Source: an uncultured Oscillospiraceae bacterium (GTDB lineage: Bacteria; Bacillota; Clostridia; Oscillospirales; Oscillospiraceae). From it: a stretch of 42,410 nt of DNA. How positions within the stretch are numbered: the first letter of the stretch is position 1; each line of letters opens with the position of its first letter. The stretch lies in assembly GCA_900752445.1 (NCBI GenBank), contig CAADVN010000050.1, forward strand, positions 1 to 42,410. The letters run 5' to 3'. Below are positions 1 to 42,410 of this stretch, piece after piece. The notes below the pieces were generated by a model. That model made no database searches. It had not been told where the DNA came from and saw nothing but the letters and a program-made list of their open reading frames with translations. The position numbers and the translations under genes are program-made.

Positions 1-139
1 CTATATTCACTTCTACAACCACGAGCGCATCCAATTGAAAACAGGAGAGGCGCCGCTAGCGCGTCGCCTCTCCGCCTAAAACTCAATATTTCCTACCAGA
101 GCTCTTTTTTGTGCTGTCCGCACAATCTGGGGCTGTTCA
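1..139 (+). mobile_element. Right end of an IS3-family insertion sequence (partial, continues left of the window)
   Basis: A transposase C-terminus runs to the stop at 77-79. Positions 115-139 read TGTCCGCACAATCTGGGGCTGTTCA. The reverse complement, TGAACAGCCCCAGATTGTGCGGACA, has the TG...CCC...GGAC layout of IS3-family terminal inverted repeats (5'-TG/CA-3' ends). The exact end is inferred. Confidence 0.5.
2..79 (+). CDS. IS3-family DDE transposase (OrfB/rve), C-terminal fragment
   Basis: Frame 2 reads YIHFYNHERIQLKTGEAPLARRLSA* from the window edge. The FYNxxRxxxxL tail is the conserved C-terminus of IS3/IS150-type transposases. Confidence 0.6.
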   Translation, partial: YIHFYNHERIQLKTGEAPLARRLSA

Positions 140-188
140 CGGCGGGCCCCTGAGCTTTTTGCCGGTCTTTATAATGGGCTTTATGGCC

Positions 189-635
189 TCAGCCTATGCT
201 GTAGCCTCCCCTTATGAGCAGGGTCGAGTCCGCCGAGGCCGTCAGCGACGTCGCAGCAGAGGCCAGGCACAGATGGTTACGCACTAGCTCCGCGCCGGCG
301 TCCGTGCCGCCCGTCACATCCGCCAGGCTTCCGCTCACAGTGCAGCTGCCGGACCTGAGCACCACCTCGGCTCCGGATGTGAGCGTCACCGTCTGTCCCG
401 CGCCCAAGTCCACCGCCGTGAACGAGGCGCTGCCGCTGCCGCCCAGGCCCTTCGTCGCCTCGGAGATCTTTGCGTCCACACTGTCCTCTATCTGAGGCTG
501 CAGCACGTCCTGCAGATAGCTCATCGCCACCAGCGGGTCGGACTGCGTGCCATAGTTCGTCGCGGCATACGCGCCTATGCCGCCCGCAAGCAGCGCTACA
601 GCTATCACAAGTACGACTATCTGCCATTTTTTCAT
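189..635 (-). CDS. Hypothetical exported or membrane-anchored protein
   Basis: 148-aa ORF with an N-terminal hydrophobic segment (MKKWQIVVLVIAVALLAGGIGAYA). The remainder is Ser/Gly/Thr/Ala-rich. No family recognised. Confidence 0.55.
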   Translation of the reverse strand: MKKWQIVVLVIAVALLAGGIGAYAATNYGTQSDPLVAMSYLQDVLQPQIEDSVDAKISEATKGLGGSGSASFTAVDLGAGQTVTLTSGAEVVLRSGSCTVSGSLADVTGGTDAGAELVRNHLCLASAATSLTASADSTLLIRGGYSIG

Positions 636-689
636 CTTATGTACCTCCCGGCTCTCTTCCCCCGGCTGTTGGGCCGGGGGATTCTTTTG

Positions 690-1052
690 TCACTGCGCCA
701 GGCCGAAGCTCACGGCTATGGCGCTGTTAACCCTGTCCATCGTGGGCCCGTCGAGCTGGCCCATCCTCTCGCGCAGGCGGGACTTGTCAAGCGTCCTTAT
801 CTGCTCGAGCAATATCACACTGTCCCGGCTAAGGCCGTAGTTTCGCGCCGACAGCTCAATGTGCGTCGGCAGCCTGGCCTTCCCCGTCTGTGAGGTTATT
901 GCCGCGGCGATCACCGTCGGGCTGTGCCGGTTGCCCGTGTCGTTCTGGACTATGAGCACCGGCCTCATGCCGCCCTGCTCACTGCCCACTACCGGGCTGA
1001 GGTCGGCATAGTAGATGTCTCCGCGTCTTACTGGATTTTGCATTGCCTTCAC
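690..1052 (-). CDS. mazF: MazF/PemK (EndoA-type) mRNA interferase toxin
   Basis: [46 protein letters not shown]...RLPTHIEL...[16 protein letters not shown] is a textbook MazF sequence. A GGAGAG motif 8 nt upstream favours the ATG at 1043 over the GTG at 1052. Confidence 0.9.
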
Positions 1053-1153
1053 TCTCCGTATAGTGCCCGTTCATATTATATGTAACGATACGGGCAGCGG
1101 TACTCATACCGCCATAGCTATTTTCACACGGAGCGCGATGTTTTATTCATGCG

Positions 1154-2272
1154 TCATCCAATATACACGCGCGGCACCCTCGGCGAGATGGCACACAGCA
1201 GCTCGTAGGATATCGTGCCCGCGATCTCCGCAAGCTCCGTCGCCTCAGGCTCGTCGCCGAACACCGTCACTATGTCCCCGGCCCTGACCTCTGGCATCTC
1301 GCTCACGTCCACCATGCACATATCCATGCATATGCGTCCGACCTGCCGCGCACGTTTGCCGTTTATCACAACGTCGAACCGGCCCGACAGGCTCCTGTGC
1401 AGGCCGTCCGCGTAGCCCACGGGTATGACCGCGAGGCGCATGTCCCGCTCGCAGGTGAAGATGCGCCCGTAGCTTATCGTGTCGCCCGCGTGGTGCTCCG
1501 TCACCTCGGCCACCCTTGTGAGCAGCCGCATCACCGGCTTCAGATCCAGCCCGCCGCGCTCCCTGCCCGGGTACAACCCGTACAGCAGCAGGCCCGGCCT
1601 CACCATGTCGAGGTAGGTCTCCCTGAAGTTTACCACAGCTCCGCTGTTGGCGCAATGCCTGATGCCGAGTCCCCGGCCGGTTTCATTTTCCAGCGCGTCC
1701 ACCGCTGCGGTAAATTTTCCGAACTGCTCCAGTGTAAAGCTCTCTTCCGGCTCGTCCGACACGGCAAAATGCGTGAAAACGCCGGTGACATCCAGTCCGG
1801 GAAGCCCGGTCATCTCCCTGACGCCGGCCATCTCCGCCTCGCTCGCCACGGAAAAGCCCGTGCGGCCCATACCCGTCTCGAGCTTTATGTGGCAGCGGAG
1901 CCGGAGCCCAGTGCCCTCGAGCGCGCGGCTCATGCCCCTTGCGCAGTCGATATCCCCTATCGCCTGGGTCGCGTCCAGCCGCGCTATGTCCGGAGCGAGG
2001 AAGGCCGGGCTGGGCGCGAGTATCAGTATGGGCATTTTGAGCCCTGCCTGCCTCAGCTCCGCCGCTTCCTCGTAGCAGGACACCGCGATGCAGTCCGCGC
2101 CTATTTGCTCGAGCCTTTTCGCCACCGTCACCGCGCCGTGGCCGTAGCCGTTGGCCTTGCACAGCCCCGCAAAGCGGCAGCCCTCGGGCAGCACCCGCCT
2201 TATCTCGTTATAATTGTGCTCCAGGCGGCTCAGATCTATCTCCGCCCAGGTCCTCTTGTCTTCGTTTCTCAT
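1154..2272 (-). CDS. alr: Alanine racemase
   Basis: 372 aa. Contains the PLP-lysine motif CKANGYGHG and VIPVGYADGLHR. The length is typical of Alr. Confidence 0.95.
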   Translation of the reverse strand: MRNEDKRTWAEIDLSRLEHNYNEIRRVLPEGCRFAGLCKANGYGHGAVTVAKRLEQIGADCIAVSCYEEAAELRQAGLKMPILILAPSPAFLAPDIARLDATQAIGDIDCARGMSRALEGTGLRLRCHIKLETGMGRTGFSVASEAEMAGVREMTGLPGLDVTGVFTHFAVSDEPEESFTLEQFGKFTAAVDALENETGRGLGIRHCANSGAVVNFRETYLDMVRPGLLLYGLYPGRERGGLDLKPVMRLLTRVAEVTEHHAGDTISYGRIFTCERDMRLAVIPVGYADGLHRSLSGRFDVVINGKRARQVGRICMDMCMVDVSEMPEVRAGDIVTVFGDEPEATELAEIAGTISYELLCAISPRVPRVYIG

Positions 2273-2287
2273 TGTCTCGCCTTCCGT

Positions 2288-2848
2288 TCAGACGAGGGCA
2301 AAACCCTCTATCCTGCACAATATGAGCGTCTTCCCGCTCTCCCGGCTCGTAAACTCCGCGGAGACCGGCAGGCCGTTCCCGTCCAACCTCAGCGTTATCG
2401 CCGTCTCGTCCTCAGGCACGAGGCTCACTACGCTCTCGCCGCCCTCGGTCCAGGCCAGCTCTACGTACGCTTCACGTATCGCCTCGCAGAGCCTCGGCAG
2501 CGCCGTCACCGGCGACAGGCCCTTTGAGACCTCGCCCGCGTCCAGCATCAGGCCCTCGTACTCGACCTTCGCGCTCCCGGCCTCTATCCGCGCCCGGACG
2601 CCCGATATCAGCTCCGGCGCCGTGGCCTCCACCTCGCTCGACTCCGCGCCCGACGTGCATTCGAGCCCGTATTCCAGCTGTGTGCCGTCCTGCGCATAGG
2701 CCGTGACGTCCGCCGTCAGCTCCGCATCTGAATCCAACATAGAGGCCCGCAGCTCCTCAAAGGCCTCCCTCGCAGCGTCCTTTCCACAGGCCGCAAGCGG
2801 GATGGCAAGGAGCAGTGTCATTAGTGCGGCCATCATCCTTCGCCGCAT
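2288..2848 (-). CDS. Lipoprotein of unknown function, in the position of YdcC in the Bacillus acpS-ydcC-alr-ndoAI-ndoA arrangement
   Basis: The internal start MRRRMMAALMTLLLAIPLAACGKD carries a lipobox (LAAC). GGAGG lies upstream of the ATG at 2848. The longer track ORF (to 3010) overlaps nnrD and is rejected. Confidence 0.65.
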   Translation of the reverse strand: MRRRMMAALMTLLLAIPLAACGKDAAREAFEELRASMLDSDAELTADVTAYAQDGTQLEYGLECTSGAESSEVEATAPELISGVRARIEAGSAKVEYEGLMLDAGEVSKGLSPVTALPRLCEAIREAYVELAWTEGGESVVSLVPEDETAITLRLDGNGLPVSAEFTSRESGKTLILCRIEGFALV

Positions 2849-2853
2849 GTCTC

Positions 2854-3717
2854 CTATTCCTCCGTCAGGGTTTTCAGCGCAGCCGGAAGCAGCCTTATCA
2901 TGTCCGTTGGCGTCATGCCGTACTCGCCGAGCTCCGCGGCCGCCATGTCGCCCGCGAGGCCGTGGATGTACACCGCCGCCTTCACCGCCTCGCGGAACGG
3001 CAGCTGGCACAGCATCGCAGCCGTGATGCCCGTCAGCACGTCGCCCGAGCCGCCGCGCGCCATGCCGGGATTTCCGGTACGGTTCACGGCGTAGTCACCG
3101 TCCGGGAAGGCTATGACACTGCCCTGGCCCTTGAGCACCACGGTGCAGCCCCAGCGCTCCGCAAAGCGGCGCGCCGAGCTCACCCTGTCACCGCTCAGCA
3201 GCCCGCCGAGATAGGCAAACTCGCCCTCGTGCGGCGTGAGCACCGTAGGGCAGGCGGCGTTCTCAAGCACGCTCATGTCCCGCGAGAGCGCCCAGAGCGC
3301 GTCCGCGTCCACCACCGTCGGTACCCTTGAGGCGGCGAGCGCGCCCTGCACCAGCTCCGTCACCCCGGCGCTGCGGCCAAGGCCCGGGCCGATGGCCAGG
3401 CAGCTCATGTGCTCCAGCCTCGCCTCGACCTCCGGCACCGCGTCCGCAGACAGTCTGCCTCGCTCGTCGCAGGGCAGGGGGAAGGGCATAGCCTCGTCGT
3501 TCTTCACCGCCGTGATGCCGTAGATGCTCTCCGGCACGCCGAGCCACACCAGGCCCGCCCCGGCCCTGACCGCCGCACGCGACGCGAAGGTCGGAGCGCC
3601 CGTGTAGCCGCGGCAGCCGCCCAGTATGAGCAGCCGTCCGTAGTCGCGCTTGGAGCTGTCCCGTGCGCGCTTCGGCAGCGTAGGCGCCGTATTGAGTTTT
3701 TCGTTCTCATTTTTCAT
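2854..3717 (-). CDS. nnrD: ADP-dependent NAD(P)H-hydrate dehydratase (YjeF C-terminal / carbohydrate kinase family)
   Basis: LILGGCRGYTGAPTFASRAAVRAGAGLV and GNPGMARGGSGDVLTGI are signature motifs of this family. Confidence 0.88.
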   Translation of the reverse strand: MKNENEKLNTAPTLPKRARDSSKRDYGRLLILGGCRGYTGAPTFASRAAVRAGAGLVWLGVPESIYGITAVKNDEAMPFPLPCDERGRLSADAVPEVEARLEHMSCLAIGPGLGRSAGVTELVQGALAASRVPTVVDADALWALSRDMSVLENAACPTVLTPHEGEFAYLGGLLSGDRVSSARRFAERWGCTVVLKGQGSVIAFPDGDYAVNRTGNPGMARGGSGDVLTGITAAMLCQLPFREAVKAAVYIHGLAGDMAAAELGEYGMTPTDMIRLLPAALKTLTEE

Positions 3718-3759
3718 GGCATAACATTATACATTTTTCAAATTAATTAGTCAAATCAT

Positions 3760-3788
3760 TTGACTTCCGGCGCTGGCTGTGCTATAAA
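3760..3788 (+). promoter_or_regulatory. Sigma-A-type promoter for the pheST leader
   Basis: TTGACT (3760-3765), a 17-nt spacer, then TATAAA (3783-3788), directly upstream of the T-box leader. Confidence 0.5.
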
Positions 3789-3794
3789 TGTATT

Positions 3795-4040
3795 CCAGTT
3801 GAAGATGTTTTAGTGCTGAGAACGGGAAAATGACTCAAATCGGCGCAGCAGAGAGGAAGGGCCGGCGGCTGGAAGCCCTTCGCGTACGTGAGAGCCTGGT
3901 TCGCCCGGGAGCACCGGCCAATCACCGGCGGGTCAGCCCGTTACAGCTTTGAGAGCGGCCTTTTGGCCGAAGTACGGGTGGTACCGCGGAAGATCGGGTC
4001 TTTCGTCCTGTGTGGGACGGGGGCCTGTTTTTTGTTGTAC
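3795..4040 (+). promoter_or_regulatory. T-box riboswitch leader (Phe specifier) controlling pheST
   Basis: - AGAGA box at about 3850.
- A UUC Phe codon at 3879-3881 in a specifier-like context.
- The conserved T-box core GGGTGGTACCGCG at 3975-3988.
- A terminator hairpin plus T-run at about 3995-4033, just before pheS. Confidence 0.85.
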
Positions 4041-4069
4041 CGATACTGAAAGGGGAAGTCAGAAGCAAA

Positions 4070-5095
4070 ATGAAAGAGATGCTGGAAAAGCTCAGAGAGG
4101 TATCCACCGCAGCCATAGCCGAGGCCGCGAGCACTGAGGCTCTCGAGCAGCTCAGAGTAAAGTACCTCGGGAAAAAGGGCGAGCTCACCGCCATCCTGAA
4201 GCAGATGGGCAAGCTGGATGTGGAGGAGCGGCCCGTGATGGGCATGCTTGCCAACAGCGTTCGCACCGAGCTTGAGGCCGCTCTGGAGAGCCGCAAGTCC
4301 GCCCTGGCCGAGAAGGCCATGGAGGCGAGGCTCCGCGCCGAGACTGTGGACGTCACGCTGCCGGGCAAAAAGGAGCGCGCGGGCCACAAGCACCCCATGA
4401 ACGTAGTGGTCGATGAGATCAAGGACATCTTCATCGGCATGGGCTTTGAGATAGACGACGGGCCGGAAGTGGAGCTCTCGAGCTACAACTTTGACCGTCT
4501 GAACACCGACGAGGGGCACCCCGCCCGCGAGTGGACGGACACCTTCTATCTGGACGATGCCAGCCGCACCCTGCTGCGCACGCACACCTCGCCCATGGAG
4601 CCGCGCATCATGGAGAGCCGCAAGCTGCCCATCCGCGCCGCCGTCTTCGGCCGCTGCTACAGGAAGGACGAGGTCGACGCCACGCACAGCCCCATGTTCC
4701 ATCAGATGGAGGGCCTGGTCGTCGATAAGCACATCACCTTCGCGGACCTCAAGGGCGCCCTGCACAACATGGCCGTCCAGATGTACGGTCCCGGCACCGT
4801 GACGCGCTTCCGCCCGCACCACTTCCCCTTCACAGAGCCCAGCTGCGAGATGGACGTACAGTGCCACAAGTGCGGCGGCGTGGGCTGCCCCACCTGCAAG
4901 GGCGAGGGCTGGATAGAGCTGCTCGGCGCCGGCGTCTGCAACCCCAAGGTGCTCAAAATGAGCGGCATTGACCCGGACAAGTACTCCGGCTGGGCCTTCG
5001 GCATGGGCCTCGAGCGCGCCGCCATGCGCCGCTTCAAGATAGCCGACCTGCGTCTGCTGTTTGAAAATGACGTCAGGTTCCTTGAGCAGTTTTAA
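4070..5095 (+). CDS. pheS: Phenylalanine--tRNA ligase alpha subunit
   Basis: Class II aaRS motifs FRPHHFPFTEPS and GWAFGMGLERAAM. The start MKEMLEKL at 4070 follows AAAGGGGAAG. The track start at 4010 would overlap the T-box terminator. Confidence 0.95.
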   Translation: MKEMLEKLREVSTAAIAEAASTEALEQLRVKYLGKKGELTAILKQMGKLDVEERPVMGMLANSVRTELEAALESRKSALAEKAMEARLRAETVDVTLPGKKERAGHKHPMNVVVDEIKDIFIGMGFEIDDGPEVELSSYNFDRLNTDEGHPAREWTDTFYLDDASRTLLRTHTSPMEPRIMESRKLPIRAAVFGRCYRKDEVDATHSPMFHQMEGLVVDKHITFADLKGALHNMAVQMYGPGTVTRFRPHHFPFTEPSCEMDVQCHKCGGVGCPTCKGEGWIELLGAGVCNPKVLKMSGIDPDKYSGWAFGMGLERAAMRRFKIADLRLLFENDVRFLEQF

Positions 5096-5109
5096 GGGAG
5101 GGCTTTGAG

Positions 5110-7512
5110 ATGAAACTTTCGAGAAAATGGCTCGCCGAGTTCGTGGACCTCAGCCTTGAGGAGAAGAACGACCGCGAGTTTGCCGAGGCCATGACCCTCT
5201 CCGGCTCCAAGGTCGAGGGCACGGAGATACTCGGCGAGAATATAAAGAACGTCGTAGTCGGCAAGATAGTCGAGATGGTCCGCCACCACGACTCCGACCA
5301 CATGTGGACCTGCCAGGTGGACGTCGGCGGGCCGAGGCTTTTGCAGATAGTCACCGGCGCGCAGAACCAGAAGGTCGGCGACCTCGTGCCCATCGCGCTC
5401 GACGGCTCGACCCTGCCCGGCGGCGTGGAAATACACACCACCGTCTTCCGCGGCGAGCTCTCCGAGGGCATGATGTGCTCGCTCAAGGAGCTGGGCCTCA
5501 CCCTGCACGACTTCCCCTACGGCTATGAGGACGGGCTCTTCATCCTCCAGGAGGACTGCAAGCCTGGCGACGACATCAGGCCCATTATAGGCCGCGACGA
5601 CCATGTCGTGGAGTTCGAGATAACCCCGAACCGCTCCGACTGCCTTTCCGTCATCGGCCTCGCGCGCGAGGCGGCTGTGACCTTCAACAAGCCGCTCAAG
5701 CTGCACGAGCCCGTGGTCAAGGGCTGCGGCGGCGGCAAGACCGTGGCCGACTACGTGCGCATAGACATTGAGAACCCGGACCTCTGCCCGCGCTATACCG
5801 CGAGGATGGTAAAGAACGTCAAGATAGCCCCCTCGCCCAAGTGGATGCGCGAGCGCATCGCCGCCATGGGCATGAGGCCCATCAACAACATCGTCGATAT
5901 CACGAACTACGTCATGATGGAGTACGGCCAGCCCATGCACGCCTTCGACTTTGCCTGCGTGGACGGCGACCACATCATCGTCAGGACGGCCCGCGAGGGC
6001 GAGGCCATCCGCACCCTGGACGGCACGGAGCGCAAGCTGAACACGAACATGCTCTGCATCTGCGACGAGCACAAGCCCGTCGGCGTCGCCGGCGTCATGG
6101 GCGGCGAGAACTCCGAGATCGAGGGCGACACCGCCTTCGTCCTCTTCGAGAGCGCGAACTTCAACGGCACCTCTATCCGCCGCACCGCCGCCGCGCTGGG
6201 CATGAGGACGGACGCCTCCGCGAGGTACGAGAAGGGCCTTGACCCCTACCTCACCATGCGCGCCGTGAACAGGGCCTGCGAGCTCGTCGAGCTGCTCGGC
6301 GCGGGCGAGGTCGTGGACGGCTATGTGGACGTGTTCCCGAACCCTCCCGCCCCGCTCAAGCTGCCGCTCGACGTGGCGAAGGTCAACTGGATACTCGGCA
6401 CCGACATCGCCGGCGGCACCATGCGCAATATACTCCGCCGCCTGGGCTTCACGCTCGAGGGCGGGATGGTGACCGTCCCTTCGTGGAGGCTCGACATCAG
6501 CAGCGAGTACCACAGCAACGACTTTGCCGAGGAGATAGCCAGGATCTACGGCTTCAACAACATCCCCGGCACGCTCATGGAGGGCGCGGGCACGACCCAG
6601 GGCGGCTTCACGAAGGAGCAGCTGGTCGAGCGCCTGCTGGGTGCGGTCTGCCGCGCCGACGGCTACGATGAGGTCATCACCTACTCCTTCTACAGCCCCG
6701 CCGGCTGGGACATGATAAGGCTGCCCGAGGATTCCCCGCTCAGGGACGCCATCCGCATCCTGAACCCGCTCGGCGAGGACACGAGCTGCATGAGGACGAC
6801 CATGCTGCCCTCCATGCTCGAGGTGCTGGCGCGCAACTGGAACTACCGCAATAAGGACGTGCGGCTCTACGACTTCGGGCGCATCTACAAAAAGCGCGCC
6901 GACGGCCTGGCCGACGAGCCGAAGCAGCTCACCCTGGGCGCCTACGGCGAGGACATGGACTTCTACGCCATGAAGGGCGACGTCGAGGCGCTGCTTGACG
7001 CGCTGCGTATCGGGAACGCGGAGTACAGAGCCGTGACGGACAACCCGAGCTATCACCCGGGCCGCTGCGCCGAGGTCAGCGTGAACGGGCGCAGGCTCGG
7101 CATCTTCGGCCAGATACACCCGCTGGTCGCGCGCAACTACGGCGTGGCCGACGAGCTGTACACGGCGGAATTGGATTTTGCCGCCCTGTTCGAGAGCCGC
7201 GTGACCGAGGTCTATTACGCCCCGCTGCCGCGCTTCCCCTCTGTGAACCGCGACATCGCAGTGGTGTGCGACGACGCGCTCACCGCGGGCGAGCTCATAG
7301 GCTGCATCCGCGAGGCGGGCGGCGGATACCTCAAGAGCTGCGAGGTATTCGACGTCTACAAGGGCAAGAATATCCCCGAGGGCAAGAAGTCCATCGCCTT
7401 CTCTCTGGTGCTCCGCTCCGACGACCAGACCCTCACCGACGCGCACGCCGACGAGGCCGTCCAGGCCATACTCGCAGCCCTGCACGAGAAATACGGCGCG
7501 GTCATCCGCTGA
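5110..7512 (+). CDS. pheT: Phenylalanine--tRNA ligase beta subunit
   Basis: 800 aa. It has an N-terminal tRNA-binding domain (VVGKIVEMVRHHDSDHMWTCQVDVG), B3/4 and B5 regions, and a C-terminal FDX-ACB-like domain. It lies immediately downstream of pheS. Confidence 0.97.
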   Translation: MKLSRKWLAEFVDLSLEEKNDREFAEAMTLSGSKVEGTEILGENIKNVVVGKIVEMVRHHDSDHMWTCQVDVGGPRLLQIVTGAQNQKVGDLVPIALDGSTLPGGVEIHTTVFRGELSEGMMCSLKELGLTLHDFPYGYEDGLFILQEDCKPGDDIRPIIGRDDHVVEFEITPNRSDCLSVIGLAREAAVTFNKPLKLHEPVVKGCGGGKTVADYVRIDIENPDLCPRYTARMVKNVKIAPSPKWMRERIAAMGMRPINNIVDITNYVMMEYGQPMHAFDFACVDGDHIIVRTAREGEAIRTLDGTERKLNTNMLCICDEHKPVGVAGVMGGENSEIEGDTAFVLFESANFNGTSIRRTAAALGMRTDASARYEKGLDPYLTMRAVNRACELVELLGAGEVVDGYVDVFPNPPAPLKLPLDVAKVNWILGTDIAGGTMRNILRRLGFTLEGGMVTVPSWRLDISSEYHSNDFAEEIARIYGFNNIPGTLMEGAGTTQGGFTKEQLVERLLGAVCRADGYDEVITYSFYSPAGWDMIRLPEDSPLRDAIRILNPLGEDTSCMRTTMLPSMLEVLARNWNYRNKDVRLYDFGRIYKKRADGLADEPKQLTLGAYGEDMDFYAMKGDVEALLDALRIGNAEYRAVTDNPSYHPGRCAEVSVNGRRLGIFGQIHPLVARNYGVADELYTAELDFAALFESRVTEVYYAPLPRFPSVNRDIAVVCDDALTAGELIGCIREAGGGYLKSCEVFDVYKGKNIPEGKKSIAFSLVLRSDDQTLTDAHADEAVQAILAALHEKYGAVIR

Positions 7513-7545
7513 GCGTTTTGTAATTGAATCGTAATATTGCGGTGC

Positions 7546-7573
7546 TTTACACTTCCGGGAATTTTGGTATAAT
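7546..7573 (+). promoter_or_regulatory. Promoter for ireB
   Basis: TTTACA (7546-7551), a 16-nt spacer, then an extended -10 TGGTATAAT (TATAAT at 7568-7573). Confidence 0.55.
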
Positions 7574-7621
7574 GATTCTCAGTTGAGGAAATCATAGCAT
7601 ACGACCGGGGAGGGCATCGAC

Positions 7622-7864
7622 ATGGAAGACGTAACGAGGAGATTCACGGCTATTGACAATAGGAACGAGACACGCGAGATCCTGTCCTCCGTGTATGATT
7701 CGCTGAAGGTCAAGGGCTATAACCCCATAAATCAGCTCGTGGGCTATATAATCTCCGAGGACCCGACCTATATCACGAACTACAACAACGCCCGCAGCCT
7801 CATCTGCCGTCTTGACAGGGACGAGCTGCTTCAGGAGCTGCTCGTGAGCTATCTCGGGAAATAA
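7622..7864 (+). CDS. ireB: IreB-family regulatory phosphoprotein (UPF0297/YrzL)
   Basis: 80 aa containing [38 protein letters not shown] and [13 protein letters not shown], the conserved UPF0297 core. Confidence 0.85.
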
Positions 7865-7874
7865 AAACTAAAAA

Positions 7875-7902
7875 CCGGGGCCGCCTTTGCGGCTCCGGTT
7901 TT
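7875..7902 (+). terminator. Rho-independent terminator after ireB (looks bidirectional)
   Basis: ACCGGGGCCGC-CTTT-GCGGCTCCGGT followed by TTTTC. An A-run on the left side means it could also work on the other strand. Confidence 0.7.
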
Positions 7903-7909
7903 CGCTTAT

Positions 7910-7946
7910 GTCCCTGCGGCACGCCCTGCCGCAGGGACTATTTTTA
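7910..7946 (+). terminator. Second tandem rho-independent terminator
   Basis: Perfect 12-bp stem GTCCCTGCGGCA / TGCCGCAGGGAC followed by TATTTTTA. Confidence 0.65.
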
Positions 7947-8002
7947 TCAGGCTTTCTGCCATTTACAAGCTGAGCACAGCATATTACGCCCCTGCGCTCA
8001 CG

Positions 8003-9037
8003 TCAATCGCCGCGGCCACGGTGCTCCGCCCTGTGCGTCGAGGGACGTATGAGCAGGTTCGAGGCCGTGGCATAGGTCTGCGTCTGAAGGTTCGGGCGGC
8101 GTATGCAGTCCGTCAGGAGCTTTGCCGCCTGCGCGCCCATGTCCCGGACGTCTATATCCACGACGGTCAGCTCGGGGCTCGTCAGGCGCGAGTAGGGGTA
8201 GTCGTCGAAGGTCATCACCGCCGCGTCCTGCGGTATCCTCAGCCCCAGCTCCTCCAGCGCGGCCACACAGCCGAGGGCTATGAGGTTGTTCGCACAGACG
8301 ATGGCGTCCGGGGCCGGTTTTCCCGCCATGAGCCCCAGCGTCATCCTGCGCCCCTCCTGGCGCGTGGACTCGCCCAGCCAGATATAGCTCTCTGACAGCT
8401 GCCTGCCCGCGCTCTCCAGGCCCTGGCGCACACCCTCCAGCCTGTGGGCCGAGATCATGTCGTGCTCGCTGCCGCCGATGAAGGCGATGCGCCTGTAGCC
8501 CTCGTCCAAAAGGTGCGAGACCGCCGTCATGCCTGAGAAGACATTGTTTATGTCTATCCAGCAGACCTGGCTCTCAAAATTGGGCAGGCCCAGGACTATG
8601 TGCGGGAACCTCGTACGCGTGAGCAGGGCCGCGAGCGGCCTCGACATGACCGAGGCGTGTATAGCCAGCCCGTCGCAGCCCCGGCGGTTTATGAGCTCCG
8701 CCGCAGCCTCGCAGGCCTCCGTCGTGTCCGTCGAGCGCAGGGCCAGCGTGTAGCCCCGGGCGCGCAGCCCCTCCTCGAGGCCCGAGATCATCTCGAACAG
8801 ATGCGGGTTCTCAAAGGCCGTGTCCGGCCTCAGGTCGGCAAAGCAGACCGCCGTGCGCGTCGAACCGCGCGCAAAGCTCTGCGCGCTCGCGCTCGGGTAA
8901 TAGCCCAGCTCGCGCATCACGGCGCGCACGCGCTCCGCCGTCTCCTCCGAGATGCTGTAATGCCCGTTTATGACCTTTGACACCGTCGATATCGACGTAC
9001 CCGCCGCCGCGGCCACGTCCTTTATCGTGACGGACAC
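8003..9037 (-). CDS. LacI-family transcriptional regulator
   Basis: N-terminal HTH MSVTIKDVAAAAGTSISTVSKVINGH followed by a periplasmic-binding-protein-like sugar-binding fold. It is the last gene of the maltodextrin operon. Confidence 0.9.
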   Translation of the reverse strand: MSVTIKDVAAAAGTSISTVSKVINGHYSISEETAERVRAVMRELGYYPSASAQSFARGSTRTAVCFADLRPDTAFENPHLFEMISGLEEGLRARGYTLALRSTDTTEACEAAAELINRRGCDGLAIHASVMSRPLAALLTRTRFPHIVLGLPNFESQVCWIDINNVFSGMTAVSHLLDEGYRRIAFIGGSEHDMISAHRLEGVRQGLESAGRQLSESYIWLGESTRQEGRRMTLGLMAGKPAPDAIVCANNLIALGCVAALEELGLRIPQDAAVMTFDDYPYSRLTSPELTVVDIDVRDMGAQAAKLLTDCIRRPNLQTQTYATASNLLIRPSTHRAEHRGRGD

Positions 9038-9041
9038 CGGC

Positions 9042-10760
9042 TCACCCCCTCTCCAGCGTCACGGCAAAGCCGTACGGACCTATTTTACCACCGCCGAGCC
9101 CCTCCGAAAGGAGCGTTTCGCCCTCGACTTCGCAGTCTGCGGCGGAGTCCGAGCAATTTATGTAAACCCTCACCCTCTCCTCTGCGCACTCGCGCGCGAA
9201 GGCGAGAAGGCCGCTGCCACGCTTAGCGCACAGGAGCCGGAACTCGCCCCTCTGCAGGGCCGTCAGGCCGCGCCTGAGCGCTATGGCGCGCTTGTAGAAC
9301 GAGAGCAGCTCCATGTCGCCGCCGTCCCAGGGCATGGGTCTCCGGTAGTCCTCCTCGGCTAGGCCCTCCGCGCCCAGCTCGTCGCCGTAGAAGATGCTCG
9401 GCACGCCGGGGAAGCAGAGCTGGAACAGCACGGCGAGCTTGTATCGCCGCCGGTCTCCGCCGCAGAGCGAGAGGAAGCGGCTCACGTCGTGGGTATCGAG
9501 CACTCCCAGCTGCGCGGCGACGAGCTGCTTTTTGTAGCGCATGAGCATGCCCGTGCAGCGGCCCGCAAAGGTGAAGGCGTCCTCGCTCTGCTCGGCGAAG
9601 AACCCGCGGCAGTGCCGGCGCAGCTCGTAGTTCATGCAGGAGTCGAACATGTCCCCTGCCAGCCAGTGACCGGCGCTCTCCCAGACCTCGCCTATCAGTA
9701 TGGCCTCGGGCTTTACGGCCTTCACGCGGCGCCGGAACTCGCGCCAGAAGCTGTCGTCCACCTCGCTCGCCACGTCGAGCCGCCAGCCGTCAATGCCGAA
9801 CTCCCTCACCCAGTGCTCGCCCACGGCGCAGAAATACTCTCTGACCTCGGGGTTTGCCGTGTCGAGCTTGGGCATGAGCCGCTCGTAGCCGAAGCACTCG
9901 TAGCCCGGTATGGCCTCCGGGTCCTCGGGCCGCGTCACGGGAAAGCTCAGGCGGTAGAACCAGTCCCTGTAAGCCGAGCCCTCGCCCTTTTGCACGACGT
10001 CCTCGAAGGCGAAGAAGCGCCAGCCGCAGTGGTTGAAGACCCCGTCTATGATGACGCGCATGTCCATTTTGTGTGCCGTGTCCACCAGCTCGCGGAAGTC
10101 CCCGTTCGTGCCGAGGCAGGGGTCTATGTGGTAGTAGTCGATGAGGTCGTACTTGTGGTACTCCCCTGCGGCGAAGATGGGGTTTAAGTATATGCAGTTC
10201 ACTCCGAGCTGCGCGAGGTAGTCGAGATTTTCCGTGACGCCGCGTATAGTGCCGCCGAGCTTGCCCCGGGTCGTGACGCCGCAGAACTCGCGCTGCGCGG
10301 GCTCCAGGCTGATGCACCGGCGCGAAGTGGCGAAGCTGTCGGGGAAAATGTTGTAGACCACCGCCTCATGCACCCAGTCGGGCGCTTTTGCTATGTCGGC
10401 GCGGTGGTTGAAGGGGAGCTTGAAGTACTCCGAGCGGTCGTCTACCAGCCTGTCCGTGAAGACCCCGCCGTAGTAGTAGCAGCTCTCCTCTCCGTCCGAG
10501 AGCTCGAAGTGGTAGAAGATGCGGTGGTAGGGGCTCACGAGCGTGAGCTCCCACCAGTCGTGGTATTCGTCCGAGAGCACGCGCTCCATGGGCTCCGGGA
10601 ACCAGTCTATTGGCGTCTTCCGGCAGGCGGTGTCGCCGTACCAGAGCGTCACGCGCTCGAGGTCGCCCCTCGCAGCGCGCAGGCGGAGGACTATGCGCCT
10701 CTCGTCCAGCCCATGTGCGTATTCGGACATGGGTATGTGAAGTATGGCTTCCTTTTTCAT
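9042..10760 (-). CDS. GH13 alpha-glucosidase of the neopullulanase/cyclomaltodextrinase type (intracellular)
   Basis: GH13 regions I-IV are present: DGVFNHCG, GWRLDVASE, IGEVWE, LDTHD. It has an N-terminal amylase-N-type domain and no signal peptide. Confidence 0.9.
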   Translation of the reverse strand: MKKEAILHIPMSEYAHGLDERRIVLRLRAARGDLERVTLWYGDTACRKTPIDWFPEPMERVLSDEYHDWWELTLVSPYHRIFYHFELSDGEESCYYYGGVFTDRLVDDRSEYFKLPFNHRADIAKAPDWVHEAVVYNIFPDSFATSRRCISLEPAQREFCGVTTRGKLGGTIRGVTENLDYLAQLGVNCIYLNPIFAAGEYHKYDLIDYYHIDPCLGTNGDFRELVDTAHKMDMRVIIDGVFNHCGWRFFAFEDVVQKGEGSAYRDWFYRLSFPVTRPEDPEAIPGYECFGYERLMPKLDTANPEVREYFCAVGEHWVREFGIDGWRLDVASEVDDSFWREFRRRVKAVKPEAILIGEVWESAGHWLAGDMFDSCMNYELRRHCRGFFAEQSEDAFTFAGRCTGMLMRYKKQLVAAQLGVLDTHDVSRFLSLCGGDRRRYKLAVLFQLCFPGVPSIFYGDELGAEGLAEEDYRRPMPWDGGDMELLSFYKRAIALRRGLTALQRGEFRLLCAKRGSGLLAFARECAEERVRVYINCSDSAADCEVEGETLLSEGLGGGKIGPYGFAVTLERG

Positions 10761-10761
10761 A

Positions 10762-11607
10762 CTATCCTTTCACGCCTCCTGCGGTAAGGCCGGAGGTCAT
10801 GTGCTTCTGGCTGAGGAAGAAGATCACGAGCACGGGCAGCGACACGGTTATGGACGCCGCGGCGAACACCGGCCAGGAGCCGCTCATCTCCGTCGCCTGC
10901 AGCGCGTAGAGGCCGGCGGCCAGGGTGTAGCTCGCCTCGCCGGTCATGAAGGTCGTGGCGTAGATGTACTCGTTCCAGACGTAGATGAGCACCATGAGCG
11001 CCGTGACCACCACGCTGGGCTTCGCGAGCGGCAGCACGATGCGGGTCACGACCTGAAGGTCCGTCGCGCCGTCCATCCTAGCCGCCTCCTCGATCTCTAT
11101 GGGCACGGTGTCGAAGTAGCCCTTCATGTTCCAGAGGCTGAACACGGCCATGGTGCCCGTATAGACTATGATGAGGCCCAGCCTGTGGTTTATGAGCCCC
11201 ATGGGCCGTAGCAGCCGGTAGACGGCGAACATGCTGAGTATGGCCGGGAAGGAGTTTAGCAGCACCAGCCAGCGCAGGACGAGCCTCCGGCCCGGGAAGC
11301 GCCGCCTTGAGAAGCAGTAGGCCGCCGGCACCGCCGCAGCGAGCGATATGGCCACCGTCGCCGCGGCGAGGATGATGCTGTTGCCGAACCAGGTCAGGAT
11401 GTCCTCGCCGGTGAAGACCTGTATGTAGTTATCCAGGGTGAAATCCTTCGGTATGAAGGAAAAATCCGAGCTCAGAAGCGTGTTCTGGCCGTTCAGGGAG
11501 ACGCTCAGGGCGTAGAGTATGGGCATGAGCGTCACAAAGCAGAGAACGATGAAGAATATGTTGAGGAAGGCCAGGCCTATCCCCTCCCTGAGTCTTTTGC
11601 CTCTCAT
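10762..11607 (-). CDS. Carbohydrate ABC transporter permease (MalG-like)
   Basis: Start MRGKRLREGIG at 11607 overlaps the upstream stop (ATGA). EAA loop EEAARMDGATDLQVVTRIVLPLAKP. The 501-aa track ORF is an N-terminal over-extension. Confidence 0.9.
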   Translation of the reverse strand: MRGKRLREGIGLAFLNIFFIVLCFVTLMPILYALSVSLNGQNTLLSSDFSFIPKDFTLDNYIQVFTGEDILTWFGNSIILAAATVAISLAAAVPAAYCFSRRRFPGRRLVLRWLVLLNSFPAILSMFAVYRLLRPMGLINHRLGLIIVYTGTMAVFSLWNMKGYFDTVPIEIEEAARMDGATDLQVVTRIVLPLAKPSVVVTALMVLIYVWNEYIYATTFMTGEASYTLAAGLYALQATEMSGSWPVFAAASITVSLPVLVIFFLSQKHMTSGLTAGGVKG

Positions 11608-12512
11608 CTCTCCCCCTCCCCTCCGAGCTGGTAGCGCGCCGAAAAGGCGAGCAGCAGCAGGAATATAATGATTGATATCGCCGAGCTGTAGCCGTAGTTG
11701 TTCGTGATGAAGGCGTTCTCGTAGGCGTAGGTGAGTATGGTGTGCAGGCCGGAGCCTGTCTTCGCGCCCATCTGCTGGGTGAGCAGGTAGATTACGTCGA
11801 ACTGCTTGAAGGTCGTGAACACTGTTATTATGACCGCCGGGGCGATGATGGGCTTTATGCACGGTATCGTGATGCTCACGGAGCGCCGGAACCAGTTCGC
11901 ACCGTCCAGCAGGGCGCTCTCGTAGTAGCTGCGGTCTATGCTCTGCATCGCCCCGTCCATTATCATCAGCATGAAGGGCAGCGCGAGCCAGAGGTTCACC
12001 ACCGTGCAGCTGATGAAGGCCGTGACGTCCGTCGCAAGCCACCTCTGCGCCTCGAGGCCCAGCTTCTCCATCCACTGGTTCAAGAGCCCGAACTCGGAGT
12101 TGAACATGCCCGTCTTCCAGAGCAGTATCGACACGTAGCCTGGCATGGCCCAGGGGAACATCAGAAGCGTCTTGTAGAGCTTCCTGAGCCGCAGCTTCTG
12201 TATGTTCAGCAGGCTCGCCAGGACAAAGGCGAGGACGAGCTGTATGGCCATGTTCACGACCGTCCACAGCACCGTGTTGAGAAGCGCCGTGAGAAAGCCC
12301 GAGTCGAAGACGAACAGCGCCCTTGCGTAGTTCTCCAGGCCGATGACCGTGTAATCGAACCAGTGGTAGACGTTCATGTTCGTCAGCGAGATGAAGAAGG
12401 TGTAGAGTATCGGGAACACGACGATGAGCGCGATGAGCAGCAGCGAGGGCGCCGACCAGAGATAGCTCGCGAGCCAGCCCCGGCGCTGTTTTTTCAGTCT
12501 GTCTTCCATCAC
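11604..12512 (-). CDS. Carbohydrate ABC transporter permease (MalF-like)
   Basis: 302 aa, multi-TM, with the EAA motif YESALLDGANWFRRSVSITIPCIKP. Confidence 0.9.
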   Translation of the reverse strand: MMEDRLKKQRRGWLASYLWSAPSLLLIALIVVFPILYTFFISLTNMNVYHWFDYTVIGLENYARALFVFDSGFLTALLNTVLWTVVNMAIQLVLAFVLASLLNIQKLRLRKLYKTLLMFPWAMPGYVSILLWKTGMFNSEFGLLNQWMEKLGLEAQRWLATDVTAFISCTVVNLWLALPFMLMIMDGAMQSIDRSYYESALLDGANWFRRSVSITIPCIKPIIAPAVIITVFTTFKQFDVIYLLTQQMGAKTGSGLHTILTYAYENAFITNNYGYSSAISIIIFLLLLAFSARYQLGGEGER

Positions 12513-13708
12513 TTCATGTTGGCGATGAGGCCCTCGGCCTCGGCCAGCGCCTCGTCAAAGGCGGCGTCCACGTCCGCGCCCGAGAGGTTCACGTCGGTGA
12601 GCAGGTTGCTCACCACCGTCCACATGACGTCCATCTCGGGGATGTTCGGCATGGGCACGGCTATCTCCGCCGTCGTGCGCATGGCCTGCACCAGCTCGTC
12701 GTCGGCCACCTGCGCATCGTCGTAGCAGGCGGCGTTCGCCGGGGCGCAGCCGCTCGCAAGGGCGAGGTCTATGCCTATCTGCGGCGAGCAGAGCGCGGCG
12801 AGCACGGCCTTCACCGCCTCTGTCTTGTTCTCTGCGGCGTATTTGAGCACCTGCACGCCCTGTACGCCCGAGTAGGGCGCGAGGGCCATGCCCGTCCCAT
12901 CCACCGTCGGCATGGGCGCTATGCCCAGCTCTATGCCCGCGTCCCTGGCGCTCGGCACCATCCAGGGCCCGCCGATTGTCGAGTCCGCCTTGCCCTCGAG
13001 AAAGAGCGTGTTCACCGTCGAATACTCCGTCTCGCCCGGCATGAGCCCTACGAACTTTAGGTGATAGCGCAGGGCCTCTTTCACCGCTTCGGGCTCAGGG
13101 AAGGGCGTCCCGTCCTCGGACACGATGGAGCCGCCGAAGCCGTGTATCCAGGCCGCGGAGTAATAGGCCGTGGAGTGCTGCTCCACGAAGCCGTAGCGGC
13201 CCCGGCCCGTGTTCTGCTCCATATAGCTGTAGAGCTCCTCAGTAGTGGCGGGCACCTGGTCGTCCTGCATGTAGCGCTTGTTGTACATGAATAGCAGCGT
13301 CTCAAAGTAGAGCGGCAGCTGGTAGAGCGTGCCCTTGTAGCTCGCCGCCTCGATGGTCATGGGCAGCCAGTTATCCAGGGCCCCCTCGCCGAGCAGGGTA
13401 TTCACGTCGGCCAGGATGCCCATCTCCGCAAAGACACCGATCTTGTCATGCGCAAAGATGAACATGTCCGGGGCCGAGCTCGGGTCGTTGCCCACGAGCT
13501 TCAGCGAATCCGTGAGGCTGGTCTTCTTCTCGAACACCACCTCGACCTCGGGCACGTTCTCCGCAAGGTAGGCCGTCAGCGCCTCGATGACAGCGTCCTC
13601 CTTGTCATGCCAGACGACGAGCTTGCCCGTGTCCACGCCTCCGGCCCCGCAGGCCGCGAGCGGTATGAGTATGGCCGCTATGAGCAGCAGCGATATCGTC
13701 CTTTTCAT
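12509..13708 (-). CDS. ABC transporter extracellular sugar-binding lipoprotein (maltodextrin-type)
   Basis: Lipobox LIPLAACG and family-1 solute-binding protein features. Its start is adjacent to the permeases. Confidence 0.88.
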   Translation of the reverse strand: MKRTISLLLIAAILIPLAACGAGGVDTGKLVVWHDKEDAVIEALTAYLAENVPEVEVVFEKKTSLTDSLKLVGNDPSSAPDMFIFAHDKIGVFAEMGILADVNTLLGEGALDNWLPMTIEAASYKGTLYQLPLYFETLLFMYNKRYMQDDQVPATTEELYSYMEQNTGRGRYGFVEQHSTAYYSAAWIHGFGGSIVSEDGTPFPEPEAVKEALRYHLKFVGLMPGETEYSTVNTLFLEGKADSTIGGPWMVPSARDAGIELGIAPMPTVDGTGMALAPYSGVQGVQVLKYAAENKTEAVKAVLAALCSPQIGIDLALASGCAPANAACYDDAQVADDELVQAMRTTAEIAVPMPNIPEMDVMWTVVSNLLTDVNLSGADVDAAFDEALAEAEGLIANMK

Positions 13709-13720
13709 TTAAAACCTCCA

Positions 13721-13765
13721 AAAATCCGGATGGGCGGGCGCGGTTTTCCACGCCCGCCCTGTTTT
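13721..13765 (-). terminator. Terminator or attenuator between the CBM protein gene and the ABC transporter genes
   Basis: On the minus strand, GGGCGGGCG-loop-CGCCCGCCC is followed by ATCCGGATTTTTGG, directly upstream of the GGAGG RBS of the binding-protein gene. Confidence 0.6.
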
Positions 13766-13775
13766 CAGGCCGAAA

Positions 13776-14939
13776 TCAGTCCTTCTTCTTTTTCTTCGAC
13801 ACCACGACGGCTATCACCACCACGGCCACCACCGCGACCGCGACTATTATCCACACCGTCGCGCTGCTGCCGCCCTCGGCCTCAGCCGGCGCCTCAGTCG
13901 GCGCAGGCGTCGCCTCAGGGGTCGCCTCAGGGGTCGCCTCGGGCTCCGCCACGTCGCCCGACGGCTGCTCGTAGCTCACAGAGGCGTCCTCGGGGCCGTT
14001 CACTATCACCCAGACGTCCTTGCCCGCCTCTACGGAGAGGTCGGTGGTCTGTACGCTGCCCTCGTTGGCGTTTATGATGACGGAATTTATCCAGCCCGGG
14101 GCCTCAAGCGCGTACCAGCCGTCGGCCTCGGCCATGGCCTCGCCGGGCCAGGCGGCGAAGGCGTTCGTGCCGTCAGGCGCAGACCAGGCCCAGAGGCAGG
14201 GCCCCGCCCAGTCCGCGGGCACCTGGGCATACACTGTTATGTTCTCCACGCCCGCCGTCTCCGGGTCCTCATAGGCGAGCTCGTAGCTCAGGTCGTCGTA
14301 TACGGTTATCCAGAGCTCCTTCGGCTCGATGGTCACGTCCTCGGTCTGTACCGTGCCCTCGTTGCCGCTGACGATGATGCTGTTGACCCAGGCGGGGACG
14401 CGGGCCGTGAACCAGCCGTTCTCGTTTTCGGTCATGGCCTTGCCGGGCCAGGCTTCAAAGGCGTTTGTGCCGTCCGGGTCGAGCCAGGCCCAGAGGTTGA
14501 CCGTCTTCCACTCGAGCGGGACGTAGGCGTGGACGGTGATCTTCTCCACGTACTCGGGTATCTCCACGTCCGTCTGCGCGTCGTAGCTGACCGTGGCCGT
14601 GTTGTCCTCCGCCACAGTTATCCAGGCCGCCTTGCCTGCCTCGACTACCACGCCCTCGGTCTGCACCGAGCCTGCGTTGGCGTTCACGATGACGTTCTGA
14701 ACGAAGCTCGGCACATAGCAGTAATACCAGCCGGTGTCGCCGAGCTTGTCGGCCTCCTCGCCCGGCCAGGCCGCGAAGGCGTTCGTGCCGTCGTCCGCCC
14801 AGGCCCAGAGGCGGGGCGCCTCCCAGCCCTCCGGTACGCTGACGCAGACCGGCACCATCTCCTCTCCCTCAGCGAGCGCCGCCGTGCCCAGAGACAGCAG
14901 GCAGCAGACGGCCGCAAGGATCGCAATGAGCTTTTTCAT
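13776..14939 (-). CDS. Cell-surface starch-binding protein with three CBM25/26-like modules, a PEAT linker and a C-terminal TM anchor
   Basis: - Signal peptide present.
- Three ~91-aa repeats, each with WAW..DGTNAF.AWPG..M....GW......P.W.N..I.....G..QT.D.
- PEATPEATPEATP linker.
- Hydrophobic tail VWIIVAVAVVAVVVIAVVV followed by KKKKKD. Confidence 0.8.
   Translation of the reverse strand: MKKLIAILAAVCCLLSLGTAALAEGEEMVPVCVSVPEGWEAPRLWAWADDGTNAFAAWPGEEADKLGDTGWYYCYVPSFVQNVIVNANAGSVQTEGVVVEAGKAAWITVAEDNTATVSYDAQTDVEIPEYVEKITVHAYVPLEWKTVNLWAWLDPDGTNAFEAWPGKAMTENENGWFTARVPAWVNSIIVSGNEGTVQTEDVTIEPKELWITVYDDLSYELAYEDPETAGVENITVYAQVPADWAGPCLWAWSAPDGTNAFAAWPGEAMAEADGWYALEAPGWINSVIINANEGSVQTTDLSVEAGKDVWVIVNGPEDASVSYEQPSGDVAEPEATPEATPEATPAPTEAPAEAEGGSSATVWIIVAVAVVAVVVIAVVVSKKKKKD
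13971..14858 (-). repeat. Three tandem coding repeats (starch-binding modules) inside the surface protein gene
   Basis: The modules span about aa 28-119, 133-223 and 232-323, which correspond to about 14583-14858, 14271-14543 and 13971-14246. They are alignable by eye at the protein level. Confidence 0.8.
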
Positions 14940-14990
14940 TTCATGACCTCCGTTTTCACATTTTAACGCGGGAAATCGAACCTTGGTGAA

Positions 14991-15020
14991 ATAGTATCAT
15001 CCTCCAGAAGACCTCGTCAA
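14991..15020 (-). promoter_or_regulatory. Candidate promoter of the starch-binding protein / maltodextrin locus
   Basis: The minus strand reads TTGACG (15020-15015), an 18-nt spacer, then TGATACTAT (extended -10, TACTAT at 14996-14991). Confidence 0.4.
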
Positions 15021-15293
15021 CGGAGATTTGAGAAACTACTTTCTCTATTCGTTCAGCAATATTCTACAATAATTATTGTGCTAAACTGTGGCCTATGACG
15101 GATATCTGGCCCGTAGTTTTGCGCTTTTGGCACAAAACTGCGCGGCATCTCACAGCGCTCATAAGAAATCATTTTCGCAACTTTTGCTCGAGCTCTCCAC
15201 CACAGTGAATGACAAGGTCACAAGTATGGTTTTTAGTCTGACTCCAGCCGCGCTCAGCATGACATACGGGAAAGCGCCCGGTTTTAAAATGGG

Positions 15294-15328
15294 CAAAAAG
15301 ATGATGGCCGGGCAAATGCCCGGCCATC
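15294..15328 (-). terminator. Rho-independent terminator of the small XRE gene
   Basis: Perfect 12-bp stem GATGGCCGGGCA / TGCCCGGCCATC (15303-15328). On the minus strand it is followed by CATCTTTTTGCCC. Confidence 0.75.
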
Positions 15329-15363
15329 CGACGATTTATTAAGCCCGGTCTATCGCCTGAGCT

Positions 15364-15603
15364 TTATGGCTCAAGGTTCTCCTCACAAAACAGATACGAA
15401 TCGAAAAACTCGCTGATGTCTATGCCCAGACCCTGGCAGATCTCGTGAATGATGCGAAGCTTCGTGGAGTCATACTGGCAGTTGACGATATTTCCTATCG
15501 TGGTCTTTGGAACGCCGCTTTTCATCGACAGCTGATACTGAGACAGGCCGCGTTCCGCCAGCAGGCCCTGAAGCCTCTTACTGACTGCAGTATTGAGTTT
15601 CAT
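15364..15603 (-). CDS. XRE-family HTH transcriptional regulator (79 aa)
   Basis: KRLQGLLAERGLSQYQLSMKSGVPKTTIGNIVN is a Cro/C1-type HTH. Confidence 0.85.
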   Translation of the reverse strand: MKLNTAVSKRLQGLLAERGLSQYQLSMKSGVPKTTIGNIVNCQYDSTKLRIIHEICQGLGIDISEFFDSYLFCEENLEP

Positions 15604-15660
15604 TGTTTACCGCCCCTCTCCCTGTATTGCCCTTATTATAGGAGATGCCGCGTGGAAAAT

Positions 15661-15678
15661 AGTACATTAAACTGTACT
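15661..15678. promoter_or_regulatory. Candidate operator palindrome upstream of the XRE gene
   Basis: AGTACA-TTAAAC-TGTACT, about 60-75 nt upstream of the XRE start codon. Confidence 0.3.
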
Positions 15679-15848
15679 AATATGGATATTTCCCAAAATT
15701 GATTTAAATCCTGCCGCAAAAACCCGATCTCGACCCGATATTGCAGCGCGCTGCTCGTTAGTATTATACGCCTCTCTCCGCAGACACACAACAGGCTTGC
15801 CGCAGCACCGGCGGATATCCGTTTGCCGGAGCAGGCCGCAGCTTACGC

Positions 15849-16391
15849 TCAATCGCGTCTTCCCATGCTGCTCAGGGCCATGACAACGCTGTCAACACCC
15901 AGAAGTATTAGGTATATGCTGGCAAAGCACCTTATCGTTGACAATGTGAAAATGGGATTGAAAAGCATCAGAATGCCCAGCACAAGTCCGATGATATTGA
16001 TGGCCAAGAGCAGATAGAATGTACCTTTGCCGAGCATCAGGCGGATGCGGCTCAGATGCGCAAGCCGGGATACGCAGTGGGCAATGAACCAGATCGGAAA
16101 TAGCATAGTCAGCACCAGCGCTCCCGTCCGGGGATATGCCACCAGCATGATGCCAGCCATAACGCTCAGTATCCCTGAGACCAGAGACAGCACCGGCCCG
16201 AGGCCAGTATAGCGCTCTACATGTATAAAAAGCAGTATGTCCGCAACTCCCATCGCCACGGCGGCTATGCCATAGGCGAATACCAGGCTGGTCAATGCCA
16301 GCTCCGGTTTCAAAAAGGCCAGGATCCCCAGTACCACGAGCAGCAGCCCTATTATAAGCTCAAGCCAGCCGAAACCGGAACGCCTTCTCAT
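15849..16391 (-). CDS. HdeD/DUF308-family membrane protein
   Basis: 180 aa with about 6 TM segments and the repeated DUF308-like pattern (GWLELIIGLLLVVLGILAF...). Its start overlaps the ftsH stop (ATGA). Confidence 0.75.
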   Translation of the reverse strand: MRRRSGFGWLELIIGLLLVVLGILAFLKPELALTSLVFAYGIAAVAMGVADILLFIHVERYTGLGPVLSLVSGILSVMAGIMLVAYPRTGALVLTMLFPIWFIAHCVSRLAHLSRIRLMLGKGTFYLLLAINIIGLVLGILMLFNPIFTLSTIRCFASIYLILLGVDSVVMALSSMGRRD

Positions 16392-18214
16392 TTCTTCTCG
16401 CCTCCATTGAGTATTTCCATGAACTCTTCGCCGGTGATGGTCTCCTTTTCGTACAAATAGTTTGCAAGCTCGTCAAGCTTGGCGCGGTTGTCTGAAAGTA
16501 TCTTTTTGGCCTTCTCGTGCTGCTCTTTCACCAGCTCGACCACCTTGCGGTCTATCTCCGTCTGAGTATCGGGCGAGCAGGCGAGCGAGGTGTCGCCGCC
16601 GAGGTACTGGTTATTGACGGTCTCCATGGCCACCATGTCGAAGTCGTCGCTCATGCCGTAGCGCGTTATCATGGCCCTCGCCAGCTTGGTCGCCTGCTCT
16701 ATGTCGTTTGAAGCGCCCGTGGTGTAGCTGCCGAAGACGACCTCCTCTGCCGCGCGCCCGCCGGTGTAGGTGGCGATCTTGTTTTCGATCTCCTCCTTGG
16801 TGAGCAGGTACTTGTCGCCTGTGTCCACCTGCATGGTGTAGCCCAGCGCGCCGCTCGTGCGCGGGATTATCGTTATCTTCTGCACGGGTGCGGAGTTGGT
16901 CTGGAGCGCTGCGACAAGCGCGTGGCCTATCTCGTGGTAGGAGACGACCTTCTTCTCGTGGTCGGAGAGAACGGCGTTCTTCTTCTGGTAGCCGGCTATG
17001 ACCACCTCTATGCTCTCTTCGAGGTCGGCCTCGGTGACGATGGTGCGGCCATTCCTCACGGCGCGCAGCGCGGCCTCGTTTATGATGTTGGCGAGTTCGG
17101 CGCCGGAGGCCCCGGCGGCCATGCGGGCTATGGTGTGGAAATCCACATCGTCCGCAGCCCTTATCTTCTTTGCATGCACCTTCAGAATGGCCTCGCGTCC
17201 GGCGAGGTCGGGCAGCTCCACGGGCACGCGGCGGTCGAAGCGGCCCGGGCGGGTCAGGGCCGGGTCAAGGCTCTCGGGACGGTTGGTGGCGGCGAGGATG
17301 ATGACGCCGGTGTTCTCCTCAAAGCCGTCCATCTCGGTGAGCAGCTGGTTGAGGGTCTGCTCACGCTCGTCGTTGCTGCCGTTCACACCGGAGTTGCGCT
17401 TCTGGCCGATGGCGTCTATCTCATCTATGAAGACGATGCAGGGCGCCTTTTCCTTGGCTTGCCTGAAGAGGTCGCGGACCTTGGAGGCGCCCATGCCGAC
17501 GAACATCTCAACGAACTCGGAGCCGCTTATCGAGAAGAAGGGCACATTGGCCTCGCCGGCAACGGCTTTGGCAAGCATGGTCTTGCCTGTCCCCGGAGGC
17601 CCGACCAGCAGTATGCCCTTGGGCATGGACGCACCGGCTTCAGTATATTTCTGCGGGTTGTGAAGATAGTCTACTATCTCTGCGAGGCTCTCTTTGGCCT
17701 CGTCCTCGCCTGCCACGTCGGCAAACTTGATGCCCTTGGTAGATTGGACATAGACCTTGGCGTTGCTCTTGCCCATGCCAAAGGCCATGGAGTTCTTGCC
17801 GCCGGCCTGCTCTACCAGTTTCTTGCTAAGGTACTGGCCCAGGCCGAAGAAGATCACCATAGGCAGGACGAAGGTCAACAAAAAGCTCCAAATAGGCGAG
17901 ATAGGCTCCTCTATGACCCGAGCGAAATTTGCCCCGGCATCGTGCAGGCGTTCTGTGAGCGTGGGATCCTCCATAGGCCCGGTCTTGTAGACTACGGTCC
18001 CATCCTTATCTGTGAACAGGATCTGGTTGTCCTCGACCTGTACGGCGCCGATACTCTTTTCCTCTATCATATCCATGAAAGTGCCGTAGTCCACCTCAAC
18101 TACCTGGTTTTTGGACAGCATGGGCGTCACTATGGCGTTGAAGAGTAGGATGATCAGCAATACTACGCAATAGTAAAATATGAGGGGTTTTTTGGGCGAT
18201 TTTACTTCTTTCAT
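16388..18214 (-). CDS. ftsH: ATP-dependent zinc metalloprotease FtsH
   Basis: Walker A GPPGTGKT, Walker [10 protein letters not shown], zinc motif HEIGHA, and two N-terminal TM segments. Confidence 0.97.
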
Positions 18215-18216
18215 AA

Positions 18217-18633
18217 CTATCTCCTTTCAGGCTCCGTCTCAGACAGCTGCGCATCGATGGCCTCCATTGAGAGCAGAAGGGCATGGTCTGCAGCCTGCAT
18301 GGCAAAGTCCAGCGCATATTCGGCAAGGAGGGTCTTCTCTTCCGCCGCTGCAGCCTTGCCGCTCATTTTATCCGTCAATTTGGCCTTAGCCCTTTCGATG
18401 CAGCCTTCGACTTCGATATACGTGTCCGACAGGACAGAGACGAGCTCTGCCCGGGACATACGGAGCTTCTTTTTCAAGGTCAGCTCTGTTTCGGCGCAGT
18501 CTCTGGCCAGAGCCGCGATCTCCTGATGGAGCCGGTCTCCATCTGCCATCTCGGCCAGTTGGATGCGGCTGCTCAAGCGTGAAAACTGCTCCTCCAGCTC
18601 ACAAAGCTTGACGCTGAGTATCTCATGTGCCAT
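18217..18633 (-). CDS. Hypothetical helical protein co-transcribed with ftsH
   Basis: 138-aa ORF ending 3 nt before the ftsH start. Helix-rich and acidic, with no recognised family. Confidence 0.55.
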   Translation of the reverse strand: MAHEILSVKLCELEEQFSRLSSRIQLAEMADGDRLHQEIAALARDCAETELTLKKKLRMSRAELVSVLSDTYIEVEGCIERAKAKLTDKMSGKAAAAEEKTLLAEYALDFAMQAADHALLLSMEAIDAQLSETEPERR

Positions 18634-18696
18634 ACCTGTACCTTCCTTCCGTTCTCTGCCCAGTTCCCGCGGGGCAGCTATGCTTTATTCAACCGT

Positions 18697-18725
18697 ATTT
18701 TAGACAGAGCCGGCGCTGTCTGCAA
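18697..18725 (-). promoter_or_regulatory. Candidate promoter of the hypothetical-ftsH-hdeD operon
   Basis: The minus strand reads TTGCAG (18725-18720), a 17-nt spacer, then TAAAAT (18702-18697). Confidence 0.35.
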
Positions 18726-19298
18726 TTTGCACAATCCTTGCTTTGTATAGACAAAAGCAGCCAAAGTGTAAGGCTTTTTTACATTCCAGCCTTTTTGACA
18801 AGATGCCCCGCCGCCCGGAAAGCTGGGCTTTCAAAACGTCGGGGCCTTGCTCCAGGCTGAAGGTGTCGGTTTTGAGACCGCTCGGATAGGGGCATCCTAC
18901 GTTCGCGCACGCGCCGCCTTATGCCAGGCTGGTGCAAAACACTCCCGCTTTCCCGCTTTTCTGCGCTGAAACAGGCACAAGACACGGCATAATAATTTGC
19001 GAAAAATTGCACAGAGTAGCAAAAAATACAACAATCTTTTTACGCGCTTTTCGACATAATTCGTATACTTTGCATAATTTCTGCCCAACATGCTTGTATG
19101 GATTGCAAGAATTTGATTTTACGTTCGTTTTGCTTTATCAAAGGGGCAAAACATTCCGCAACGGAATTTCAGCATATGATATTCTTTTTTCAGCGGAAAC
19201 GGCCGCCGCGGCGGCCGAAGCAAAACGGGCGGTTTTCGCGACGGTGCGCAACGTCATAAGCGGATACTCGCCATAACACGAAAGGGGAAAGCAAGTGT

Positions 19299-20720
19299 AT
19301 GGCAAACTCACCTAAGAGTAAAGACGGCCTCAAGCGCGCTATCTACCTGATCTTCATTTTCGGCGGTTTCGCTATCCTGCGCAACTTTGTGCCGAGCGGA
19401 CTGGATCAAGCGGGCTGGGACGGTTTTCTGGTATTATTCGTTGCGGTGCTGCTCTGGCTGACCGAGGCCGTGCCTATGGCGATAACCGCCATCTTTGTAC
19501 TGTTCTTCGGCGCGTGGGTCGGCTTTGAGGCCGAGGGCACGATACTCGCCGGCTTCTCAGGCACCGGCACCTTCTTCCTGCTCGGCGCAATGATCATCGG
19601 GCAGATCTTTTCCAAGGTCGGGCTCGGTAAGCGCATCTCGCTCTATCTGCTGCCCATGTTCGGCAACAAGCCCAAGGCGGTGCTGCTCGCCGTCATGCTC
19701 GGCACCTGCGTCGTATCCATGTTCCTCGCTGACATACCCACGGCGCTCATCTTCTTCAGCATCTGCACGCCCCTGCTCGAGCAGAACGGCTGCCAGCCCG
19801 GCAAGTCCAAGTTCGGCAAGGCCATAATGCTCGGCATCCCTGTCGGCGCCGCCATCGGCGGCATCGGCACCCCGGCCGGCAGCGGCATGAACGCCGTCAC
19901 GATGTCCCTGCTCAAGAGCATCTGCGACGTCGAGATCAGCTTTACACAGTGGTCCCTCGTCGGCGTGCCCGTCGCCATCGTCAGCATCGTCTTTGCATGG
20001 CTCTTCTTCTGCCTGATTTTCAAGCCCGAGATCACCGTTGTTAAGGGCCTTGAGTCCATCAAGGAAGACCGCAAGAACATCGGCCCCCTGCGCGGGGACG
20101 AGCTCAAGTTCACCATCGTCTTCGCCGTCATGCTCGTGCTCTGGTTCATCCCAAGCTACACCGGCATCGACATGTACATGACCGCCTGGGGCGGCATCTT
20201 CGTGATGTCCATGCCCGGCATGAACCTCGTAAACTGGAAGGAGCTAAACGGCAAGCTCGACTGGTCCGCCGTCATGATCTGCGGCGCGGCCACGGCCCTC
20301 GCCACCGTCGTCTCCAACCTCGGCACTGGCGAGTGGCTCAGCAACATCCTTGCCGACCTCTTCCTCGCCGACGTCGCCGGCATGGGCATGCTCGTGCTGC
20401 TCTTCGTCATCAACCTCATGATGATGGTCGGCCACTACCCGATGCCTCAGGGCGTCTCGCTCGCCGGCCTGTGTCTGCCCGTTGTCGGCGCGCTGGCATT
20501 GAACCTTGGGCTCAATCCCATCGTCGTATGCCTGCCGGTCTGCATGTCCACCAGCATGCTGCTGCTCGTCCCCATCGACCCCACCTGCTACACGACCTAC
20601 TCGGGCGGCTACTGGAAGATAAAAGACATGATGGGCACCGGTGTTATAATAACCCTTGGCTACGTGGTGATAAACACCGTCTGGACCGCTCTCATAGCCG
20701 TTACCGGCATACTCGGATAA
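19299..20720 (+). CDS. DASS/SLC13-type anion (di/tricarboxylate or similar) permease
   Basis: 473 aa and polytopic. LTEAVPMAITAI and GIPVGAAIGGIGTPAGSGMNAV resemble the paired hairpin motifs of DASS/ArsB-NhaD superfamily permeases. Confidence 0.8.
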   Translation: MANSPKSKDGLKRAIYLIFIFGGFAILRNFVPSGLDQAGWDGFLVLFVAVLLWLTEAVPMAITAIFVLFFGAWVGFEAEGTILAGFSGTGTFFLLGAMIIGQIFSKVGLGKRISLYLLPMFGNKPKAVLLAVMLGTCVVSMFLADIPTALIFFSICTPLLEQNGCQPGKSKFGKAIMLGIPVGAAIGGIGTPAGSGMNAVTMSLLKSICDVEISFTQWSLVGVPVAIVSIVFAWLFFCLIFKPEITVVKGLESIKEDRKNIGPLRGDELKFTIVFAVMLVLWFIPSYTGIDMYMTAWGGIFVMSMPGMNLVNWKELNGKLDWSAVMICGAATALATVVSNLGTGEWLSNILADLFLADVAGMGMLVLLFVINLMMMVGHYPMPQGVSLAGLCLPVVGALALNLGLNPIVVCLPVCMSTSMLLLVPIDPTCYTTYSGGYWKIKDMMGTGVIITLGYVVINTVWTALIAVTGILG

Positions 20721-20783
20721 CATGGGGCTCCAGGAGCGCGTTTCATCACCGGCCGCTGAAAATTCCCAACAGGAGGGAGAACC

Positions 20784-21239
20784 ATGATCAAGATGGATGC
20801 AACCGATTACGCGATCCTGGAGCTTTTGAAGAAAGACGGGAGGATGAGCTACTCGGACATCGCCGAGGAGGTACACCTCAGCCGCGTCGCGGTGCGCGAG
20901 CGGATAACCGCCATGAAAAACGACGGTATCATAAGGGGCTTTACCACCATCATCGACTCCAAGGCCTACAACAAGATGGCCGCGGTGTTCCTGGAGGTGG
21001 AGGTCGAGCCCTCGAAGATCGACAGGGTGGCGAACAAGCTCATGGAGAACCAGGACATCGCCATCGTCGCCCAGCACACCGGCAACGTTGGCCTGCACGT
21101 CCATGCCTATATCGAAAGCGTGGACAAGCTCTCGGACTTTCTGGACAAGTGCATATACAGCATCGACGGCGTGAAGAGCGTCTCGTCGAACCTGCTGATA
21201 CGCCAGTATAAGACCACGGCCTGGATCGCAAAATACTGA
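20784..21239 (+). CDS. Lrp/AsnC-family transcriptional regulator
   Basis: HTH_AsnC region DYAILELLKKDGRMSYSDIAEEVHLSRVAVRERI followed by a C-terminal RAM/AsnC_trans_reg-like domain. Confidence 0.9.
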   Translation: MIKMDATDYAILELLKKDGRMSYSDIAEEVHLSRVAVRERITAMKNDGIIRGFTTIIDSKAYNKMAAVFLEVEVEPSKIDRVANKLMENQDIAIVAQHTGNVGLHVHAYIESVDKLSDFLDKCIYSIDGVKSVSSNLLIRQYKTTAWIAKY

Positions 21240-21283
21240 CCGCTGCGAGCCGGGCGCGGACCAAGCAAAGGAGGAACACCCAA

Positions 21284-21814
21284 ATGTGGGAATTCAAGTT
21301 CTATTCCCGCGGCGGACAGGGTGCGGTAACAGCCGCGAAGATCCTGATAAACGCCGCAATAATCGAGGGTAAGTACGGACAGGCCATTCCCTCCTACGGT
21401 CAGGAGCGGAAGGGCGCGCCCGTATACACCTACGCGAGGATAGCCGAAGGCCCGATAGACGTTAAATCCTACGTCTACCGTCCCAACTGCGTCATCTGCT
21501 TCGACACCTCGCTCGCCGACCTCGGCATCGATATCACCGAGGGAGTCAGGCCCGGCTCCACGCTCATCGTCAACACCGACGACGCGGCGTATGAAAATCC
21601 CGCCTTTGAAAAGGTCTGCGTCATCGACGCGGACAAGATAACCCACGAGCTGCTCGGAGAGGTGCCGCCCAACGTCGCAATGCTCGGCGCGCTGGCCAAG
21701 GCCACGGGCTGCGTGGGCATAGAGAGCCTCAAGAAGGCCGTAATGAGCAAAATTCCCGGAAAGGCTGGTGAGAAAAATGCAGAAACTTGTGCAGCAGCGT
21801 ATGAAAATGCTTGA
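21284..21814 (+). CDS. 2-oxoacid:ferredoxin oxidoreductase, gamma subunit
   Basis: FYSRGGQGAVTAAKIL and SYGQERKGAP are typical of POR/VOR gamma subunits. Confidence 0.9.
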   Translation: MWEFKFYSRGGQGAVTAAKILINAAIIEGKYGQAIPSYGQERKGAPVYTYARIAEGPIDVKSYVYRPNCVICFDTSLADLGIDITEGVRPGSTLIVNTDDAAYENPAFEKVCVIDADKITHELLGEVPPNVAMLGALAKATGCVGIESLKKAVMSKIPGKAGEKNAETCAAAYENA

Positions 21815-22088
21815 GACGCTCCCGACCATCATCGGTCCCGTCTCCGTGAAGATCTCCGACGTGCACACCGGCGCATGGCGCTACCGCCGCCCCGTCATCC
21901 GCAAGGACGACTGCATCCGCTGCGGCATCTGCGCCACCTACTGTCCCTGCGGCGCCATCGAAAAGGCCGACGAGGGCATGGTCATAGACTACACCTACTG
22001 CAAGGGCTGCGGCATCTGCACCGTGGAGTGCCCGAAAAAGGCCATAGACTTCATCGAGGAGTCCAACTTCAGAAAGGAGGGCGAGTGA
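21768..22088 (+). CDS. 2-oxoacid:ferredoxin oxidoreductase, delta subunit (2x[4Fe-4S] ferredoxin)
   Basis: Two cluster motifs, CIRCGICATYCP and CKGCGICTVECP. The start is ambiguous: GTG 21768, or ATG at 21777, 21801 or 21807. It overlaps the end of the gamma gene. Confidence 0.85.
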   Translation: MRKMQKLVQQRMKMLETLPTIIGPVSVKISDVHTGAWRYRRPVIRKDDCIRCGICATYCPCGAIEKADEGMVIDYTYCKGCGICTVECPKKAIDFIEESNFRKEGE

Positions 22089-22089
22089 T

Positions 22090-23289
22090 ATGGGCGTCAT
22101 AAAAGCCCTTGACGGCAACGCGGCCATAGCCCACGGCGTCATGCGCTCGAAGGTGCAGCTCGTCGCGGCCTACCCCATCACGCCGCAGACCCCTATCGTG
22201 GAGACCATCTCCTCGCTTATCGATACCAAGCAGTACGACGCCACGTACATAACCGTGGAGTCGGAGCACTCGGCGCTCAGCTCGCTCATAGGCGCCTCGT
22301 CCACGGGCGTGCGCACCTTCACGGCGAGCGCGTCCCACGGCCTTGCGCTGATGCACGAGGTCACCGGCACCGCCGCAGCCTCCCGCCTGCCCATAGTCAT
22401 GGCCGTCGTCAGCCGTGCCATCCCGGGGCCGATGAGCCTCTGGTGCGACCACTCCGACATCATGACCCAGCGCGACCAGGGCTGGATACAGCTCTTCGCC
22501 GCGAGCCCCCAGGAGGCCCTCGACTTTGTGATGATAGCCTACCGCACGAGCGAGGACGAGCGTGTCCTCACCCCGACGATGGTGGACATCGACGGCTTCT
22601 TCTGCTCGCACCTCACGGAGCCCGTGGACGTGCCCACCGAGGAGGAGGCCGGGCGCTTCGTGAGGGACTTCGTGCCCGTGAATGCGACGCTCGACCCGGA
22701 TGTGCCCTATGCCATGAACAACCTGACCTCCCCGGCCATATTCACCGAGCTCAAGAGGTCGCAGGACATCGGCATGCGCTCCGCCGCGAAGGTGCTCGAC
22801 GAGCGCTTTGAGGAGTTTGCCGGCCTGTTCGGACGCCGGTACAGCCGCGTGATGTGCCACGAGACCGAGGACGCCGACACCGTCGTCGTCTGCATGGGCT
22901 CCATGTCCGGCACCGTGAAGCATGTGGTGAACGAGCTGCGCGCCTCCGGCAAAAAGGTCGGCGTCGCCCGCGTGGCCACGTTCAGGCCCTTCCCCTACAA
23001 GGAGCTGGCAGAGGCGCTCAAGGGCGCGAAGACCGTTGCCGTCATCGACCGTGTCTCCGGCATGGGCTCCTTCGGCCCGCTCTATGAGGAGGTGCTCTCC
23101 TGCCTGCGCATGGCGAAGCTCGACGCGAACGCCTACTCCTTCGTCGCCGGTCTCGGCGGCAGGGACATCTGGGAGCAGACCGTCGAAAACGTCATCGAGC
23201 GTGCGGAGGCCCTCGGCGGCAGCGAGGCCGTCTGCGAAGAGCCCATCTGGATTGACCTGAAGGAAGACGAGGTGAGATACAATGCCTGA
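22090..23289 (+). CDS. 2-oxoacid:ferredoxin oxidoreductase, alpha subunit
   Basis: 399 aa. AAYPITPQTPIVE and overall POR/VOR alpha-subunit features. Confidence 0.9.
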   Translation: MGVIKALDGNAAIAHGVMRSKVQLVAAYPITPQTPIVETISSLIDTKQYDATYITVESEHSALSSLIGASSTGVRTFTASASHGLALMHEVTGTAAASRLPIVMAVVSRAIPGPMSLWCDHSDIMTQRDQGWIQLFAASPQEALDFVMIAYRTSEDERVLTPTMVDIDGFFCSHLTEPVDVPTEEEAGRFVRDFVPVNATLDPDVPYAMNNLTSPAIFTELKRSQDIGMRSAAKVLDERFEEFAGLFGRRYSRVMCHETEDADTVVVCMGSMSGTVKHVVNELRASGKKVGVARVATFRPFPYKELAEALKGAKTVAVIDRVSGMGSFGPLYEEVLSCLRMAKLDANAYSFVAGLGGRDIWEQTVENVIERAEALGGSEAVCEEPIWIDLKEDEVRYNA

Positions 23290-24151
23290 ACTCGATCTGC
23301 TAAGCAAGGGGCTGACCACCTGCCAGGGCTGCCCGATGGAGCTCATCGGACGCGCCGCGCTGGAGACCCTCGGCCCCAGGACGATAACCATGACCCCGCC
23401 GAGCTGCTCGGCCATACTCACCGGCAACGGCGATGAGACCGGCTGGGGCATCCCCTCAGTGCAGACGGTGCTCATGAGCCTGCCCGCCTTTGCCTCCGGC
23501 GTGTCCGAGGCGCTGAAGATACGCGGCATGGACGATGTCACGGTCATGGGCTTTGCCGGCGACGGCGGCACCTTCGACATAGGCCTGCAGTCGCTCTCCG
23601 GCGCCATAGAGCGCGGGCACAAGGCCGTGTTCATCTGCTACAACAACGAGGCCTACATGAACACCGGCAACCAGCGCTCCAGCGCCACGACGCTCGGCGC
23701 CTCCACCAAGACCACGCCCACCGGCAAGAAGGAGTCCGCGAAGAACATCGACTTCATGCTGCTGCACACGCCGCTGGTCTACCAGGCCACGGCCTCCGTC
23801 GGCAACATCCCGGACTTCAAGCGCAAGCTGAAGAAGGCCTCCGAGAAGGACGGCCCCTGCTTCATCCACGTGCTCGCGCCCTGCCCCTCGGGCTGGAAGT
23901 TCCCCACAAGCCAGACCATCGAGGTCGCCAAGCTCGCCGTCAAGAGCGGCGCATGGCTCCAGTTCGAGCGTGAGAACGGCAAGATCACGATAAACCAGAA
24001 ACCCACCGATTTTGAGCTTATTAACGACTATCTCGACGGTCAGAAGCGCTTTGGCCGCGTGACGCCCGAGATACGCGAGCGCATCATTGCCGAGGCAAAG
24101 GGACGCTACGAGACGCTCTGCCGCCTCGCCGAGCTCGACTGCCTCGTGTGA
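23282..24151 (+). CDS. 2-oxoacid:ferredoxin oxidoreductase, beta subunit (TPP-binding)
   Basis: CQGCP near the N-terminus and the TPP motif GDGGTFDIGLQSLSGAIERGHKAVFICYNNEAYMNTGNQ. Confidence 0.9.
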   Translation: MPELDLLSKGLTTCQGCPMELIGRAALETLGPRTITMTPPSCSAILTGNGDETGWGIPSVQTVLMSLPAFASGVSEALKIRGMDDVTVMGFAGDGGTFDIGLQSLSGAIERGHKAVFICYNNEAYMNTGNQRSSATTLGASTKTTPTGKKESAKNIDFMLLHTPLVYQATASVGNIPDFKRKLKKASEKDGPCFIHVLAPCPSGWKFPTSQTIEVAKLAVKSGAWLQFERENGKITINQKPTDFELINDYLDGQKRFGRVTPEIRERIIAEAKGRYETLCRLAELDCLV

Positions 24152-24161
24152 GAAAGACCAT

Positions 24162-24199
24162 GCGGGCCGTCGGTCACAGAGCCGGACGGCCCGCTTTTT
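24162..24199 (+). terminator. Intra-locus hairpin with T-run (terminator or attenuator) between the oxidoreductase genes and the CoA-transferase gene
   Basis: GCGGGCCGTCGG-loop-CCGGACGGCCCGC followed by TTTTTG. Only about 20 nt then remain before the RBS of the CoA-transferase gene. Confidence 0.6.
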
Positions 24200-24217
24200 G
24201 ATGAGGAGGAACACAAA

Positions 24218-25777
24218 ATGGCCAGGATAATTTCCGCCGCCGAGGCCGTGGAGCTCATGCACGACGGCATGACGCTCGGAGTGAGCGGCTTCGGCGCTTT
24301 CGCATCTCCGGACACCATACTCGACGCCATGGGCGAGAGCTTCCGTGCCAAGGGCACGCCCCGGGCGCTCACCATCGTCTCCGGCGTCGCGCCCGGCGAC
24401 TTCCGCGAGGACGGCTGCGGCCTGTCCAAGATAAAGGACGAGGGCATCATAGACACGCTCATCGCCTCGCACCTGCGCATGTCCCCGGCTATAGGCCGGG
24501 CCTGCAGCGAGAACAGGATAGCCGCCTACACCATGCCCCTCGGCCTCTACGGCCAGCTCATGGCGGCCATTGGCGGACACAGGCCGGGTATCATAACCCA
24601 CGTCGGCCTCGGCACCTATGCCGACCCCAGGCAGGAGGGCTGCCGCATCAACGACAGGGCCAAGGAGCAGGGCCGCGAGATCGTCAGGCTCATGCAGATA
24701 GACGGCAAGGACTACCTCTTCTACAAGGCCTTCAGGATAGACGCCTGCATCCTGCACGCAAGCTACGCCGATGAGGACGGCAACATCTCCGCGCAGAGCG
24801 AGCCCATACGCAGCGACCTGCTCGAGCTCGCCGCCGCCGTGCACAACAACGGCGGCACCGTCATCGTCGAGGTGAACGAAATCGTCAAGGCCGGCTCCCT
24901 CGACCCCAAGCAGGTGCTCATACACAAGTCCTACGTGGACTATATCGTCCGCGCGAAGAAGCAGGACAACATCGCGCTCGAGTATTCGCCCCAGCTCACC
25001 GGCGACATCCGCATGCCCGACGGCCAGGGCGTGGCCCCGCTGCCCATGGGCTTCAAGAAGGTCATAGCCCGCCGCGCAGCCATGGAGCTGCAGCCCGGCA
25101 TGCTGGTGAACCTCGGCATAGGCATCCCCGCCTCCGTTGCCAACGTGGCGAATGAGGAGGGCCTGAGCGGGAAGCTGACGCTCTCGCTCGAGACTGGCGT
25201 CTACGGCGGCGTGCCGCTCGACGGGCCGCTCTTCGGCGCGGCGGTGAACCCCGACTCCATCTCACGCTCCTCGGACATGTTCACGACCTACGACGGTGGC
25301 GGCCTCGACCTCACCGTGCTCGGCTGTGCGGAGATAGACCCCTGCGGCAGCGTGAACGTCTCCAAATTCAGCGGGCGCTGCGTCGGTCCCGGCGGCTTTG
25401 TGAACATCTCCCAGAACACACCCAGGGTGCGTTTCGCCTTCTCCTTCACCTCCGGCAAGGCCGACATCGCCGTGGAGGACGGCAGGCTCGTCATCCGCCG
25501 CGACGGCGACGGGATAAAGTTCAAAAAGGCCCTCGACCACATCACCTTCTCCGGGGAATACGCCGCGCAGACGGGCCAGGACGTCATGTTCATAACCGAG
25601 CGCGCCGTCTTCCGCGTCCTTGACGGGAAGCTGACCCTCACCGAGATCGCCCCGGGCGTGGACCTCGAGCGCGACGTGCTCGCCAAGATGGAGTTCCGCC
25701 CCGTCATCGCTGAGGACCTGCACGAGATGGACGCGCGGCTCTTCCAGCCCGGCAAAATGGGCCTCGGCGAGGGCTGA
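24218..25777 (+). CDS. Family I acyl-CoA:carboxylate CoA-transferase (propionate CoA-transferase / YdiF type)
   Basis: 519-aa single-chain enzyme. From memory it is colinear with Clostridium propionicum Pct / E. coli YdiF: DGMTLGVSGFG, YADEDGNIS, VKAGSLDP, LSLETGVYGG (catalytic Glu region), YDGGGLDL. Confidence 0.85.
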   Translation: MARIISAAEAVELMHDGMTLGVSGFGAFASPDTILDAMGESFRAKGTPRALTIVSGVAPGDFREDGCGLSKIKDEGIIDTLIASHLRMSPAIGRACSENRIAAYTMPLGLYGQLMAAIGGHRPGIITHVGLGTYADPRQEGCRINDRAKEQGREIVRLMQIDGKDYLFYKAFRIDACILHASYADEDGNISAQSEPIRSDLLELAAAVHNNGGTVIVEVNEIVKAGSLDPKQVLIHKSYVDYIVRAKKQDNIALEYSPQLTGDIRMPDGQGVAPLPMGFKKVIARRAAMELQPGMLVNLGIGIPASVANVANEEGLSGKLTLSLETGVYGGVPLDGPLFGAAVNPDSISRSSDMFTTYDGGGLDLTVLGCAEIDPCGSVNVSKFSGRCVGPGGFVNISQNTPRVRFAFSFTSGKADIAVEDGRLVIRRDGDGIKFKKALDHITFSGEYAAQTGQDVMFITERAVFRVLDGKLTLTEIAPGVDLERDVLAKMEFRPVIAEDLHEMDARLFQPGKMGLGEG

Positions 25778-25803
25778 AGGCCGTGAAGGGAGGCGCCGCG
25801 GGC

Positions 25804-26388
25804 ATGAGCGGCAAGAGGATAATAGTCGGCATAAGCGGTGCTGACGGCGTCTCGCTGGGCGTCCGGCTGCTCTCTATGCTGCGCGGCATGGAGGGCGTGG
25901 AAACGCTGCTTATAATGAGCCGCGCTGCCGAGCGGAACCTTGAGATAGAGTGCCGCACCGCTCCGGAGGAGATACGCGCGCTCGCAGACCGCTGGTACGA
26001 GCCTGAGGACATGGCCGCCGAGGTCTCCAGCGGCTCGTTCTGGACGGACGGCATGATAGTCGCCCCGTGCAGCATGAAGACGCTCGCTGCCATCGCCCAC
26101 GGCTATTCGGAAAACCTGCTGGTGCGTGCGGCTGACGTGTGCCTCAAGGAGGGCCGCAAGGTCGTGCTCATGCCGCGCGAGACGCCGCTGGGCATCATAC
26201 ACATCAAAAACATGCTCGCCGCAGCCGAGGCCGGCTGCGCCATCGTGCCGCCCATGCTGACGTATTATAACCGGCCAGAGAGCCTGGACGAGGTTGCCGA
26301 CCACGTGCTCGGCAAGGTGCTGATGCAGTTCGGGCTCATCCCGCCGGACTTTAGGCCCTGGGGCGGGACTGAAAGGAGAATGCCATGA
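25804..26388 (+). CDS. ubiX: UbiX-family flavin prenyltransferase
   Basis: RIIVGISGADG, VAPCSMKTLAAIAHGYSENLLVRAADVCLKEGRKVVLMPRETPL. GGGAGG lies 10 nt upstream of the ATG at 25804. The stop overlaps the ubiD start (ATGA). Confidence 0.9.
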   Translation: MSGKRIIVGISGADGVSLGVRLLSMLRGMEGVETLLIMSRAAERNLEIECRTAPEEIRALADRWYEPEDMAAEVSSGSFWTDGMIVAPCSMKTLAAIAHGYSENLLVRAADVCLKEGRKVVLMPRETPLGIIHIKNMLAAAEAGCAIVPPMLTYYNRPESLDEVADHVLGKVLMQFGLIPPDFRPWGGTERRMP

Positions 26389-27599
26389 AGGATATGAGAT
26401 ACTGCCTCGAAAAGATGGAGGCCGCCGGACGCCTCGCGCGTGTCAAAACGCGCGTGGACGCCGTGCACGAGCTCTCCGGCCTGAGCGCGAAGCTCGAGGG
26501 CGGCAGGGCGCTGCTCTTTGAAAAGGTGAAGGGCTACGACTATCCCCTGACCACCGGCTGGTGGTGGAACCGCGACAACGTTGCGGCGATATTTGACCGC
26601 CCCGCGGCGGACATACCCTGGCTGTTTGCGGACGCGGTGGACTCGCTGCGCTCCGCGCCCGTCGCGCCGATAGTGGTGGACGACGCGCCCTGCCGCGAGG
26701 TCTGTTTTCCCGAACCGGACCTCACGAGGATACCCGTGCCCACGCACGCGCTGCTCGACGGCGGGCCGTACTTTTCAAACTGCGTCATCATTGCAAAGGA
26801 CCCGGACACCGGTGTGCGCAACACCTCTGTGCACAGGCTCATGGTCACGGGGCGCGACAGGCTGGGCCTGCTCATGGACGCGGGCCGCCACCTGCGCGAC
26901 TACTACGAGCGCGCCGAGGCGCGCGGTGAGCCGCTGGAGATAACCATAAACAACGGCGTGCACCCGGCATATTTCGTCGCCGCGACGACGCCGAGCTCCG
27001 CCGCGCCCATAGACGTGGACGAGCTGGCCGTGGCCTCGTACCTGCTGGGCGAGCCCGCGCGGCTGTGCCCTGGCGTCACGGTGGGCGTCGAGGCCGTGGC
27101 GGACGCCGAGCTGGTGATGGAAGCGGAGATACTGCCCCGCGTGCGCGAGCCGGAAGGCCCCTTCGGAGAGGTCAGTGGCTACTATGCCACGCGCGCTGAC
27201 CGCTGGGTCGTGAGGATAAAGCACATGTCCATGCGCCGCGACCCCATCATAAGCACGCTGCATCCGGGCAAGGAGGTCTGGAACGGCCAGGGCCTGGGCA
27301 TAGAGGCGAACCTGTTCCGCACGATAAGCCGCCAGGTGAAGGGGCTTAAAAACGTCTACATGACGCACGGCGGCAGCCACTACCATGTGGTGCTGCAAAT
27401 GGACCCGCCCGCGAACGGCATGGCGAAGAACGCGATAATGGCGGCCTTCGCGGCCTTTTCGGACCTGCAGATGGTGACGGTGGTGAACAGCGACGTGAAC
27501 ATTTTCGACGCCGAGGACGTAGAGCGCGCCCTGTGCACGCGCTGCGACCCGGCAAAGGACATCGTCATCATCCCCGGCGCCTTTGCTGTTGTTAGATAA
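26385..27599 (+). pseudogene. ubiD: UbiD-family prFMN-dependent decarboxylase, 5' part (about 399 native codons), interrupted by a mobile element
   Basis: UbiD-like from the N-terminus through ...RCDPAKDIVIIPGAF. The frame then reads 4 element-derived codons (AVVR) and stops. The missing C-terminus is found at 37860-38003 in the same codon phase. Confidence 0.85.
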
Positions 27600-27671
27600 G
27601 GAAGCAATAGAAGTGTAAAAAATTTTGCCGTTCCCGTCCGGCGCTTGCGCACTGCGCCGGACAGGTCGGGC

Positions 27672-29285
27672 TTATTCGTCGGGCAAGTCCACCTTGCCGA
27701 CAAAGGAGTAGTAGATTTCAATTTCCTGCCTGCGGTGCTTGTTCTCGTCGTAACTGCACTCATGCACTACGATCTTCTCGATAAACTCCCGCAGCAGGGT
27801 AGGGGTCAGCTCCTCAAAGCTGATGTGCCTGCGGACGATGTTCATAAAACGCTCCGCATTGACCGACGCTTCCTGCGCCTTGGAAAGCTCCGCTTGCAGC
27901 TCGGCGGCGTGTGCCCTGACCTGCCGCTGCTCGGCTTCATAGTCTGCGGAAAGTTCCGCAAAGCGTTCATCAGAAATACGCCCGGTCACACTGTCCTCAT
28001 AAAGCCGCTTGAAGATAGCGGACAGCTCCGCAATCCGCTTTTCGGCTGCGTCCAGTTCCTTTCGCTTGGCAGCGTTGCGGCGTTTGCCGCCGTCCTCGTT
28101 CTGCTCGATCAACAGCTTCATAAAATGCTTTTCGTGCTTGGCGGCGTAGGCGGTGATCTTCCTGAGATTCGCCGTCACGCCCGCTGTCAGAAGGTCAGTG
28201 CGGATAAAGTGCGCCGTGCAGCTCTTGACACGCCGTTTGTAGTTGCCGCAGATGTAGCAGTCCTGCTTGCGGGTCTTGTTCTCATACCGCTGCTGGTAAA
28301 GGACGCTGCCGCAGTCGGCGCAGAACAATATGCCGGAGAACAGACCGACTTCATCATAGCGGTTTGGACGCTTGCGCTGCTTGCGTAATTCCTGCACACG
28401 CTCCCATGTGGCAAGGTCAATGATTGGCTCATGGGTATTCTCGAAAATGACCTGTTTTTCTTCGGGATTTTCCACGCTTGATTTGACCTTGTAGGACACT
28501 TTCTCGGTCTTGAAGTTTACCGTATGCCCCAGATATTCCTTGCGTTCAAGGATATGGACAATCGTGTTGGTCGCCCACTTGTAGGGATAATCGGGGTAGT
28601 AACGGCGTGTGCTGCCTGTCCTGCGGTATTCCAATGTACCCGGTGTTGGGATTTGCTGCTCGGTCAATATACGGGCGATTTTGGTCGGACCGTTCCCGGC
28701 AAGGCACAAGCTGAAAATCTGCTTGACGACCGGGGCAGCTTCTTCGTCCACGATAAAGCGTCCGTCCTCGCCTTTGAGATAGCCATAGACCGGCTGACTT
28801 GTGATAGGCTTGCCACTCATGCCTTTGCTGCGGAAAACTGCCTTGATTTTCTTGCTCGTATCTCTCACCATCCATTCGTTGAAGATATTACGCAGAGGGG
28901 CAAAATCATTGTCGCCCTGTGCGCTGTCCACTCCATCGTTGATAGCGATAAAGCGAACGCCCCTTTGTGGGAAAATCATGTCCGTATACATTCCCACTTG
29001 GAGATAGTTTCGCCCTAATCTCGACATATCCTTGACAATGACCGTTCCGACTTTCCCGGCTTCAATATCCGCAAGCATGGCCTGAAAACCGGGTCTTTGG
29101 AAGTTCGCACCGGAGTACCCATCGTCCGTGTACCATTGGAGATTGGTAAAGCCGTTCTGCTTTGCATAGCTTTCCAAAATACGCTTCTGGTTGGAGATGG
29201 AATTACTCTCGCCCTGCAATTCATCTTCATGGGATAATCTCGGATAAAGGGCAGTAATGAGGTTTTGGGTTGTCTGTCTAATCAT
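27672..29285 (-). CDS. Large serine recombinase (TnpX/TndX-like)
   Basis: N-terminal resolvase domain YPRLSHEDELQGESNSISNQ...DDGYSG...VKDMSRLGRN, a recombinase domain, a zinc ribbon (CADCGSVLY...CYICGNY) and a C-terminal coiled coil. GGAGG lies 5 nt before the ATG at 29285; the track start is 29297. Confidence 0.92.
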   Translation of the reverse strand: MIRQTTQNLITALYPRLSHEDELQGESNSISNQKRILESYAKQNGFTNLQWYTDDGYSGANFQRPGFQAMLADIEAGKVGTVIVKDMSRLGRNYLQVGMYTDMIFPQRGVRFIAINDGVDSAQGDNDFAPLRNIFNEWMVRDTSKKIKAVFRSKGMSGKPITSQPVYGYLKGEDGRFIVDEEAAPVVKQIFSLCLAGNGPTKIARILTEQQIPTPGTLEYRRTGSTRRYYPDYPYKWATNTIVHILERKEYLGHTVNFKTEKVSYKVKSSVENPEEKQVIFENTHEPIIDLATWERVQELRKQRKRPNRYDEVGLFSGILFCADCGSVLYQQRYENKTRKQDCYICGNYKRRVKSCTAHFIRTDLLTAGVTANLRKITAYAAKHEKHFMKLLIEQNEDGGKRRNAAKRKELDAAEKRIAELSAIFKRLYEDSVTGRISDERFAELSADYEAEQRQVRAHAAELQAELSKAQEASVNAERFMNIVRRHISFEELTPTLLREFIEKIVVHECSYDENKHRRQEIEIYYSFVGKVDLPDE

Positions 29286-29426
29286 GGTTTCCTCCATTTC
29301 CGACAGCCAGCCCCGCTATTCCGTAAGGAAATTATATCACACGGGGCGGCTGTCTGTATAGCTGGTAAATGTGAATTTTGCTTCTTTATCGCCCGTCATT
29401 ATGACGATTTTTTGGAATTAGGCTTG

Positions 29427-29630
29427 TCATGCAGTATAACTTGGCTTGTGTGTAGCTGCGGTTTCCGCTTCAAGCACTTTCATCATCTTGTCGGCTGCGG
29501 TGGCTGTGGTATCTTTCTTGAAAAAGCCGGACACAACAAGCACGGTGTTACCCATGCGGATCTCCGTCACGCAGTCCGGGCGGCGGTCGGTGCGGTCATT
29601 GTTATTCTGTTTGTTTTCTGTCATAGGCAA
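29427..29630 (-). CDS. Small protein, possibly TnpW-like (transposon-encoded)
   Basis: 67-aa ORF between the recombinase and DnaC-like genes. From recall only, ...MGNTVLVVSGFFKKDTTATAADKMMKVL resembles the small TnpW proteins of Tn4451-type elements. Confidence 0.45.
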   Translation of the reverse strand: MPMTENKQNNNDRTDRRPDCVTEIRMGNTVLVVSGFFKKDTTATAADKMMKVLEAETAATHKPSYTA

Positions 29631-29636
29631 CTCCTT

Positions 29637-30476
29637 TCACTTCAACAGTTCTTTTAGTCCATTGAGCTTGGCTTGTGCCGTTTCCTTTCGGAAGTTCTCG
29701 CCTGTAAAGAGGATAGGCAGACACATTTCAAGCACTCGGTCATAGATACGGGCGTGGGCGGTGTCCTGTGGATTTTGCAGTTCCGTAAGGCTTAGATTGG
29801 TGGTGACAATCAGCGGCTTTCGGCTGCGGTATCGGCTGTCAATTACATTGTAGACCTGTTCCAAACCGTACTCTGTGCCACGCTCCATACCAAAATCATC
29901 AAGTATCAGCAGAGGGAAACGGCAAAGACGCTCGATATATTCGTTTCGCCCCTCAAAGCTGGCAGTTAAATCATTCAGTATCGCAGAAAAGTTTGTCATG
30001 CGGACGGAGATTTCCTGTTCCATAAGGGCATTGGCAATGCACCCGGCAAAATAGCTTTTTCCTGTGCCTACCTTGCCCCACAAGAGCAGACCATAGTTGT
30101 TTTCTCTCATCTGCTCCCAATGCTCCACATATAAATGTGCCTTGCTCATCTGCGGGCATTTGCCGTTGTCATGTGCAAAAGTCCATTCCTGCATGGTGAG
30201 GTCGGTAAAGCCCCGGCGTTTCAGTTCCATAACGGTGTCAAGGTGTCGTCTGCGTTCCTCGGCGGATTCACATTCCAAACGCTTCTCCCGTTGGCAGTCA
30301 CATTCTGTCGGGTGCTTGTCATGCCCCAACCATGCGGCGGTTTCTTTGGGAAAGTAGGCTTCTTTCGCCGTGCGGCACTTGCCGCAGTAAAGCAGACCGT
30401 CCTCGCCCGTGTAGTCCTCCGGCTCTGCGGTAGTAGTCATCATATTCAAAACGGTATCGGTAAAAAGTTCAGTCAT
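29637..30476 (-). CDS. DnaC/IstB-like AAA+ ATPase (replication helper)
   Basis: Walker A LLLWGKVGTGKS and Walker B LLILDDFGMER, with a Cys-rich N-terminal region. Its start overlaps the end of the replisome-organizer gene. Confidence 0.85.
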   Translation of the reverse strand: MTELFTDTVLNMMTTTAEPEDYTGEDGLLYCGKCRTAKEAYFPKETAAWLGHDKHPTECDCQREKRLECESAEERRRHLDTVMELKRRGFTDLTMQEWTFAHDNGKCPQMSKAHLYVEHWEQMRENNYGLLLWGKVGTGKSYFAGCIANALMEQEISVRMTNFSAILNDLTASFEGRNEYIERLCRFPLLILDDFGMERGTEYGLEQVYNVIDSRYRSRKPLIVTTNLSLTELQNPQDTAHARIYDRVLEMCLPILFTGENFRKETAQAKLNGLKELLK

Positions 30477-31216
30477 AAACTCTCGCCCTCCTTAAAGGTG
30501 TAATCGGGTATGCCTTTTTTCGGCGGTTTCTTGGCTTCGTCCTCCTGCGCCCACTTGTATATCGTGGCTGCATGGCTACGGTATTTCGTTCCTTTGGACG
30601 CTATATGAGTAGATAAGCGGTCAATATAATACTCCCATTTGTCGGGCAGTTCCGCTTTCAGCTCGTCCAGTTCCGTATCGGAAAGAAAAACATTGTTGTA
30701 TCTGCCATAGCTGCGGGCGGGGGCTTGTCCCGTTTCTAACTCTCTCTCTTTTTCTATCTCTATATCTATCTCTTTCTTTATCTCTATCTCTGGTGGACGA
30801 ATGTCGGACAAATGTCCGCCGTTTGTCCGGGGTGGTGGCAAAGCCTTGTTTGCAAGCCTTGCTGCCCGTTTTCGTTCCGCTTCGGTAGAGGATTGCCCTA
30901 TCATCAGTTCAATATCGGTCATGTAGAGCAAGCCGCCGTGTAGCTGCTCCACAAGCCCCAACTGCTGAAAAATCCCTAACGCCCGTTCCACCGTGCCTAC
31001 CTGCTGACGGGTAAGAGTGGCGATCATCTGTGCTGTGTAAGGGATATTCTCGTCAAGCTGCAACTTGCCGCCGTTTTTCAGCGATTTTAAGTACAGCTTC
31101 AAGAGAATGTTGGAATAGAGAATACCGTCCGGCATACTCTCCAACAGCACGATAGCGTCATCATCAAAATAGCTTTCTTTCAGTTTGAGGTAGTAATATT
31201 TGCGGTTATCTGCCAT
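30473..31216 (-). CDS. Phage-type replisome organizer / DnaD-like protein
   Basis: The N-terminus MADNRKYYYLKLKESYFDDDAIVLLESMPDGILYSNILLKLYL matches the phage replisome organizer N-terminal domain pattern. Confidence 0.8.
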   Translation of the reverse strand: MADNRKYYYLKLKESYFDDDAIVLLESMPDGILYSNILLKLYLKSLKNGGKLQLDENIPYTAQMIATLTRQQVGTVERALGIFQQLGLVEQLHGGLLYMTDIELMIGQSSTEAERKRAARLANKALPPPRTNGGHLSDIRPPEIEIKKEIDIEIEKERELETGQAPARSYGRYNNVFLSDTELDELKAELPDKWEYYIDRLSTHIASKGTKYRSHAATIYKWAQEDEAKKPPKKGIPDYTFKEGESL

Positions 31217-31400
31217 AGGCGGTGTCCTCCTTTGGTTTCCAACGCTTGGAGTAATACCGGTGGCAGAGGATAATCACGGTTCGGAAACTCTGCTTGCAAT
31301 CGTGGGTGCAGCCCCGGCAAAGGTCGTTATAGGTAATTCGGTTTCGGTGGTTGAGGAAAAAGCTCCATTCAAGCCGCCGTTTGTTGCTCATGCGTGGCAT
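31206..31400 (-). CDS. Small Cys-rich hypothetical protein
   Basis: MPRMSNKRRLEWSFFLNHRNRITYNDLCRGCTHDCKQSF...LCHRYY. AAAGGAG lies 7 nt upstream of the ATG at 31400, and the gene overlaps the next start. Function unknown. Confidence 0.5.
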   Translation of the reverse strand: MPRMSNKRRLEWSFFLNHRNRITYNDLCRGCTHDCKQSFRTVIILCHRYYSKRWKPKEDTAYGR

Positions 31401-31585
31401 TGGTACGCTCCTTTCTGCCGTTTCCGTGGGTATCACGGATAGGGCGGGAAAACTGTATCTTCTCGGTATCATTTTCGGGGATTTTTTGCCCTGTACGCCC
31501 TGTTTTGAGGTCGGGGAGTATTGCGGATAGGGGTAAGGGCATATCCCTGTTTTTGTTTGGTTTCGGTATCATTTCGGGGCGGTTT

Positions 31586-33211
31586 TTAACGCTCCTGTTC
31601 ATGCTTTTTCTGTCGGCTCGGCTCGCCGTGGTGCATTTGGGAAAGATTGCTTTTCATGGTCTGCAACTCCCGGACACGCTCTTTATTTGCCCGGTACTCG
31701 TTGTAAAGGGCGTTCTTCTCGGCGGTAAGCTGCTCGATTTCAGCCTGCAACGATTTATAGGTGGGCAGCTTGGTAATGCCTTTTTGCCGAAAATATCTTA
31801 CGGCTGCGTCTGCTATGATAAAGTCGCTTTCATGCTTTTCCCGGTAGGCTTTGCGTGCCTTATCGGTTTTCTGCTTTTTCAATCCGTCACGCACATCTCT
31901 TGTCTTGGCATAGGCAAGCACCTGTTTCTGCAAGTCCTTTTTCTCACGGATAGCCGTTTCAATGGGCTTCAGCTTGGCGGTGCTGCTGTGTAAATCCGCA
32001 TTGGCAGACACAAGGGCTGCGTCCAGTTCATCCGGGGTAAAGCCGTATTGCTCCATAGCGGCAACGGTAGCCGCCATCTGTTTGAGATTGTGGACAGCCG
32101 CCCAACGGTCATAGCCGATACCTTTTCCCTCGGCTCGCTTCGCCGCACGGTCAACCATTCTCTGAATGTTGCCTGTCGGGGCGATTTTCTGCGTTTTTCC
32201 TCGCTCTGTGCGGTTTGTTTCAGCGGTATGGTATTCGGGTATGGGTACGGTCTTTTCGGCGGCTCTGTGGGCGTTCTGCTCCAAAAGAGTAAGAACAGCA
32301 GCACGGTCAAAATCATCTCCCAGTTTTCGGGCGGTAATGGGTTTCGTTCTGTCCGGGGTAAGGTAGGACAATCGCCCTCGGCTCTCTTTGACGGTCACGC
32401 CCTGTTGCAGAAGTAAAGCGGAAAACTCGTCAAAGGTGGTCGCTTCGCTCATGGCATTCCGTATGGTCTGCCGCAACTTCGCCTTGTCGGTTTCAAACTT
32501 GGTCTGCTTTACAGGCTTCCCCTCGGCTGCAAGGGCGGCATTTTCCTTGTCAAGTTTGGCTTGTCCTTTTTTATGCGCCCAATACTCACGCTCGGTAATG
32601 CGGTTTTTGCTGCCATGCAATAGGTCAATCTGATAGAGATTTTCCCGGTGGCACATCTCCATGACCTCGGCTTTGAAGTATTCCATAGCAGCGTCCGTAC
32701 AGCGGTGCTTGCACCCGGCACGGGTATCTGCCGGTCTGTCCATGTAGGGCAGTAAGGGTACTTCCTCGATACGCAGAGAATTGATAACAATGTGAACATG
32801 GATATTGCCGCTGTGGTTGTGTCCGTCCGGGTGGGTACAGACAATGGCTTGGTGTCCTGGGAAATGCTCGGCACAAAATTCCTCGCCCAATGCTTGCGCC
32901 CGGTCTACGGTCAAGCCGTTGTCCGCTGCGTCCCGTGGGTCAAAGGAAATGATATAGTGGTGGCTTTTCACATCTTCCCGTTTTTGGTTCTTGCCGTATC
33001 GGAGATTTGCCCGCATACAGGCAACGGCAAAATCTTCCTCGCCGCAGTTCAGCGTGGCTATTCGGTAATCCTCCCGGAGTATGAGCCGCCCGGCTTCGTC
33101 AAGGGTGGGCTTCATGGTAAACTCGTCATGCTCAAAGGTTAGATACTGCTCGGCTGCACCGTAGTCCGCATTTTTAGAGCTGATATGCTTGAATGTTGCC
33201 AACAGCGTCAC
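31586..33211 (-). CDS. Relaxase/mobilization nuclease (MobA/VirD2 family)
   Basis: N-terminal Tyr region (SKNADYGAAEQYL), the histidine triad HPDGHNHSGNIHVHIVINS, and a long coiled-coil C-terminus. The start is GTG at 33211 or TTG at 33202. Confidence 0.9.
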   Translation of the reverse strand: MTLLATFKHISSKNADYGAAEQYLTFEHDEFTMKPTLDEAGRLILREDYRIATLNCGEEDFAVACMRANLRYGKNQKREDVKSHHYIISFDPRDAADNGLTVDRAQALGEEFCAEHFPGHQAIVCTHPDGHNHSGNIHVHIVINSLRIEEVPLLPYMDRPADTRAGCKHRCTDAAMEYFKAEVMEMCHRENLYQIDLLHGSKNRITEREYWAHKKGQAKLDKENAALAAEGKPVKQTKFETDKAKLRQTIRNAMSEATTFDEFSALLLQQGVTVKESRGRLSYLTPDRTKPITARKLGDDFDRAAVLTLLEQNAHRAAEKTVPIPEYHTAETNRTERGKTQKIAPTGNIQRMVDRAAKRAEGKGIGYDRWAAVHNLKQMAATVAAMEQYGFTPDELDAALVSANADLHSSTAKLKPIETAIREKKDLQKQVLAYAKTRDVRDGLKKQKTDKARKAYREKHESDFIIADAAVRYFRQKGITKLPTYKSLQAEIEQLTAEKNALYNEYRANKERVRELQTMKSNLSQMHHGEPSRQKKHEQER

Positions 33212-33581
33212 CTACCTTTCGCAAGACTTCAAACTTCAAGGCGGCAAGGTCGGAAATGGCGGCTCGCACTTCAACGGACAGCGTATTGTAGGGCGTTCCG
33301 TATTCGTTGAGGGCACGGGCGATCTGATTAAGGTTGCCGCCGATTTTTCCGTATTCGGCTATCAACTTTCCAACAGCGGACAGCAGTTCATCATTGACCG
33401 GGGAAACGGTAACAATGGGGCGAATGGTCGCCCTTGTAATGGCTTGTCGGATAAACTCGGCTTGGCTCATGTCATAATTCTTTAGCCGTTCCGTGAAGTC
33501 GGCATATTCTTCTTCGGTCATGCGTGTCTTGACTACATGGCTTCGGTGGGGCGTATTGTATCGCTTTCCTATGGGTATCAA
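33174..33581 (-). CDS. mobC: MobC-type relaxosome accessory protein
   Basis: RMTEEEYADFTERL...SQAEFIRQAI and GKIGGNLNQIARALN match the MobC family. The start codon is uncertain because the TTG at 33581 abuts the RBS. Confidence 0.85.
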   Translation of the reverse strand: MIPIGKRYNTPHRSHVVKTRMTEEEYADFTERLKNYDMSQAEFIRQAITRATIRPIVTVSPVNDELLSAVGKLIAEYGKIGGNLNQIARALNEYGTPYNTLSVEVRAAISDLAALKFEVLRKVGDAVGNIQAYQL

Positions 33582-33867
33582 CTCCTTTCACTTACCGCCG
33601 TTTTGTGGGCGATTTTTTAAGTATTTTTTGGTGGGATTTTCAAGCGGCACAAGCCGCATAGCAGGGTTTGGGGAAGGCACTCCCCAACAAGATTCCGATG
33701 GGGCAGAATGAGCGAACGGCGAATTATGGCACCTCGGTAGAATCTTGCTCTGACAACTCACGCTCTGCTCCTGCCGTAAAACTGCGTATTTCTCCCTCTG
33801 CTGCCTACAACGACAGGAAAGGCATTTTGCCAAAGAATGTGGATAATTTTTTTGAAAAAATGGGCGT

Positions 33868-33894
33868 GAAAAAACGGCTTGCCATGCAAACCGT
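33868..33894 (-). terminator. Minus-strand hairpin with T-run in the non-coding stretch upstream of mobC
   Basis: The minus strand reads ACGGTTTGC-ATG-GCAAGCCGT followed by TTTTTTCAC. Confidence 0.4.
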
Positions 33895-33981
33895 TCAAAA
33901 AACATATACTTGATTTATGAGAAATCAACCTGAGATCAGGGAGGGCAGGCACAGCTTGTGCTTGCCCTCCTTGTCTGCCGA

Positions 33982-34061
33982 AAAGCGAAACAAGCTGCGG
34001 CTGTCAATGGCGCGTAAGCGTTTATCTCGACCATTGACGGGTGCAGCCTGTTTTGCTATCT
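33982..34061 (+). repeat. Direct repeat copy A (left of the cargo block)
   Basis: It aligns without gaps to 37700-37779. By my manual count, 57 of 80 positions are identical. Perfect blocks are CTGTCAATGGCG (34001-34012) and GCCTGTTTTGCTATCT (34046-34061). It contains the stem GTCAATGG / CCATTGAC. Confidence 0.7.
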
Positions 34062-34340
34062 TTCGTGATGAATTTATAGAAGACGATGCCCTCATTTTTC
34101 TCTGCGGCACAATATCGGTAGCCGCCACCAATATTGTCTAAAGACAGGAGCAAGGAGTTTTCATATGGGCAATTCGCACCGTTCCCCTTTACCATTTTCA
34201 AAGTGCCTCTCACAGCTGCCCGTTCATAGAAAATTCACAAACAGATTACTGCCGCCATATTGAAAAAGATGGTCATTATATGGTAGACTTATTATGCGGA
34301 TAGAATACCTATCTGACAAACTATGATTGGAGGTAACGCC

Positions 34341-34445
34341 ATGTATCGTCCCAATGATGCCCGGTTCGGTTTTGCGTGTTGGTGGTATTGGTGCGGCTCC
34401 CGATTATGGAGAGGTCGTATCAAAATCGTTTCTGTTGGCGCATAG
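34341..34445 (+). CDS. Candidate 34-aa Trp/Cys-rich small ORF
   Basis: GGAGG lies 7 nt upstream of the ATG. The translation is MYRPNDARFGFACWWYWCGSRLWRGRIKIVSVGA*. The stop is embedded in a hairpin with a T-run. There is no homology evidence. Confidence 0.3.
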   Translation: MYRPNDARFGFACWWYWCGSRLWRGRIKIVSVGA

Positions 34446-34483
34446 GCCGGACTGGTGATTAGTCGGCTTGTGCGCCTTTTTCT
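34437..34483 (+). terminator. Compound hairpin with T-run (terminator, or alternatively an oriT-like site)
   Basis: Outer stem GGCGCA / TGCGCC and inner stem GCCGGACT / AGTCGGC, followed by TTTTT (34477-34481). Confidence 0.5.
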
Positions 34484-34831
34484 TGCACAATAGGATGGTT
34501 GTTGTTTATCCTTAAAAGAATTGTAGAATTTCTACGACCCACAACGAAGTATTCGTACTTATTAACTGAAAGAGACTGCACCGGGTTATACATCTCTGCC
34601 GGAAGTGGTACAGGAAATTCATCATACCGATACCGAAGGTGGAATGAGCATAATTGTGTTCAATACTCGGTATGGGTTTATGCGCTGGGCTGCTTATTTC
34701 GCCCTCTGCTTTTGGAGGTTAAGATTGAAATTCAACAGGTATGTTGCATAGTACTTATCGTTTACAATATGATTTAAGACTATGCGCAGTTGTTAGATGC
34801 TACGAATATCTATTGCAAAGGAGTGATTATT

Positions 34832-35434
34832 TTGAAACCGAAAAGACTGTTGGCTGTATTGCTAACACTAATTTTAACCTGTTCATTTGTAACTTCTGCA
34901 TCAGCAGCTTCTTGTGGTGAATATGTTGATTGGACATGGAAAAATGGCACCTCATCGTTATCTGTGCAGATGTTCCCGTCTGCATACGATTTTTATGATA
35001 ATATTTATGCCGTTTACCAGTCTTGGAATGACATATCCTCAGCGGTTTCCATTGATGGATTTACATACTACGCAGATGGAACTAACCAAAATAAGGATAT
35101 TCAAATTGTTGGTGCTGCACTTACGGGAACAACTTTAGCGAACACAAGTATATATAGCAAAAACATTCTAGGTGTTTATACCCAGCAAGGTTTTTGGTCT
35201 TATACAGGAAAAGTTAGTAAAGCTGTTATCACCATTGACACATCAGGTAGATTTGGTGGACAGACAGACACATGGGAAAGAAAAACAATAATCCATGAAT
35301 TGGGACACGCACTGGCGTTAGATCATCCGTCCTGTACTAACCGAGCTATTATGCACCAAACCAGTTCTTCTTATGTTTCAAGTTCAATGCAATCACACGA
35401 TAGAGATTGTCTGATTGAGAAATGGGGTGAATAA
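34832..35434 (+). CDS. Secreted metzincin-like zinc metalloprotease (matrixin/M10-like)
   Basis: AGGAG precedes the TTG start at 34832. Signal peptide KPKRLLAVLLTLILTCSFVTSASA. Zinc motif HELGHALALDH (HExxHxxGxxH with G replaced by A) and a Met-turn candidate AIMH. Confidence 0.8.
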   Translation: MKPKRLLAVLLTLILTCSFVTSASAASCGEYVDWTWKNGTSSLSVQMFPSAYDFYDNIYAVYQSWNDISSAVSIDGFTYYADGTNQNKDIQIVGAALTGTTLANTSIYSKNILGVYTQQGFWSYTGKVSKAVITIDTSGRFGGQTDTWERKTIIHELGHALALDHPSCTNRAIMHQTSSSYVSSSMQSHDRDCLIEKWGE

Positions 35435-35436
35435 GT

Positions 35437-36057
35437 ATGACTAAAAGAACAAAAAGCATTCCGGTTTTGCTTGGTACTCTATTCCTGTTGATTCTTGTTG
35501 TTGCTGCTTCTTTAACTTCATTTTTGGGAAGCAAGACGCATTACAATATTCTTGCAACCGACAGATTGCAATTAGCACCTACTTATGCTGACTTGCAAAA
35601 TGTAAGTGATATTGTTGTTAAAGCGACAGTTATTCCCGGAAAAGAAAACAAGTTAATTACAGCAGACGATGGCACAGTTGTCTTTGGCTATACCATTACG
35701 CAGCTTAATGTCACAGAAGTATTCAAAGGAAATATCAATGAGGACTATCCCATTAACATTACCGAAGAATACTACACTCTTTCAGGAAATGGGAATGAGG
35801 TTTACACCCAAGGAAATTATATGCCCGCACAAGAAAGTGGCGAATATATTTTCTTCTTAAAAGCATACGACAGCACCAGCCCCTATGCCGGAATGTATTT
35901 TCCTGTTGATTTGGAGTATGGTAAGTATTCTGTTGATCTGGCTGAAACCTTTACTACACCAGCAAATGCTTCAGCAGCAGAATATGAGGTCATTGCCCTT
36001 GATGAAAAATATGTTGAGTTTGCCACAAGAGTAATTGAAGATTATTTACAAAACTAA
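35437..36057 (+). CDS. Hypothetical membrane-anchored extracytoplasmic protein
   Basis: 206 aa, starting 3 nt after the protease stop. N-terminal TM segment IPVLLGTLFLLILVVAASLTSFL. No family recognised. Confidence 0.65.
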   Translation: MTKRTKSIPVLLGTLFLLILVVAASLTSFLGSKTHYNILATDRLQLAPTYADLQNVSDIVVKATVIPGKENKLITADDGTVVFGYTITQLNVTEVFKGNINEDYPINITEEYYTLSGNGNEVYTQGNYMPAQESGEYIFFLKAYDSTSPYAGMYFPVDLEYGKYSVDLAETFTTPANASAAEYEVIALDEKYVEFATRVIEDYLQN

Positions 36058-36072
36058 GAAAGGAAATTCAAA

Positions 36073-36540
36073 ATGAAAAAGAGAATTTTTGCATTAGCAG
36101 TAGCAGTCATGATGTTGGCTTCTTTTGCTACAACCGCTTCTGCTGCCGAAACGCAGAATCCATACGAACTGCCCTATGATGTAGATAGCGGAGAAATGTT
36201 TGAATGTAGCGAATCCCTTGCCGTGGGAGATATACGAACCAGAGCTATTTTAGGAACAGGCACCCTTTACCATTCCGACCCTCTCATCGGTTATCCAAAA
36301 GCATACGCCTATACAGAGGCCTACGACACTTCATATAAAGTTCGTGCAAAATGCGATGTCAACAGTAACGGTGAGGGTGTCGATACAACAGGTTGGAAAG
36401 AGCTTAAAAACACCAAAGCGTGTAACTCCGGCACAATTCAAGCAACCACGGCTCGTTGTATTTTCGATGGCTTCCACGAAATTCAGACAACTTCCACTTC
36501 CAGCATGGGATCTGCTCAAACTACGGCATCCTATAATTGA
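36073..36540 (+). CDS. Hypothetical small secreted protein with 4 Cys
   Basis: 155 aa with AAGGAAA upstream. Signal peptide MKKRIFALAVAVMMLASFATTASA. No family recognised. Confidence 0.65.
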   Translation: MKKRIFALAVAVMMLASFATTASAAETQNPYELPYDVDSGEMFECSESLAVGDIRTRAILGTGTLYHSDPLIGYPKAYAYTEAYDTSYKVRAKCDVNSNGEGVDTTGWKELKNTKACNSGTIQATTARCIFDGFHEIQTTSTSSMGSAQTTASYN

Positions 36541-36549
36541 TTAAACCAC

Positions 36550-36600
36550 GGGGCATAACAATAATCTGCAAATGTGTGGGGAATTGTTATGCCCCACTTT
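36550..36600 (+). terminator. Hairpin after the three-gene cargo operon
   Basis: Perfect 13-bp stem GGGGCATAACAAT / ATTGTTATGCCCC (36550-36562 and 36583-36595) followed by ACTTTAT. The loop is long (20 nt) and the T-run is weak. Confidence 0.55.
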
Positions 36601-36620
36601 ATAGGGAGAGGTATATGTAA

Positions 36621-37565
36621 GTGAAACTAAAAAGATTCTTTTGCGCTTTGCTGATTATGACAATATGCGTATTATTTGCTTCTTGTGATTATTCCGACAA
36701 TGATAAACACTTGGATTTCGCAGATGAATATAGAGAATATGGAAATATGCTTGTTTTAGGCGTTGTCAACGATACAGATTTGACCGAGGACGGAGTTGTA
36801 TATCTTGATTCCATTACAGATAACTTAAACATACAATTTGCAAACTTGACCGAATACGATTCGGAGTACATATTAAAACTGTTTTTGGATTACGAAGAAA
36901 TTGAGTATTTTATTGATGATGAAATCAAAAACGGATATGTTTTTCAAGCAAAATCCGATGAATCGTTGATTATTCCTGTGAAGCTCAATTCATCAATAGA
37001 CTTCAATAATTCTCATATACTCACTGTCGCGGTCTTGACCGCACCAAACAAACACGCAAAAAAAAGTGATTTAATGAGTAATTCCTATGGAATGGTTCTT
37101 AGCTACGAACTTGCTCCGCGTGATGGCACGCGAAGTATCTCAACAAATAAAATATGTAGTGATCCTACAAAATATTTGGAACTAAACTATCAAGGGTTGA
37201 TGTTAAATCTTGATTTTGATGCTGCAAACAATGCTACAACACAATTTCCACCACAGAATATATTTGCAAAGGCTGGGGAAACTATAACATTGGCATACCG
37301 TGCTGGAAACTATGAAAATGCAAGTGAGCTGATGGTCATTGTCCTTATAGATTGGAAACAAAGCCAAATAAATGATGTTAATTCTCTCTATATTAGGAAT
37401 AAGCCCGGATACATAGGTTATGGTGAATTGAACATTACCACTCCACTTCAAGCTGGTGAATACGAAGTGACGGCCTTTGTAGTAGACTCTCCGTTTAGTT
37501 TAAGAGATTTCAATACTTTCCATACTCATGATACAGCATATCGCTTTACTTTAACAGTGCAATAA
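36621..37565 (+). CDS. Hypothetical lipoprotein
   Basis: GTG start after GGGAGAGG. Lipobox VLFASCDYS. 314 aa, Asn/Asp/Ile-rich, no family recognised. Confidence 0.65.
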   Translation: MKLKRFFCALLIMTICVLFASCDYSDNDKHLDFADEYREYGNMLVLGVVNDTDLTEDGVVYLDSITDNLNIQFANLTEYDSEYILKLFLDYEEIEYFIDDEIKNGYVFQAKSDESLIIPVKLNSSIDFNNSHILTVAVLTAPNKHAKKSDLMSNSYGMVLSYELAPRDGTRSISTNKICSDPTKYLELNYQGLMLNLDFDAANNATTQFPPQNIFAKAGETITLAYRAGNYENASELMVIVLIDWKQSQINDVNSLYIRNKPGYIGYGELNITTPLQAGEYEVTAFVVDSPFSLRDFNTFHTHDTAYRFTLTVQ

Positions 37566-37699
37566 AATATCTATAATGAACTACCCGTACCGTTGGCAAC
37601 GGCATAACCGCTAACTTAATACATCAATTATCGTAAATTCAGATAAACAAATGATACTGGGCGGTTAAGCACTCTTGGGCTTGTTCGCCTTGTTGTCAT

Positions 37700-37779
37700 A
37701 AAGCAAAATGGGCGGCAACTGTCAATGGCGGGCGTAGCCCGTTCATGACCGTTGACTGCTACTGCCTGTTTTGCTATCT
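37700..37779 (+). repeat. Direct repeat copy B (right of the cargo block, about 80 nt from the element end)
   Basis: Aligns to 33982-34061. It has the same outer stem (GTCAATGG / CCGTTGAC, one pair becoming G-U) and a different but still self-complementary inner loop (CGGGC-GTA-GCCCG). Confidence 0.7.
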
Positions 37780-37859
37780 CCCCTTTGGCTGTTCGGAATA
37801 GCGGCGGGGCTGCTGTCCTCGTCTGTGTTTGTGGTCTGCTTCTTTATTGCCCTTGCGCG

Positions 37860-38003
37860 TTCGGCCACGAGCTGAACCCCGTCGTGCGCGGCAACGTTGC
37901 GGCAAAGATGGGCTTCGACTGCACATACCCGGTGCCCAAACCGCCCGAGTACACGCGCGTGAGCTTTATGGACGTAGACCCCGGCAAATACGATATACGC
38001 TGA
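37860..38003 (+). pseudogene. ubiD: UbiD-family decarboxylase, 3' remnant (47 codons)
   Basis: FGHELNPVVRGNVAAKMGFDCTYPVPKPPEYTRVSFMDVDPGKYDIR*. The G..L.P....KMG.D.T pattern is the UbiD C-terminal region. It is in phase with the break at 27582. Confidence 0.8.
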
Positions 38004-38039
38004 AAAAGGCCGCGAGCACCAGAGGTGCCCGCGGCTTTT
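38004..38039. terminator. Bidirectional terminator between the ubiD 3' end and the convergent 288-codon ORF
   Basis: AAAAA-GGCCGCGAGCAC-CAGAG-GTGCCCGCGGC-TTTTG, with A and T runs on both sides. Confidence 0.7.
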
Positions 38040-38066
38040 GCCATTGTCTCACGGCTCGCACTCAGG

Positions 38067-38933
38067 TCACAGCACGTATTCCGCCGCGTTTATGACCTTG
38101 GTGCCCGACATGGCGGCGCCTATGCCGAAGAGGTCCATGCCCTTGCCGCCTATTTTCCCGACGTCCTTGCTGACCATGCCTGCCGCGTCCTCCTGCTCCT
38201 CGCTGCACTCTACGACGCCGCAGCTCTCTATGTGCAGGCGAGCCTCTATGAGCTCCGGCGGGATATCGGCGGCGAGCTTAACGATACCGCAATCGCTGAT
38301 CTCCACGCCCTCAGCCTGCTGCTCCAGCATCCGCCTCGTGACCTTCACGATGGGCTTATCCTCAAGTATCGCCCCCTCGGGCTTTACCGTCTTGACCTCG
38401 CCCGATATCCCGGACAGCAGTTCCAGGAGCCTTTCCCTGTGCTGCTGCGGCACGCGCACGTCGCCTCGGACGTTCAGGTATTCCAGCTCGTCCAGCGCGC
38501 CGCCGTCTTCCGGCACGCGCACGTCGCCTATGACATAGAGCTTCCTGCCATGGCGGCGCAGGGCGCCCTTGTCGAGCGCGACGTCGTCCTGCACCACGGC
38601 GGTGCCGTCCGGGACGACGGTGAGCTCCGCCCGCTCATCTATGAGGTCTGCCAGCGCCGCCACCTTCGACTCGGCGACGATGGCCTCCCTCGCGCTGAAC
38701 TTGGCGCCCTTGCTTTTGAGCGCCTCTGCGTCCAGCCCGGCGTCTACCATGATGAGGCGCCTCTCGGCCCAGTACAGCGCGCTTTTGGCACGCAGAGCGA
38801 ACAGCCTGTCGATGACGGCGTTGCGCTTGAGGACTATCGCCCCGTCCGGGTAGCAAGCAATGTCCGTGTCCGGACACTCACGAAACTCAAATACTCCCGG
38901 CCGCTGGGCCGGGAGTATTTTTCGGCGGCGCAT
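38067..38933 (-). CDS. Hypothetical protein with an internal 21-aa duplication (GDVRVP motif)
   Basis: Its composition looks protein-like, unlike the antisense frame. The first ~15 codons overlap a strong hairpin, so the true start may be the ATG at 38750 (MVDAGLD..., with GAGAGG 9 nt upstream). No family recognised. Confidence 0.5.
   Translation of the reverse strand: MRRRKILPAQRPGVFEFRECPDTDIACYPDGAIVLKRNAVIDRLFALRAKSALYWAERRLIMVDAGLDAEALKSKGAKFSAREAIVAESKVAALADLIDERAELTVVPDGTAVVQDDVALDKGALRRHGRKLYVIGDVRVPEDGGALDELEYLNVRGDVRVPQQHRERLLELLSGISGEVKTVKPEGAILEDKPIVKVTRRMLEQQAEGVEISDCGIVKLAADIPPELIEARLHIESCGVVECSEEQEDAAGMVSKDVGKIGGKGMDLFGIGAAMSGTKVINAAEYVL
38889..38922. terminator. Perfect 14-bp-stem hairpin downstream of the rep gene and iterons
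   Basis: AAATACTCCCGGCC-GCTG-GGCCGGGAGTATTT. TTTTTC follows on the plus strand and TTTGAGTTT follows on the minus strand. Confidence 0.6.
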
Positions 38934-38953
38934 ACTTGCGTATGCTTGGTTTT

Positions 38954-39036
38954 CCGTGACAGCCGTGACGACCGTGACGATGTTTTTAAAACAGCGCCGC
39001 TCTTTTCTTAGCCGTCACAGCCGTCGCGGTCGTCAC
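38954..39036. repeat. Iteron array: 3 direct plus 3 inverted nonamers around an AT-rich spacer (candidate replication origin)
   Basis: CCGTGAC occurs at 38954, 38963 and 38972 (9-nt period). The spacer is GATGTTTTTAAAACAGCGCCGCTCTTTTCTTAG. CCGTCAC, CCGTCGC and TCGTCAC follow at 39012, 39021 and 39030 (9-nt period, inverted sense). The last unit overlaps the rep stop codon. Confidence 0.6.
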
Positions 39037-40193
39037 GCCTTTGGGTCAGATTTCGTCAGCGTGATCGTTCTTCCTGAGTGTGTGCGGGTGTTTTCGTAGC
39101 GCACTTTGAAGTCGCTCAGCAGCTTCCCGGCGCGGACATTGAGCCGCATCGCCAGGGCGTTCGGTTTCATGTCAATGCCCAGTTCATCTCGCAGCTCCGT
39201 CGCGCTGCCTTCCCATGTCGGGCTCTCCTCCGTCACGAGCGCCGCCACCTTCTCGAGCATCGGGTCTGGCGGCTCGCGGTACGGCTCCTTGTCCGCGTGG
39301 TCAAAGCACCAAAGCAGCCGCTCCTCGTCGCGCACAAGGTGGATGCGCTGGTCGGGTTGGTCGCGGCCGGAGACGCTGAGCGTGGCCGCGTTATCCGTGC
39401 GGTTCTCCTTGCTGAGCACGAACGCGCCGTCGGCACAGCCGTAGATGCCCGTTGTGCCGGAGATTCTGTCAAACTCGTCGTTCGCCGCAGACTTTCGCGT
39501 GTGGTGAACGATGAGCATGCACAGCCCGAACTTGTCCGCGAGCTGCTTGAGCTGGCCGATGATCTGGTAGTCGTCCCGGTAGCTGTACGCCTCGCCGCTC
39601 AGCTCGCGCACCTTTTGCAGCGTGTCGATGATGATAAGACGTGTGTCCGGGTGCTCGCGCACGAACTTCTCAAGCTGCGCGTCGAGGCCGTTTCCGAGCT
39701 GCTTCGCGCTTATGGCGAAGTGTAATTTATCTGCGCCCTCCACGCCAAACATACGGTACATTCGCCTTTGCAGCCTCTCGTAGCCGTCCTCAAGCGCGAG
39801 GTAGAGCACTGTGCCCTGGTGGACTTCGCAGTCCCAGAGCTTTTGTCCGGTGGCGACGTGGTAGGCGAGCTGCGCCATGAGGAAGGACTTTCCCACCTTC
39901 GGCGCACCTGCGAATATGTAAGTTCCGTTTTGGAGTAATCCTTCGATGACTGGCGGTTTGCTCTCGTAGACTGTGTCGTACAACTCGGCCATCGTCACCG
40001 TCGGCAGGAACGCCGGGTCGTTCATACGGCGCAATTTTCTGTACAATTCCTGCAGATTTTCGTTGCTTTCGGCACCGGGATTTGATATATTGTTGTTGCA
40101 AACATTTGAAAGCGGCTGTCCCGCATCTGCGCCAACAGATGACAAAGGGGCAGCGTTTTCTTTTATCACCTGCTCAGCAAGCAAAGGCATCAC
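39033..40193 (-). CDS. AAA_25/RepA-like RecA-fold ATPase (element replication initiator/helicase candidate)
   Basis: Walker A FAGAPKVGKS, VLYLALED, Walker B RLIIIDTL and MLIVHHTRK, with a C-terminal extension. Confidence 0.85.
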   Translation of the reverse strand: MMPLLAEQVIKENAAPLSSVGADAGQPLSNVCNNNISNPGAESNENLQELYRKLRRMNDPAFLPTVTMAELYDTVYESKPPVIEGLLQNGTYIFAGAPKVGKSFLMAQLAYHVATGQKLWDCEVHQGTVLYLALEDGYERLQRRMYRMFGVEGADKLHFAISAKQLGNGLDAQLEKFVREHPDTRLIIIDTLQKVRELSGEAYSYRDDYQIIGQLKQLADKFGLCMLIVHHTRKSAANDEFDRISGTTGIYGCADGAFVLSKENRTDNAATLSVSGRDQPDQRIHLVRDEERLLWCFDHADKEPYREPPDPMLEKVAALVTEESPTWEGSATELRDELGIDMKPNALAMRLNVRAGKLLSDFKVRYENTRTHSGRTITLTKSDPKA

Positions 40194-40383
40194 CTCCCGT
40201 GTGCCTGTCTATCCAGGCTATCAGCTTGTCCTTCGGCACCAGCTTCCGCTTCCCGATCTGCAGCGTAGGGAAATCCGCGGAATTCAGCAGCTGATACGCC
40301 CCGGCTCTGGATATTCCCAGCGCTTCAGCCAGCATCCCGGCGTTCAGGATATCGGGCAGACTCTCATAGGCTTCTCTTCTCAT
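40174..40383 (-). CDS. Small excisionase/MerR-type HTH (HTH_17) protein
   Basis: LPDILNAGMLAEALGISRAGAYQLLNSADFPTLQIGKRKLVPKDKLIAWI. The best RBS spacing is for the ATG at 40383; the track start is 40413. Confidence 0.75.
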   Translation of the reverse strand: MRREAYESLPDILNAGMLAEALGISRAGAYQLLNSADFPTLQIGKRKLVPKDKLIAWIDRHTGGDAFAC

Positions 40384-40424
40384 TGACATTTCCCCTTTAA
40401 AAAATATTGCCAAGATACATTTTT

Positions 40425-40467
40425 CTTGACAACGATATTATATGGTGATAATATCATATCTGTCAAG
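40425..40467. promoter_or_regulatory. 43-bp palindrome carrying two overlapping divergent promoters (candidate operator/switch)
   Basis: - Plus strand: TTGACA (40426-40431), 17 nt, TAATAT (40449-40454).
- Minus strand: TTGACA (40466-40461), 18 nt, TATAAT (40442-40437).
- Nested inverted repeats: CTTGACA/TGTCAAG and GATATTAT/ATAATATC. Confidence 0.65.
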
Positions 40468-40525
40468 AATAACCGTTCGACATTTGATATAATTCATTAT
40501 TTCATACCAGATTGGAGGTATGCCG

Positions 40526-41326
40526 ATGAAAGTGCCAATTTTTCCGGTCACGCCGAAAGAGGCGGAGGAATACGGCATAGAGAACCGCACGGAGGCGAAC
40601 CGCAACTGTCCATTCGCCAAAAGGCTGGCGCAGCTTCGGCAGGAAAAAGGGCTGACGCAGCAGAAACTTGCGGATATACTCAAGTGCTCCAAGTCCACGA
40701 TAAGTCTTTACGAGACAGGCGACACGGTGCCGGATGCGAAGAACATAGTGGGCCTGTGCGATATTTTCGGCGTGAGTTGTGACTATCTGCTCTGTCAGAC
40801 CGACTACCGCAGGCCGGAGAACGAGAGGCTTACAATTGAGGAAATGGGTTACTCGGAGAAGGCAGCGCAGGCTCTTCATAACCTGGATTTCATAAAACTG
40901 CTCCAACACAGCGGACATATAGAGCTGCCTTTCTCTCCAAAGGCGTCGTTCAATCTCATGTGTGAGGACAAACGTTTCAAAGAAATGATGCTCCTGGTAT
41001 GTGAAGCCTACCAGATGCGGATCGCAGATGCACGCTTTGACCCGAAAGTTGTAGAAAAGGCGAGCAATCTTGAGATAGGCGGCTGCAGAGCTATGCTGTT
41101 TGCGATTGGAGAAGGCAGCGCACCGGTCTCGGACCTTGCAGAGGTGTATTTGCAGCGTGCAAGCGAACTTTTCAAGGACATAGTGCGCGACTTTCCGACG
41201 GAAGACCCGGAAACAGGGGAAGAGTATCAGATGATGATACGGGGCAATATCTACAATCCCGTGCTGAAGAGCAAGTTCAACGACCGGATGTGGGAAAACA
41301 TCGACGAGGAAGAACAGGACGAGTGA
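40526..41326 (+). CDS. XRE-family repressor with a long C-terminal domain
   Basis: HTH FAKRLAQLRQEKGLTQQKLADILKCSKSTISLYETG followed by a ~170-aa C-terminal domain of unknown family. GGAGG lies 7 nt upstream of the ATG at 40526; the track start at 40520 is too close to the RBS. Confidence 0.85.
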   Translation: MKVPIFPVTPKEAEEYGIENRTEANRNCPFAKRLAQLRQEKGLTQQKLADILKCSKSTISLYETGDTVPDAKNIVGLCDIFGVSCDYLLCQTDYRRPENERLTIEEMGYSEKAAQALHNLDFIKLLQHSGHIELPFSPKASFNLMCEDKRFKEMMLLVCEAYQMRIADARFDPKVVEKASNLEIGGCRAMLFAIGEGSAPVSDLAEVYLQRASELFKDIVRDFPTEDPETGEEYQMMIRGNIYNPVLKSKFNDRMWENIDEEEQDE

Positions 41327-41378
41327 GCAAGCGGCTCGGCCTTTTCTTATAATAAAAAAAGAATAAAGGAGGAGTTCT

Positions 41379-42410
41379 ATGCCGGGAAAACGCTCCAACG
41401 GTGAGGGCGCTCTGCGCAAGCGCAGCAGCGGTCTCTGGGAGTGTATGATTATGACGGGCTTTCAGCCCGACGGAAAGAGAAAATACAAGAGCTTCTATGC
41501 CAGAACACGAAAGGAAGTTTTGCAGAAAGTCAGGGACTACCGGGCTGCGGTCGAAGCGGGTCTCGACATGACGAAGAAGGAGCTGAAGTTCGGCGAGTGG
41601 GCTCAGTCGTGGTTTGAGGGGTACAAGGACCAGGTCTCGCCTACGACCTATGAGAGCTATGGCTACACGCTCAAGACCCTTAACAAGGCCTTTGGCTCAA
41701 AGCCGCTGAGGAGCATACGCGCCGCGGACGTCGAGGCCTTCCTGCGCGAGCTGACGAAGGACGGCACGCACCAATCACAGGCGTCAAAGTGCCGGGGCAT
41801 GATGTTCCAGATCATGCGCAAGGCTCAGGCGAACGACCTCATCCTCAAGAACCCGGTCGAGCTTGCAGACAAAACGCGGCACGCACCTCAGCAAAGCAAA
41901 AAGGACTCCTTCACAGCGGAAGAAGTCCGAAAGCTGTTCAAGTACCTGCCTCACGACAAGACGGGCGACAGCATAAGGCTGCTGCTCCTCACGGGTATGC
42001 GCTCTCAGGAGCTGCTTGCGCTGGAGGCCGGGCACATTGAGCCTGACGGCTCGTGCGTACATATCCGCCAGGCGGTGAAACAGGTCAAGGGCACGGTATT
42101 CATAGGCGGCACTAAGAGCGCCAGCAGTATCCGTGATGTGCCGATACCCGAAGCCTACCGCGGCATGGTCGCGAGTCTGCGCGAGTACTGCACGCCCTAC
42201 CTATGGACCGGCATAGGCGTGTACAAGCCCTGCAGCCCGACGCATTTCCGCGACAAATTCGCCGCCGCAATAAAGTCGGTCCCGGGCGTCAGGCCGCTCA
42301 CGCCGCACTCTTGCCGGCACACCTTCGTCAGCCAGCTGCAGGCCCAGGGCGTCCCCATGGAGACCATCCAGTCCCTCGCCGGACACGCCGAGATGGACAT
42401 GACCGAGCAC
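41379..42410 (+). CDS. Tyrosine site-specific integrase (partial, open at the window end)
   Basis: It is not in the ORF track because no stop is reached. AAAGGAGG lies upstream of the ATG at 41379. The frame is open for 344 codons: MPGKRSNGEGALRKRSSGLWE..., a SAM-like N-domain, then LLLLTGMRSQELLAL (Arg box) and LTPHSCRHTFVS (HxxR). Confidence 0.9.
   Translation, partial: MPGKRSNGEGALRKRSSGLWECMIMTGFQPDGKRKYKSFYARTRKEVLQKVRDYRAAVEAGLDMTKKELKFGEWAQSWFEGYKDQVSPTTYESYGYTLKTLNKAFGSKPLRSIRAADVEAFLRELTKDGTHQSQASKCRGMMFQIMRKAQANDLILKNPVELADKTRHAPQQSKKDSFTAEEVRKLFKYLPHDKTGDSIRLLLLTGMRSQELLALEAGHIEPDGSCVHIRQAVKQVKGTVFIGGTKSASSIRDVPIPEAYRGMVASLREYCTPYLWTGIGVYKPCSPTHFRDKFAAAIKSVPGVRPLTPHSCRHTFVSQLQAQGVPMETIQSLAGHAEMDMTEH

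Follow-up and report, generated by a model that had tools for sequence, protein, structure and literature searches.

Background

UbiX is the source of prenylated FMN (prFMN) for UbiD-family (de)carboxylases, and oxidoreductases of the POR/VOR type turn 2-oxoacids into acyl-CoA. Arylglyoxylates are converted to aroyl-CoA by the phenylglyoxylate:acceptor oxidoreductase PadEFGHI of Azoarcus/Aromatoleum, and three classical routes lead from an acyl-CoA to the acid and ATP, through a CoA-transferase, an ADP-forming acyl-CoA synthetase (ACD), or a kinase with a phosphotransacylase. Such steps are combined in the oxidative p-cresol branch of tyrosine fermentation, which comprises the HpdDEFG oxidoreductase, the phosphotransacylase and kinase HpdJ/HpdK, and the decarboxylase HPAD; in the same study, the acyl-CoA formed by a 2-oxoacid:ferredoxin oxidoreductase (OFOR) is described as passing either through Pta/Ack or through an ADP-forming ligase before the terminal decarboxylase acts (PMC13285125).

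Here we describe a conserved but undescribed nine-gene operon in a 42,410-nt stretch of DNA (the window). The host, which the first-pass annotation had taken for a Clostridium-type organism, is instead an Oscillospiraceae-type member of the Clostridia from the bird (chicken) gut, with ~62% G+C and relatives in Oscillospiraceae/Dysosmobacter. Our preferred reading, to which we give a probability of about 0.5, is that its products form a short catabolic pathway that gains energy from a single imported organic anion, R-CO-COO- -> R-CO-SCoA -> R-COO- -> R-H.

Results and discussion

Organization of the operon

The nine genes lie on the + strand in the order DASS permease, Lrp/AsnC regulator, OFOR gamma, delta, alpha and beta, CoA-transferase, UbiX, and UbiD (Table 1). 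Successive intergenic gaps are 63, 44, -38, 1, -8, 66, 5, and -4 nt, which agrees with the co-orientation (9/9 genes) and short spacing (-38 to 66 nt) reported in the first-pass annotation and with its ATGA overlap between ubiX and ubiD (-4 nt). The substrate of the permease is not inferable because its match to VcINDY reaches only ~100 bits. Two CxxCxxCxxxCP motifs mark the OFOR delta subunit (the translation of 21768-22088 contains CIRCGICATYCP and CKGCGICTVECP), whose length of 103 aa and overlap with gamma are the same as in orthologues; a Cys-free ORF at 21875-22102 was rejected as delta, which is in the frame of ORF 21768-22088, with the Cys motifs.

Table 1. Features of the operon and of the element inserted in ubiD (window coordinates)
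Feature	Coordinates	Strand	Evidence
DASS-family anion permease, first operon gene	19299..20720	+	PF00939 185 bits; TIGR00785 223 bits vs cut-off 198.6
Lrp/AsnC-family transcription regulator	20784..21239	+	PF13404, PF01037
OFOR gamma subunit (2-oxoacid:ferredoxin oxidoreductase)	21284..21814	+	PF01558 130 bits; TIGR02175 182 bits
OFOR delta subunit, 2x[4Fe-4S] ferredoxin-like	21777..22088	+	PF00037, PF12838; overlaps gamma end
OFOR alpha subunit	22090..23289	+	PF01855, PF17147
OFOR beta subunit, TPP-binding	23282..24151	+	PF02775; NF008818 300 bits
Hairpin, GC-rich, U5 tail, between OFOR-beta and CoA-transferase	24162..24199	+	fold -33.9 kcal/mol, z = -2.9
Fused family I (YdiF/Pct/FadX-type) CoA-transferase	24218..25777	+	PF01144 in two stretches
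UbiX flavin prenyltransferase (prFMN synthase)	25783..26388	+	PF02441 143 bits; NF004685 230 bits vs cut-off 188
UbiD decarboxylase residues 1-400 (N-terminal, prFMN-binding, most of C-terminal domain)	26385..27584	+	PF20695, PF01977, PF20696
Integrative element, 10,278 bp	27582..37859 (±2 nt)		recombinase domains; empty-site comparison
UbiD C-terminal remnant: Phe400 codon, GHELNP... to stop	37860..38003	+	frame 37749-38003

The best NCBIfam match of OFOR alpha was PorA_Arch with 437 bits, under its cut-off of 550, while Kor/Oor models scored below 100; the subunit also matched the four-subunit PFOR 9bt4 (298 bits) and oxalate oxidoreductase (244 bits). It retains the YPITP Thr and the Arg aligned to DaPFOR T31 and R114, while DaPFOR L121 and I123 are matched by Met and Leu, which do not obviously enlarge the pocket. 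Pad models gave 142, 303, and 202 bits for the three large OFOR subunits (PadG 303 bits for alpha). The CoA-transferase scored 375 bits against E. coli YdiF (2ahu) and 344 bits against the FadX model, and its LSLETGVYGG segment around E325 aligned with the paralogue's LESG motif.

The hairpin at 24162-24199 pointed out in the first-pass annotation is present (-34 kcal/mol, U5 tail) and resembles a terminator or attenuator. Hairpins differing in sequence occur at the equivalent position in L001, L090, and L092, and given a hairpin in all transferase-type operons, the OFOR and transferase halves may be differently expressed. This conserved separation, together with the similarity of the OFOR to true PFORs, is consistent with two parallel branches, in which the OFOR and transferase would act on, e.g., pyruvate or an amino-acid-derived 2-oxoacid and UbiD/UbiX on an environmental aromatic acid with no relation to it. 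Co-location and co-regulation would then be all that connects the genes, for example, if one dietary conjugate, cleaved by an enzyme from another locus, supplied both substrates. We return to this reading below, where the relatives of the operon bear on it.

Conservation across genomes

The same gene order was found at L001-L003 (UbiD 78% identical), L090/L091, and L092-L094, and in four same-genus species (79-90% DNA identity); the OFOR alpha encoded at L092-L094 carries a Dysosmobacter welbionis record, with 3152 indexed blocks. Where ubiD is intact (the four sister species and D. welbionis-type gut contigs), the adjacency of transferase, ubiX, and ubiD and their linkage to the OFOR and permease are kept. 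With gene order kept across genera at 62-95% UbiD identity, the earlier proposal of a functional unit holds, whereas the CoA-ester decarboxylation by UbiD that came with it does not fit the free-acid relatives of this enzyme. The distribution is patchy and that of an accessory gene cluster: within the genus, 6-7 of 33 species have the operon, and in the order it was absent from all 300 sampled.

An Lrp/AsnC regulator is present in all operons of this type (I-type), sometimes upstream of the permease. Every operon variant, including L114 and L116, has a DASS gene, which is non-orthologous in some (37% identity in L006 and 43% in the V-type operon described below). D. welbionis-type loci have LpdD as the 5' gene and UbiD as the 3' gene, with the OFOR genes between the two; the LpdD gene of the host genome is outside the operon. 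Two UbiD loci of the InD group, L050 and L052, adjoin an OFOR, that of L050 being Pad-type with an FAD/FeS subunit, and at L060 ACD alpha and beta directly follow UbiD.

An integrative element splits ubiD

The interruption of ubiD noticed in the first pass is due to a 10,278-bp serine-recombinase element at codon 400. The gene is normal to Phe400 (27582-27584) and continues with four foreign codons to a stop at 27599, and the 46 missing codons are found at 37863-38003, in the frame 37749-38003 that ends ...AFGHELNPVVRGNVAAKMGFDCTYPVPKPPEYTRVSFMDVDPGKYDIR. When rejoined, UbiD has 446 aa, the same length as two intact homologues with 98-99% identity (P0003 and P0004). The element encodes a large serine recombinase at 27672-29297 on the - strand (PF00239, PF07508, PF13408, and PF14287), and five sister species have the empty site GGCGCC-TT-CGGxCAxGAG, with TT as the crossover dinucleotide. 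The element-free allele, with position 27581 joined to 37860, is present in contigs from three DNA runs, each of a different and independent bird-gut metagenome study, and bird-gut metagenomes commonly carry it. The element removes from UbiD the segment H402-E403-L404-N405-P406, which is invariant across the family, and the last pathway step is predicted to be switched off here; exact excision would restore ubiD.

Relationships and active site of UbiD

The operon copy is the only UbiD of the genome (TIGR00148 257 bits vs cut-off 245). Among solved structures, it matched AnInD with 321 bits, PtHmfF with 298, AroY with 193, and phthaloyl-CoA decarboxylase with 50. In a tree of 92 rows anchored by PDB searches, the operon UbiD fell within a separate 20-row clade (SH-aLRT 100). 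This clade lies on the AnInD side and shares ~45-47% identity with the InD group. A place within a known free-acid clade, which the first-pass annotation held to speak against its CoA-ester pathway, is thus nearly what was found, the clade being sister to such a clade and not inside it.

AnInD D169, whose importance for activity was shown by mutagenesis and which is the proposed binder of the indole N-H (PMC8988006), corresponds to D165 of the operon UbiD and is invariant in 18/18 sequences of its own group and 23/23 of the InD group; the position is deleted throughout the HmfF group (33/33). The catalytic Glu-Arg-Glu of AnInD is also conserved. Near this Asp, consistent differences from the InD group occur at several positions (H150 vs Q, L163 vs N, R171 vs E, and Y174 vs L), and the substrate may be other than indole-3-carboxylate. 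Overall, these residues and the tree suggest that the substrate is most likely a free (hetero)aromatic acid rather than a CoA ester, and the conserved Asp suggests a ring bearing an N-H or O-H group.

An interchangeable thioester step and a separable UbiD

At L004/L005 and L006/L007, ACD alpha and beta take the place of the transferase; all genes of these ACD-type loci abut or overlap, with no gap between OFOR-beta and ACD alpha but a 10-nt overlap instead. At L114-L116, no more than 3 nt separate a related OFOR (46-50% identity) from an acetate-kinase-like gene and PTA_PTB that come after it, and no UbiD was found in these OFOR operons. Since the transferase, ACD, and Ack-like plus Pta replace one another in this slot, the step would be tied to the OFOR product and not to the UbiD substrate.

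UbiD, in turn, occurs by itself. Stand-alone orthologues with 68-73% identity were found at eight loci (L088, L089, L103, L013, L010, L008, L009, and L011), where LpdD or UbiX is the sole neighbour of pathway type and the stretch from residue 150 to 175, which includes the active-site Asp, matches that of operon copies. No CoA enzyme lies within 8-10 kb of these ~70%-identical orthologues, and no operon-type OFOR was found in the five genomes searched (L013, L010, L008, L009, and L011; best alpha match at most 40% identical).

These findings bear on the pathway of the first-pass annotation, in which the transferase, with an OFOR-derived acyl-CoA as donor, activates the imported acid and UbiD decarboxylates the thioester. 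In its favour are the tight transferase-ubiX-ubiD coupling (5-nt gap and ATGA overlap), the trio of transferase, UbiD, and UbiX, which is the architecture of phthalate degradation, and the ability of the ACD superfamily to activate acids, with ADP-forming 3-hydroxypropionate/4-hydroxybutyrate CoA ligases among the PDB matches. We nevertheless regard it as very improbable, as UbiD belongs to the free-acid InD/HmfF superclade and has stand-alone orthologues, the transferase is of family I and not family III, and ACD-type operons, which need no acyl-CoA donor, have kept the OFOR.

Same-genus species also carry a paralogous V-type operon (L105 and L108), which encodes LpdD, an IclR regulator in place of Lrp/AsnC, OFOR gamma-delta-alpha-beta, DASS, a YdiF-like transferase, a VdcC-type UbiD that scores 461 bits against the model for hydroxyarylic-acid decarboxylases, and UbiX. 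Identities to the I-type are 43-46% for the OFOR, 43% for DASS, 47% for the transferase, and 33% for UbiD, and the permease gene sits between the genes for OFOR-beta and the transferase in a continuous series whose gaps measure 5-77 nt. That two unrelated UbiD lineages are joined to paralogous OFOR-DASS-transferase sets speaks for a linear pathway with a ring carboxylate at its end. The parallel branches introduced above, which would also accommodate stand-alone UbiDs and OFOR relatives without UbiD, seem quite unlikely to us, because the association arose at least two times, the V-type permease is placed within the set, LpdD and UbiD bracket the OFOR genes in D. welbionis-type loci, and the genes of ACD-type loci are so closely packed.

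Proposed pathway

In our preferred linear route, the four-subunit ferredoxin-dependent OFOR would oxidatively decarboxylate a 2-oxoacid to an acyl-CoA, and the YdiF-type transferase would move CoA onto another acid, releasing the free acid while keeping the thioester energy (a task that would fall elsewhere to an ADP-forming acyl-CoA synthetase and, in more distant relatives, to an acyl kinase and phosphotransacylase). Terminally, UbiD would take off the remaining carboxyl with prFMN supplied via UbiX and the LpdD chaperone encoded at another genome site. In known UbiD chemistry the carboxyl must be attached to an sp2 carbon, which makes an aromatic or heteroaromatic ring the most probable R, and the substrate would therefore be a 2-oxoacid of the aryl- or heteroaryl-glyoxylate type. 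Gene identities, linkage, the interchange of thioester genes, the UbiD clade, the stand-alone orthologues, and the paralogous operon are observed, and we infer the flux direction, the step order, the nature of R, and the role of the permease (uptake or substrate/product exchange).

Several points stand against this route. We know of no arylglyoxylate that is abundant in guts, OFOR alpha is closer to POR/VOR models than to the phenylglyoxylate enzyme PadG, and DASS carriers are best known for di-/tricarboxylates, while simple arylglyoxylates are monoanions. The reaction order is also not proven by the gene order, and UbiD could act first, on an imported dianion that has its carboxylate on a ring or vinyl group and a 2-oxoacid as side chain, before the OFOR and transferase or ACD yield the acid and ATP. 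Such an order, which we think unlikely, would suit a DASS carrier, typical for dianions, in every operon variant and the L060 arrangement, and the relative HmfF decarboxylates a dicarboxylate ahead of CoA activation in the hmf pathway. However, it would leave the 2-oxoacid product without a dedicated sink in stand-alone-UbiD genomes that lack an operon-type OFOR and would need two distinct rare classes of carboxylated aryl-2-oxoacids (I-type and V-type), and the related OFOR operons without UbiD better fit UbiD as an optional last step.

Slot replacement alone leaves the direction unfixed because CoA-transferases, ACDs, and Ack/Pta are all reversible. With every enzyme reversible, UbiD carboxylation, activation by the transferase or ACD, and reductive carboxylation by the OFOR could give a 2-oxoacid for amino-acid synthesis; rumen bacteria reductively carboxylate arylacetates and branched acids to amino-acid precursors, and Lrp/AsnC regulators are often amino-acid-responsive. 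We consider this extremely improbable, since it requires two uphill carboxylations and ATP for no obvious valuable product, UbiD carboxylation demands high CO2 and a pull, the IclR regulator of the V-type paralogue is typical of catabolic operons, and the patchy accessory distribution is unlike that of biosynthesis.

Comparison with known systems

The reaction proposed for the operon OFOR is of the type catalyzed by PadEFGHI, but its Pad scores are below those of POR/VOR and far below Pad cut-offs, it has no FAD subunit, and the benzoyl-CoA of the Pad route goes to ring reduction without release and decarboxylation. As in the anaerobic phthalate pathway (succinyl-CoA:phthalate CoA-transferase, phthaloyl-CoA decarboxylase, and UbiX), transferase, UbiD, and UbiX are encoded together; in contrast to it, the operon UbiD is distant from the phthalate enzyme and occurs without CoA enzymes in other genomes, and the transferase is from a different family and interchangeable with ACD (with Ack-like plus Pta in more distant OFOR relatives). 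PtHmfF (PDB 6h6v; HmfF/HmfG, the 2,5-furandicarboxylate decarboxylase of the hmf pathway) is the second-best solved relative and, like the operon, represents a UbiD and UbiX pair for a free heteroaromatic acid. The operon UbiD nevertheless lies in the opposite half of the tree, with the Asp position that the HmfF group lacks, and the annotated genes within or adjoining the operon include none of the hmfABCDE type. Homologues of the operon UbiD are named after HmfF by JGI auto-annotation. The top-scoring solved relative, the indole-3-carboxylate decarboxylase AnInD of Arthrobacter nicotianae (PDB 7p9q; PMC8988006), differs in belonging to a separate clade and in having no reported oxidoreductase link.

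The p-cresol branch differs from the operon in its terminal enzyme, which is a glycyl-radical enzyme and not a prFMN-dependent UbiD, so the acid here must be aroyl, with its carboxyl on an sp2 carbon, and not arylacetyl; the operon also uses a family I CoA-transferase and includes a DASS permease and an Lrp regulator. The features shared with this branch would be a ferredoxin-dependent 2-oxoacid oxidoreductase of four subunits, a step that conserves energy as the acyl-CoA becomes the free acid, for which an ADP-forming ligase is noted as an alternative there (PMC13285125), and, as the last enzyme, a decarboxylase of this acid with a neutral aromatic product; in both cases a single cluster of an anaerobic Firmicute encodes the whole set.

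Organization and conservation of the operon

The nine genes of the operon are separated by short or negative intergenic gaps, with an ATGA common to ubiX and ubiD, and their four-subunit 2-oxoacid:ferredoxin oxidoreductase (OFOR) is complete, comprising alpha, beta (TPP), gamma and delta (two [4Fe-4S]) subunits (see table). For delta, the Cys-rich frame was chosen and a Cys-free, longer-looking ORF at 21875-22102 was rejected. Because the genes upstream (FtsH, a maltodextrin/amylase locus and PheST) are housekeeping or unrelated and an integrative-element remnant lies downstream, we consider the operon to be the entire unit; the short ORF directly before the permease may be no real gene. A hairpin unlisted by the terminator pattern scanner was nevertheless revealed by folding (see table), and a U-tract hairpin is found 3' of OFOR-beta in every transferase-type operon, so the OFOR and transferase halves may differ in expression level. 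Metatranscriptome run X15 yielded short contigs along the operon at a depth of 2-4, which cannot show transcription.

Coordinates of the features discussed, in the window and at related loci
Feature	Location	Coordinates	Strand	Remarks
Nine co-oriented genes	window	19299-27599	+	DASS permease, Lrp/AsnC, OFOR gamma-delta-alpha-beta, fused family I CoA-transferase, UbiX, UbiD
OFOR delta	window	21777-22088	+	Cys-rich frame
UbiX	window	25783-26388	+	adjoins UbiD
Hairpin	window	24162-24199		
Last 46 UbiD codons	window	37863-38003		
114-codon ORF	window	18932-19276		directly 5' of permease, position of LpdD in relatives; no Pfam match
Promoter-like hexamers	window	18966-18993 and 19051-19078		upstream of permease
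MazF/PemK-type toxin gene	window	690-1052	-	near the window's left end
V-type operon	L105 (G302:C56)	2896-11859		same-genus species
V-type operon	L108 (G324:C179)	1606-11094		same-genus species
LpdD-type chaperone gene	G000:C114:10221-10532 (window's own genome)	L104 7129-7536		another contig than the operon
Stand-alone UbiD orthologue	L089	9366-11350		with Flavin_Reduct-family gene
Sister-clade UbiD cluster	L019 (Desulfotruncus arcticus)	2743-17763		
AnInD-group UbiD and OFOR	L050 (Alphaproteobacteria MAG)	5474-11341		
Two OFOR sets	L106 (G306:C11)	5207-13605		
OFOR relative	L115 (G437:C3)	2292-12056		

The gene neighborhood on which the first-pass annotation had built its pathway is conserved in genomes with intact ubiD. 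The full set occurs in the same order around UbiD orthologues of 75-80% identity (loci L001-L003 and L090/L091) and also at L092-L094, where a gene for the chaperone LpdD opens the cluster and the OFOR alpha is recorded as Dysosmobacter welbionis, indexed in 3152 sample blocks; in four species of the window's genus the operon is colinear at 79-90% DNA identity. Within that genus the cluster is patchy (6-7 of 33 species), and no orthologue was detected among 300 evenly sampled genomes of the order, a result that indicates rarity in those searched, not absence. The operon occurs widely in gut metagenomes of humans and birds, and DNA near-identical to the window is present in those of chicken and other birds. 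The host genome itself is metagenome-assembled (2.46 Mb, 317 contigs) and has one UbiD gene only. Its single LpdD-type chaperone gene is found on a different contig, next to genes for a radical-SAM/SPASM protein and a PLP-dependent decarboxylase, a context that showed no link to the operon.

The UbiD enzyme and its likely substrate

The window UbiD has the three-domain architecture of its family (PF20695, UbiD_N; PF01977, UbiD; PF20696, UbiD_C) and exceeds the TIGR00148 cut-off (257 bits; 244.85), as its UbiX partner does for NF004685 (230 bits vs 188). The catalytic Glu/Asp-Arg-Glu network is kept: R151 and E262 align with R155 and E266 of indole-3-carboxylate decarboxylase (AnInD; PDB 7p9q), and E257, R151 and E262 are invariant across 25 homologues. 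Among solved structures, AnInD matched best (321 bits), followed by the 2,5-furandicarboxylate decarboxylase PtHmfF (PDB 6h6v; 298) and AroY (193). A tree of 92 UbiD sequences, anchored by L086 (446 bits to 6h6v) and L033 (586 bits to 7p9q), fell into an HmfF half and a half containing the AnInD group. The first-pass annotation had looked to placement among characterized clades; the window UbiD does fall in the AnInD half, but it and its orthologues form a separate 20-row clade (SH-aLRT 100) outside the AnInD clade, the InD group being a different 23-row clade anchored by L033. The hmf pathway could be ruled out, as the UbiD lies outside the HmfF group and the annotated genes in and around the operon include none of hmfABCDE type.

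Residue D165 (LLMDAGRHL) corresponds to AnInD D169 and is invariant in all 18 clade members compared; an Asp of this type is likewise invariant in the InD group and is deleted in the HmfF group. In AnInD this residue is needed for activity, and binding of the indole N-H is its suggested role (PMC8988006). Since the neighboring positions consistently differ between the window clade and AnInD, the substrate is probably related to that of AnInD but not identical.

Homologues of 445-446 residues are numerous. Mailhella, Intestinibacter, Phascolarctobacterium, a Desulfobulbaceae MAG, Accumulibacter and others carry orthologues, 68-73% identical to the window UbiD, whose sole companion is LpdD or UbiX; five of these genomes were searched for the window OFOR, and no match exceeded 40% identity. 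As these stand-alone orthologues have no CoA enzymes nearby, the window UbiD is predicted to act on a free acid that is available without CoA chemistry. The first-pass annotation had instead proposed activation by CoA transfer and then decarboxylation of the thioester, as in the phthalate pathway. A tempting annotation error is thereby corrected, in that a CoA-transferase with UbiX and UbiD is by itself no sign of thioester decarboxylation: the window UbiD scores 50 bits against phthaloyl-CoA decarboxylase (8oz5/8pmk) versus 321 against AnInD, which together with the CoA-free orthologues argues against a phthaloyl-CoA decarboxylase-type UbiD, and we regard decarboxylation of a thioester in this operon as very unlikely.

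Several neighborhoods of related UbiD genes were also recorded. The stand-alone orthologue at L089 (70% identical) has a Flavin_Reduct-family gene immediately 5' of it, which might have a role in how an anaerobe handles prFMN. In the sister clade, UbiD is accompanied at L016 by a PucR-type regulator and a Bmp-type ABC binding protein, and at L019 (52% identical) by a GntR regulator, MFS carrier, CitMHS transporter, SDR, glycyl-radical enzyme with activase, D-2-hydroxyacid dehydrogenase and Ldh_2-family dehydrogenase. These two contexts are suggestive of N-heterocyclic acids, a reading not transferable to the window's clade. No exact match was returned for the UbiD sequences of L013, L016 and L019.

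A paralogous operon with a second UbiD lineage

Besides operons of the window's kind (I-type), two same-genus species have a paralogous V-type operon comprising LpdD, a divergent IclR, OFOR gamma-delta-alpha-beta, DASS, a YdiF-type transferase, a VdcC-type UbiD and UbiX. Identity to the window operon is 43-46% for OFOR, 43% for DASS and 47% for the transferase; the UbiD scores 461 bits against the hydroxyarylic-acid (VdcC) model and is 33% identical to that of the window. In other species (L107, L109, L110 and L112), VdcC-type UbiD occurs alone with UbiX. With two unrelated UbiD lineages on paralogous OFOR-permease-transferase sets, a chance neighborhood appears unlikely. VdcC-type enzymes have ring-bound carboxylates as substrates, and the simplest common logic would thus be that the acid supplied by OFOR and transferase carries its carboxyl on a ring, for which the 2-oxoacid would have to be of arylglyoxylate type. 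The same is suggested by two InD-group UbiD loci that adjoin an OFOR (L050 and L052). At L050, the AnInD-group UbiD is divergent beside a Pad-type OFOR with a 581-aa FAD/FeS subunit, an addition by which this OFOR resembles NADH-dependent phenylglyoxylate dehydrogenase; the neighbors of both UbiD and OFOR are luciferase-like monooxygenases, an SDR and a PEP-mutase-family gene. At L106, an IclR gene lies beside two complete four-subunit OFOR sets flanking one YdiF-like CoA-transferase, with no adjacent UbiD or permease; the same genome has VdcC-type UbiD and UbiX on another contig (L110).

The thioester-handling slot and the order of reactions

The assignment of the transferase to family I rather than family III, made in the first-pass annotation, was confirmed by PF01144 in two stretches (fused alpha- and beta-like halves) and by likeness to E. 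coli YdiF (2ahu; 375 bits over residues 4-515). Its LSLETGVYGG (about E325) and the paralogue's LESGPLGG align, and this Glu may be the counterpart of the YdiF catalytic Glu. In L004/L005 (UbiD 69%; L004 matches a Hydrogenoanaerobacterium record) and L006/L007 (UbiD 61%), everything is kept except the CoA-transferase, which is replaced by the alpha and beta genes of an ADP-forming acyl-CoA synthetase, the alpha gene overlapping OFOR-beta by 10 nt. In OFOR relatives of 46-50% identity (L114-L116), the slot is filled by an acetate-kinase-like gene together with one for a phosphotransacylase, in operons with a TRAP transporter, DASS permease and IclR regulator and no UbiD. An acyl-CoA can be converted to free acid with energy conserved in three textbook ways, by CoA-transferase, by ADP-forming synthetase or by kinase/phosphotransacylase, and the alternation of these enzymes in one slot argues that the window transferase would belong with the product of the OFOR. 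At L115, the Ack-like and Pta genes are followed by a ketopantoate-reductase-family dehydrogenase, a family that includes D-mandelate dehydrogenases, and two carbon-nitrogen hydrolases, a layout that would suit a route from nitrile or amide through 2-hydroxyacid and 2-oxoacid to acid.

The OFOR falls below every equivalog cut-off (PorA 437/550, PadG 303/700, VorA 302/646, oxalate enzyme 258/500) and is closer in score to the pyruvate and 2-oxoisovalerate models than to that of the phenylglyoxylate enzyme. A 2-oxoglutarate oxidoreductase was ruled out (Kor/Oor models <100 bits), as was an oxalate oxidoreductase, the T31 position being Thr and not that enzyme's Arg. Pocket residues are Met/Leu in I-type operons, where they are not clearly enlarged, and Trp/Leu in V-type operons and the Pad-type relative, a pattern too ambiguous for naming a substrate. 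The permease exceeds the TIGR00785 cut-off (223.1 bits; 198.6) and reaches only about 100 bits against VcINDY. The DASS family is best known for dicarboxylates, and Ser-Asn-Thr hairpin-tip motifs typify Na+/dicarboxylate symporters such as VcINDY; a pattern search found no such motif in the I-type or V-type permease, a result that we do not use as evidence.

We favor a linear route in which the OFOR would oxidize a 2-oxoacid, the thioester would be released as free acid with energy conserved, and UbiD would decarboxylate last. We hold this route at a probability of about 0.5 because of the OFOR scores and pocket, the dicarboxylate permease family, the reversibility of all the thioester-handling enzymes, and the hairpin. 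If UbiD acted first, its substrate would be a bifunctional dianion, and we judge this order unlikely. The two halves could also be parallel, co-regulated branches, which seems to us quite unlikely, and operation in the reverse, carboxylating direction, which reversible enzymes would allow, seems extremely so. More tentatively still than the linear route itself, and with considerable doubt, we suggest that gut Oscillospiraceae and related Clostridia carry I-type (InD-like UbiD, Lrp) and V-type (hydroxyarylic-acid-type UbiD, IclR) "arylglyoxylate fermentation" operons, which might turn (hetero)aryl 2-oxoacids into two CO2 and neutral arenes of the indole, pyrrole or phenol type, each substrate yielding one ATP equivalent as well as reduced ferredoxin, gated in the window by a reversible mobile-element insertion.

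A polymorphic insertion in ubiD

The window UbiD is normal to Phe400, after which four foreign codons lead to a stop at 27599, and its last 46 codons, starting with the family-invariant GHELNP, lie 10.3 kb away. The window ORF is thus without the complete C-terminus that the intact allele has. A conserved Leu within this part closes the UbiD active site (L409 in AnInD), and from a constant +5 offset in the alignment we infer that L404, in the displaced HELNP, is its equivalent. The site is uninterrupted in five sister species (GGCGCC-TT-CGG...), contigs of three DNA runs from three different studies join 27581 to 37860 with flank identity >99% and omit exactly 10,278 bases (ambiguity 2 bases, TT), and a large serine recombinase stands at the left end of the insert. 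Consequently, the break in ubiD that had been noticed in the sequence is a real, precise and polymorphic insertion, and the uninterrupted allele is common. The element backbone (window 27311-33780) was covered 50-1900x in four bird-gut runs, with high cover over the recombinase, as far as about 30.5 kb, and again at 32.5-33.8 kb. This is far above the operon flanks (9-48x in the three DNA runs), while the block at 33.8-37.6 kb (33781-37662) was practically uncovered. The backbone is therefore in wide circulation among other community organisms, while the low-G+C cargo looks peculiar to this assembly. The polymorphism provides natural on/off strains for testing function.

Significance and comparison with known systems

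UbiD enzymes are very common in anaerobes, and few have a known physiological role. The operon gives one UbiD clade a defined metabolic context that recurs with a second UbiD lineage, and suggests a simple three-step route yielding ATP and reduced ferredoxin. Should aryl or heteroaryl 2-oxoacids be the substrates, small host-active aromatics, e.g., indoles and phenols, would be formed; arylglyoxylate fermentation, if true, would be a previously unrecognized energy metabolism and a new gut microbial source of bioactive aromatics. The combination of UbiD, OFOR and a transferase or ADP-forming synthetase was not described in the full-text literature searched, and papers on riboflavin degradation and OFOR-driven IAA production did not mention UbiD.

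Among known systems, the phthalate pathway differs in its family III transferase, compared with family I in the window. A closer likeness is offered by a p-cresol pathway study (2026), which describes an OFOR, next Pta/Ack-type enzymes or, alternatively, ADP-forming ligases, and lastly a terminal decarboxylase (PMC13285125). Like this Hpd oxidative branch, the window operon appears to unite an OFOR, energy-conserving thioester cleavage and a terminal decarboxylase in one cluster; the Hpd branch, however, ends in a glycyl-radical decarboxylase acting on an arylacetate, whereas no glycyl-radical enzyme was found among the annotated genes in or beside the window operon, which ends in a prFMN-dependent UbiD.

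Follow-up and report, generated by a model that had tools for sequence, protein, structure and literature searches.

An integrative mobilizable element with a multi-targeting serine recombinase splits a chromosomal ubiD gene in an uncultured Oscillospiraceae bacterium

Integrative mobilizable elements (IMEs) in which a serine recombinase is encoded alongside a replisome organiser and DnaC have the maff2 gene as their target (PMC5704250, Table 1). For one of the closest described elements, IME_Rho_tet, the published account places the boundaries 81-90 bp after the recombinase stop codon and 45% of the copies in MAFF2, the rest interrupting other genes (PMC12904643). Recombinases carrying DUF4368 form a multi-targeting clade to which the TndX-like transposase subfamily belongs, and one multi-targeting example has a TT core (Durrant et al, 2022; PMC10083194). 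Tn4451 is described as excising and integrating efficiently without a directionality factor (Lyras et al, 2004, cited in PMC5704250).

We analysed a stretch of 42,410 nt (hereafter the window) in which a ubiD gene is split by an element of this kind. A gene split by a serine-recombinase element and rebuilt by precise excision is also found in the known excision switches, namely skin in sigK, the fdxN (XisF) and nifD elements in cyanobacterial heterocysts and the phi10403S prophage in comK, which are fixed at one dedicated site per lineage, are often degenerate and have their excision tied to a developmental programme. Unlike these, the ubiD element is a fully mobile, promiscuous IME and a minority allele.

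The interrupted gene is the last of an operon ordered transporter, AsnC, 2-oxoacid:ferredoxin oxidoreductase, CoA-transferase, UbiX and UbiD. Upstream of it lie, on the plus strand, a fused A+B, FadX-like Family I CoA-transferase (24218..25777; Pfam CoA_trans 2.9e-35; NCBIfam FadX 1.4e-102, under the curated cutoff) and a ubiX-like flavin prenyltransferase (25783..26388; Pfam Flavoprotein 5.9e-42). The 5' part of ubiD (26385..27583, plus strand) comprises codons 1-399 and positions 1 and 2 (TT) of codon 400, and is colinear up to 27583 with two metagenome contigs that carry an empty site (L001 and L002). The frame then runs into a foreign tail (27584..27599, plus strand) that supplies the third base of the Phe codon, AVVR and a stop, and the ORF at 26385-27599 encodes a 404-aa protein ending in ...DIVIIPGAF followed by these four foreign codons. 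The 3' part (37862..38003, plus strand) starts with the third base of codon 400 and continues with codons 401-446, the 46 codons cut off from ubiD, and the stop; it forms the end of the ORF at 37752-38003, whose last 47 codons read FGHELNPVVRGNVAAKMGFDCTYP... The sequence-only reading of this window had identified both the break after PGAF and the missing C-terminus; our translation agrees on both. This C-terminus, which includes the conserved motifs GHELNP and GFDCTYP, can be aligned gap-free with 16 diverse members of the family.

After in-silico removal of 27584-37861 (10,278 bp), ubiD reads as an ORF of 1341 nt that encodes 446 aa, where a colinear protein of about 445 aa had been expected. 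The rebuilt protein matches Pfam UbiD_N, UbiD and UbiD_C, the UbiD_C match (profile positions 5-127 of 127; residues 303-420) spanning the junction at residue 400 unbroken, and it aligns to the solved homologue 7p9q across residues 2-445. Compared with L001, the rebuilt ubiD shows 17 synonymous and 4 non-synonymous codon differences, with no stop and no frameshift. Judging from the sequence, a UbiD that lacks its last 46 residues, the GHELNP and GFDCTYP motifs among them, and carries AVVR instead is most likely inactive. As serine recombination is conservative, an excision event would restore ubiD exactly, as had been proposed and as the exact restoration of the frame in silico and the empty-site alleles on record indicate. 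This exact restorability is a by-product of the recombination chemistry and not an evolved switch.

The crossover dinucleotide TT lies at 27582..27583 in attL (CCCCGGCGCC-TT-TGCTGTTGTTAG) and at 37860..37861 in attR (CCCTTGCGCG-TT-CGGCCACGAG). The proposed 2-bp TT crossover follows from the comparison of attB, attL and attR, and 117 of 119 junctions of the element family have TT at this fixed position. The predicted empty site, CCCGGCGCCTTCGGCCACGAG, is present verbatim in L001 (98.4% nt identity), which encodes an intact 446-aa protein (P0001, 99% aa identity), and in a diverged form in L002 (94% nt identity); the search for an empty allele suggested earlier was thus successful. On the recombinase-proximal side, the left attP arm (27584..27620) consists of 11 variable nt, TGCTGTTGTTA, then GATAAGGAAGCAATAGAAGTGTAAAA, which every one of the 119 junctions retains; this left arm and the right arm form an imperfect inverted repeat (ATAA-GAAGCA), a match identified partly by eye. 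The right, distal arm (37824..37859), ...GCTTCTTTATT + GCCCTTGCGCG, shows ~82% similarity, along 72 bp, with the distal ends of two related elements (L003 and L012). The sequence GCGC-N-TT is common to attP and attB. From the left junction to the recombinase stop codon, whose last base is 27672, the distance is 87-88 nt, close to the 90 bp first estimated. No circular (attP) junction was found in a scan of viral contigs and fetched loci. Overall, the ubiD junction observation is far beyond chance.

The inserted DNA (27584..37861) is an IME of 10,278 bp that is absent from both empty-site contigs and has a low GC content, 0.38-0.53 against ~0.65 in the flanks. Its backbone genes all lie on the minus strand. 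The large serine recombinase (27672..29297; 541 aa; Pfam Resolvase, Recombinase, Zn_ribbon_recom and DUF4368) is encoded by an intact gene and displays, close to its N-terminus, the catalytic-serine motif YPRLS; it has more than 8000 close homologues and is presumably active in this host. A TnpW-like small protein of 67 aa (29427..29630; Pfam TnpW 1.8e-9, 37.6 bits, cutoff 25) is encoded immediately upstream of the recombinase, a position conserved among all relatives, with a 65-aa ORF there in L003-L016. Then follow a DnaC/IstB-like helicase loader (29637..30476; Pfam IstB_IS21 1.4e-15; PHROG 50, DnaC-like loader, 2.6e-56), a DnaD-like replisome organiser (30473..31216; Pfam Phage_rep_org_N 4.6e-30; PHROG 5968 9.8e-48), a MobA/VirD2-type relaxase (31586..33211; Pfam Relaxase 7.9e-14) and a NikA/MobC-like relaxosome accessory protein (33174..33581; Pfam NikA-like 1.4e-13, MobC_2 1.1e-7). 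The variable cargo (34499..37565, plus strand) comprises five ORFs of 92, 214, 206, 155 and 314 aa with no assigned function, which gave sub-threshold Pfam and NCBIfam matches only, no PADLOC match and no PHROG match; the 214-aa protein displays a weak zinc-metalloprotease-like motif, and the region is not common to related elements. The gene set includes no type IV secretion (T4SS) genes. The mobilization and replication backbone of this IME is complete, unlike that of a degenerate, domesticated remnant.

This IME family is very abundant in gut Firmicutes. The 6.2-kb backbone is 96-99% identical in 16 of the 17 copies fetched from other gut metagenomes and 87% identical in the remaining one (L007). 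Our survey of 119 family junctions yielded 110 distinct flanks, ~31 in maff2 of conjugative elements and ~79 elsewhere, one member being located in maff2 of Streptococcus mitis (L107). The conserved flank 3' of the recombinase gene and the TT, at a constant spacing of 11 nt from a GATAA motif, recur at 119 family junctions and tie the recombinase to the ubiD junctions, as the sequence-only reading had supposed, and the 11 nt adjoining the core differ among sub-lineages. A recombinase 97% identical to that of the ubiD element (P0128) occurs as identical copies at at least 3 unrelated sites and in several maff2 variants, and another, 98% identical (P0121), sits in maff2. The same or a near-identical recombinase (97-98% aa) is found at many unrelated sites, maff2 of conjugative elements being the most frequent, and is therefore not dedicated to ubiD. 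With a scoring matrix built from the non-maff2 sites and modelling one half-site, the half-site in ubiD receives 5.2 bits, a value inside the interquartile range of the real sites, and ranks 21 among the 2470 TT sites of the reconstituted host contig; by this measure, the ubiD site is compatible with the loose target consensus. Note that ~20 other TT sites in this 32-kb host sequence score equally or higher, so the consensus alone fails to explain the choice of ubiD.

In these properties, the element agrees with two published groups, the multi-targeting DUF4368 recombinase clade and the maff2-targeting IMEs, and it belongs to a kind that is already known. Like IME_ScoC232_maff2_site1 and IMESp2907 of Firmicutes (PMC5704250), a likeness drawn from their descriptions, it has one large serine recombinase, a replisome organiser, DnaC and its own relaxase, and no T4SS. 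Some siblings, namely copies whose recombinase is 97-98% identical and one that shares the element end exactly (L096), sit in maff2 of Tn5252-type conjugative elements, whereas the ubiD element lies in a chromosomal metabolic gene and its cargo differs. As described in PMC12904643, IME_Rho_tet is likewise a gut IME of ~10.3-10.7 kb with a relaxase, MobC, a serine recombinase at one end, terminal inverted repeats and a similar boundary distance; the ubiD element differs in being without tet(W), tet(32) and the methyltransferase gene, and in having its cargo on the opposite strand instead of a single ORF orientation, a comparison made by description. The DUF4368 clade (PMC10083194) displays the same four-domain architecture, one cluster inserted in many unrelated genes and an example with a TT core and a degenerate flanking motif, which is AT-rich in that example but GC-rich (CC-N-K-G) in the ubiD-element family. 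Tn4451 and Tn4453 of Clostridium (TnpX) are also IMEs with a low-specificity large serine recombinase, a 2-bp crossover and a TnpW-like gene, but their relaxase is of the MobV type and their catP, tnpV and tnpY are absent from the ubiD element. The core of Tn4451 is GA, unlike the TT found here.

The observed junction anatomy, empty site, gene content, multi-site family distribution and target-consensus fit lead us to conclude that the IME has very probably inserted in a chance look-alike of its preferred target within chromosomal ubiD. The element would excise as a circle carrying attP, ...GCTTCTTTATTGCCCTTGCGCG-TT-TGCTGTTGTTAGATAAGGAAGC..., and would be mobilised by the relaxase it encodes, using the mating pore that a helper conjugative element provides. 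Its DUF4368-type recombinase would then pair attP with a TT-core target of loose flank consensus ~T-W-N-A...CC-N-K-G-N4-TT, make 2-bp staggered cuts at TT, rotate the half-sites and religate. The preferred target of the family is the maff2 gene of Tn5252-type conjugative elements, the one used here, ATCATCCCCGGCGCC-TT-CGGCCACGAG, coding by chance for I-I-P-G-A-F-G-H-E of UbiD. The copy in ubiD is an ordinary and probably recent insertion, and it is predicted to be excision competent.

The sequence-only reading was right that a large-serine-recombinase element splits ubiD; its further likening of the locus to a skin/sigK-type or active-lysogeny switch is not supported, given the multi-site recombinase, full mobile backbone and minority allele. 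An element kept in ubiD, whose condition-dependent excision turns the decarboxylase operon back on, would agree with the exact restoration of the gene, the intact recombinase gene with its catalytic motif, the absence of decay in the rebuilt ubiD and a best NCBIfam match of the recombinase to XisF, itself far under threshold (93.6 bits against a cutoff of 375). However, an undecayed gene is equally expected after a recent insertion, the recombinase prefers maff2 among its multiple targets, and the mobile backbone is full and near-identical between copies, with no sign of domestication. The truncated 404-aa UbiD is recorded on a few contigs only (3 examined), and intact alleles dominate its 90%-identity protein cluster, in which the other members listed are all of 446 aa and occur on up to 30 contigs each. 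We consider such a switch most unlikely. That ubiD serves one sub-lineage as a true secondary attB, with the variable 11 nt (TGCTGTTGTTA / CGCGCAAGGGC) co-evolved and insertions recurring, is very unlikely: the core-adjoining 11 nt do vary between sub-lineages, the IME_Rho_tet study suggests recombinase/inverted-repeat co-evolution (PMC12904643) and attP and attB share the motif given above, yet an element with the identical proximal end, TGCTGTTGTTAGATAAGGA (L096), is located in maff2. Against both readings, neither a targeted metagenome scan nor the ~120 family junctions contained a further ubiD::element junction.

A repeated element wrongly threaded through ubiD by the assembler is barely credible. 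In gut metagenomes the element occurs as a high-copy repeat, and another assembly of the disrupted allele (L028) breaks 36 bp into it; nevertheless, the two junctions use a single TT within one codon and keep the spacing to the conserved arm that is fixed in the family, and once the flanks are joined the reading frame is exact to the base, while an assembler chimera would not yield recombinase-type junctions at both ends. L028 also holds the attL junction, although over 11.2 kb it shows 100% identity to the window and perhaps derives from the same reads.

Downstream of ubiD, homology to L002 ends at ~38858, and a second, separate inserted element that is not part of the IME extends from 38859 to the contig end (38859..42410). 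It truncates a minus-strand gene, the 398-aa gene of L002 being N-terminally truncated here, and it encodes AAA_25 primase/helicase-like, Xis-like HTH_17 and repressor-like HTH_3 proteins.

The ubiD gene is split by a 10,278-bp insert at positions 27584-37861. On its left side, the ORF at 26385-27599 translates into 404 aa in which ...DIVIIPGAF gives way to AVVR and then a stop; on its right side, the final 47 codons of the ORF at 37752-38003 read FGHELNPVVRGNVAAKMGFDCTYP...KYDIR. Excision in silico, joining 27583 to 37862, takes out the 10,278 bp and restores the reading frame, as the sequence-only reading had proposed, giving a 1341-nt ORF of 446 aa with Pfam matches to UbiD_N (1.2e-11), UbiD (2.1e-54) and UbiD_C (8.9e-27), all exceeding their cutoffs. 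The UbiD_C match aligns profile positions 5-127 of 127 with residues 303-420 and spans the junction, located at residue 400. By its three domains and full-length colinearity, the rebuilt protein belongs to the UbiD family of (prFMN-dependent) decarboxylases. The homology search returned two 446-aa proteins identical to it at 99% (P0001) and 98% (P0002) over their full length, and hundreds of further relatives of 445-449 aa.

We compared the junctions with the metagenome contigs encoding these two proteins, L001 and L002 (98.4% and 94% nucleotide identity to the window, respectively). L001 carries the predicted empty site verbatim and L002 a diverged version of it; both are collinear with the window as far as 27583, then again from 37855/37856, showing that the proposed break points are real. 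The empty site attB, within ...ATCCCCGGCGCCTTCGGCCACGAG..., reads ATCCCCGGCGCC-TT-CGGCCACGAG; the left junction attL reads ...GGCGCC-TT-TGCTGTTGTTAG and the right junction attR reads CCCTTGCGCG-TT-CGGCCACGAG. The TT that had been noticed at both break points is thus common to attL, attR and the empty sites of both contigs, corresponding to the 2-bp conservative core of large serine recombinases. The GC content is about 0.65 outside the insert versus 0.38-0.53 inside.

The C-terminal segment removed by the insertion belongs to UbiD, as expected: it aligns without gaps to 16 diverse homologues, in which its GHELNP and GFDCTYP motifs are kept, and it lies within the alignment (residues 2-445) to the closest solved structure, 7p9q (AnInD). 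Since the lost segment holds conserved motifs and belongs to this aligned region, the truncated 404-aa UbiD is probably non-functional, and annotating it simply as a 404-aa "UbiD" would hide a broken operon in this strain. Compared with its L001 counterpart, the rebuilt ubiD shows 17 synonymous and 4 non-synonymous codon differences and neither a frameshift nor a stop, a pattern that fits purifying selection on the gene and an insertion of recent date.

In the protein collection, the 404-aa product is found on only a few contigs (3 examined), the window itself being an entire 42,410-bp contig. Its 90%-identity cluster has 91 members, and the others among the 15 listed are all of 446 aa, on at most 30 contigs each; intact ubiD loci come from many samples. 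Another assembly, L028 (ERZ28598304), carries the same disrupted allele with 100% identity over 11.2 kb and ends 36 bp into the element. A metagenome scan for junctions between Pro-Gly-Ala-Phe codons and the element gave four matches, none in ubiD. Across these collections, the disrupted allele appears neither common nor recurrent.

On the minus strand, the insert encodes a 541-aa large serine recombinase, a 67-aa TnpW-like protein (PF14202, exceeding its threshold), a DnaC/IstB-like loader (Pfam IstB, PHROG), a replisome organiser (Phage_rep_org_N) and, by Pfam, a MobA/VirD2-type relaxase and a NikA/MobC accessory protein. The recombinase displays the domains expected of its class, Resolvase (1.4e-22), Recombinase (3.2e-24) and Zn_ribbon_recom (4.5e-12), with a catalytic YPRLS motif bearing the nucleophilic serine at residues 19-23, as well as the DUF4368 domain (PF14287, 1e-22, residues 470-537) associated with the multi-targeting clade. 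The element boundary lies 87-88 nt past the recombinase stop, and the element ends form an imperfect inverted repeat, ATAA-GAAGCA, starting 11 nt from the TT core. Five plus-strand ORFs make up the cargo; none has a significant match in Pfam, NCBIfam, PADLOC or PHROGs, defence and phage families included, and megablast against PLSDB plasmids matched neither backbone nor cargo. Family searches detected no VirB4, VirD4 or TrbL-type gene within 27584-37861. Because a recombinase, a relaxase and NikA/MobC are present and mating-pore genes absent, the insert is, as far as gene content tells, an integrative mobilizable element (IME) with its own recombinase and no T4SS. Its predicted circle junction reads ...CCCTTGCGCGTTTGCTGTTGTTAG...; the pattern for circular or tandem copies (attP), GCTTCTTTATT-N11-TT-N11-GATAARGAAGC, was absent from the viral contigs and all fetched loci.

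More than 8000 close homologues of the recombinase occur in gut metagenomes. The 6.2-kb backbone, which runs from NikA to the recombinase, matches that of the window at 96-99% identity in 16 of the 17 fetched metagenome loci (87% in L007), whereas the cargo differs. One homologue, P0128 (97% identity to the window's recombinase), occurs as the identical protein in several places: next to a histidine-kinase (HisKA)/pilus locus, within a coupling-protein-like gene (T4SS-DNA_transf) and, more than once, in conjugative elements between Maff2 and TrbL/VirB6, where several maff2 genes are hit. Together with ubiD these are at least four target classes, so that this cluster of ≥90% identity attacks more than three unrelated targets, as multi-targeting recombinases do. 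The closest recombinase, P0121 (98%, with the same 3′ flank), occupies a maff2 site, and the family member on contig L096 has an element end, TGCTGTTGTTAGATAAGGA, exactly as in the window, yet is inserted in maff2.

Scans keyed on the conserved element end GATAARGAAGCAATAGAAGTGTAAAA recovered 8 loci in the viral collection and 95 in species-representative genomes, the hosts including Lachnospiraceae, Oscillospiraceae, Phascolarctobacterium, Dialister, Collinsella, Actinomyces, Streptococcus mitis and Treponema porcinum. In all, the survey brought together 119 junctions, whose distinct flanks number 110, ~31 in maff2 (...CATGCCCTGGCT-TT) and ~79 elsewhere, a few of the latter probably being diverged maff2 genes. 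At 117 of the 119 junctions the core dinucleotide, placed 11 nt away from GATAA, reads TT, and the non-maff2 flanks have little more in common than a loose consensus (T at -15, A at -14/-12, CC at -9/-8, G/T at -6 and G at -5). When the reconstituted host contig is scored on both strands with a matrix made from the non-maff2 sites, the ubiD half-site GTCATCATCCCCGGCGCC-TT ranks 21st among 2470 TT sites, and its score falls inside the interquartile range of real sites. Judged by this scoring, ubiD is a good but not unique target match. With the same recombinase at many unrelated sites, it is not dedicated to ubiD. The ~110 distinct flanks, with their TT core and CC-N-K-G 5-9 nt away, constitute a target-site data set for an abundant recombinase family, which could interest those mining recombinases for genome engineering.

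The two other cores, AT or TA (L101 and L117), could reflect mismatch-tolerant recombination, mutation after insertion or sequencing error. The conserved end is also present in contigs labelled Bacteroidaceae (L070), Alistipes (L079), Treponema porcinum (L106), Actinomyces/Pauljensenia (L076/L062) and Collinsella (L085), meaning either that the host range extends well past Firmicutes or that some MAG bins are contaminated. Five near-identical recombinase homologues (P0176, P0190, P0191, P0194 and P0213) have their C-terminus replaced or extended, lacking DUF4368 or being fused to host domains (PF10035/PF02588 in examples of 644 and 623 aa, an EAL domain in one of 850 aa); such proteins could be junction read-through, truncating insertions or assembly chimeras. 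In L005, the family member in the T4SS-DNA_transf gene (6262-8652) adjoins another DUF4368 recombinase, of 626 aa and accompanied by TnpV, an arrangement of nested or tandem serine-recombinase elements within a conjugative element.

How the element came to lie in ubiD can be read in several ways. Very probably, the IME arrived by mobilisation, after which its multi-targeting recombinase would have paired attP with a pseudo-target in ubiD and joined them at the TT core, the insertion truncating the last gene of the operon. Serine recombination is conservative, and excision would therefore restore ubiD. In the related Tn4451, according to the passage of PMC5704250 citing Lyras et al (2004), the serine recombinase performs both integration and excision efficiently with no directionality factor; unlike it, a DUF4368 multi-targeting recombinase was unidirectional in human cells (PMC10083194). 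On the meaning of excision the sequence-only reading had gone further: its structural part (split gene, junctions, frame) holds, but the logic of a skin/sigK-type switch is not supported, as the element is neither fixed in the lineage at a dedicated site (few contigs carry the disrupted allele, the other listed cluster members being intact), nor served by a dedicated recombinase (the same one is found at many unrelated sites), nor degenerate. The best NCBIfam match of the recombinase is an XisF-type excisase, yet at 93.6 bits versus a cutoff of 375, and an assignment to that type was rejected. A weaker form of switching would have the IME flip in and out of ubiD appreciably, leaving a population mixed for the UbiX/UbiD pathway, a phase variation that selection exploits and for which the element did not evolve. 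We consider such flipping very improbable, and retain a multi-targeting IME inserted at a secondary site.

That reading agrees with known systems. The multi-targeting clade of Durrant et al (2022), 63% of whose members carry DUF4368, includes the TndX-like transposase subfamily, with a TT core in one multi-targeting example (PMC10083194); the window's recombinase shares DUF4368, many targets and the TT core. The maff2 gene of Tn5252-type elements hosts IMEs that combine a serine recombinase with DnaC and a replisome organiser (PMC5704250), and the 10.7-kb gut element IME_Rho_tet has its boundary 81-90 bp past the recombinase stop and is found in MAFF2 genes in 45% of its copies, the others interrupting different genes (PMC12904643). 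The present element likewise has a terminal recombinase, a boundary within that range (87-88 nt), Phage_rep_org_N and IstB/DnaC-like genes; unlike these elements, the window copy lies in chromosomal ubiD, sibling copies being in maff2, and its cargo ORFs have no significant family match where IME_Rho_tet carries a ribosomal-protection tetracycline resistance gene. Membership of the Tn4451/Tn4453 family (TnpX, TnpW, TnpV, TnpY, the MobV relaxase TnpZ and catP), prompted by TnpW, was rejected: beside a DUF4368 recombinase only a TnpW-like protein is present, the relaxase is of MobA/VirD2 type, the other genes differ, and neither TnpV nor cat genes were found in the element. All this fits a known kind of element, a multi-targeting/maff2-type IME, whose cargo and secondary site are new here. 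The literature already describes this element type, its promiscuity and its disruption of genes, and no new biological question is opened; the locus offers a clean worked example of such an IME off its usual maff2 site, probably disabling a chromosomal metabolic gene.

The host chromosome is GC-rich (~64%); among named UbiD homologues, the closest come from Oscillospiraceae MAGs. In the relatives L124-L127 (~84-86% identity), a SpoIVB-like gene that is not in the window lies downstream of ubiD, from which we infer that the host may be capable of sporulation. In the window (19299-27583 and 37862-38003) as in these relatives, ubiD closes a conserved operon that encodes, in order, a DASS (Na_sulph_symp/CitMHS) transporter, an AsnC regulator, a four-subunit 2-oxoacid:ferredoxin oxidoreductase, a fused family I CoA-transferase (FadX-like), UbiX and UbiD; L125 has KdgT and an Ldh-type dehydrogenase in place of the transporter. 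The closest solved UbiD homologues are the indole-3-carboxylate decarboxylase AnInD (7p9q) and 6h6v/6h6x. This operon layout suggests a putative route from an oxo-acid to an acyl-CoA, then to the acid and its decarboxylation.

Note that a second mobile element lies ~850 bp downstream of ubiD (in 38004-42410), with its junction at ~38858. There, a 398-aa minus-strand gene, intact in L002, lacks its first ~136 codons (...CCGGGTAGCA|AGCAATGTCC...). This element runs from 38859 to the contig end, its other end and integrase being off the contig. Its genes include, on the minus strand, one for an AAA_25 primase/helicase-like protein (39033-40193) and one for an Xis/AlpA-like HTH protein (40174-40413), and, on the plus strand, one for a repressor-like HTH_3 protein (40520-41326).

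What the first reader, a model, noticed from the sequence alone, without database searches (positions are those of the whole stretch)
38041..42410. Compact integrase-repressor-Rep-iteron element with phage-satellite (PICI-like) architecture
**What the sequence shows (reading right to left)**
- a tyrosine integrase and a 266-aa XRE repressor, co-oriented;
- a palindromic divergent promoter region;
- a 69-aa HTH_17/excisionase-like protein;
- an AAA_25 Rep-like ATPase whose stop codon lies in an iteron array;
- a strong terminator;
- one orphan ORF, ending at a bidirectional terminator shared with the chromosomal ubiD remnant.

**Interpretation**
- This mirrors the canonical SaPI/PICI layout of int and stl on one side, and str/xis, pri-rep and ori followed by accessory genes on the other.
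- No capsid, terminase or conjugation genes are visible in about 4.4 kb.
- Such elements are poorly described in high-GC gut Clostridia, and they often carry anti-phage or interference cargo.
Basis: partly seen in the sequence, partly recalled or inferred. Interest (0 to 1): 0.7.

Follow-up and report, generated by a model that had tools for sequence, protein, structure and literature searches.

The report
Stripped mobilizable-island backbone beside tRNA-Ala
The region holds the bare integration, control and replication core of a common gut-bacterial mobilizable island family whose complete members carry relaxases and anti-phage genes; this copy has lost its cargo and left attachment site, so it is an ordinary, probably immobile remnant and not a phage satellite.

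Summary
They are a tyrosine integrase, a 266-aa XRE repressor, overlapping divergent promoters, a 69-aa HTH_17 excisionase-like protein, and an AAA_25 helicase-type Rep whose stop codon lies in a 3+3 inverted iteron array.

The limits and the interpretation need correcting:
- The foreign DNA runs from 38853, not 38041, to about 170 bp past the window end. It stops at a terminator and tRNA-Ala(GGC), followed by core genes (sufBD and others). It is therefore small (3.73 kb) and not part of a prophage or ICE.
- The "orphan ORF" is the 3' two-thirds of a chromosomal 398-aa gene.
- The "ubiD remnant" comes from an unrelated 10.3-kb serine-recombinase IME.
- Relatives lacking the element show that 1.78 kb of chromosome is missing here.
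- Strains of the same species and a fuller relative carry a tRNA-half attL plus cargo that this copy lacks.

Relatives with the same backbone (Xis 100%, Int 93-95%, Rep 90-95% identical) carry MobA_MobL relaxases and restriction-modification, CBASS-like or BREX-like cargo, and no packaging genes. The family is therefore a set of integrative mobilizable defence islands. The window holds a relaxase-less, cargo-less, attL-less backbone.

A 25-nt motif marks the backbone/cargo border. It remains unexplained.

The parts
38067..38852 (-). NOT element. This is the 3' part (codons 136-398) of a chromosomal 398-aa gene that sits next to an ECF sigma factor gene in intact relatives. The listed ORF borrows 25 codons and an ATG from element DNA (38853-38933).
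   Evidence: 100% protein identity over 263 aa to L012 13573-14769. 99% DNA identity of 37855-38855 to element-free relatives. ECF sigma neighbour.
38853..38877 (+). First bases of the foreign DNA. A 25-nt motif GCAAGCAATGTCCGTGTCCGGACAC containing the palindrome GTGTCCGGACAC. It forms the border between backbone and variable DNA across the family. Its function is unknown.
   Evidence: Homology with element-free L012 ends at 38855/38856. The exact motif occurs in 37 metagenome loci with at least 9 unrelated left flanks.
38889..38920 (.). Perfect 14-bp stem-loop flanked by A-run and T-run. It is a two-way intrinsic terminator ending the xis-rep transcript. A second small hairpin lies at 38930-38945.
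   Evidence: Conserved with compensatory changes in relatives.
38954..39036 (.). Putative replication origin. Three direct 9-mers (CCGTGAC-type, 38954-38980), a 29-bp A+T-rich spacer, and three inverted 9-mers (39010-39036) that overlap the rep stop codon. Position 38965 is where extra genes ('slot 1') are inserted in relatives.
   Evidence: The same 3+3 architecture appears with different repeat sequence in Rep variants (GGTGACGAT in L004-L007 and L076-L078; TTGCGACGC in class-2 L044).
39033..40190 (-). Rep: a RepA/DnaB-like (AAA_25, RecA-fold) helicase with a C-terminal winged-helix-like domain. Putative initiator-helicase. No primase domain.
   Evidence: Pfam AAA_25 E 2e-31. PDB RSF1010 RepA E 1e-5. 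Foldseek DnaB/G40P. AF2 C-terminal residues 310-382 at pLDDT 80-92. dN/dS 0.07-0.14.
40174..40383 (-). 69-aa HTH_17/AlpA-like protein, putative excisionase (RDF). Its stop overlaps the rep start.
   Evidence: Pfam HTH_17 E 2e-7, Phage_AlpA weak. The exact protein occurs in 2413 blocks of the public collection.
40420..40472 (.). Overlapping back-to-back promoters within an inverted repeat (TTTTTCTTGACA ... TGTCAAGAATAA; inner palindrome GATATTAT-N6-ATAATATC). Putative XRE operator and switch.
   Evidence: Conserved in relatives with both XRE alleles.
40526..41326 (+). XRE-family repressor, 266 aa. N-terminal HTH plus an all-alpha C-terminal domain with no peptidase domain. Co-oriented with int.
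   Evidence: Pfam HTH_3 E 9e-14. Alleles share 115 identical N-terminal residues but are only 50-60% identical in the C-terminal domain. No structural match beyond the HTH.
41379..42410 (+). Tyrosine integrase, first 344 of 366 codons. It runs off the window. Beyond the window, in the identical contig L001, come the int stop, 3x TTCTGGTAC arm-type repeats, a terminator hairpin and tRNA-Ala(GGC) on the minus strand. Homology with element-free relatives resumes 174 bp past the window end.

Best explanation
Window 38853 to about 174 bp beyond its end (3.73 kb) is the conserved backbone of a widespread family of integrative mobilizable elements, or defence islands, of gut Oscillospiraceae-like Clostridia. 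These elements insert into the anticodon loop of tRNA-Ala(GGC), and in some hosts tRNA-Pro(GGG).

**How complete members most likely work (inferred)**
1. The XRE repressor sits on the palindromic overlapping promoters. It keeps xis-rep off while it and int are transcribed the other way.
2. An unknown signal, sensed by the variable C-terminal domain, relieves repression.
3. Xis and Int recombine attL (a displaced tRNA 3' half plus arm sites) with attR and release a circle.
4. The RepA/DnaB-like Rep binds the 3+3 inverted iterons just past its own gene through its C-terminal winged helix. It melts the A+T-rich spacer and lets the circle replicate.
5. A MobA_MobL relaxase with a DUF3847 partner, carried by some members just beyond the origin, hands the DNA to a co-resident conjugative element.
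6. Variable slots on either side of a terminator and a 25-nt motif carry anti-phage systems.

**This copy (shown)**
- It has an empty slot, no relaxase or oriT-like region, and no outer cargo.
- It has no attL.
- A deletion runs from the motif edge into a chromosomal gene. It removed 1.78 kb of host DNA and, by comparison with relatives, the element's left part.
- Its four genes are intact, but it most likely cannot excise. It is best seen as a locked remnant.
For: **Borders and size**
- Borders come from comparison with element-free relatives of the same species (99% flank identity).
- The right side is tRNA-Ala and core genes.

**Missing attL**
- Same-species contigs L011 and L013 carry a tRNA 3' half plus TTCTGGTAC repeats right after the 148-aa gene that is deleted here.
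- A relative (L034/L038; Rep 95%) runs tRNA half, arms, DUF6061, 8.4 kb of CBASS-like and type IIG RM cargo, motif, hairpin, iterons, rep.

**Relaxases in relatives**
- L077, L078 and L082 carry MobA_MobL (E 1e-79/1e-80) and DUF3847 directly after rep/ori.
- They share Int at 93-95%, Xis at 100% and Rep at 90-92% with the window.
- More distant Rep relatives (51%) also sit with int plus relaxases.

**Cargo in relatives**
- Type I, IIG, III-like and IV restriction systems, CBASS-like, BREX-like, PD-Lambda-3-like and PDC-S31-like genes.

**Mobility and selection**
- Element genes differ from those of L026/L021 by dS 0.13-0.30, while the adjoining sufBD/sufC/plsY differ by dS 1.1-1.2.
- dN/dS of the four element genes is 0-0.14.

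**Rep and origin pairing**
- The iteron architecture is kept while the iteron sequence changes with the Rep variant.

**Rep fold**
-.
Against: - Nothing shows excision, replication or transfer. All functional steps are inferred from homology and layout.
- Only 3 of 10 long-contig relatives carry a relaxase. The others may move differently or not at all.
- The left junction falls at exactly the same base (the start of the 25-nt motif) in at least 9 contexts, including another species with more than 12 kb of apparently chromosomal left flank and no tRNA half (L026/L059). A random deletion would not repeat this. The motif edge may therefore be a genuine recombination or end site, in which case this copy could be more 'complete' than I state.
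- The sequence is 100% identical in at least three assemblies with all genes intact. That fits a recent event but also a maintained function.
- The Rep AF2 model is poor overall (mean pLDDT 56).
Confidence: 0.68

Rival explanations
1. Phage satellite (PICI- or PICMI-like). A helper phage protein would bind the XRE C-terminal domain. The element would then excise, replicate from the iterons and be packaged in helper capsids, possibly as a concatemer, without encoding any packaging genes.
For: - The layout equals the PICI convention: int and repressor one way, xis, rep and ori the other, with two iteron sets flanking an A+T-rich region (PMC6092414).
- PICMIs show that a satellite can be about 6 kb with only int, alpA and a replication gene plus a defence hotspot (PMC10803314).
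- The XRE C-terminal domain is hypervariable while the DNA-binding part is identical, as expected for a sensor in an arms race.
- Cargo in relatives is anti-phage.
- Rep relatives occur in scaffolds deposited as 'UNVERIFIED Bacteriophage sp.' from human faeces.
Against: - No terS, capsid, portal, ppi/cpm-like or other hijacking gene was seen in this copy or in any relative examined.
- Close relatives carry MobA_MobL relaxases, and so do the 'Bacteriophage sp.' scaffolds.
- There are no matches in IMG/VR for the motif, the arm repeats or close Rep relatives.
- There is no primase.
- This copy lacks attL.
- SatelliteFinder's authors treat int + AlpA + replicase alone as ambiguous ('Type C', PMC10085698).
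Confidence: 0.1
2. A complete miniature element whose real left end is the 25-nt motif. The motif would be a cis site (oriT/nic, or a second recombination site) recognised by a helper or by Int. The 3.7-kb unit could then still move as a relaxase-less 'hitcher', and the missing host DNA would be a by-product of an end-joining or secondary-site event.
For: - The same first base of the motif joins at least 9 unrelated left flanks.
- The motif is identical in elements whose Int is only 24% and Rep 60% identical. That fits a site read by a shared trans-acting factor.
- An IS110-family element targets its edge.
- Different backbone variants sit against the same left flank in one host clade.
- Relaxase-less islands carrying only an oriT are reported to be frequent, with defence genes near the oriT (bioRxiv 10.64898/2026.01.13.699239).
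Against: - No relaxase-proximal position: in L077 the motif lies 1.6 kb beyond the relaxase gene, while the hairpin-rich candidate oriT is upstream of it.
- No match in PLSDB plasmids.
- No inverted or direct second copy at the right end of the window element.
- Conservative tyrosine recombination cannot by itself delete 1.78 kb of target.
- A canonical attL exists in the same species.
Confidence: 0.14
3. Lysogeny or replication module of a larger prophage or ICE that continues to the right of the window.
For: Only the a priori possibility that the window end cuts the integrase.
Against: The identical contig L001 continues with the int stop, tRNA-Ala, sufBD, sufC, plsY, der, a radical SAM gene, rpmF and yceD. 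Homology with element-free relatives resumes 174 bp past the window end.
Confidence: 0.01

Closest known systems
Integrative and mobilizable elements (IMEs) of Firmicutes with tyrosine integrase, RDF, replication gene and MOBQ-type (MobA_MobL) relaxase (review: Guedon et al. 2017, PMC5704250)
   Same: - Site-specific tyrosine integrase plus small HTH excisionase.
- Integration in a tRNA gene that is restored by the element.
- A plasmid-type replication protein for the excised form.
- MobA_MobL relaxase in close relatives and no mating-pore genes.
- Defence cargo.
- Frequent decay and accretion at the att site.
   Different: - This copy has no relaxase, no oriT-like region, no cargo and no attL.
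- The crossover is in the anticodon loop rather than at the 3' end.
- I found no published description of this particular family.
SaPI/PICI phage satellites (Fillol-Salom et al. 2018, PMC6092414)
   Same: - Gene order: int and repressor leftward; xis, rep and ori rightward.
- The origin lies immediately 3' of rep and is made of two iteron sets flanking an A+T-rich stretch.
- Accessory genes lie distal to ori.
   Different: - No primase.
- No terS, capsid-remodelling or interference genes anywhere in the family sampled.
- Relaxases are present in relatives.
- Size is 3.7 kb here, against about 15 kb.
- No evidence of phage induction or packaging.
PICMI minimalist satellites of Vibrionaceae (Barcia-Cruz et al. 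2024, PMC10803314)
   Same: A tiny integrative element with int, an AlpA/HTH_17 regulator, one replication gene and a variable defence hotspot.
   Different: - The PICMI markers are a DUF3987/DUF5906 primase and insertion next to fis.
- Here the replication gene is an AAA_25 helicase, an XRE repressor is present and the target is a tRNA.
- Hosts are Gram-positive anaerobes.
- Relaxases occur in relatives.
RSF1010 RepA hexameric helicase (PDB 1G8Y) and the DnaB/G40P SF4 helicases
   Same: A RecA-fold AAA_25 core, which is the best sequence and fold match.
   Different: - Rep here has an extra C-terminal winged-helix-like domain and cognate iterons next to its gene, suggesting it is also the initiator.
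- RSF1010 uses a separate RepC initiator and RepB primase (from my own knowledge).
ICEBs1-type regulatory module (int-immA-immR divergent from xis)
   Same: An XRE repressor co-oriented with int, divergent from xis and downstream functions. The ImmR HTH is among the best PDB hits (7T8I).
   Different: There is no ImmA-like protease gene, and the repressor has an unrelated 150-aa C-terminal domain.

Membership tests
PICI (phage-inducible chromosomal island) | int plus master repressor on one side; xis, (pri-)rep and ori on the other | tested here: met
   This order is also found in ICEs and IMEs, so it does not discriminate between them.
PICI (phage-inducible chromosomal island) | ori with two iteron sets flanking an A+T-rich region, next to rep | tested here: met
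   38954-38980 and 39010-39036 with a 29-bp spacer. The architecture is conserved in Rep variants.
PICI (phage-inducible chromosomal island) | Packaging or interference genes (terS, capsid morphogenesis/ppi/cpm) or a helper pac/cos site | tested here: not met
   No such genes in the window or in the cargo of relatives. pac/cos sites are not testable without a helper phage.
PICI (phage-inducible chromosomal island) | Primase homologue in the replication module | tested here: not met
   Rep matches only the helicase parts of PHROG primase-helicases. There is no Prim-Pol, Toprim or DUF3987 domain.
PICI (phage-inducible chromosomal island) | Induction by a helper phage and transfer in phage particles | not testable with these tools
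   Indirect evidence only: no hits in IMG/VR.
Integrative mobilizable element (IME) | Own site-specific integrase, with RDF for tyrosine integrases | tested here: met
   Int and HTH_17 protein, both under purifying selection.
Integrative mobilizable element (IME) | Flanked by attL and attR derived from the target gene | tested here: not met
   Not met for this copy. attR with an intact tRNA-Ala is present in L001, but no second tRNA half or repeat is found in 42 kb. It is met in relatives L034 and L013.
Integrative mobilizable element (IME) | Relaxase and/or oriT, but no mating-pore (T4SS) genes | tested here: not met
   No relaxase in this copy. MobA_MobL is present in the same-backbone relatives L077, L078 and L082. 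No T4SS genes were seen in any relative. oriT has not been identified.
PICMI | int + alpA + DUF3987/DUF5906 primase, integrated next to fis | tested here: not met
   int and an HTH_17 protein are present. There is no such primase and no fis. The target is tRNA-Ala.
Anticodon-loop-targeting tRNA integrases | The identity block between att sites ends in the anticodon loop, and the tRNA is restored by an element-borne 3' half | tested here: met
   L013/L011 share terminator plus tRNA 3' half up to ...GAATGCCAT and then diverge. The tRNA-Pro(GGG) sites have the same anticodon stem. The crossover point itself is inferred.

The most novel reading that the evidence does not exclude
The exactly conserved 25-nt motif at 38853-38877 may be a cis-acting site shared by otherwise divergent islands (Int 24% and Rep 60% identical). 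It could be an oriT/nic or a dedicated recombination site read by a common helper or host factor. Such a site would define where cargo is exchanged and where transferred DNA ends. On that reading the 3.7-kb int-XRE-xis-rep unit would be a functional minimal 'hitcher' whose left end is the motif, rather than a remnant.
Probability: 0.12. Interest if true: 0.6.

Novelty: new member of a known kind. Interest (0 to 1): 0.3.

Why it matters
- It corrects an attractive but wrong label. An int-repressor/xis-rep-iteron layout alone does not indicate a phage satellite, because relatives with the same backbone are relaxase-bearing IMEs.
- It documents an abundant, unnamed family of small tRNA-Ala/tRNA-Pro-integrating defence islands in gut Clostridia. 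The exact Xis protein occurs in more than 2400 blocks of the public collection, and Rep has more than 8000 related clusters. The family has two cargo slots.
- It gives a clean example of how such islands decay in place.
- The practical value is modest. The parts could serve as an integrase/att pair and a Rep/iteron replicon for genetically intractable Oscillospiraceae. The conserved motif is a testable candidate for the site that governs cargo turnover.

Tried and rejected
- **att repeat search.** I searched the whole window for the tRNA-Ala 3' end and for all shared k-mers of 10 nt or more between the right flank and the window. Only chance matches were found.
- **Circular contigs.** I tested for end overlaps in the 3-4 kb contigs and in the two faecal 'Bacteriophage sp.' scaffolds. 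None were found.
- **Vertical inheritance.** I considered vertical inheritance of the element with its flank. It is rejected because dS is 0.13-0.30 for element genes against 1.1-1.2 for flanking genes.
- **L026 flank.** I considered that the 420-aa gene left of the motif in L026 is the homologue of the truncated 398-aa gene. It is rejected because there is no similarity.
- **Motif as a promoter -10/+1 or terminal inverted repeat.** No consistent -35 element and no second copy at the right end.
- **Motif as a known RNA.** No Rfam hit.
- **Exact-protein look-ups for Rep.** These failed because public gene calls use a different start codon.
- **Viral collections.** IMG/VR scans for the motif, arm repeats and Rep were all negative.
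- **Plasmids.** The PLSDB search with the left-end DNA was negative.
- **XRE fold search.** It matched only the HTH. Apparent Stl hits have rmsd of about 16 Å and are not meaningful.
- **Rep AF2 model.** It is of low quality outside the C-terminal domain.


Full report
**1. What is in the sequence**

The gene-level observation holds.
- On the + strand, an XRE/HTH_3 protein (40526-41326, 266 aa) is followed by a tyrosine integrase that starts at 41379 and runs off the window.
- On the - strand, a 69-aa HTH_17/AlpA-like protein (40174-40383) overlaps the start of an AAA_25 protein (39033-40190).
- Between the two operons, a promoter scan finds a 12/12 sigma-70 match pointing left (40466-40437) and a 10/12 match pointing right (40426-40454). 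Their -10 boxes overlap inside an inverted repeat.
- The rep stop codon lies in the second of two sets of three 9-mers (38954-38980 and, inverted, 39010-39036). A 29-bp A+T-rich stretch separates the sets.
- A perfect 14-bp hairpin follows at 38889-38920.

**2. What lies to the right**

The exact XRE protein is on 21 public contigs. L001 is 100% identical to window 37807-42410 and continues beyond it.
- The integrase is 366 aa.
- It is followed by three TTCTGGTAC repeats, a terminator hairpin and tRNA-Ala(GGC) on the opposite strand.
- Next come sufBD, sufC, plsY, der, a radical-SAM gene, rpmF and yceD.
- The element therefore does not continue into a prophage or ICE.

**3. Where the element really starts**

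I looked up a chromosomal gene upstream (the CoA-transferase at 24218-25777). This returned contigs of the same species at about 99% identity. Comparing them with the window shows three things.
- **ubiD is split by a separate element.** ubiD is intact (446 aa) in the relatives. In the window it is split by a 10.3-kb low-GC insertion (27584-37854). That insertion encodes a large serine recombinase, an IstB-like ATPase, a phage replisome organiser, a MobA/VirD2 relaxase and a NikA/MobC protein. Its att junctions are clean. This explains the "ubiD remnant".
- **The "orphan ORF" is chromosomal.** Window 37855-38855 is chromosomal. Residues 26-288 of the "orphan ORF" equal residues 136-398 of a 398-aa protein at 100% identity. 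In relatives that gene is followed by an ECF sigma factor gene and a 148-aa gene.
- **The right border lies just past the window.** Homology resumes 174 bp beyond the window end, at the terminator in front of tRNA-Ala.

The foreign DNA is therefore 38853/38856 to window end + 173, which is 3.73 kb. It replaces 1.78 kb of chromosome: the 5' third of the 398-aa gene, the sigma factor gene and the 148-aa gene.

**4. The att sites**

- No copy of the tRNA 3' end, and no other repeat of the right flank, exists in the 42-kb window.
- Same-species contigs L011, L013 and L014 carry, right after the 148-aa gene, the terminator plus the tRNA-Ala 3' half up to the anticodon loop (...GAATGCCAT). They then diverge into DNA with GTACCAGAA/TTCTGGTAC repeats and a DUF6061 gene. 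This is a canonical attL of an element with the same arm-type sites.
- L034/L038 show a fuller structure: tRNA half, arm repeats, DUF6061, 8.4 kb of low-GC cargo, the sequence equivalent to window 38853 onward, then hairpin, iterons and rep (95% identical).
- The window copy therefore lacks attL and everything between attL and 38853. Because host DNA is also missing, the configuration cannot arise from conservative integration alone. A deletion is required.

**5. The family**

A genome scan with Rep, a metagenome scan with the first 25 nt of the element, and look-ups of an XRE allele and of the exact Xis gave more than 60 related loci. They share one backbone. Read from the tRNA, it runs: arm repeats, int, XRE, divergent promoters, xis, rep, iterons, [slot 1], hairpin terminator, 25-nt motif, [slot 2].
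- **Slot 1** opens at window coordinate 38965. It is empty in the window.
- **Relaxases.** In L077, L078 and L082, slot 1 starts with hairpin-rich DNA, a DUF3847 gene and a MobA_MobL relaxase at E 1e-79/1e-80. These loci share Int at 93-95%, Xis at 100% and Rep at 90-92% with the window.
- **Other cargo** includes:
  - a type IV methyl-directed restriction enzyme with PD-Lambda-3-like and PDC-S31-like genes (L022, L076, L085);
  - type I RM plus Fic (L068, L079-L083);
  - a type III-like RM (L084);
  - a BREX/PAPS-reductase-like set (L078, L082);
  - a CBASS-like operon (cyclase, 2TM effector, TGT, QueC) with type IIG RM (L034).
- **No packaging genes.** No capsid, terminase or other packaging gene was seen anywhere.
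- **Second target.** Some members sit at tRNA-Pro(GGG), whose anticodon stem is identical to that of tRNA-Ala(GGC).
- **Distant relatives.** More distant Rep relatives (51%) occur in two small faecal scaffolds deposited as unverified "Bacteriophage sp.". They also sit with an integrase and relaxases (Mob_Pre + NikA; MobA_MobL).
- **Class 2.** A second class with a 24%-identical integrase and 60%-identical Rep has the same layout. Its own 3+3 iterons (TTGCGACGC) lie right after rep, followed by a hairpin, the same 25-nt motif and a helicase-PLD nuclease cargo.

**6. Is the family mobile and functional?**

- Between the window and L026/L021, the four backbone genes differ by dS 0.13-0.30. The adjacent sufBD, sufC and plsY differ by dS 1.1-1.2. 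The element is therefore far younger than the host split and has moved between species.
- dN/dS is 0-0.14 for int, XRE, xis and rep.
- The iteron architecture is conserved while the repeat sequence changes with the Rep variant. This is what a cognate initiator/origin pair predicts.
- Rep's best solved relative is the RSF1010 RepA helicase.
- A modest AF2 model matches DnaB/G40P-type helicases. It shows a confidently predicted C-terminal winged-helix-like domain at residues 310-382.
- XRE alleles share an identical 115-residue N-terminus and the same operator region. They are only 50-60% identical in the all-alpha C-terminal domain, which has no structural match.

**7. Interpretation**

[quoted passage not shown] - The discriminating features point to IMEs: relaxases in same-backbone relatives, absence of any hijacking gene, and absence from viral collections.
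- SatelliteFinder's authors note that int + AlpA + replicase alone is ambiguous (PMC10085698).
- PICMIs (PMC10803314) show that a minimalist satellite is conceivable, so I keep that rival at about 0.1.
- For this particular copy, the missing attL, relaxase, oriT-like region and cargo make a locked remnant the most likely status. All four genes are nevertheless intact, and the sequence is identical in at least three assemblies.

**8. What remains unexplained**

The first 25 nt of the foreign DNA are GCAAGCAATGTCCGTGTCCGGACAC.
- They occur unchanged in 37 further metagenome loci. At least nine unrelated sequences abut exactly the first base.
- One such flank is more than 12 kb of apparently chromosomal DNA in another host clade. 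That flank meets several different backbone variants.
- The motif is also present, in the other orientation, in class-2 elements. A degenerate inverted second copy lies 6.9 kb away in L031/L062.
- An IS110-family element sits exactly at its edge in L056.
- It matches no Rfam family and no PLSDB plasmid.

It may be an oriT/nic, a secondary recombination site, an operator in front of cargo operons, or only the edge of a block used for homologous cargo swapping. If it is a true end or recombination site, the window copy could be more complete than I conclude. I give that rival about 0.14.

**9. Verdict**

- It is a new member of a known kind, an IME or defence-island backbone, here in stripped form. 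Interest is moderate to low.

Noticed in passing
window 27584-37854: A separate 10.3-kb low-GC IME is inserted in ubiD. It carries a large serine recombinase (27672-29297), an IstB-like ATPase, Phage_rep_org_N, a MobA/VirD2 relaxase (31586-33211), NikA/MobC and four secreted-looking cargo proteins (34790-37565, one M10 peptidase-like). The attB in intact ubiD is CCCCGGCGCCTTCGGCCACGAG.
   Followed up: partly
window 33960-34065 and 37680-37790: Two copies, about 70% alike, of a roughly 100-nt hairpin-forming sequence (…CTGTCAATGGCG…CCATTGAC…GCCTGTTTTGCTATC) lie inside the serine-recombinase IME. One is internal and one is at its right end. Their function is unknown.
   Followed up: no
window 38853-38877; L031-L067, L021, L022, L026, L068, L076-L085: A 25-nt motif with the palindrome GTGTCCGGACAC marks the backbone/cargo border in two divergent classes of island. 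At least 9 unrelated flanks begin at exactly its first base. It is unexplained.
   Followed up: partly
L056 about 5017-6683 (1.67 kb left of the motif): An IS110-family insertion sequence (414-aa DEDD_Tnp_IS110 + Transposase_20) is inserted exactly at the left edge of the motif, with GCA on both sides. This suggests the motif is a preferred IS110 target.
   Followed up: partly
L068, L069, L079-L081, L083: The same backbone is integrated at tRNA-Pro(GGG) instead of tRNA-Ala(GGC). The two tRNAs share the anticodon stem (CTTGA/TCAAG) but not the loop. This is a possible natural example of an att-site switch.
   Followed up: partly
window 40526-41326 versus L021/L038/P0138-P0210: The XRE repressor alleles are mosaics. 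The first 115 residues and the operator are identical. The C-terminal domain of about 150 residues is 50-60% identical, with variable acidic tails.
   Followed up: partly
L011 and L015, terminator in front of tRNA-Ala (about 16146-16190 in L011): The loop of the terminator hairpin is flipped (GTGA versus TCAC), and L015 continues into the reverse complement of the element's right arm. This is either an assembly fold-back on the palindrome or a real inversion.
   Followed up: no
L031, L044, L062 (class-2 relatives): Cargo of the second class includes a 1310-1354-aa SF1 helicase-PLD nuclease with zinc ribbon, a 1263-aa YobI-like NTPase and a SLOG (YpsA-like) protein. These are probable defence genes not assigned to a named system here.
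   Followed up: no
L086 (MT838829.1) and L087 (MT836902.1): Small scaffolds deposited as 'UNVERIFIED Bacteriophage sp.' from human faeces encode int, a Rep relative (51%) and relaxases (Mob_Pre+NikA; MobA_MobL). They look like IMEs or plasmids rather than phages.
   Followed up: partly
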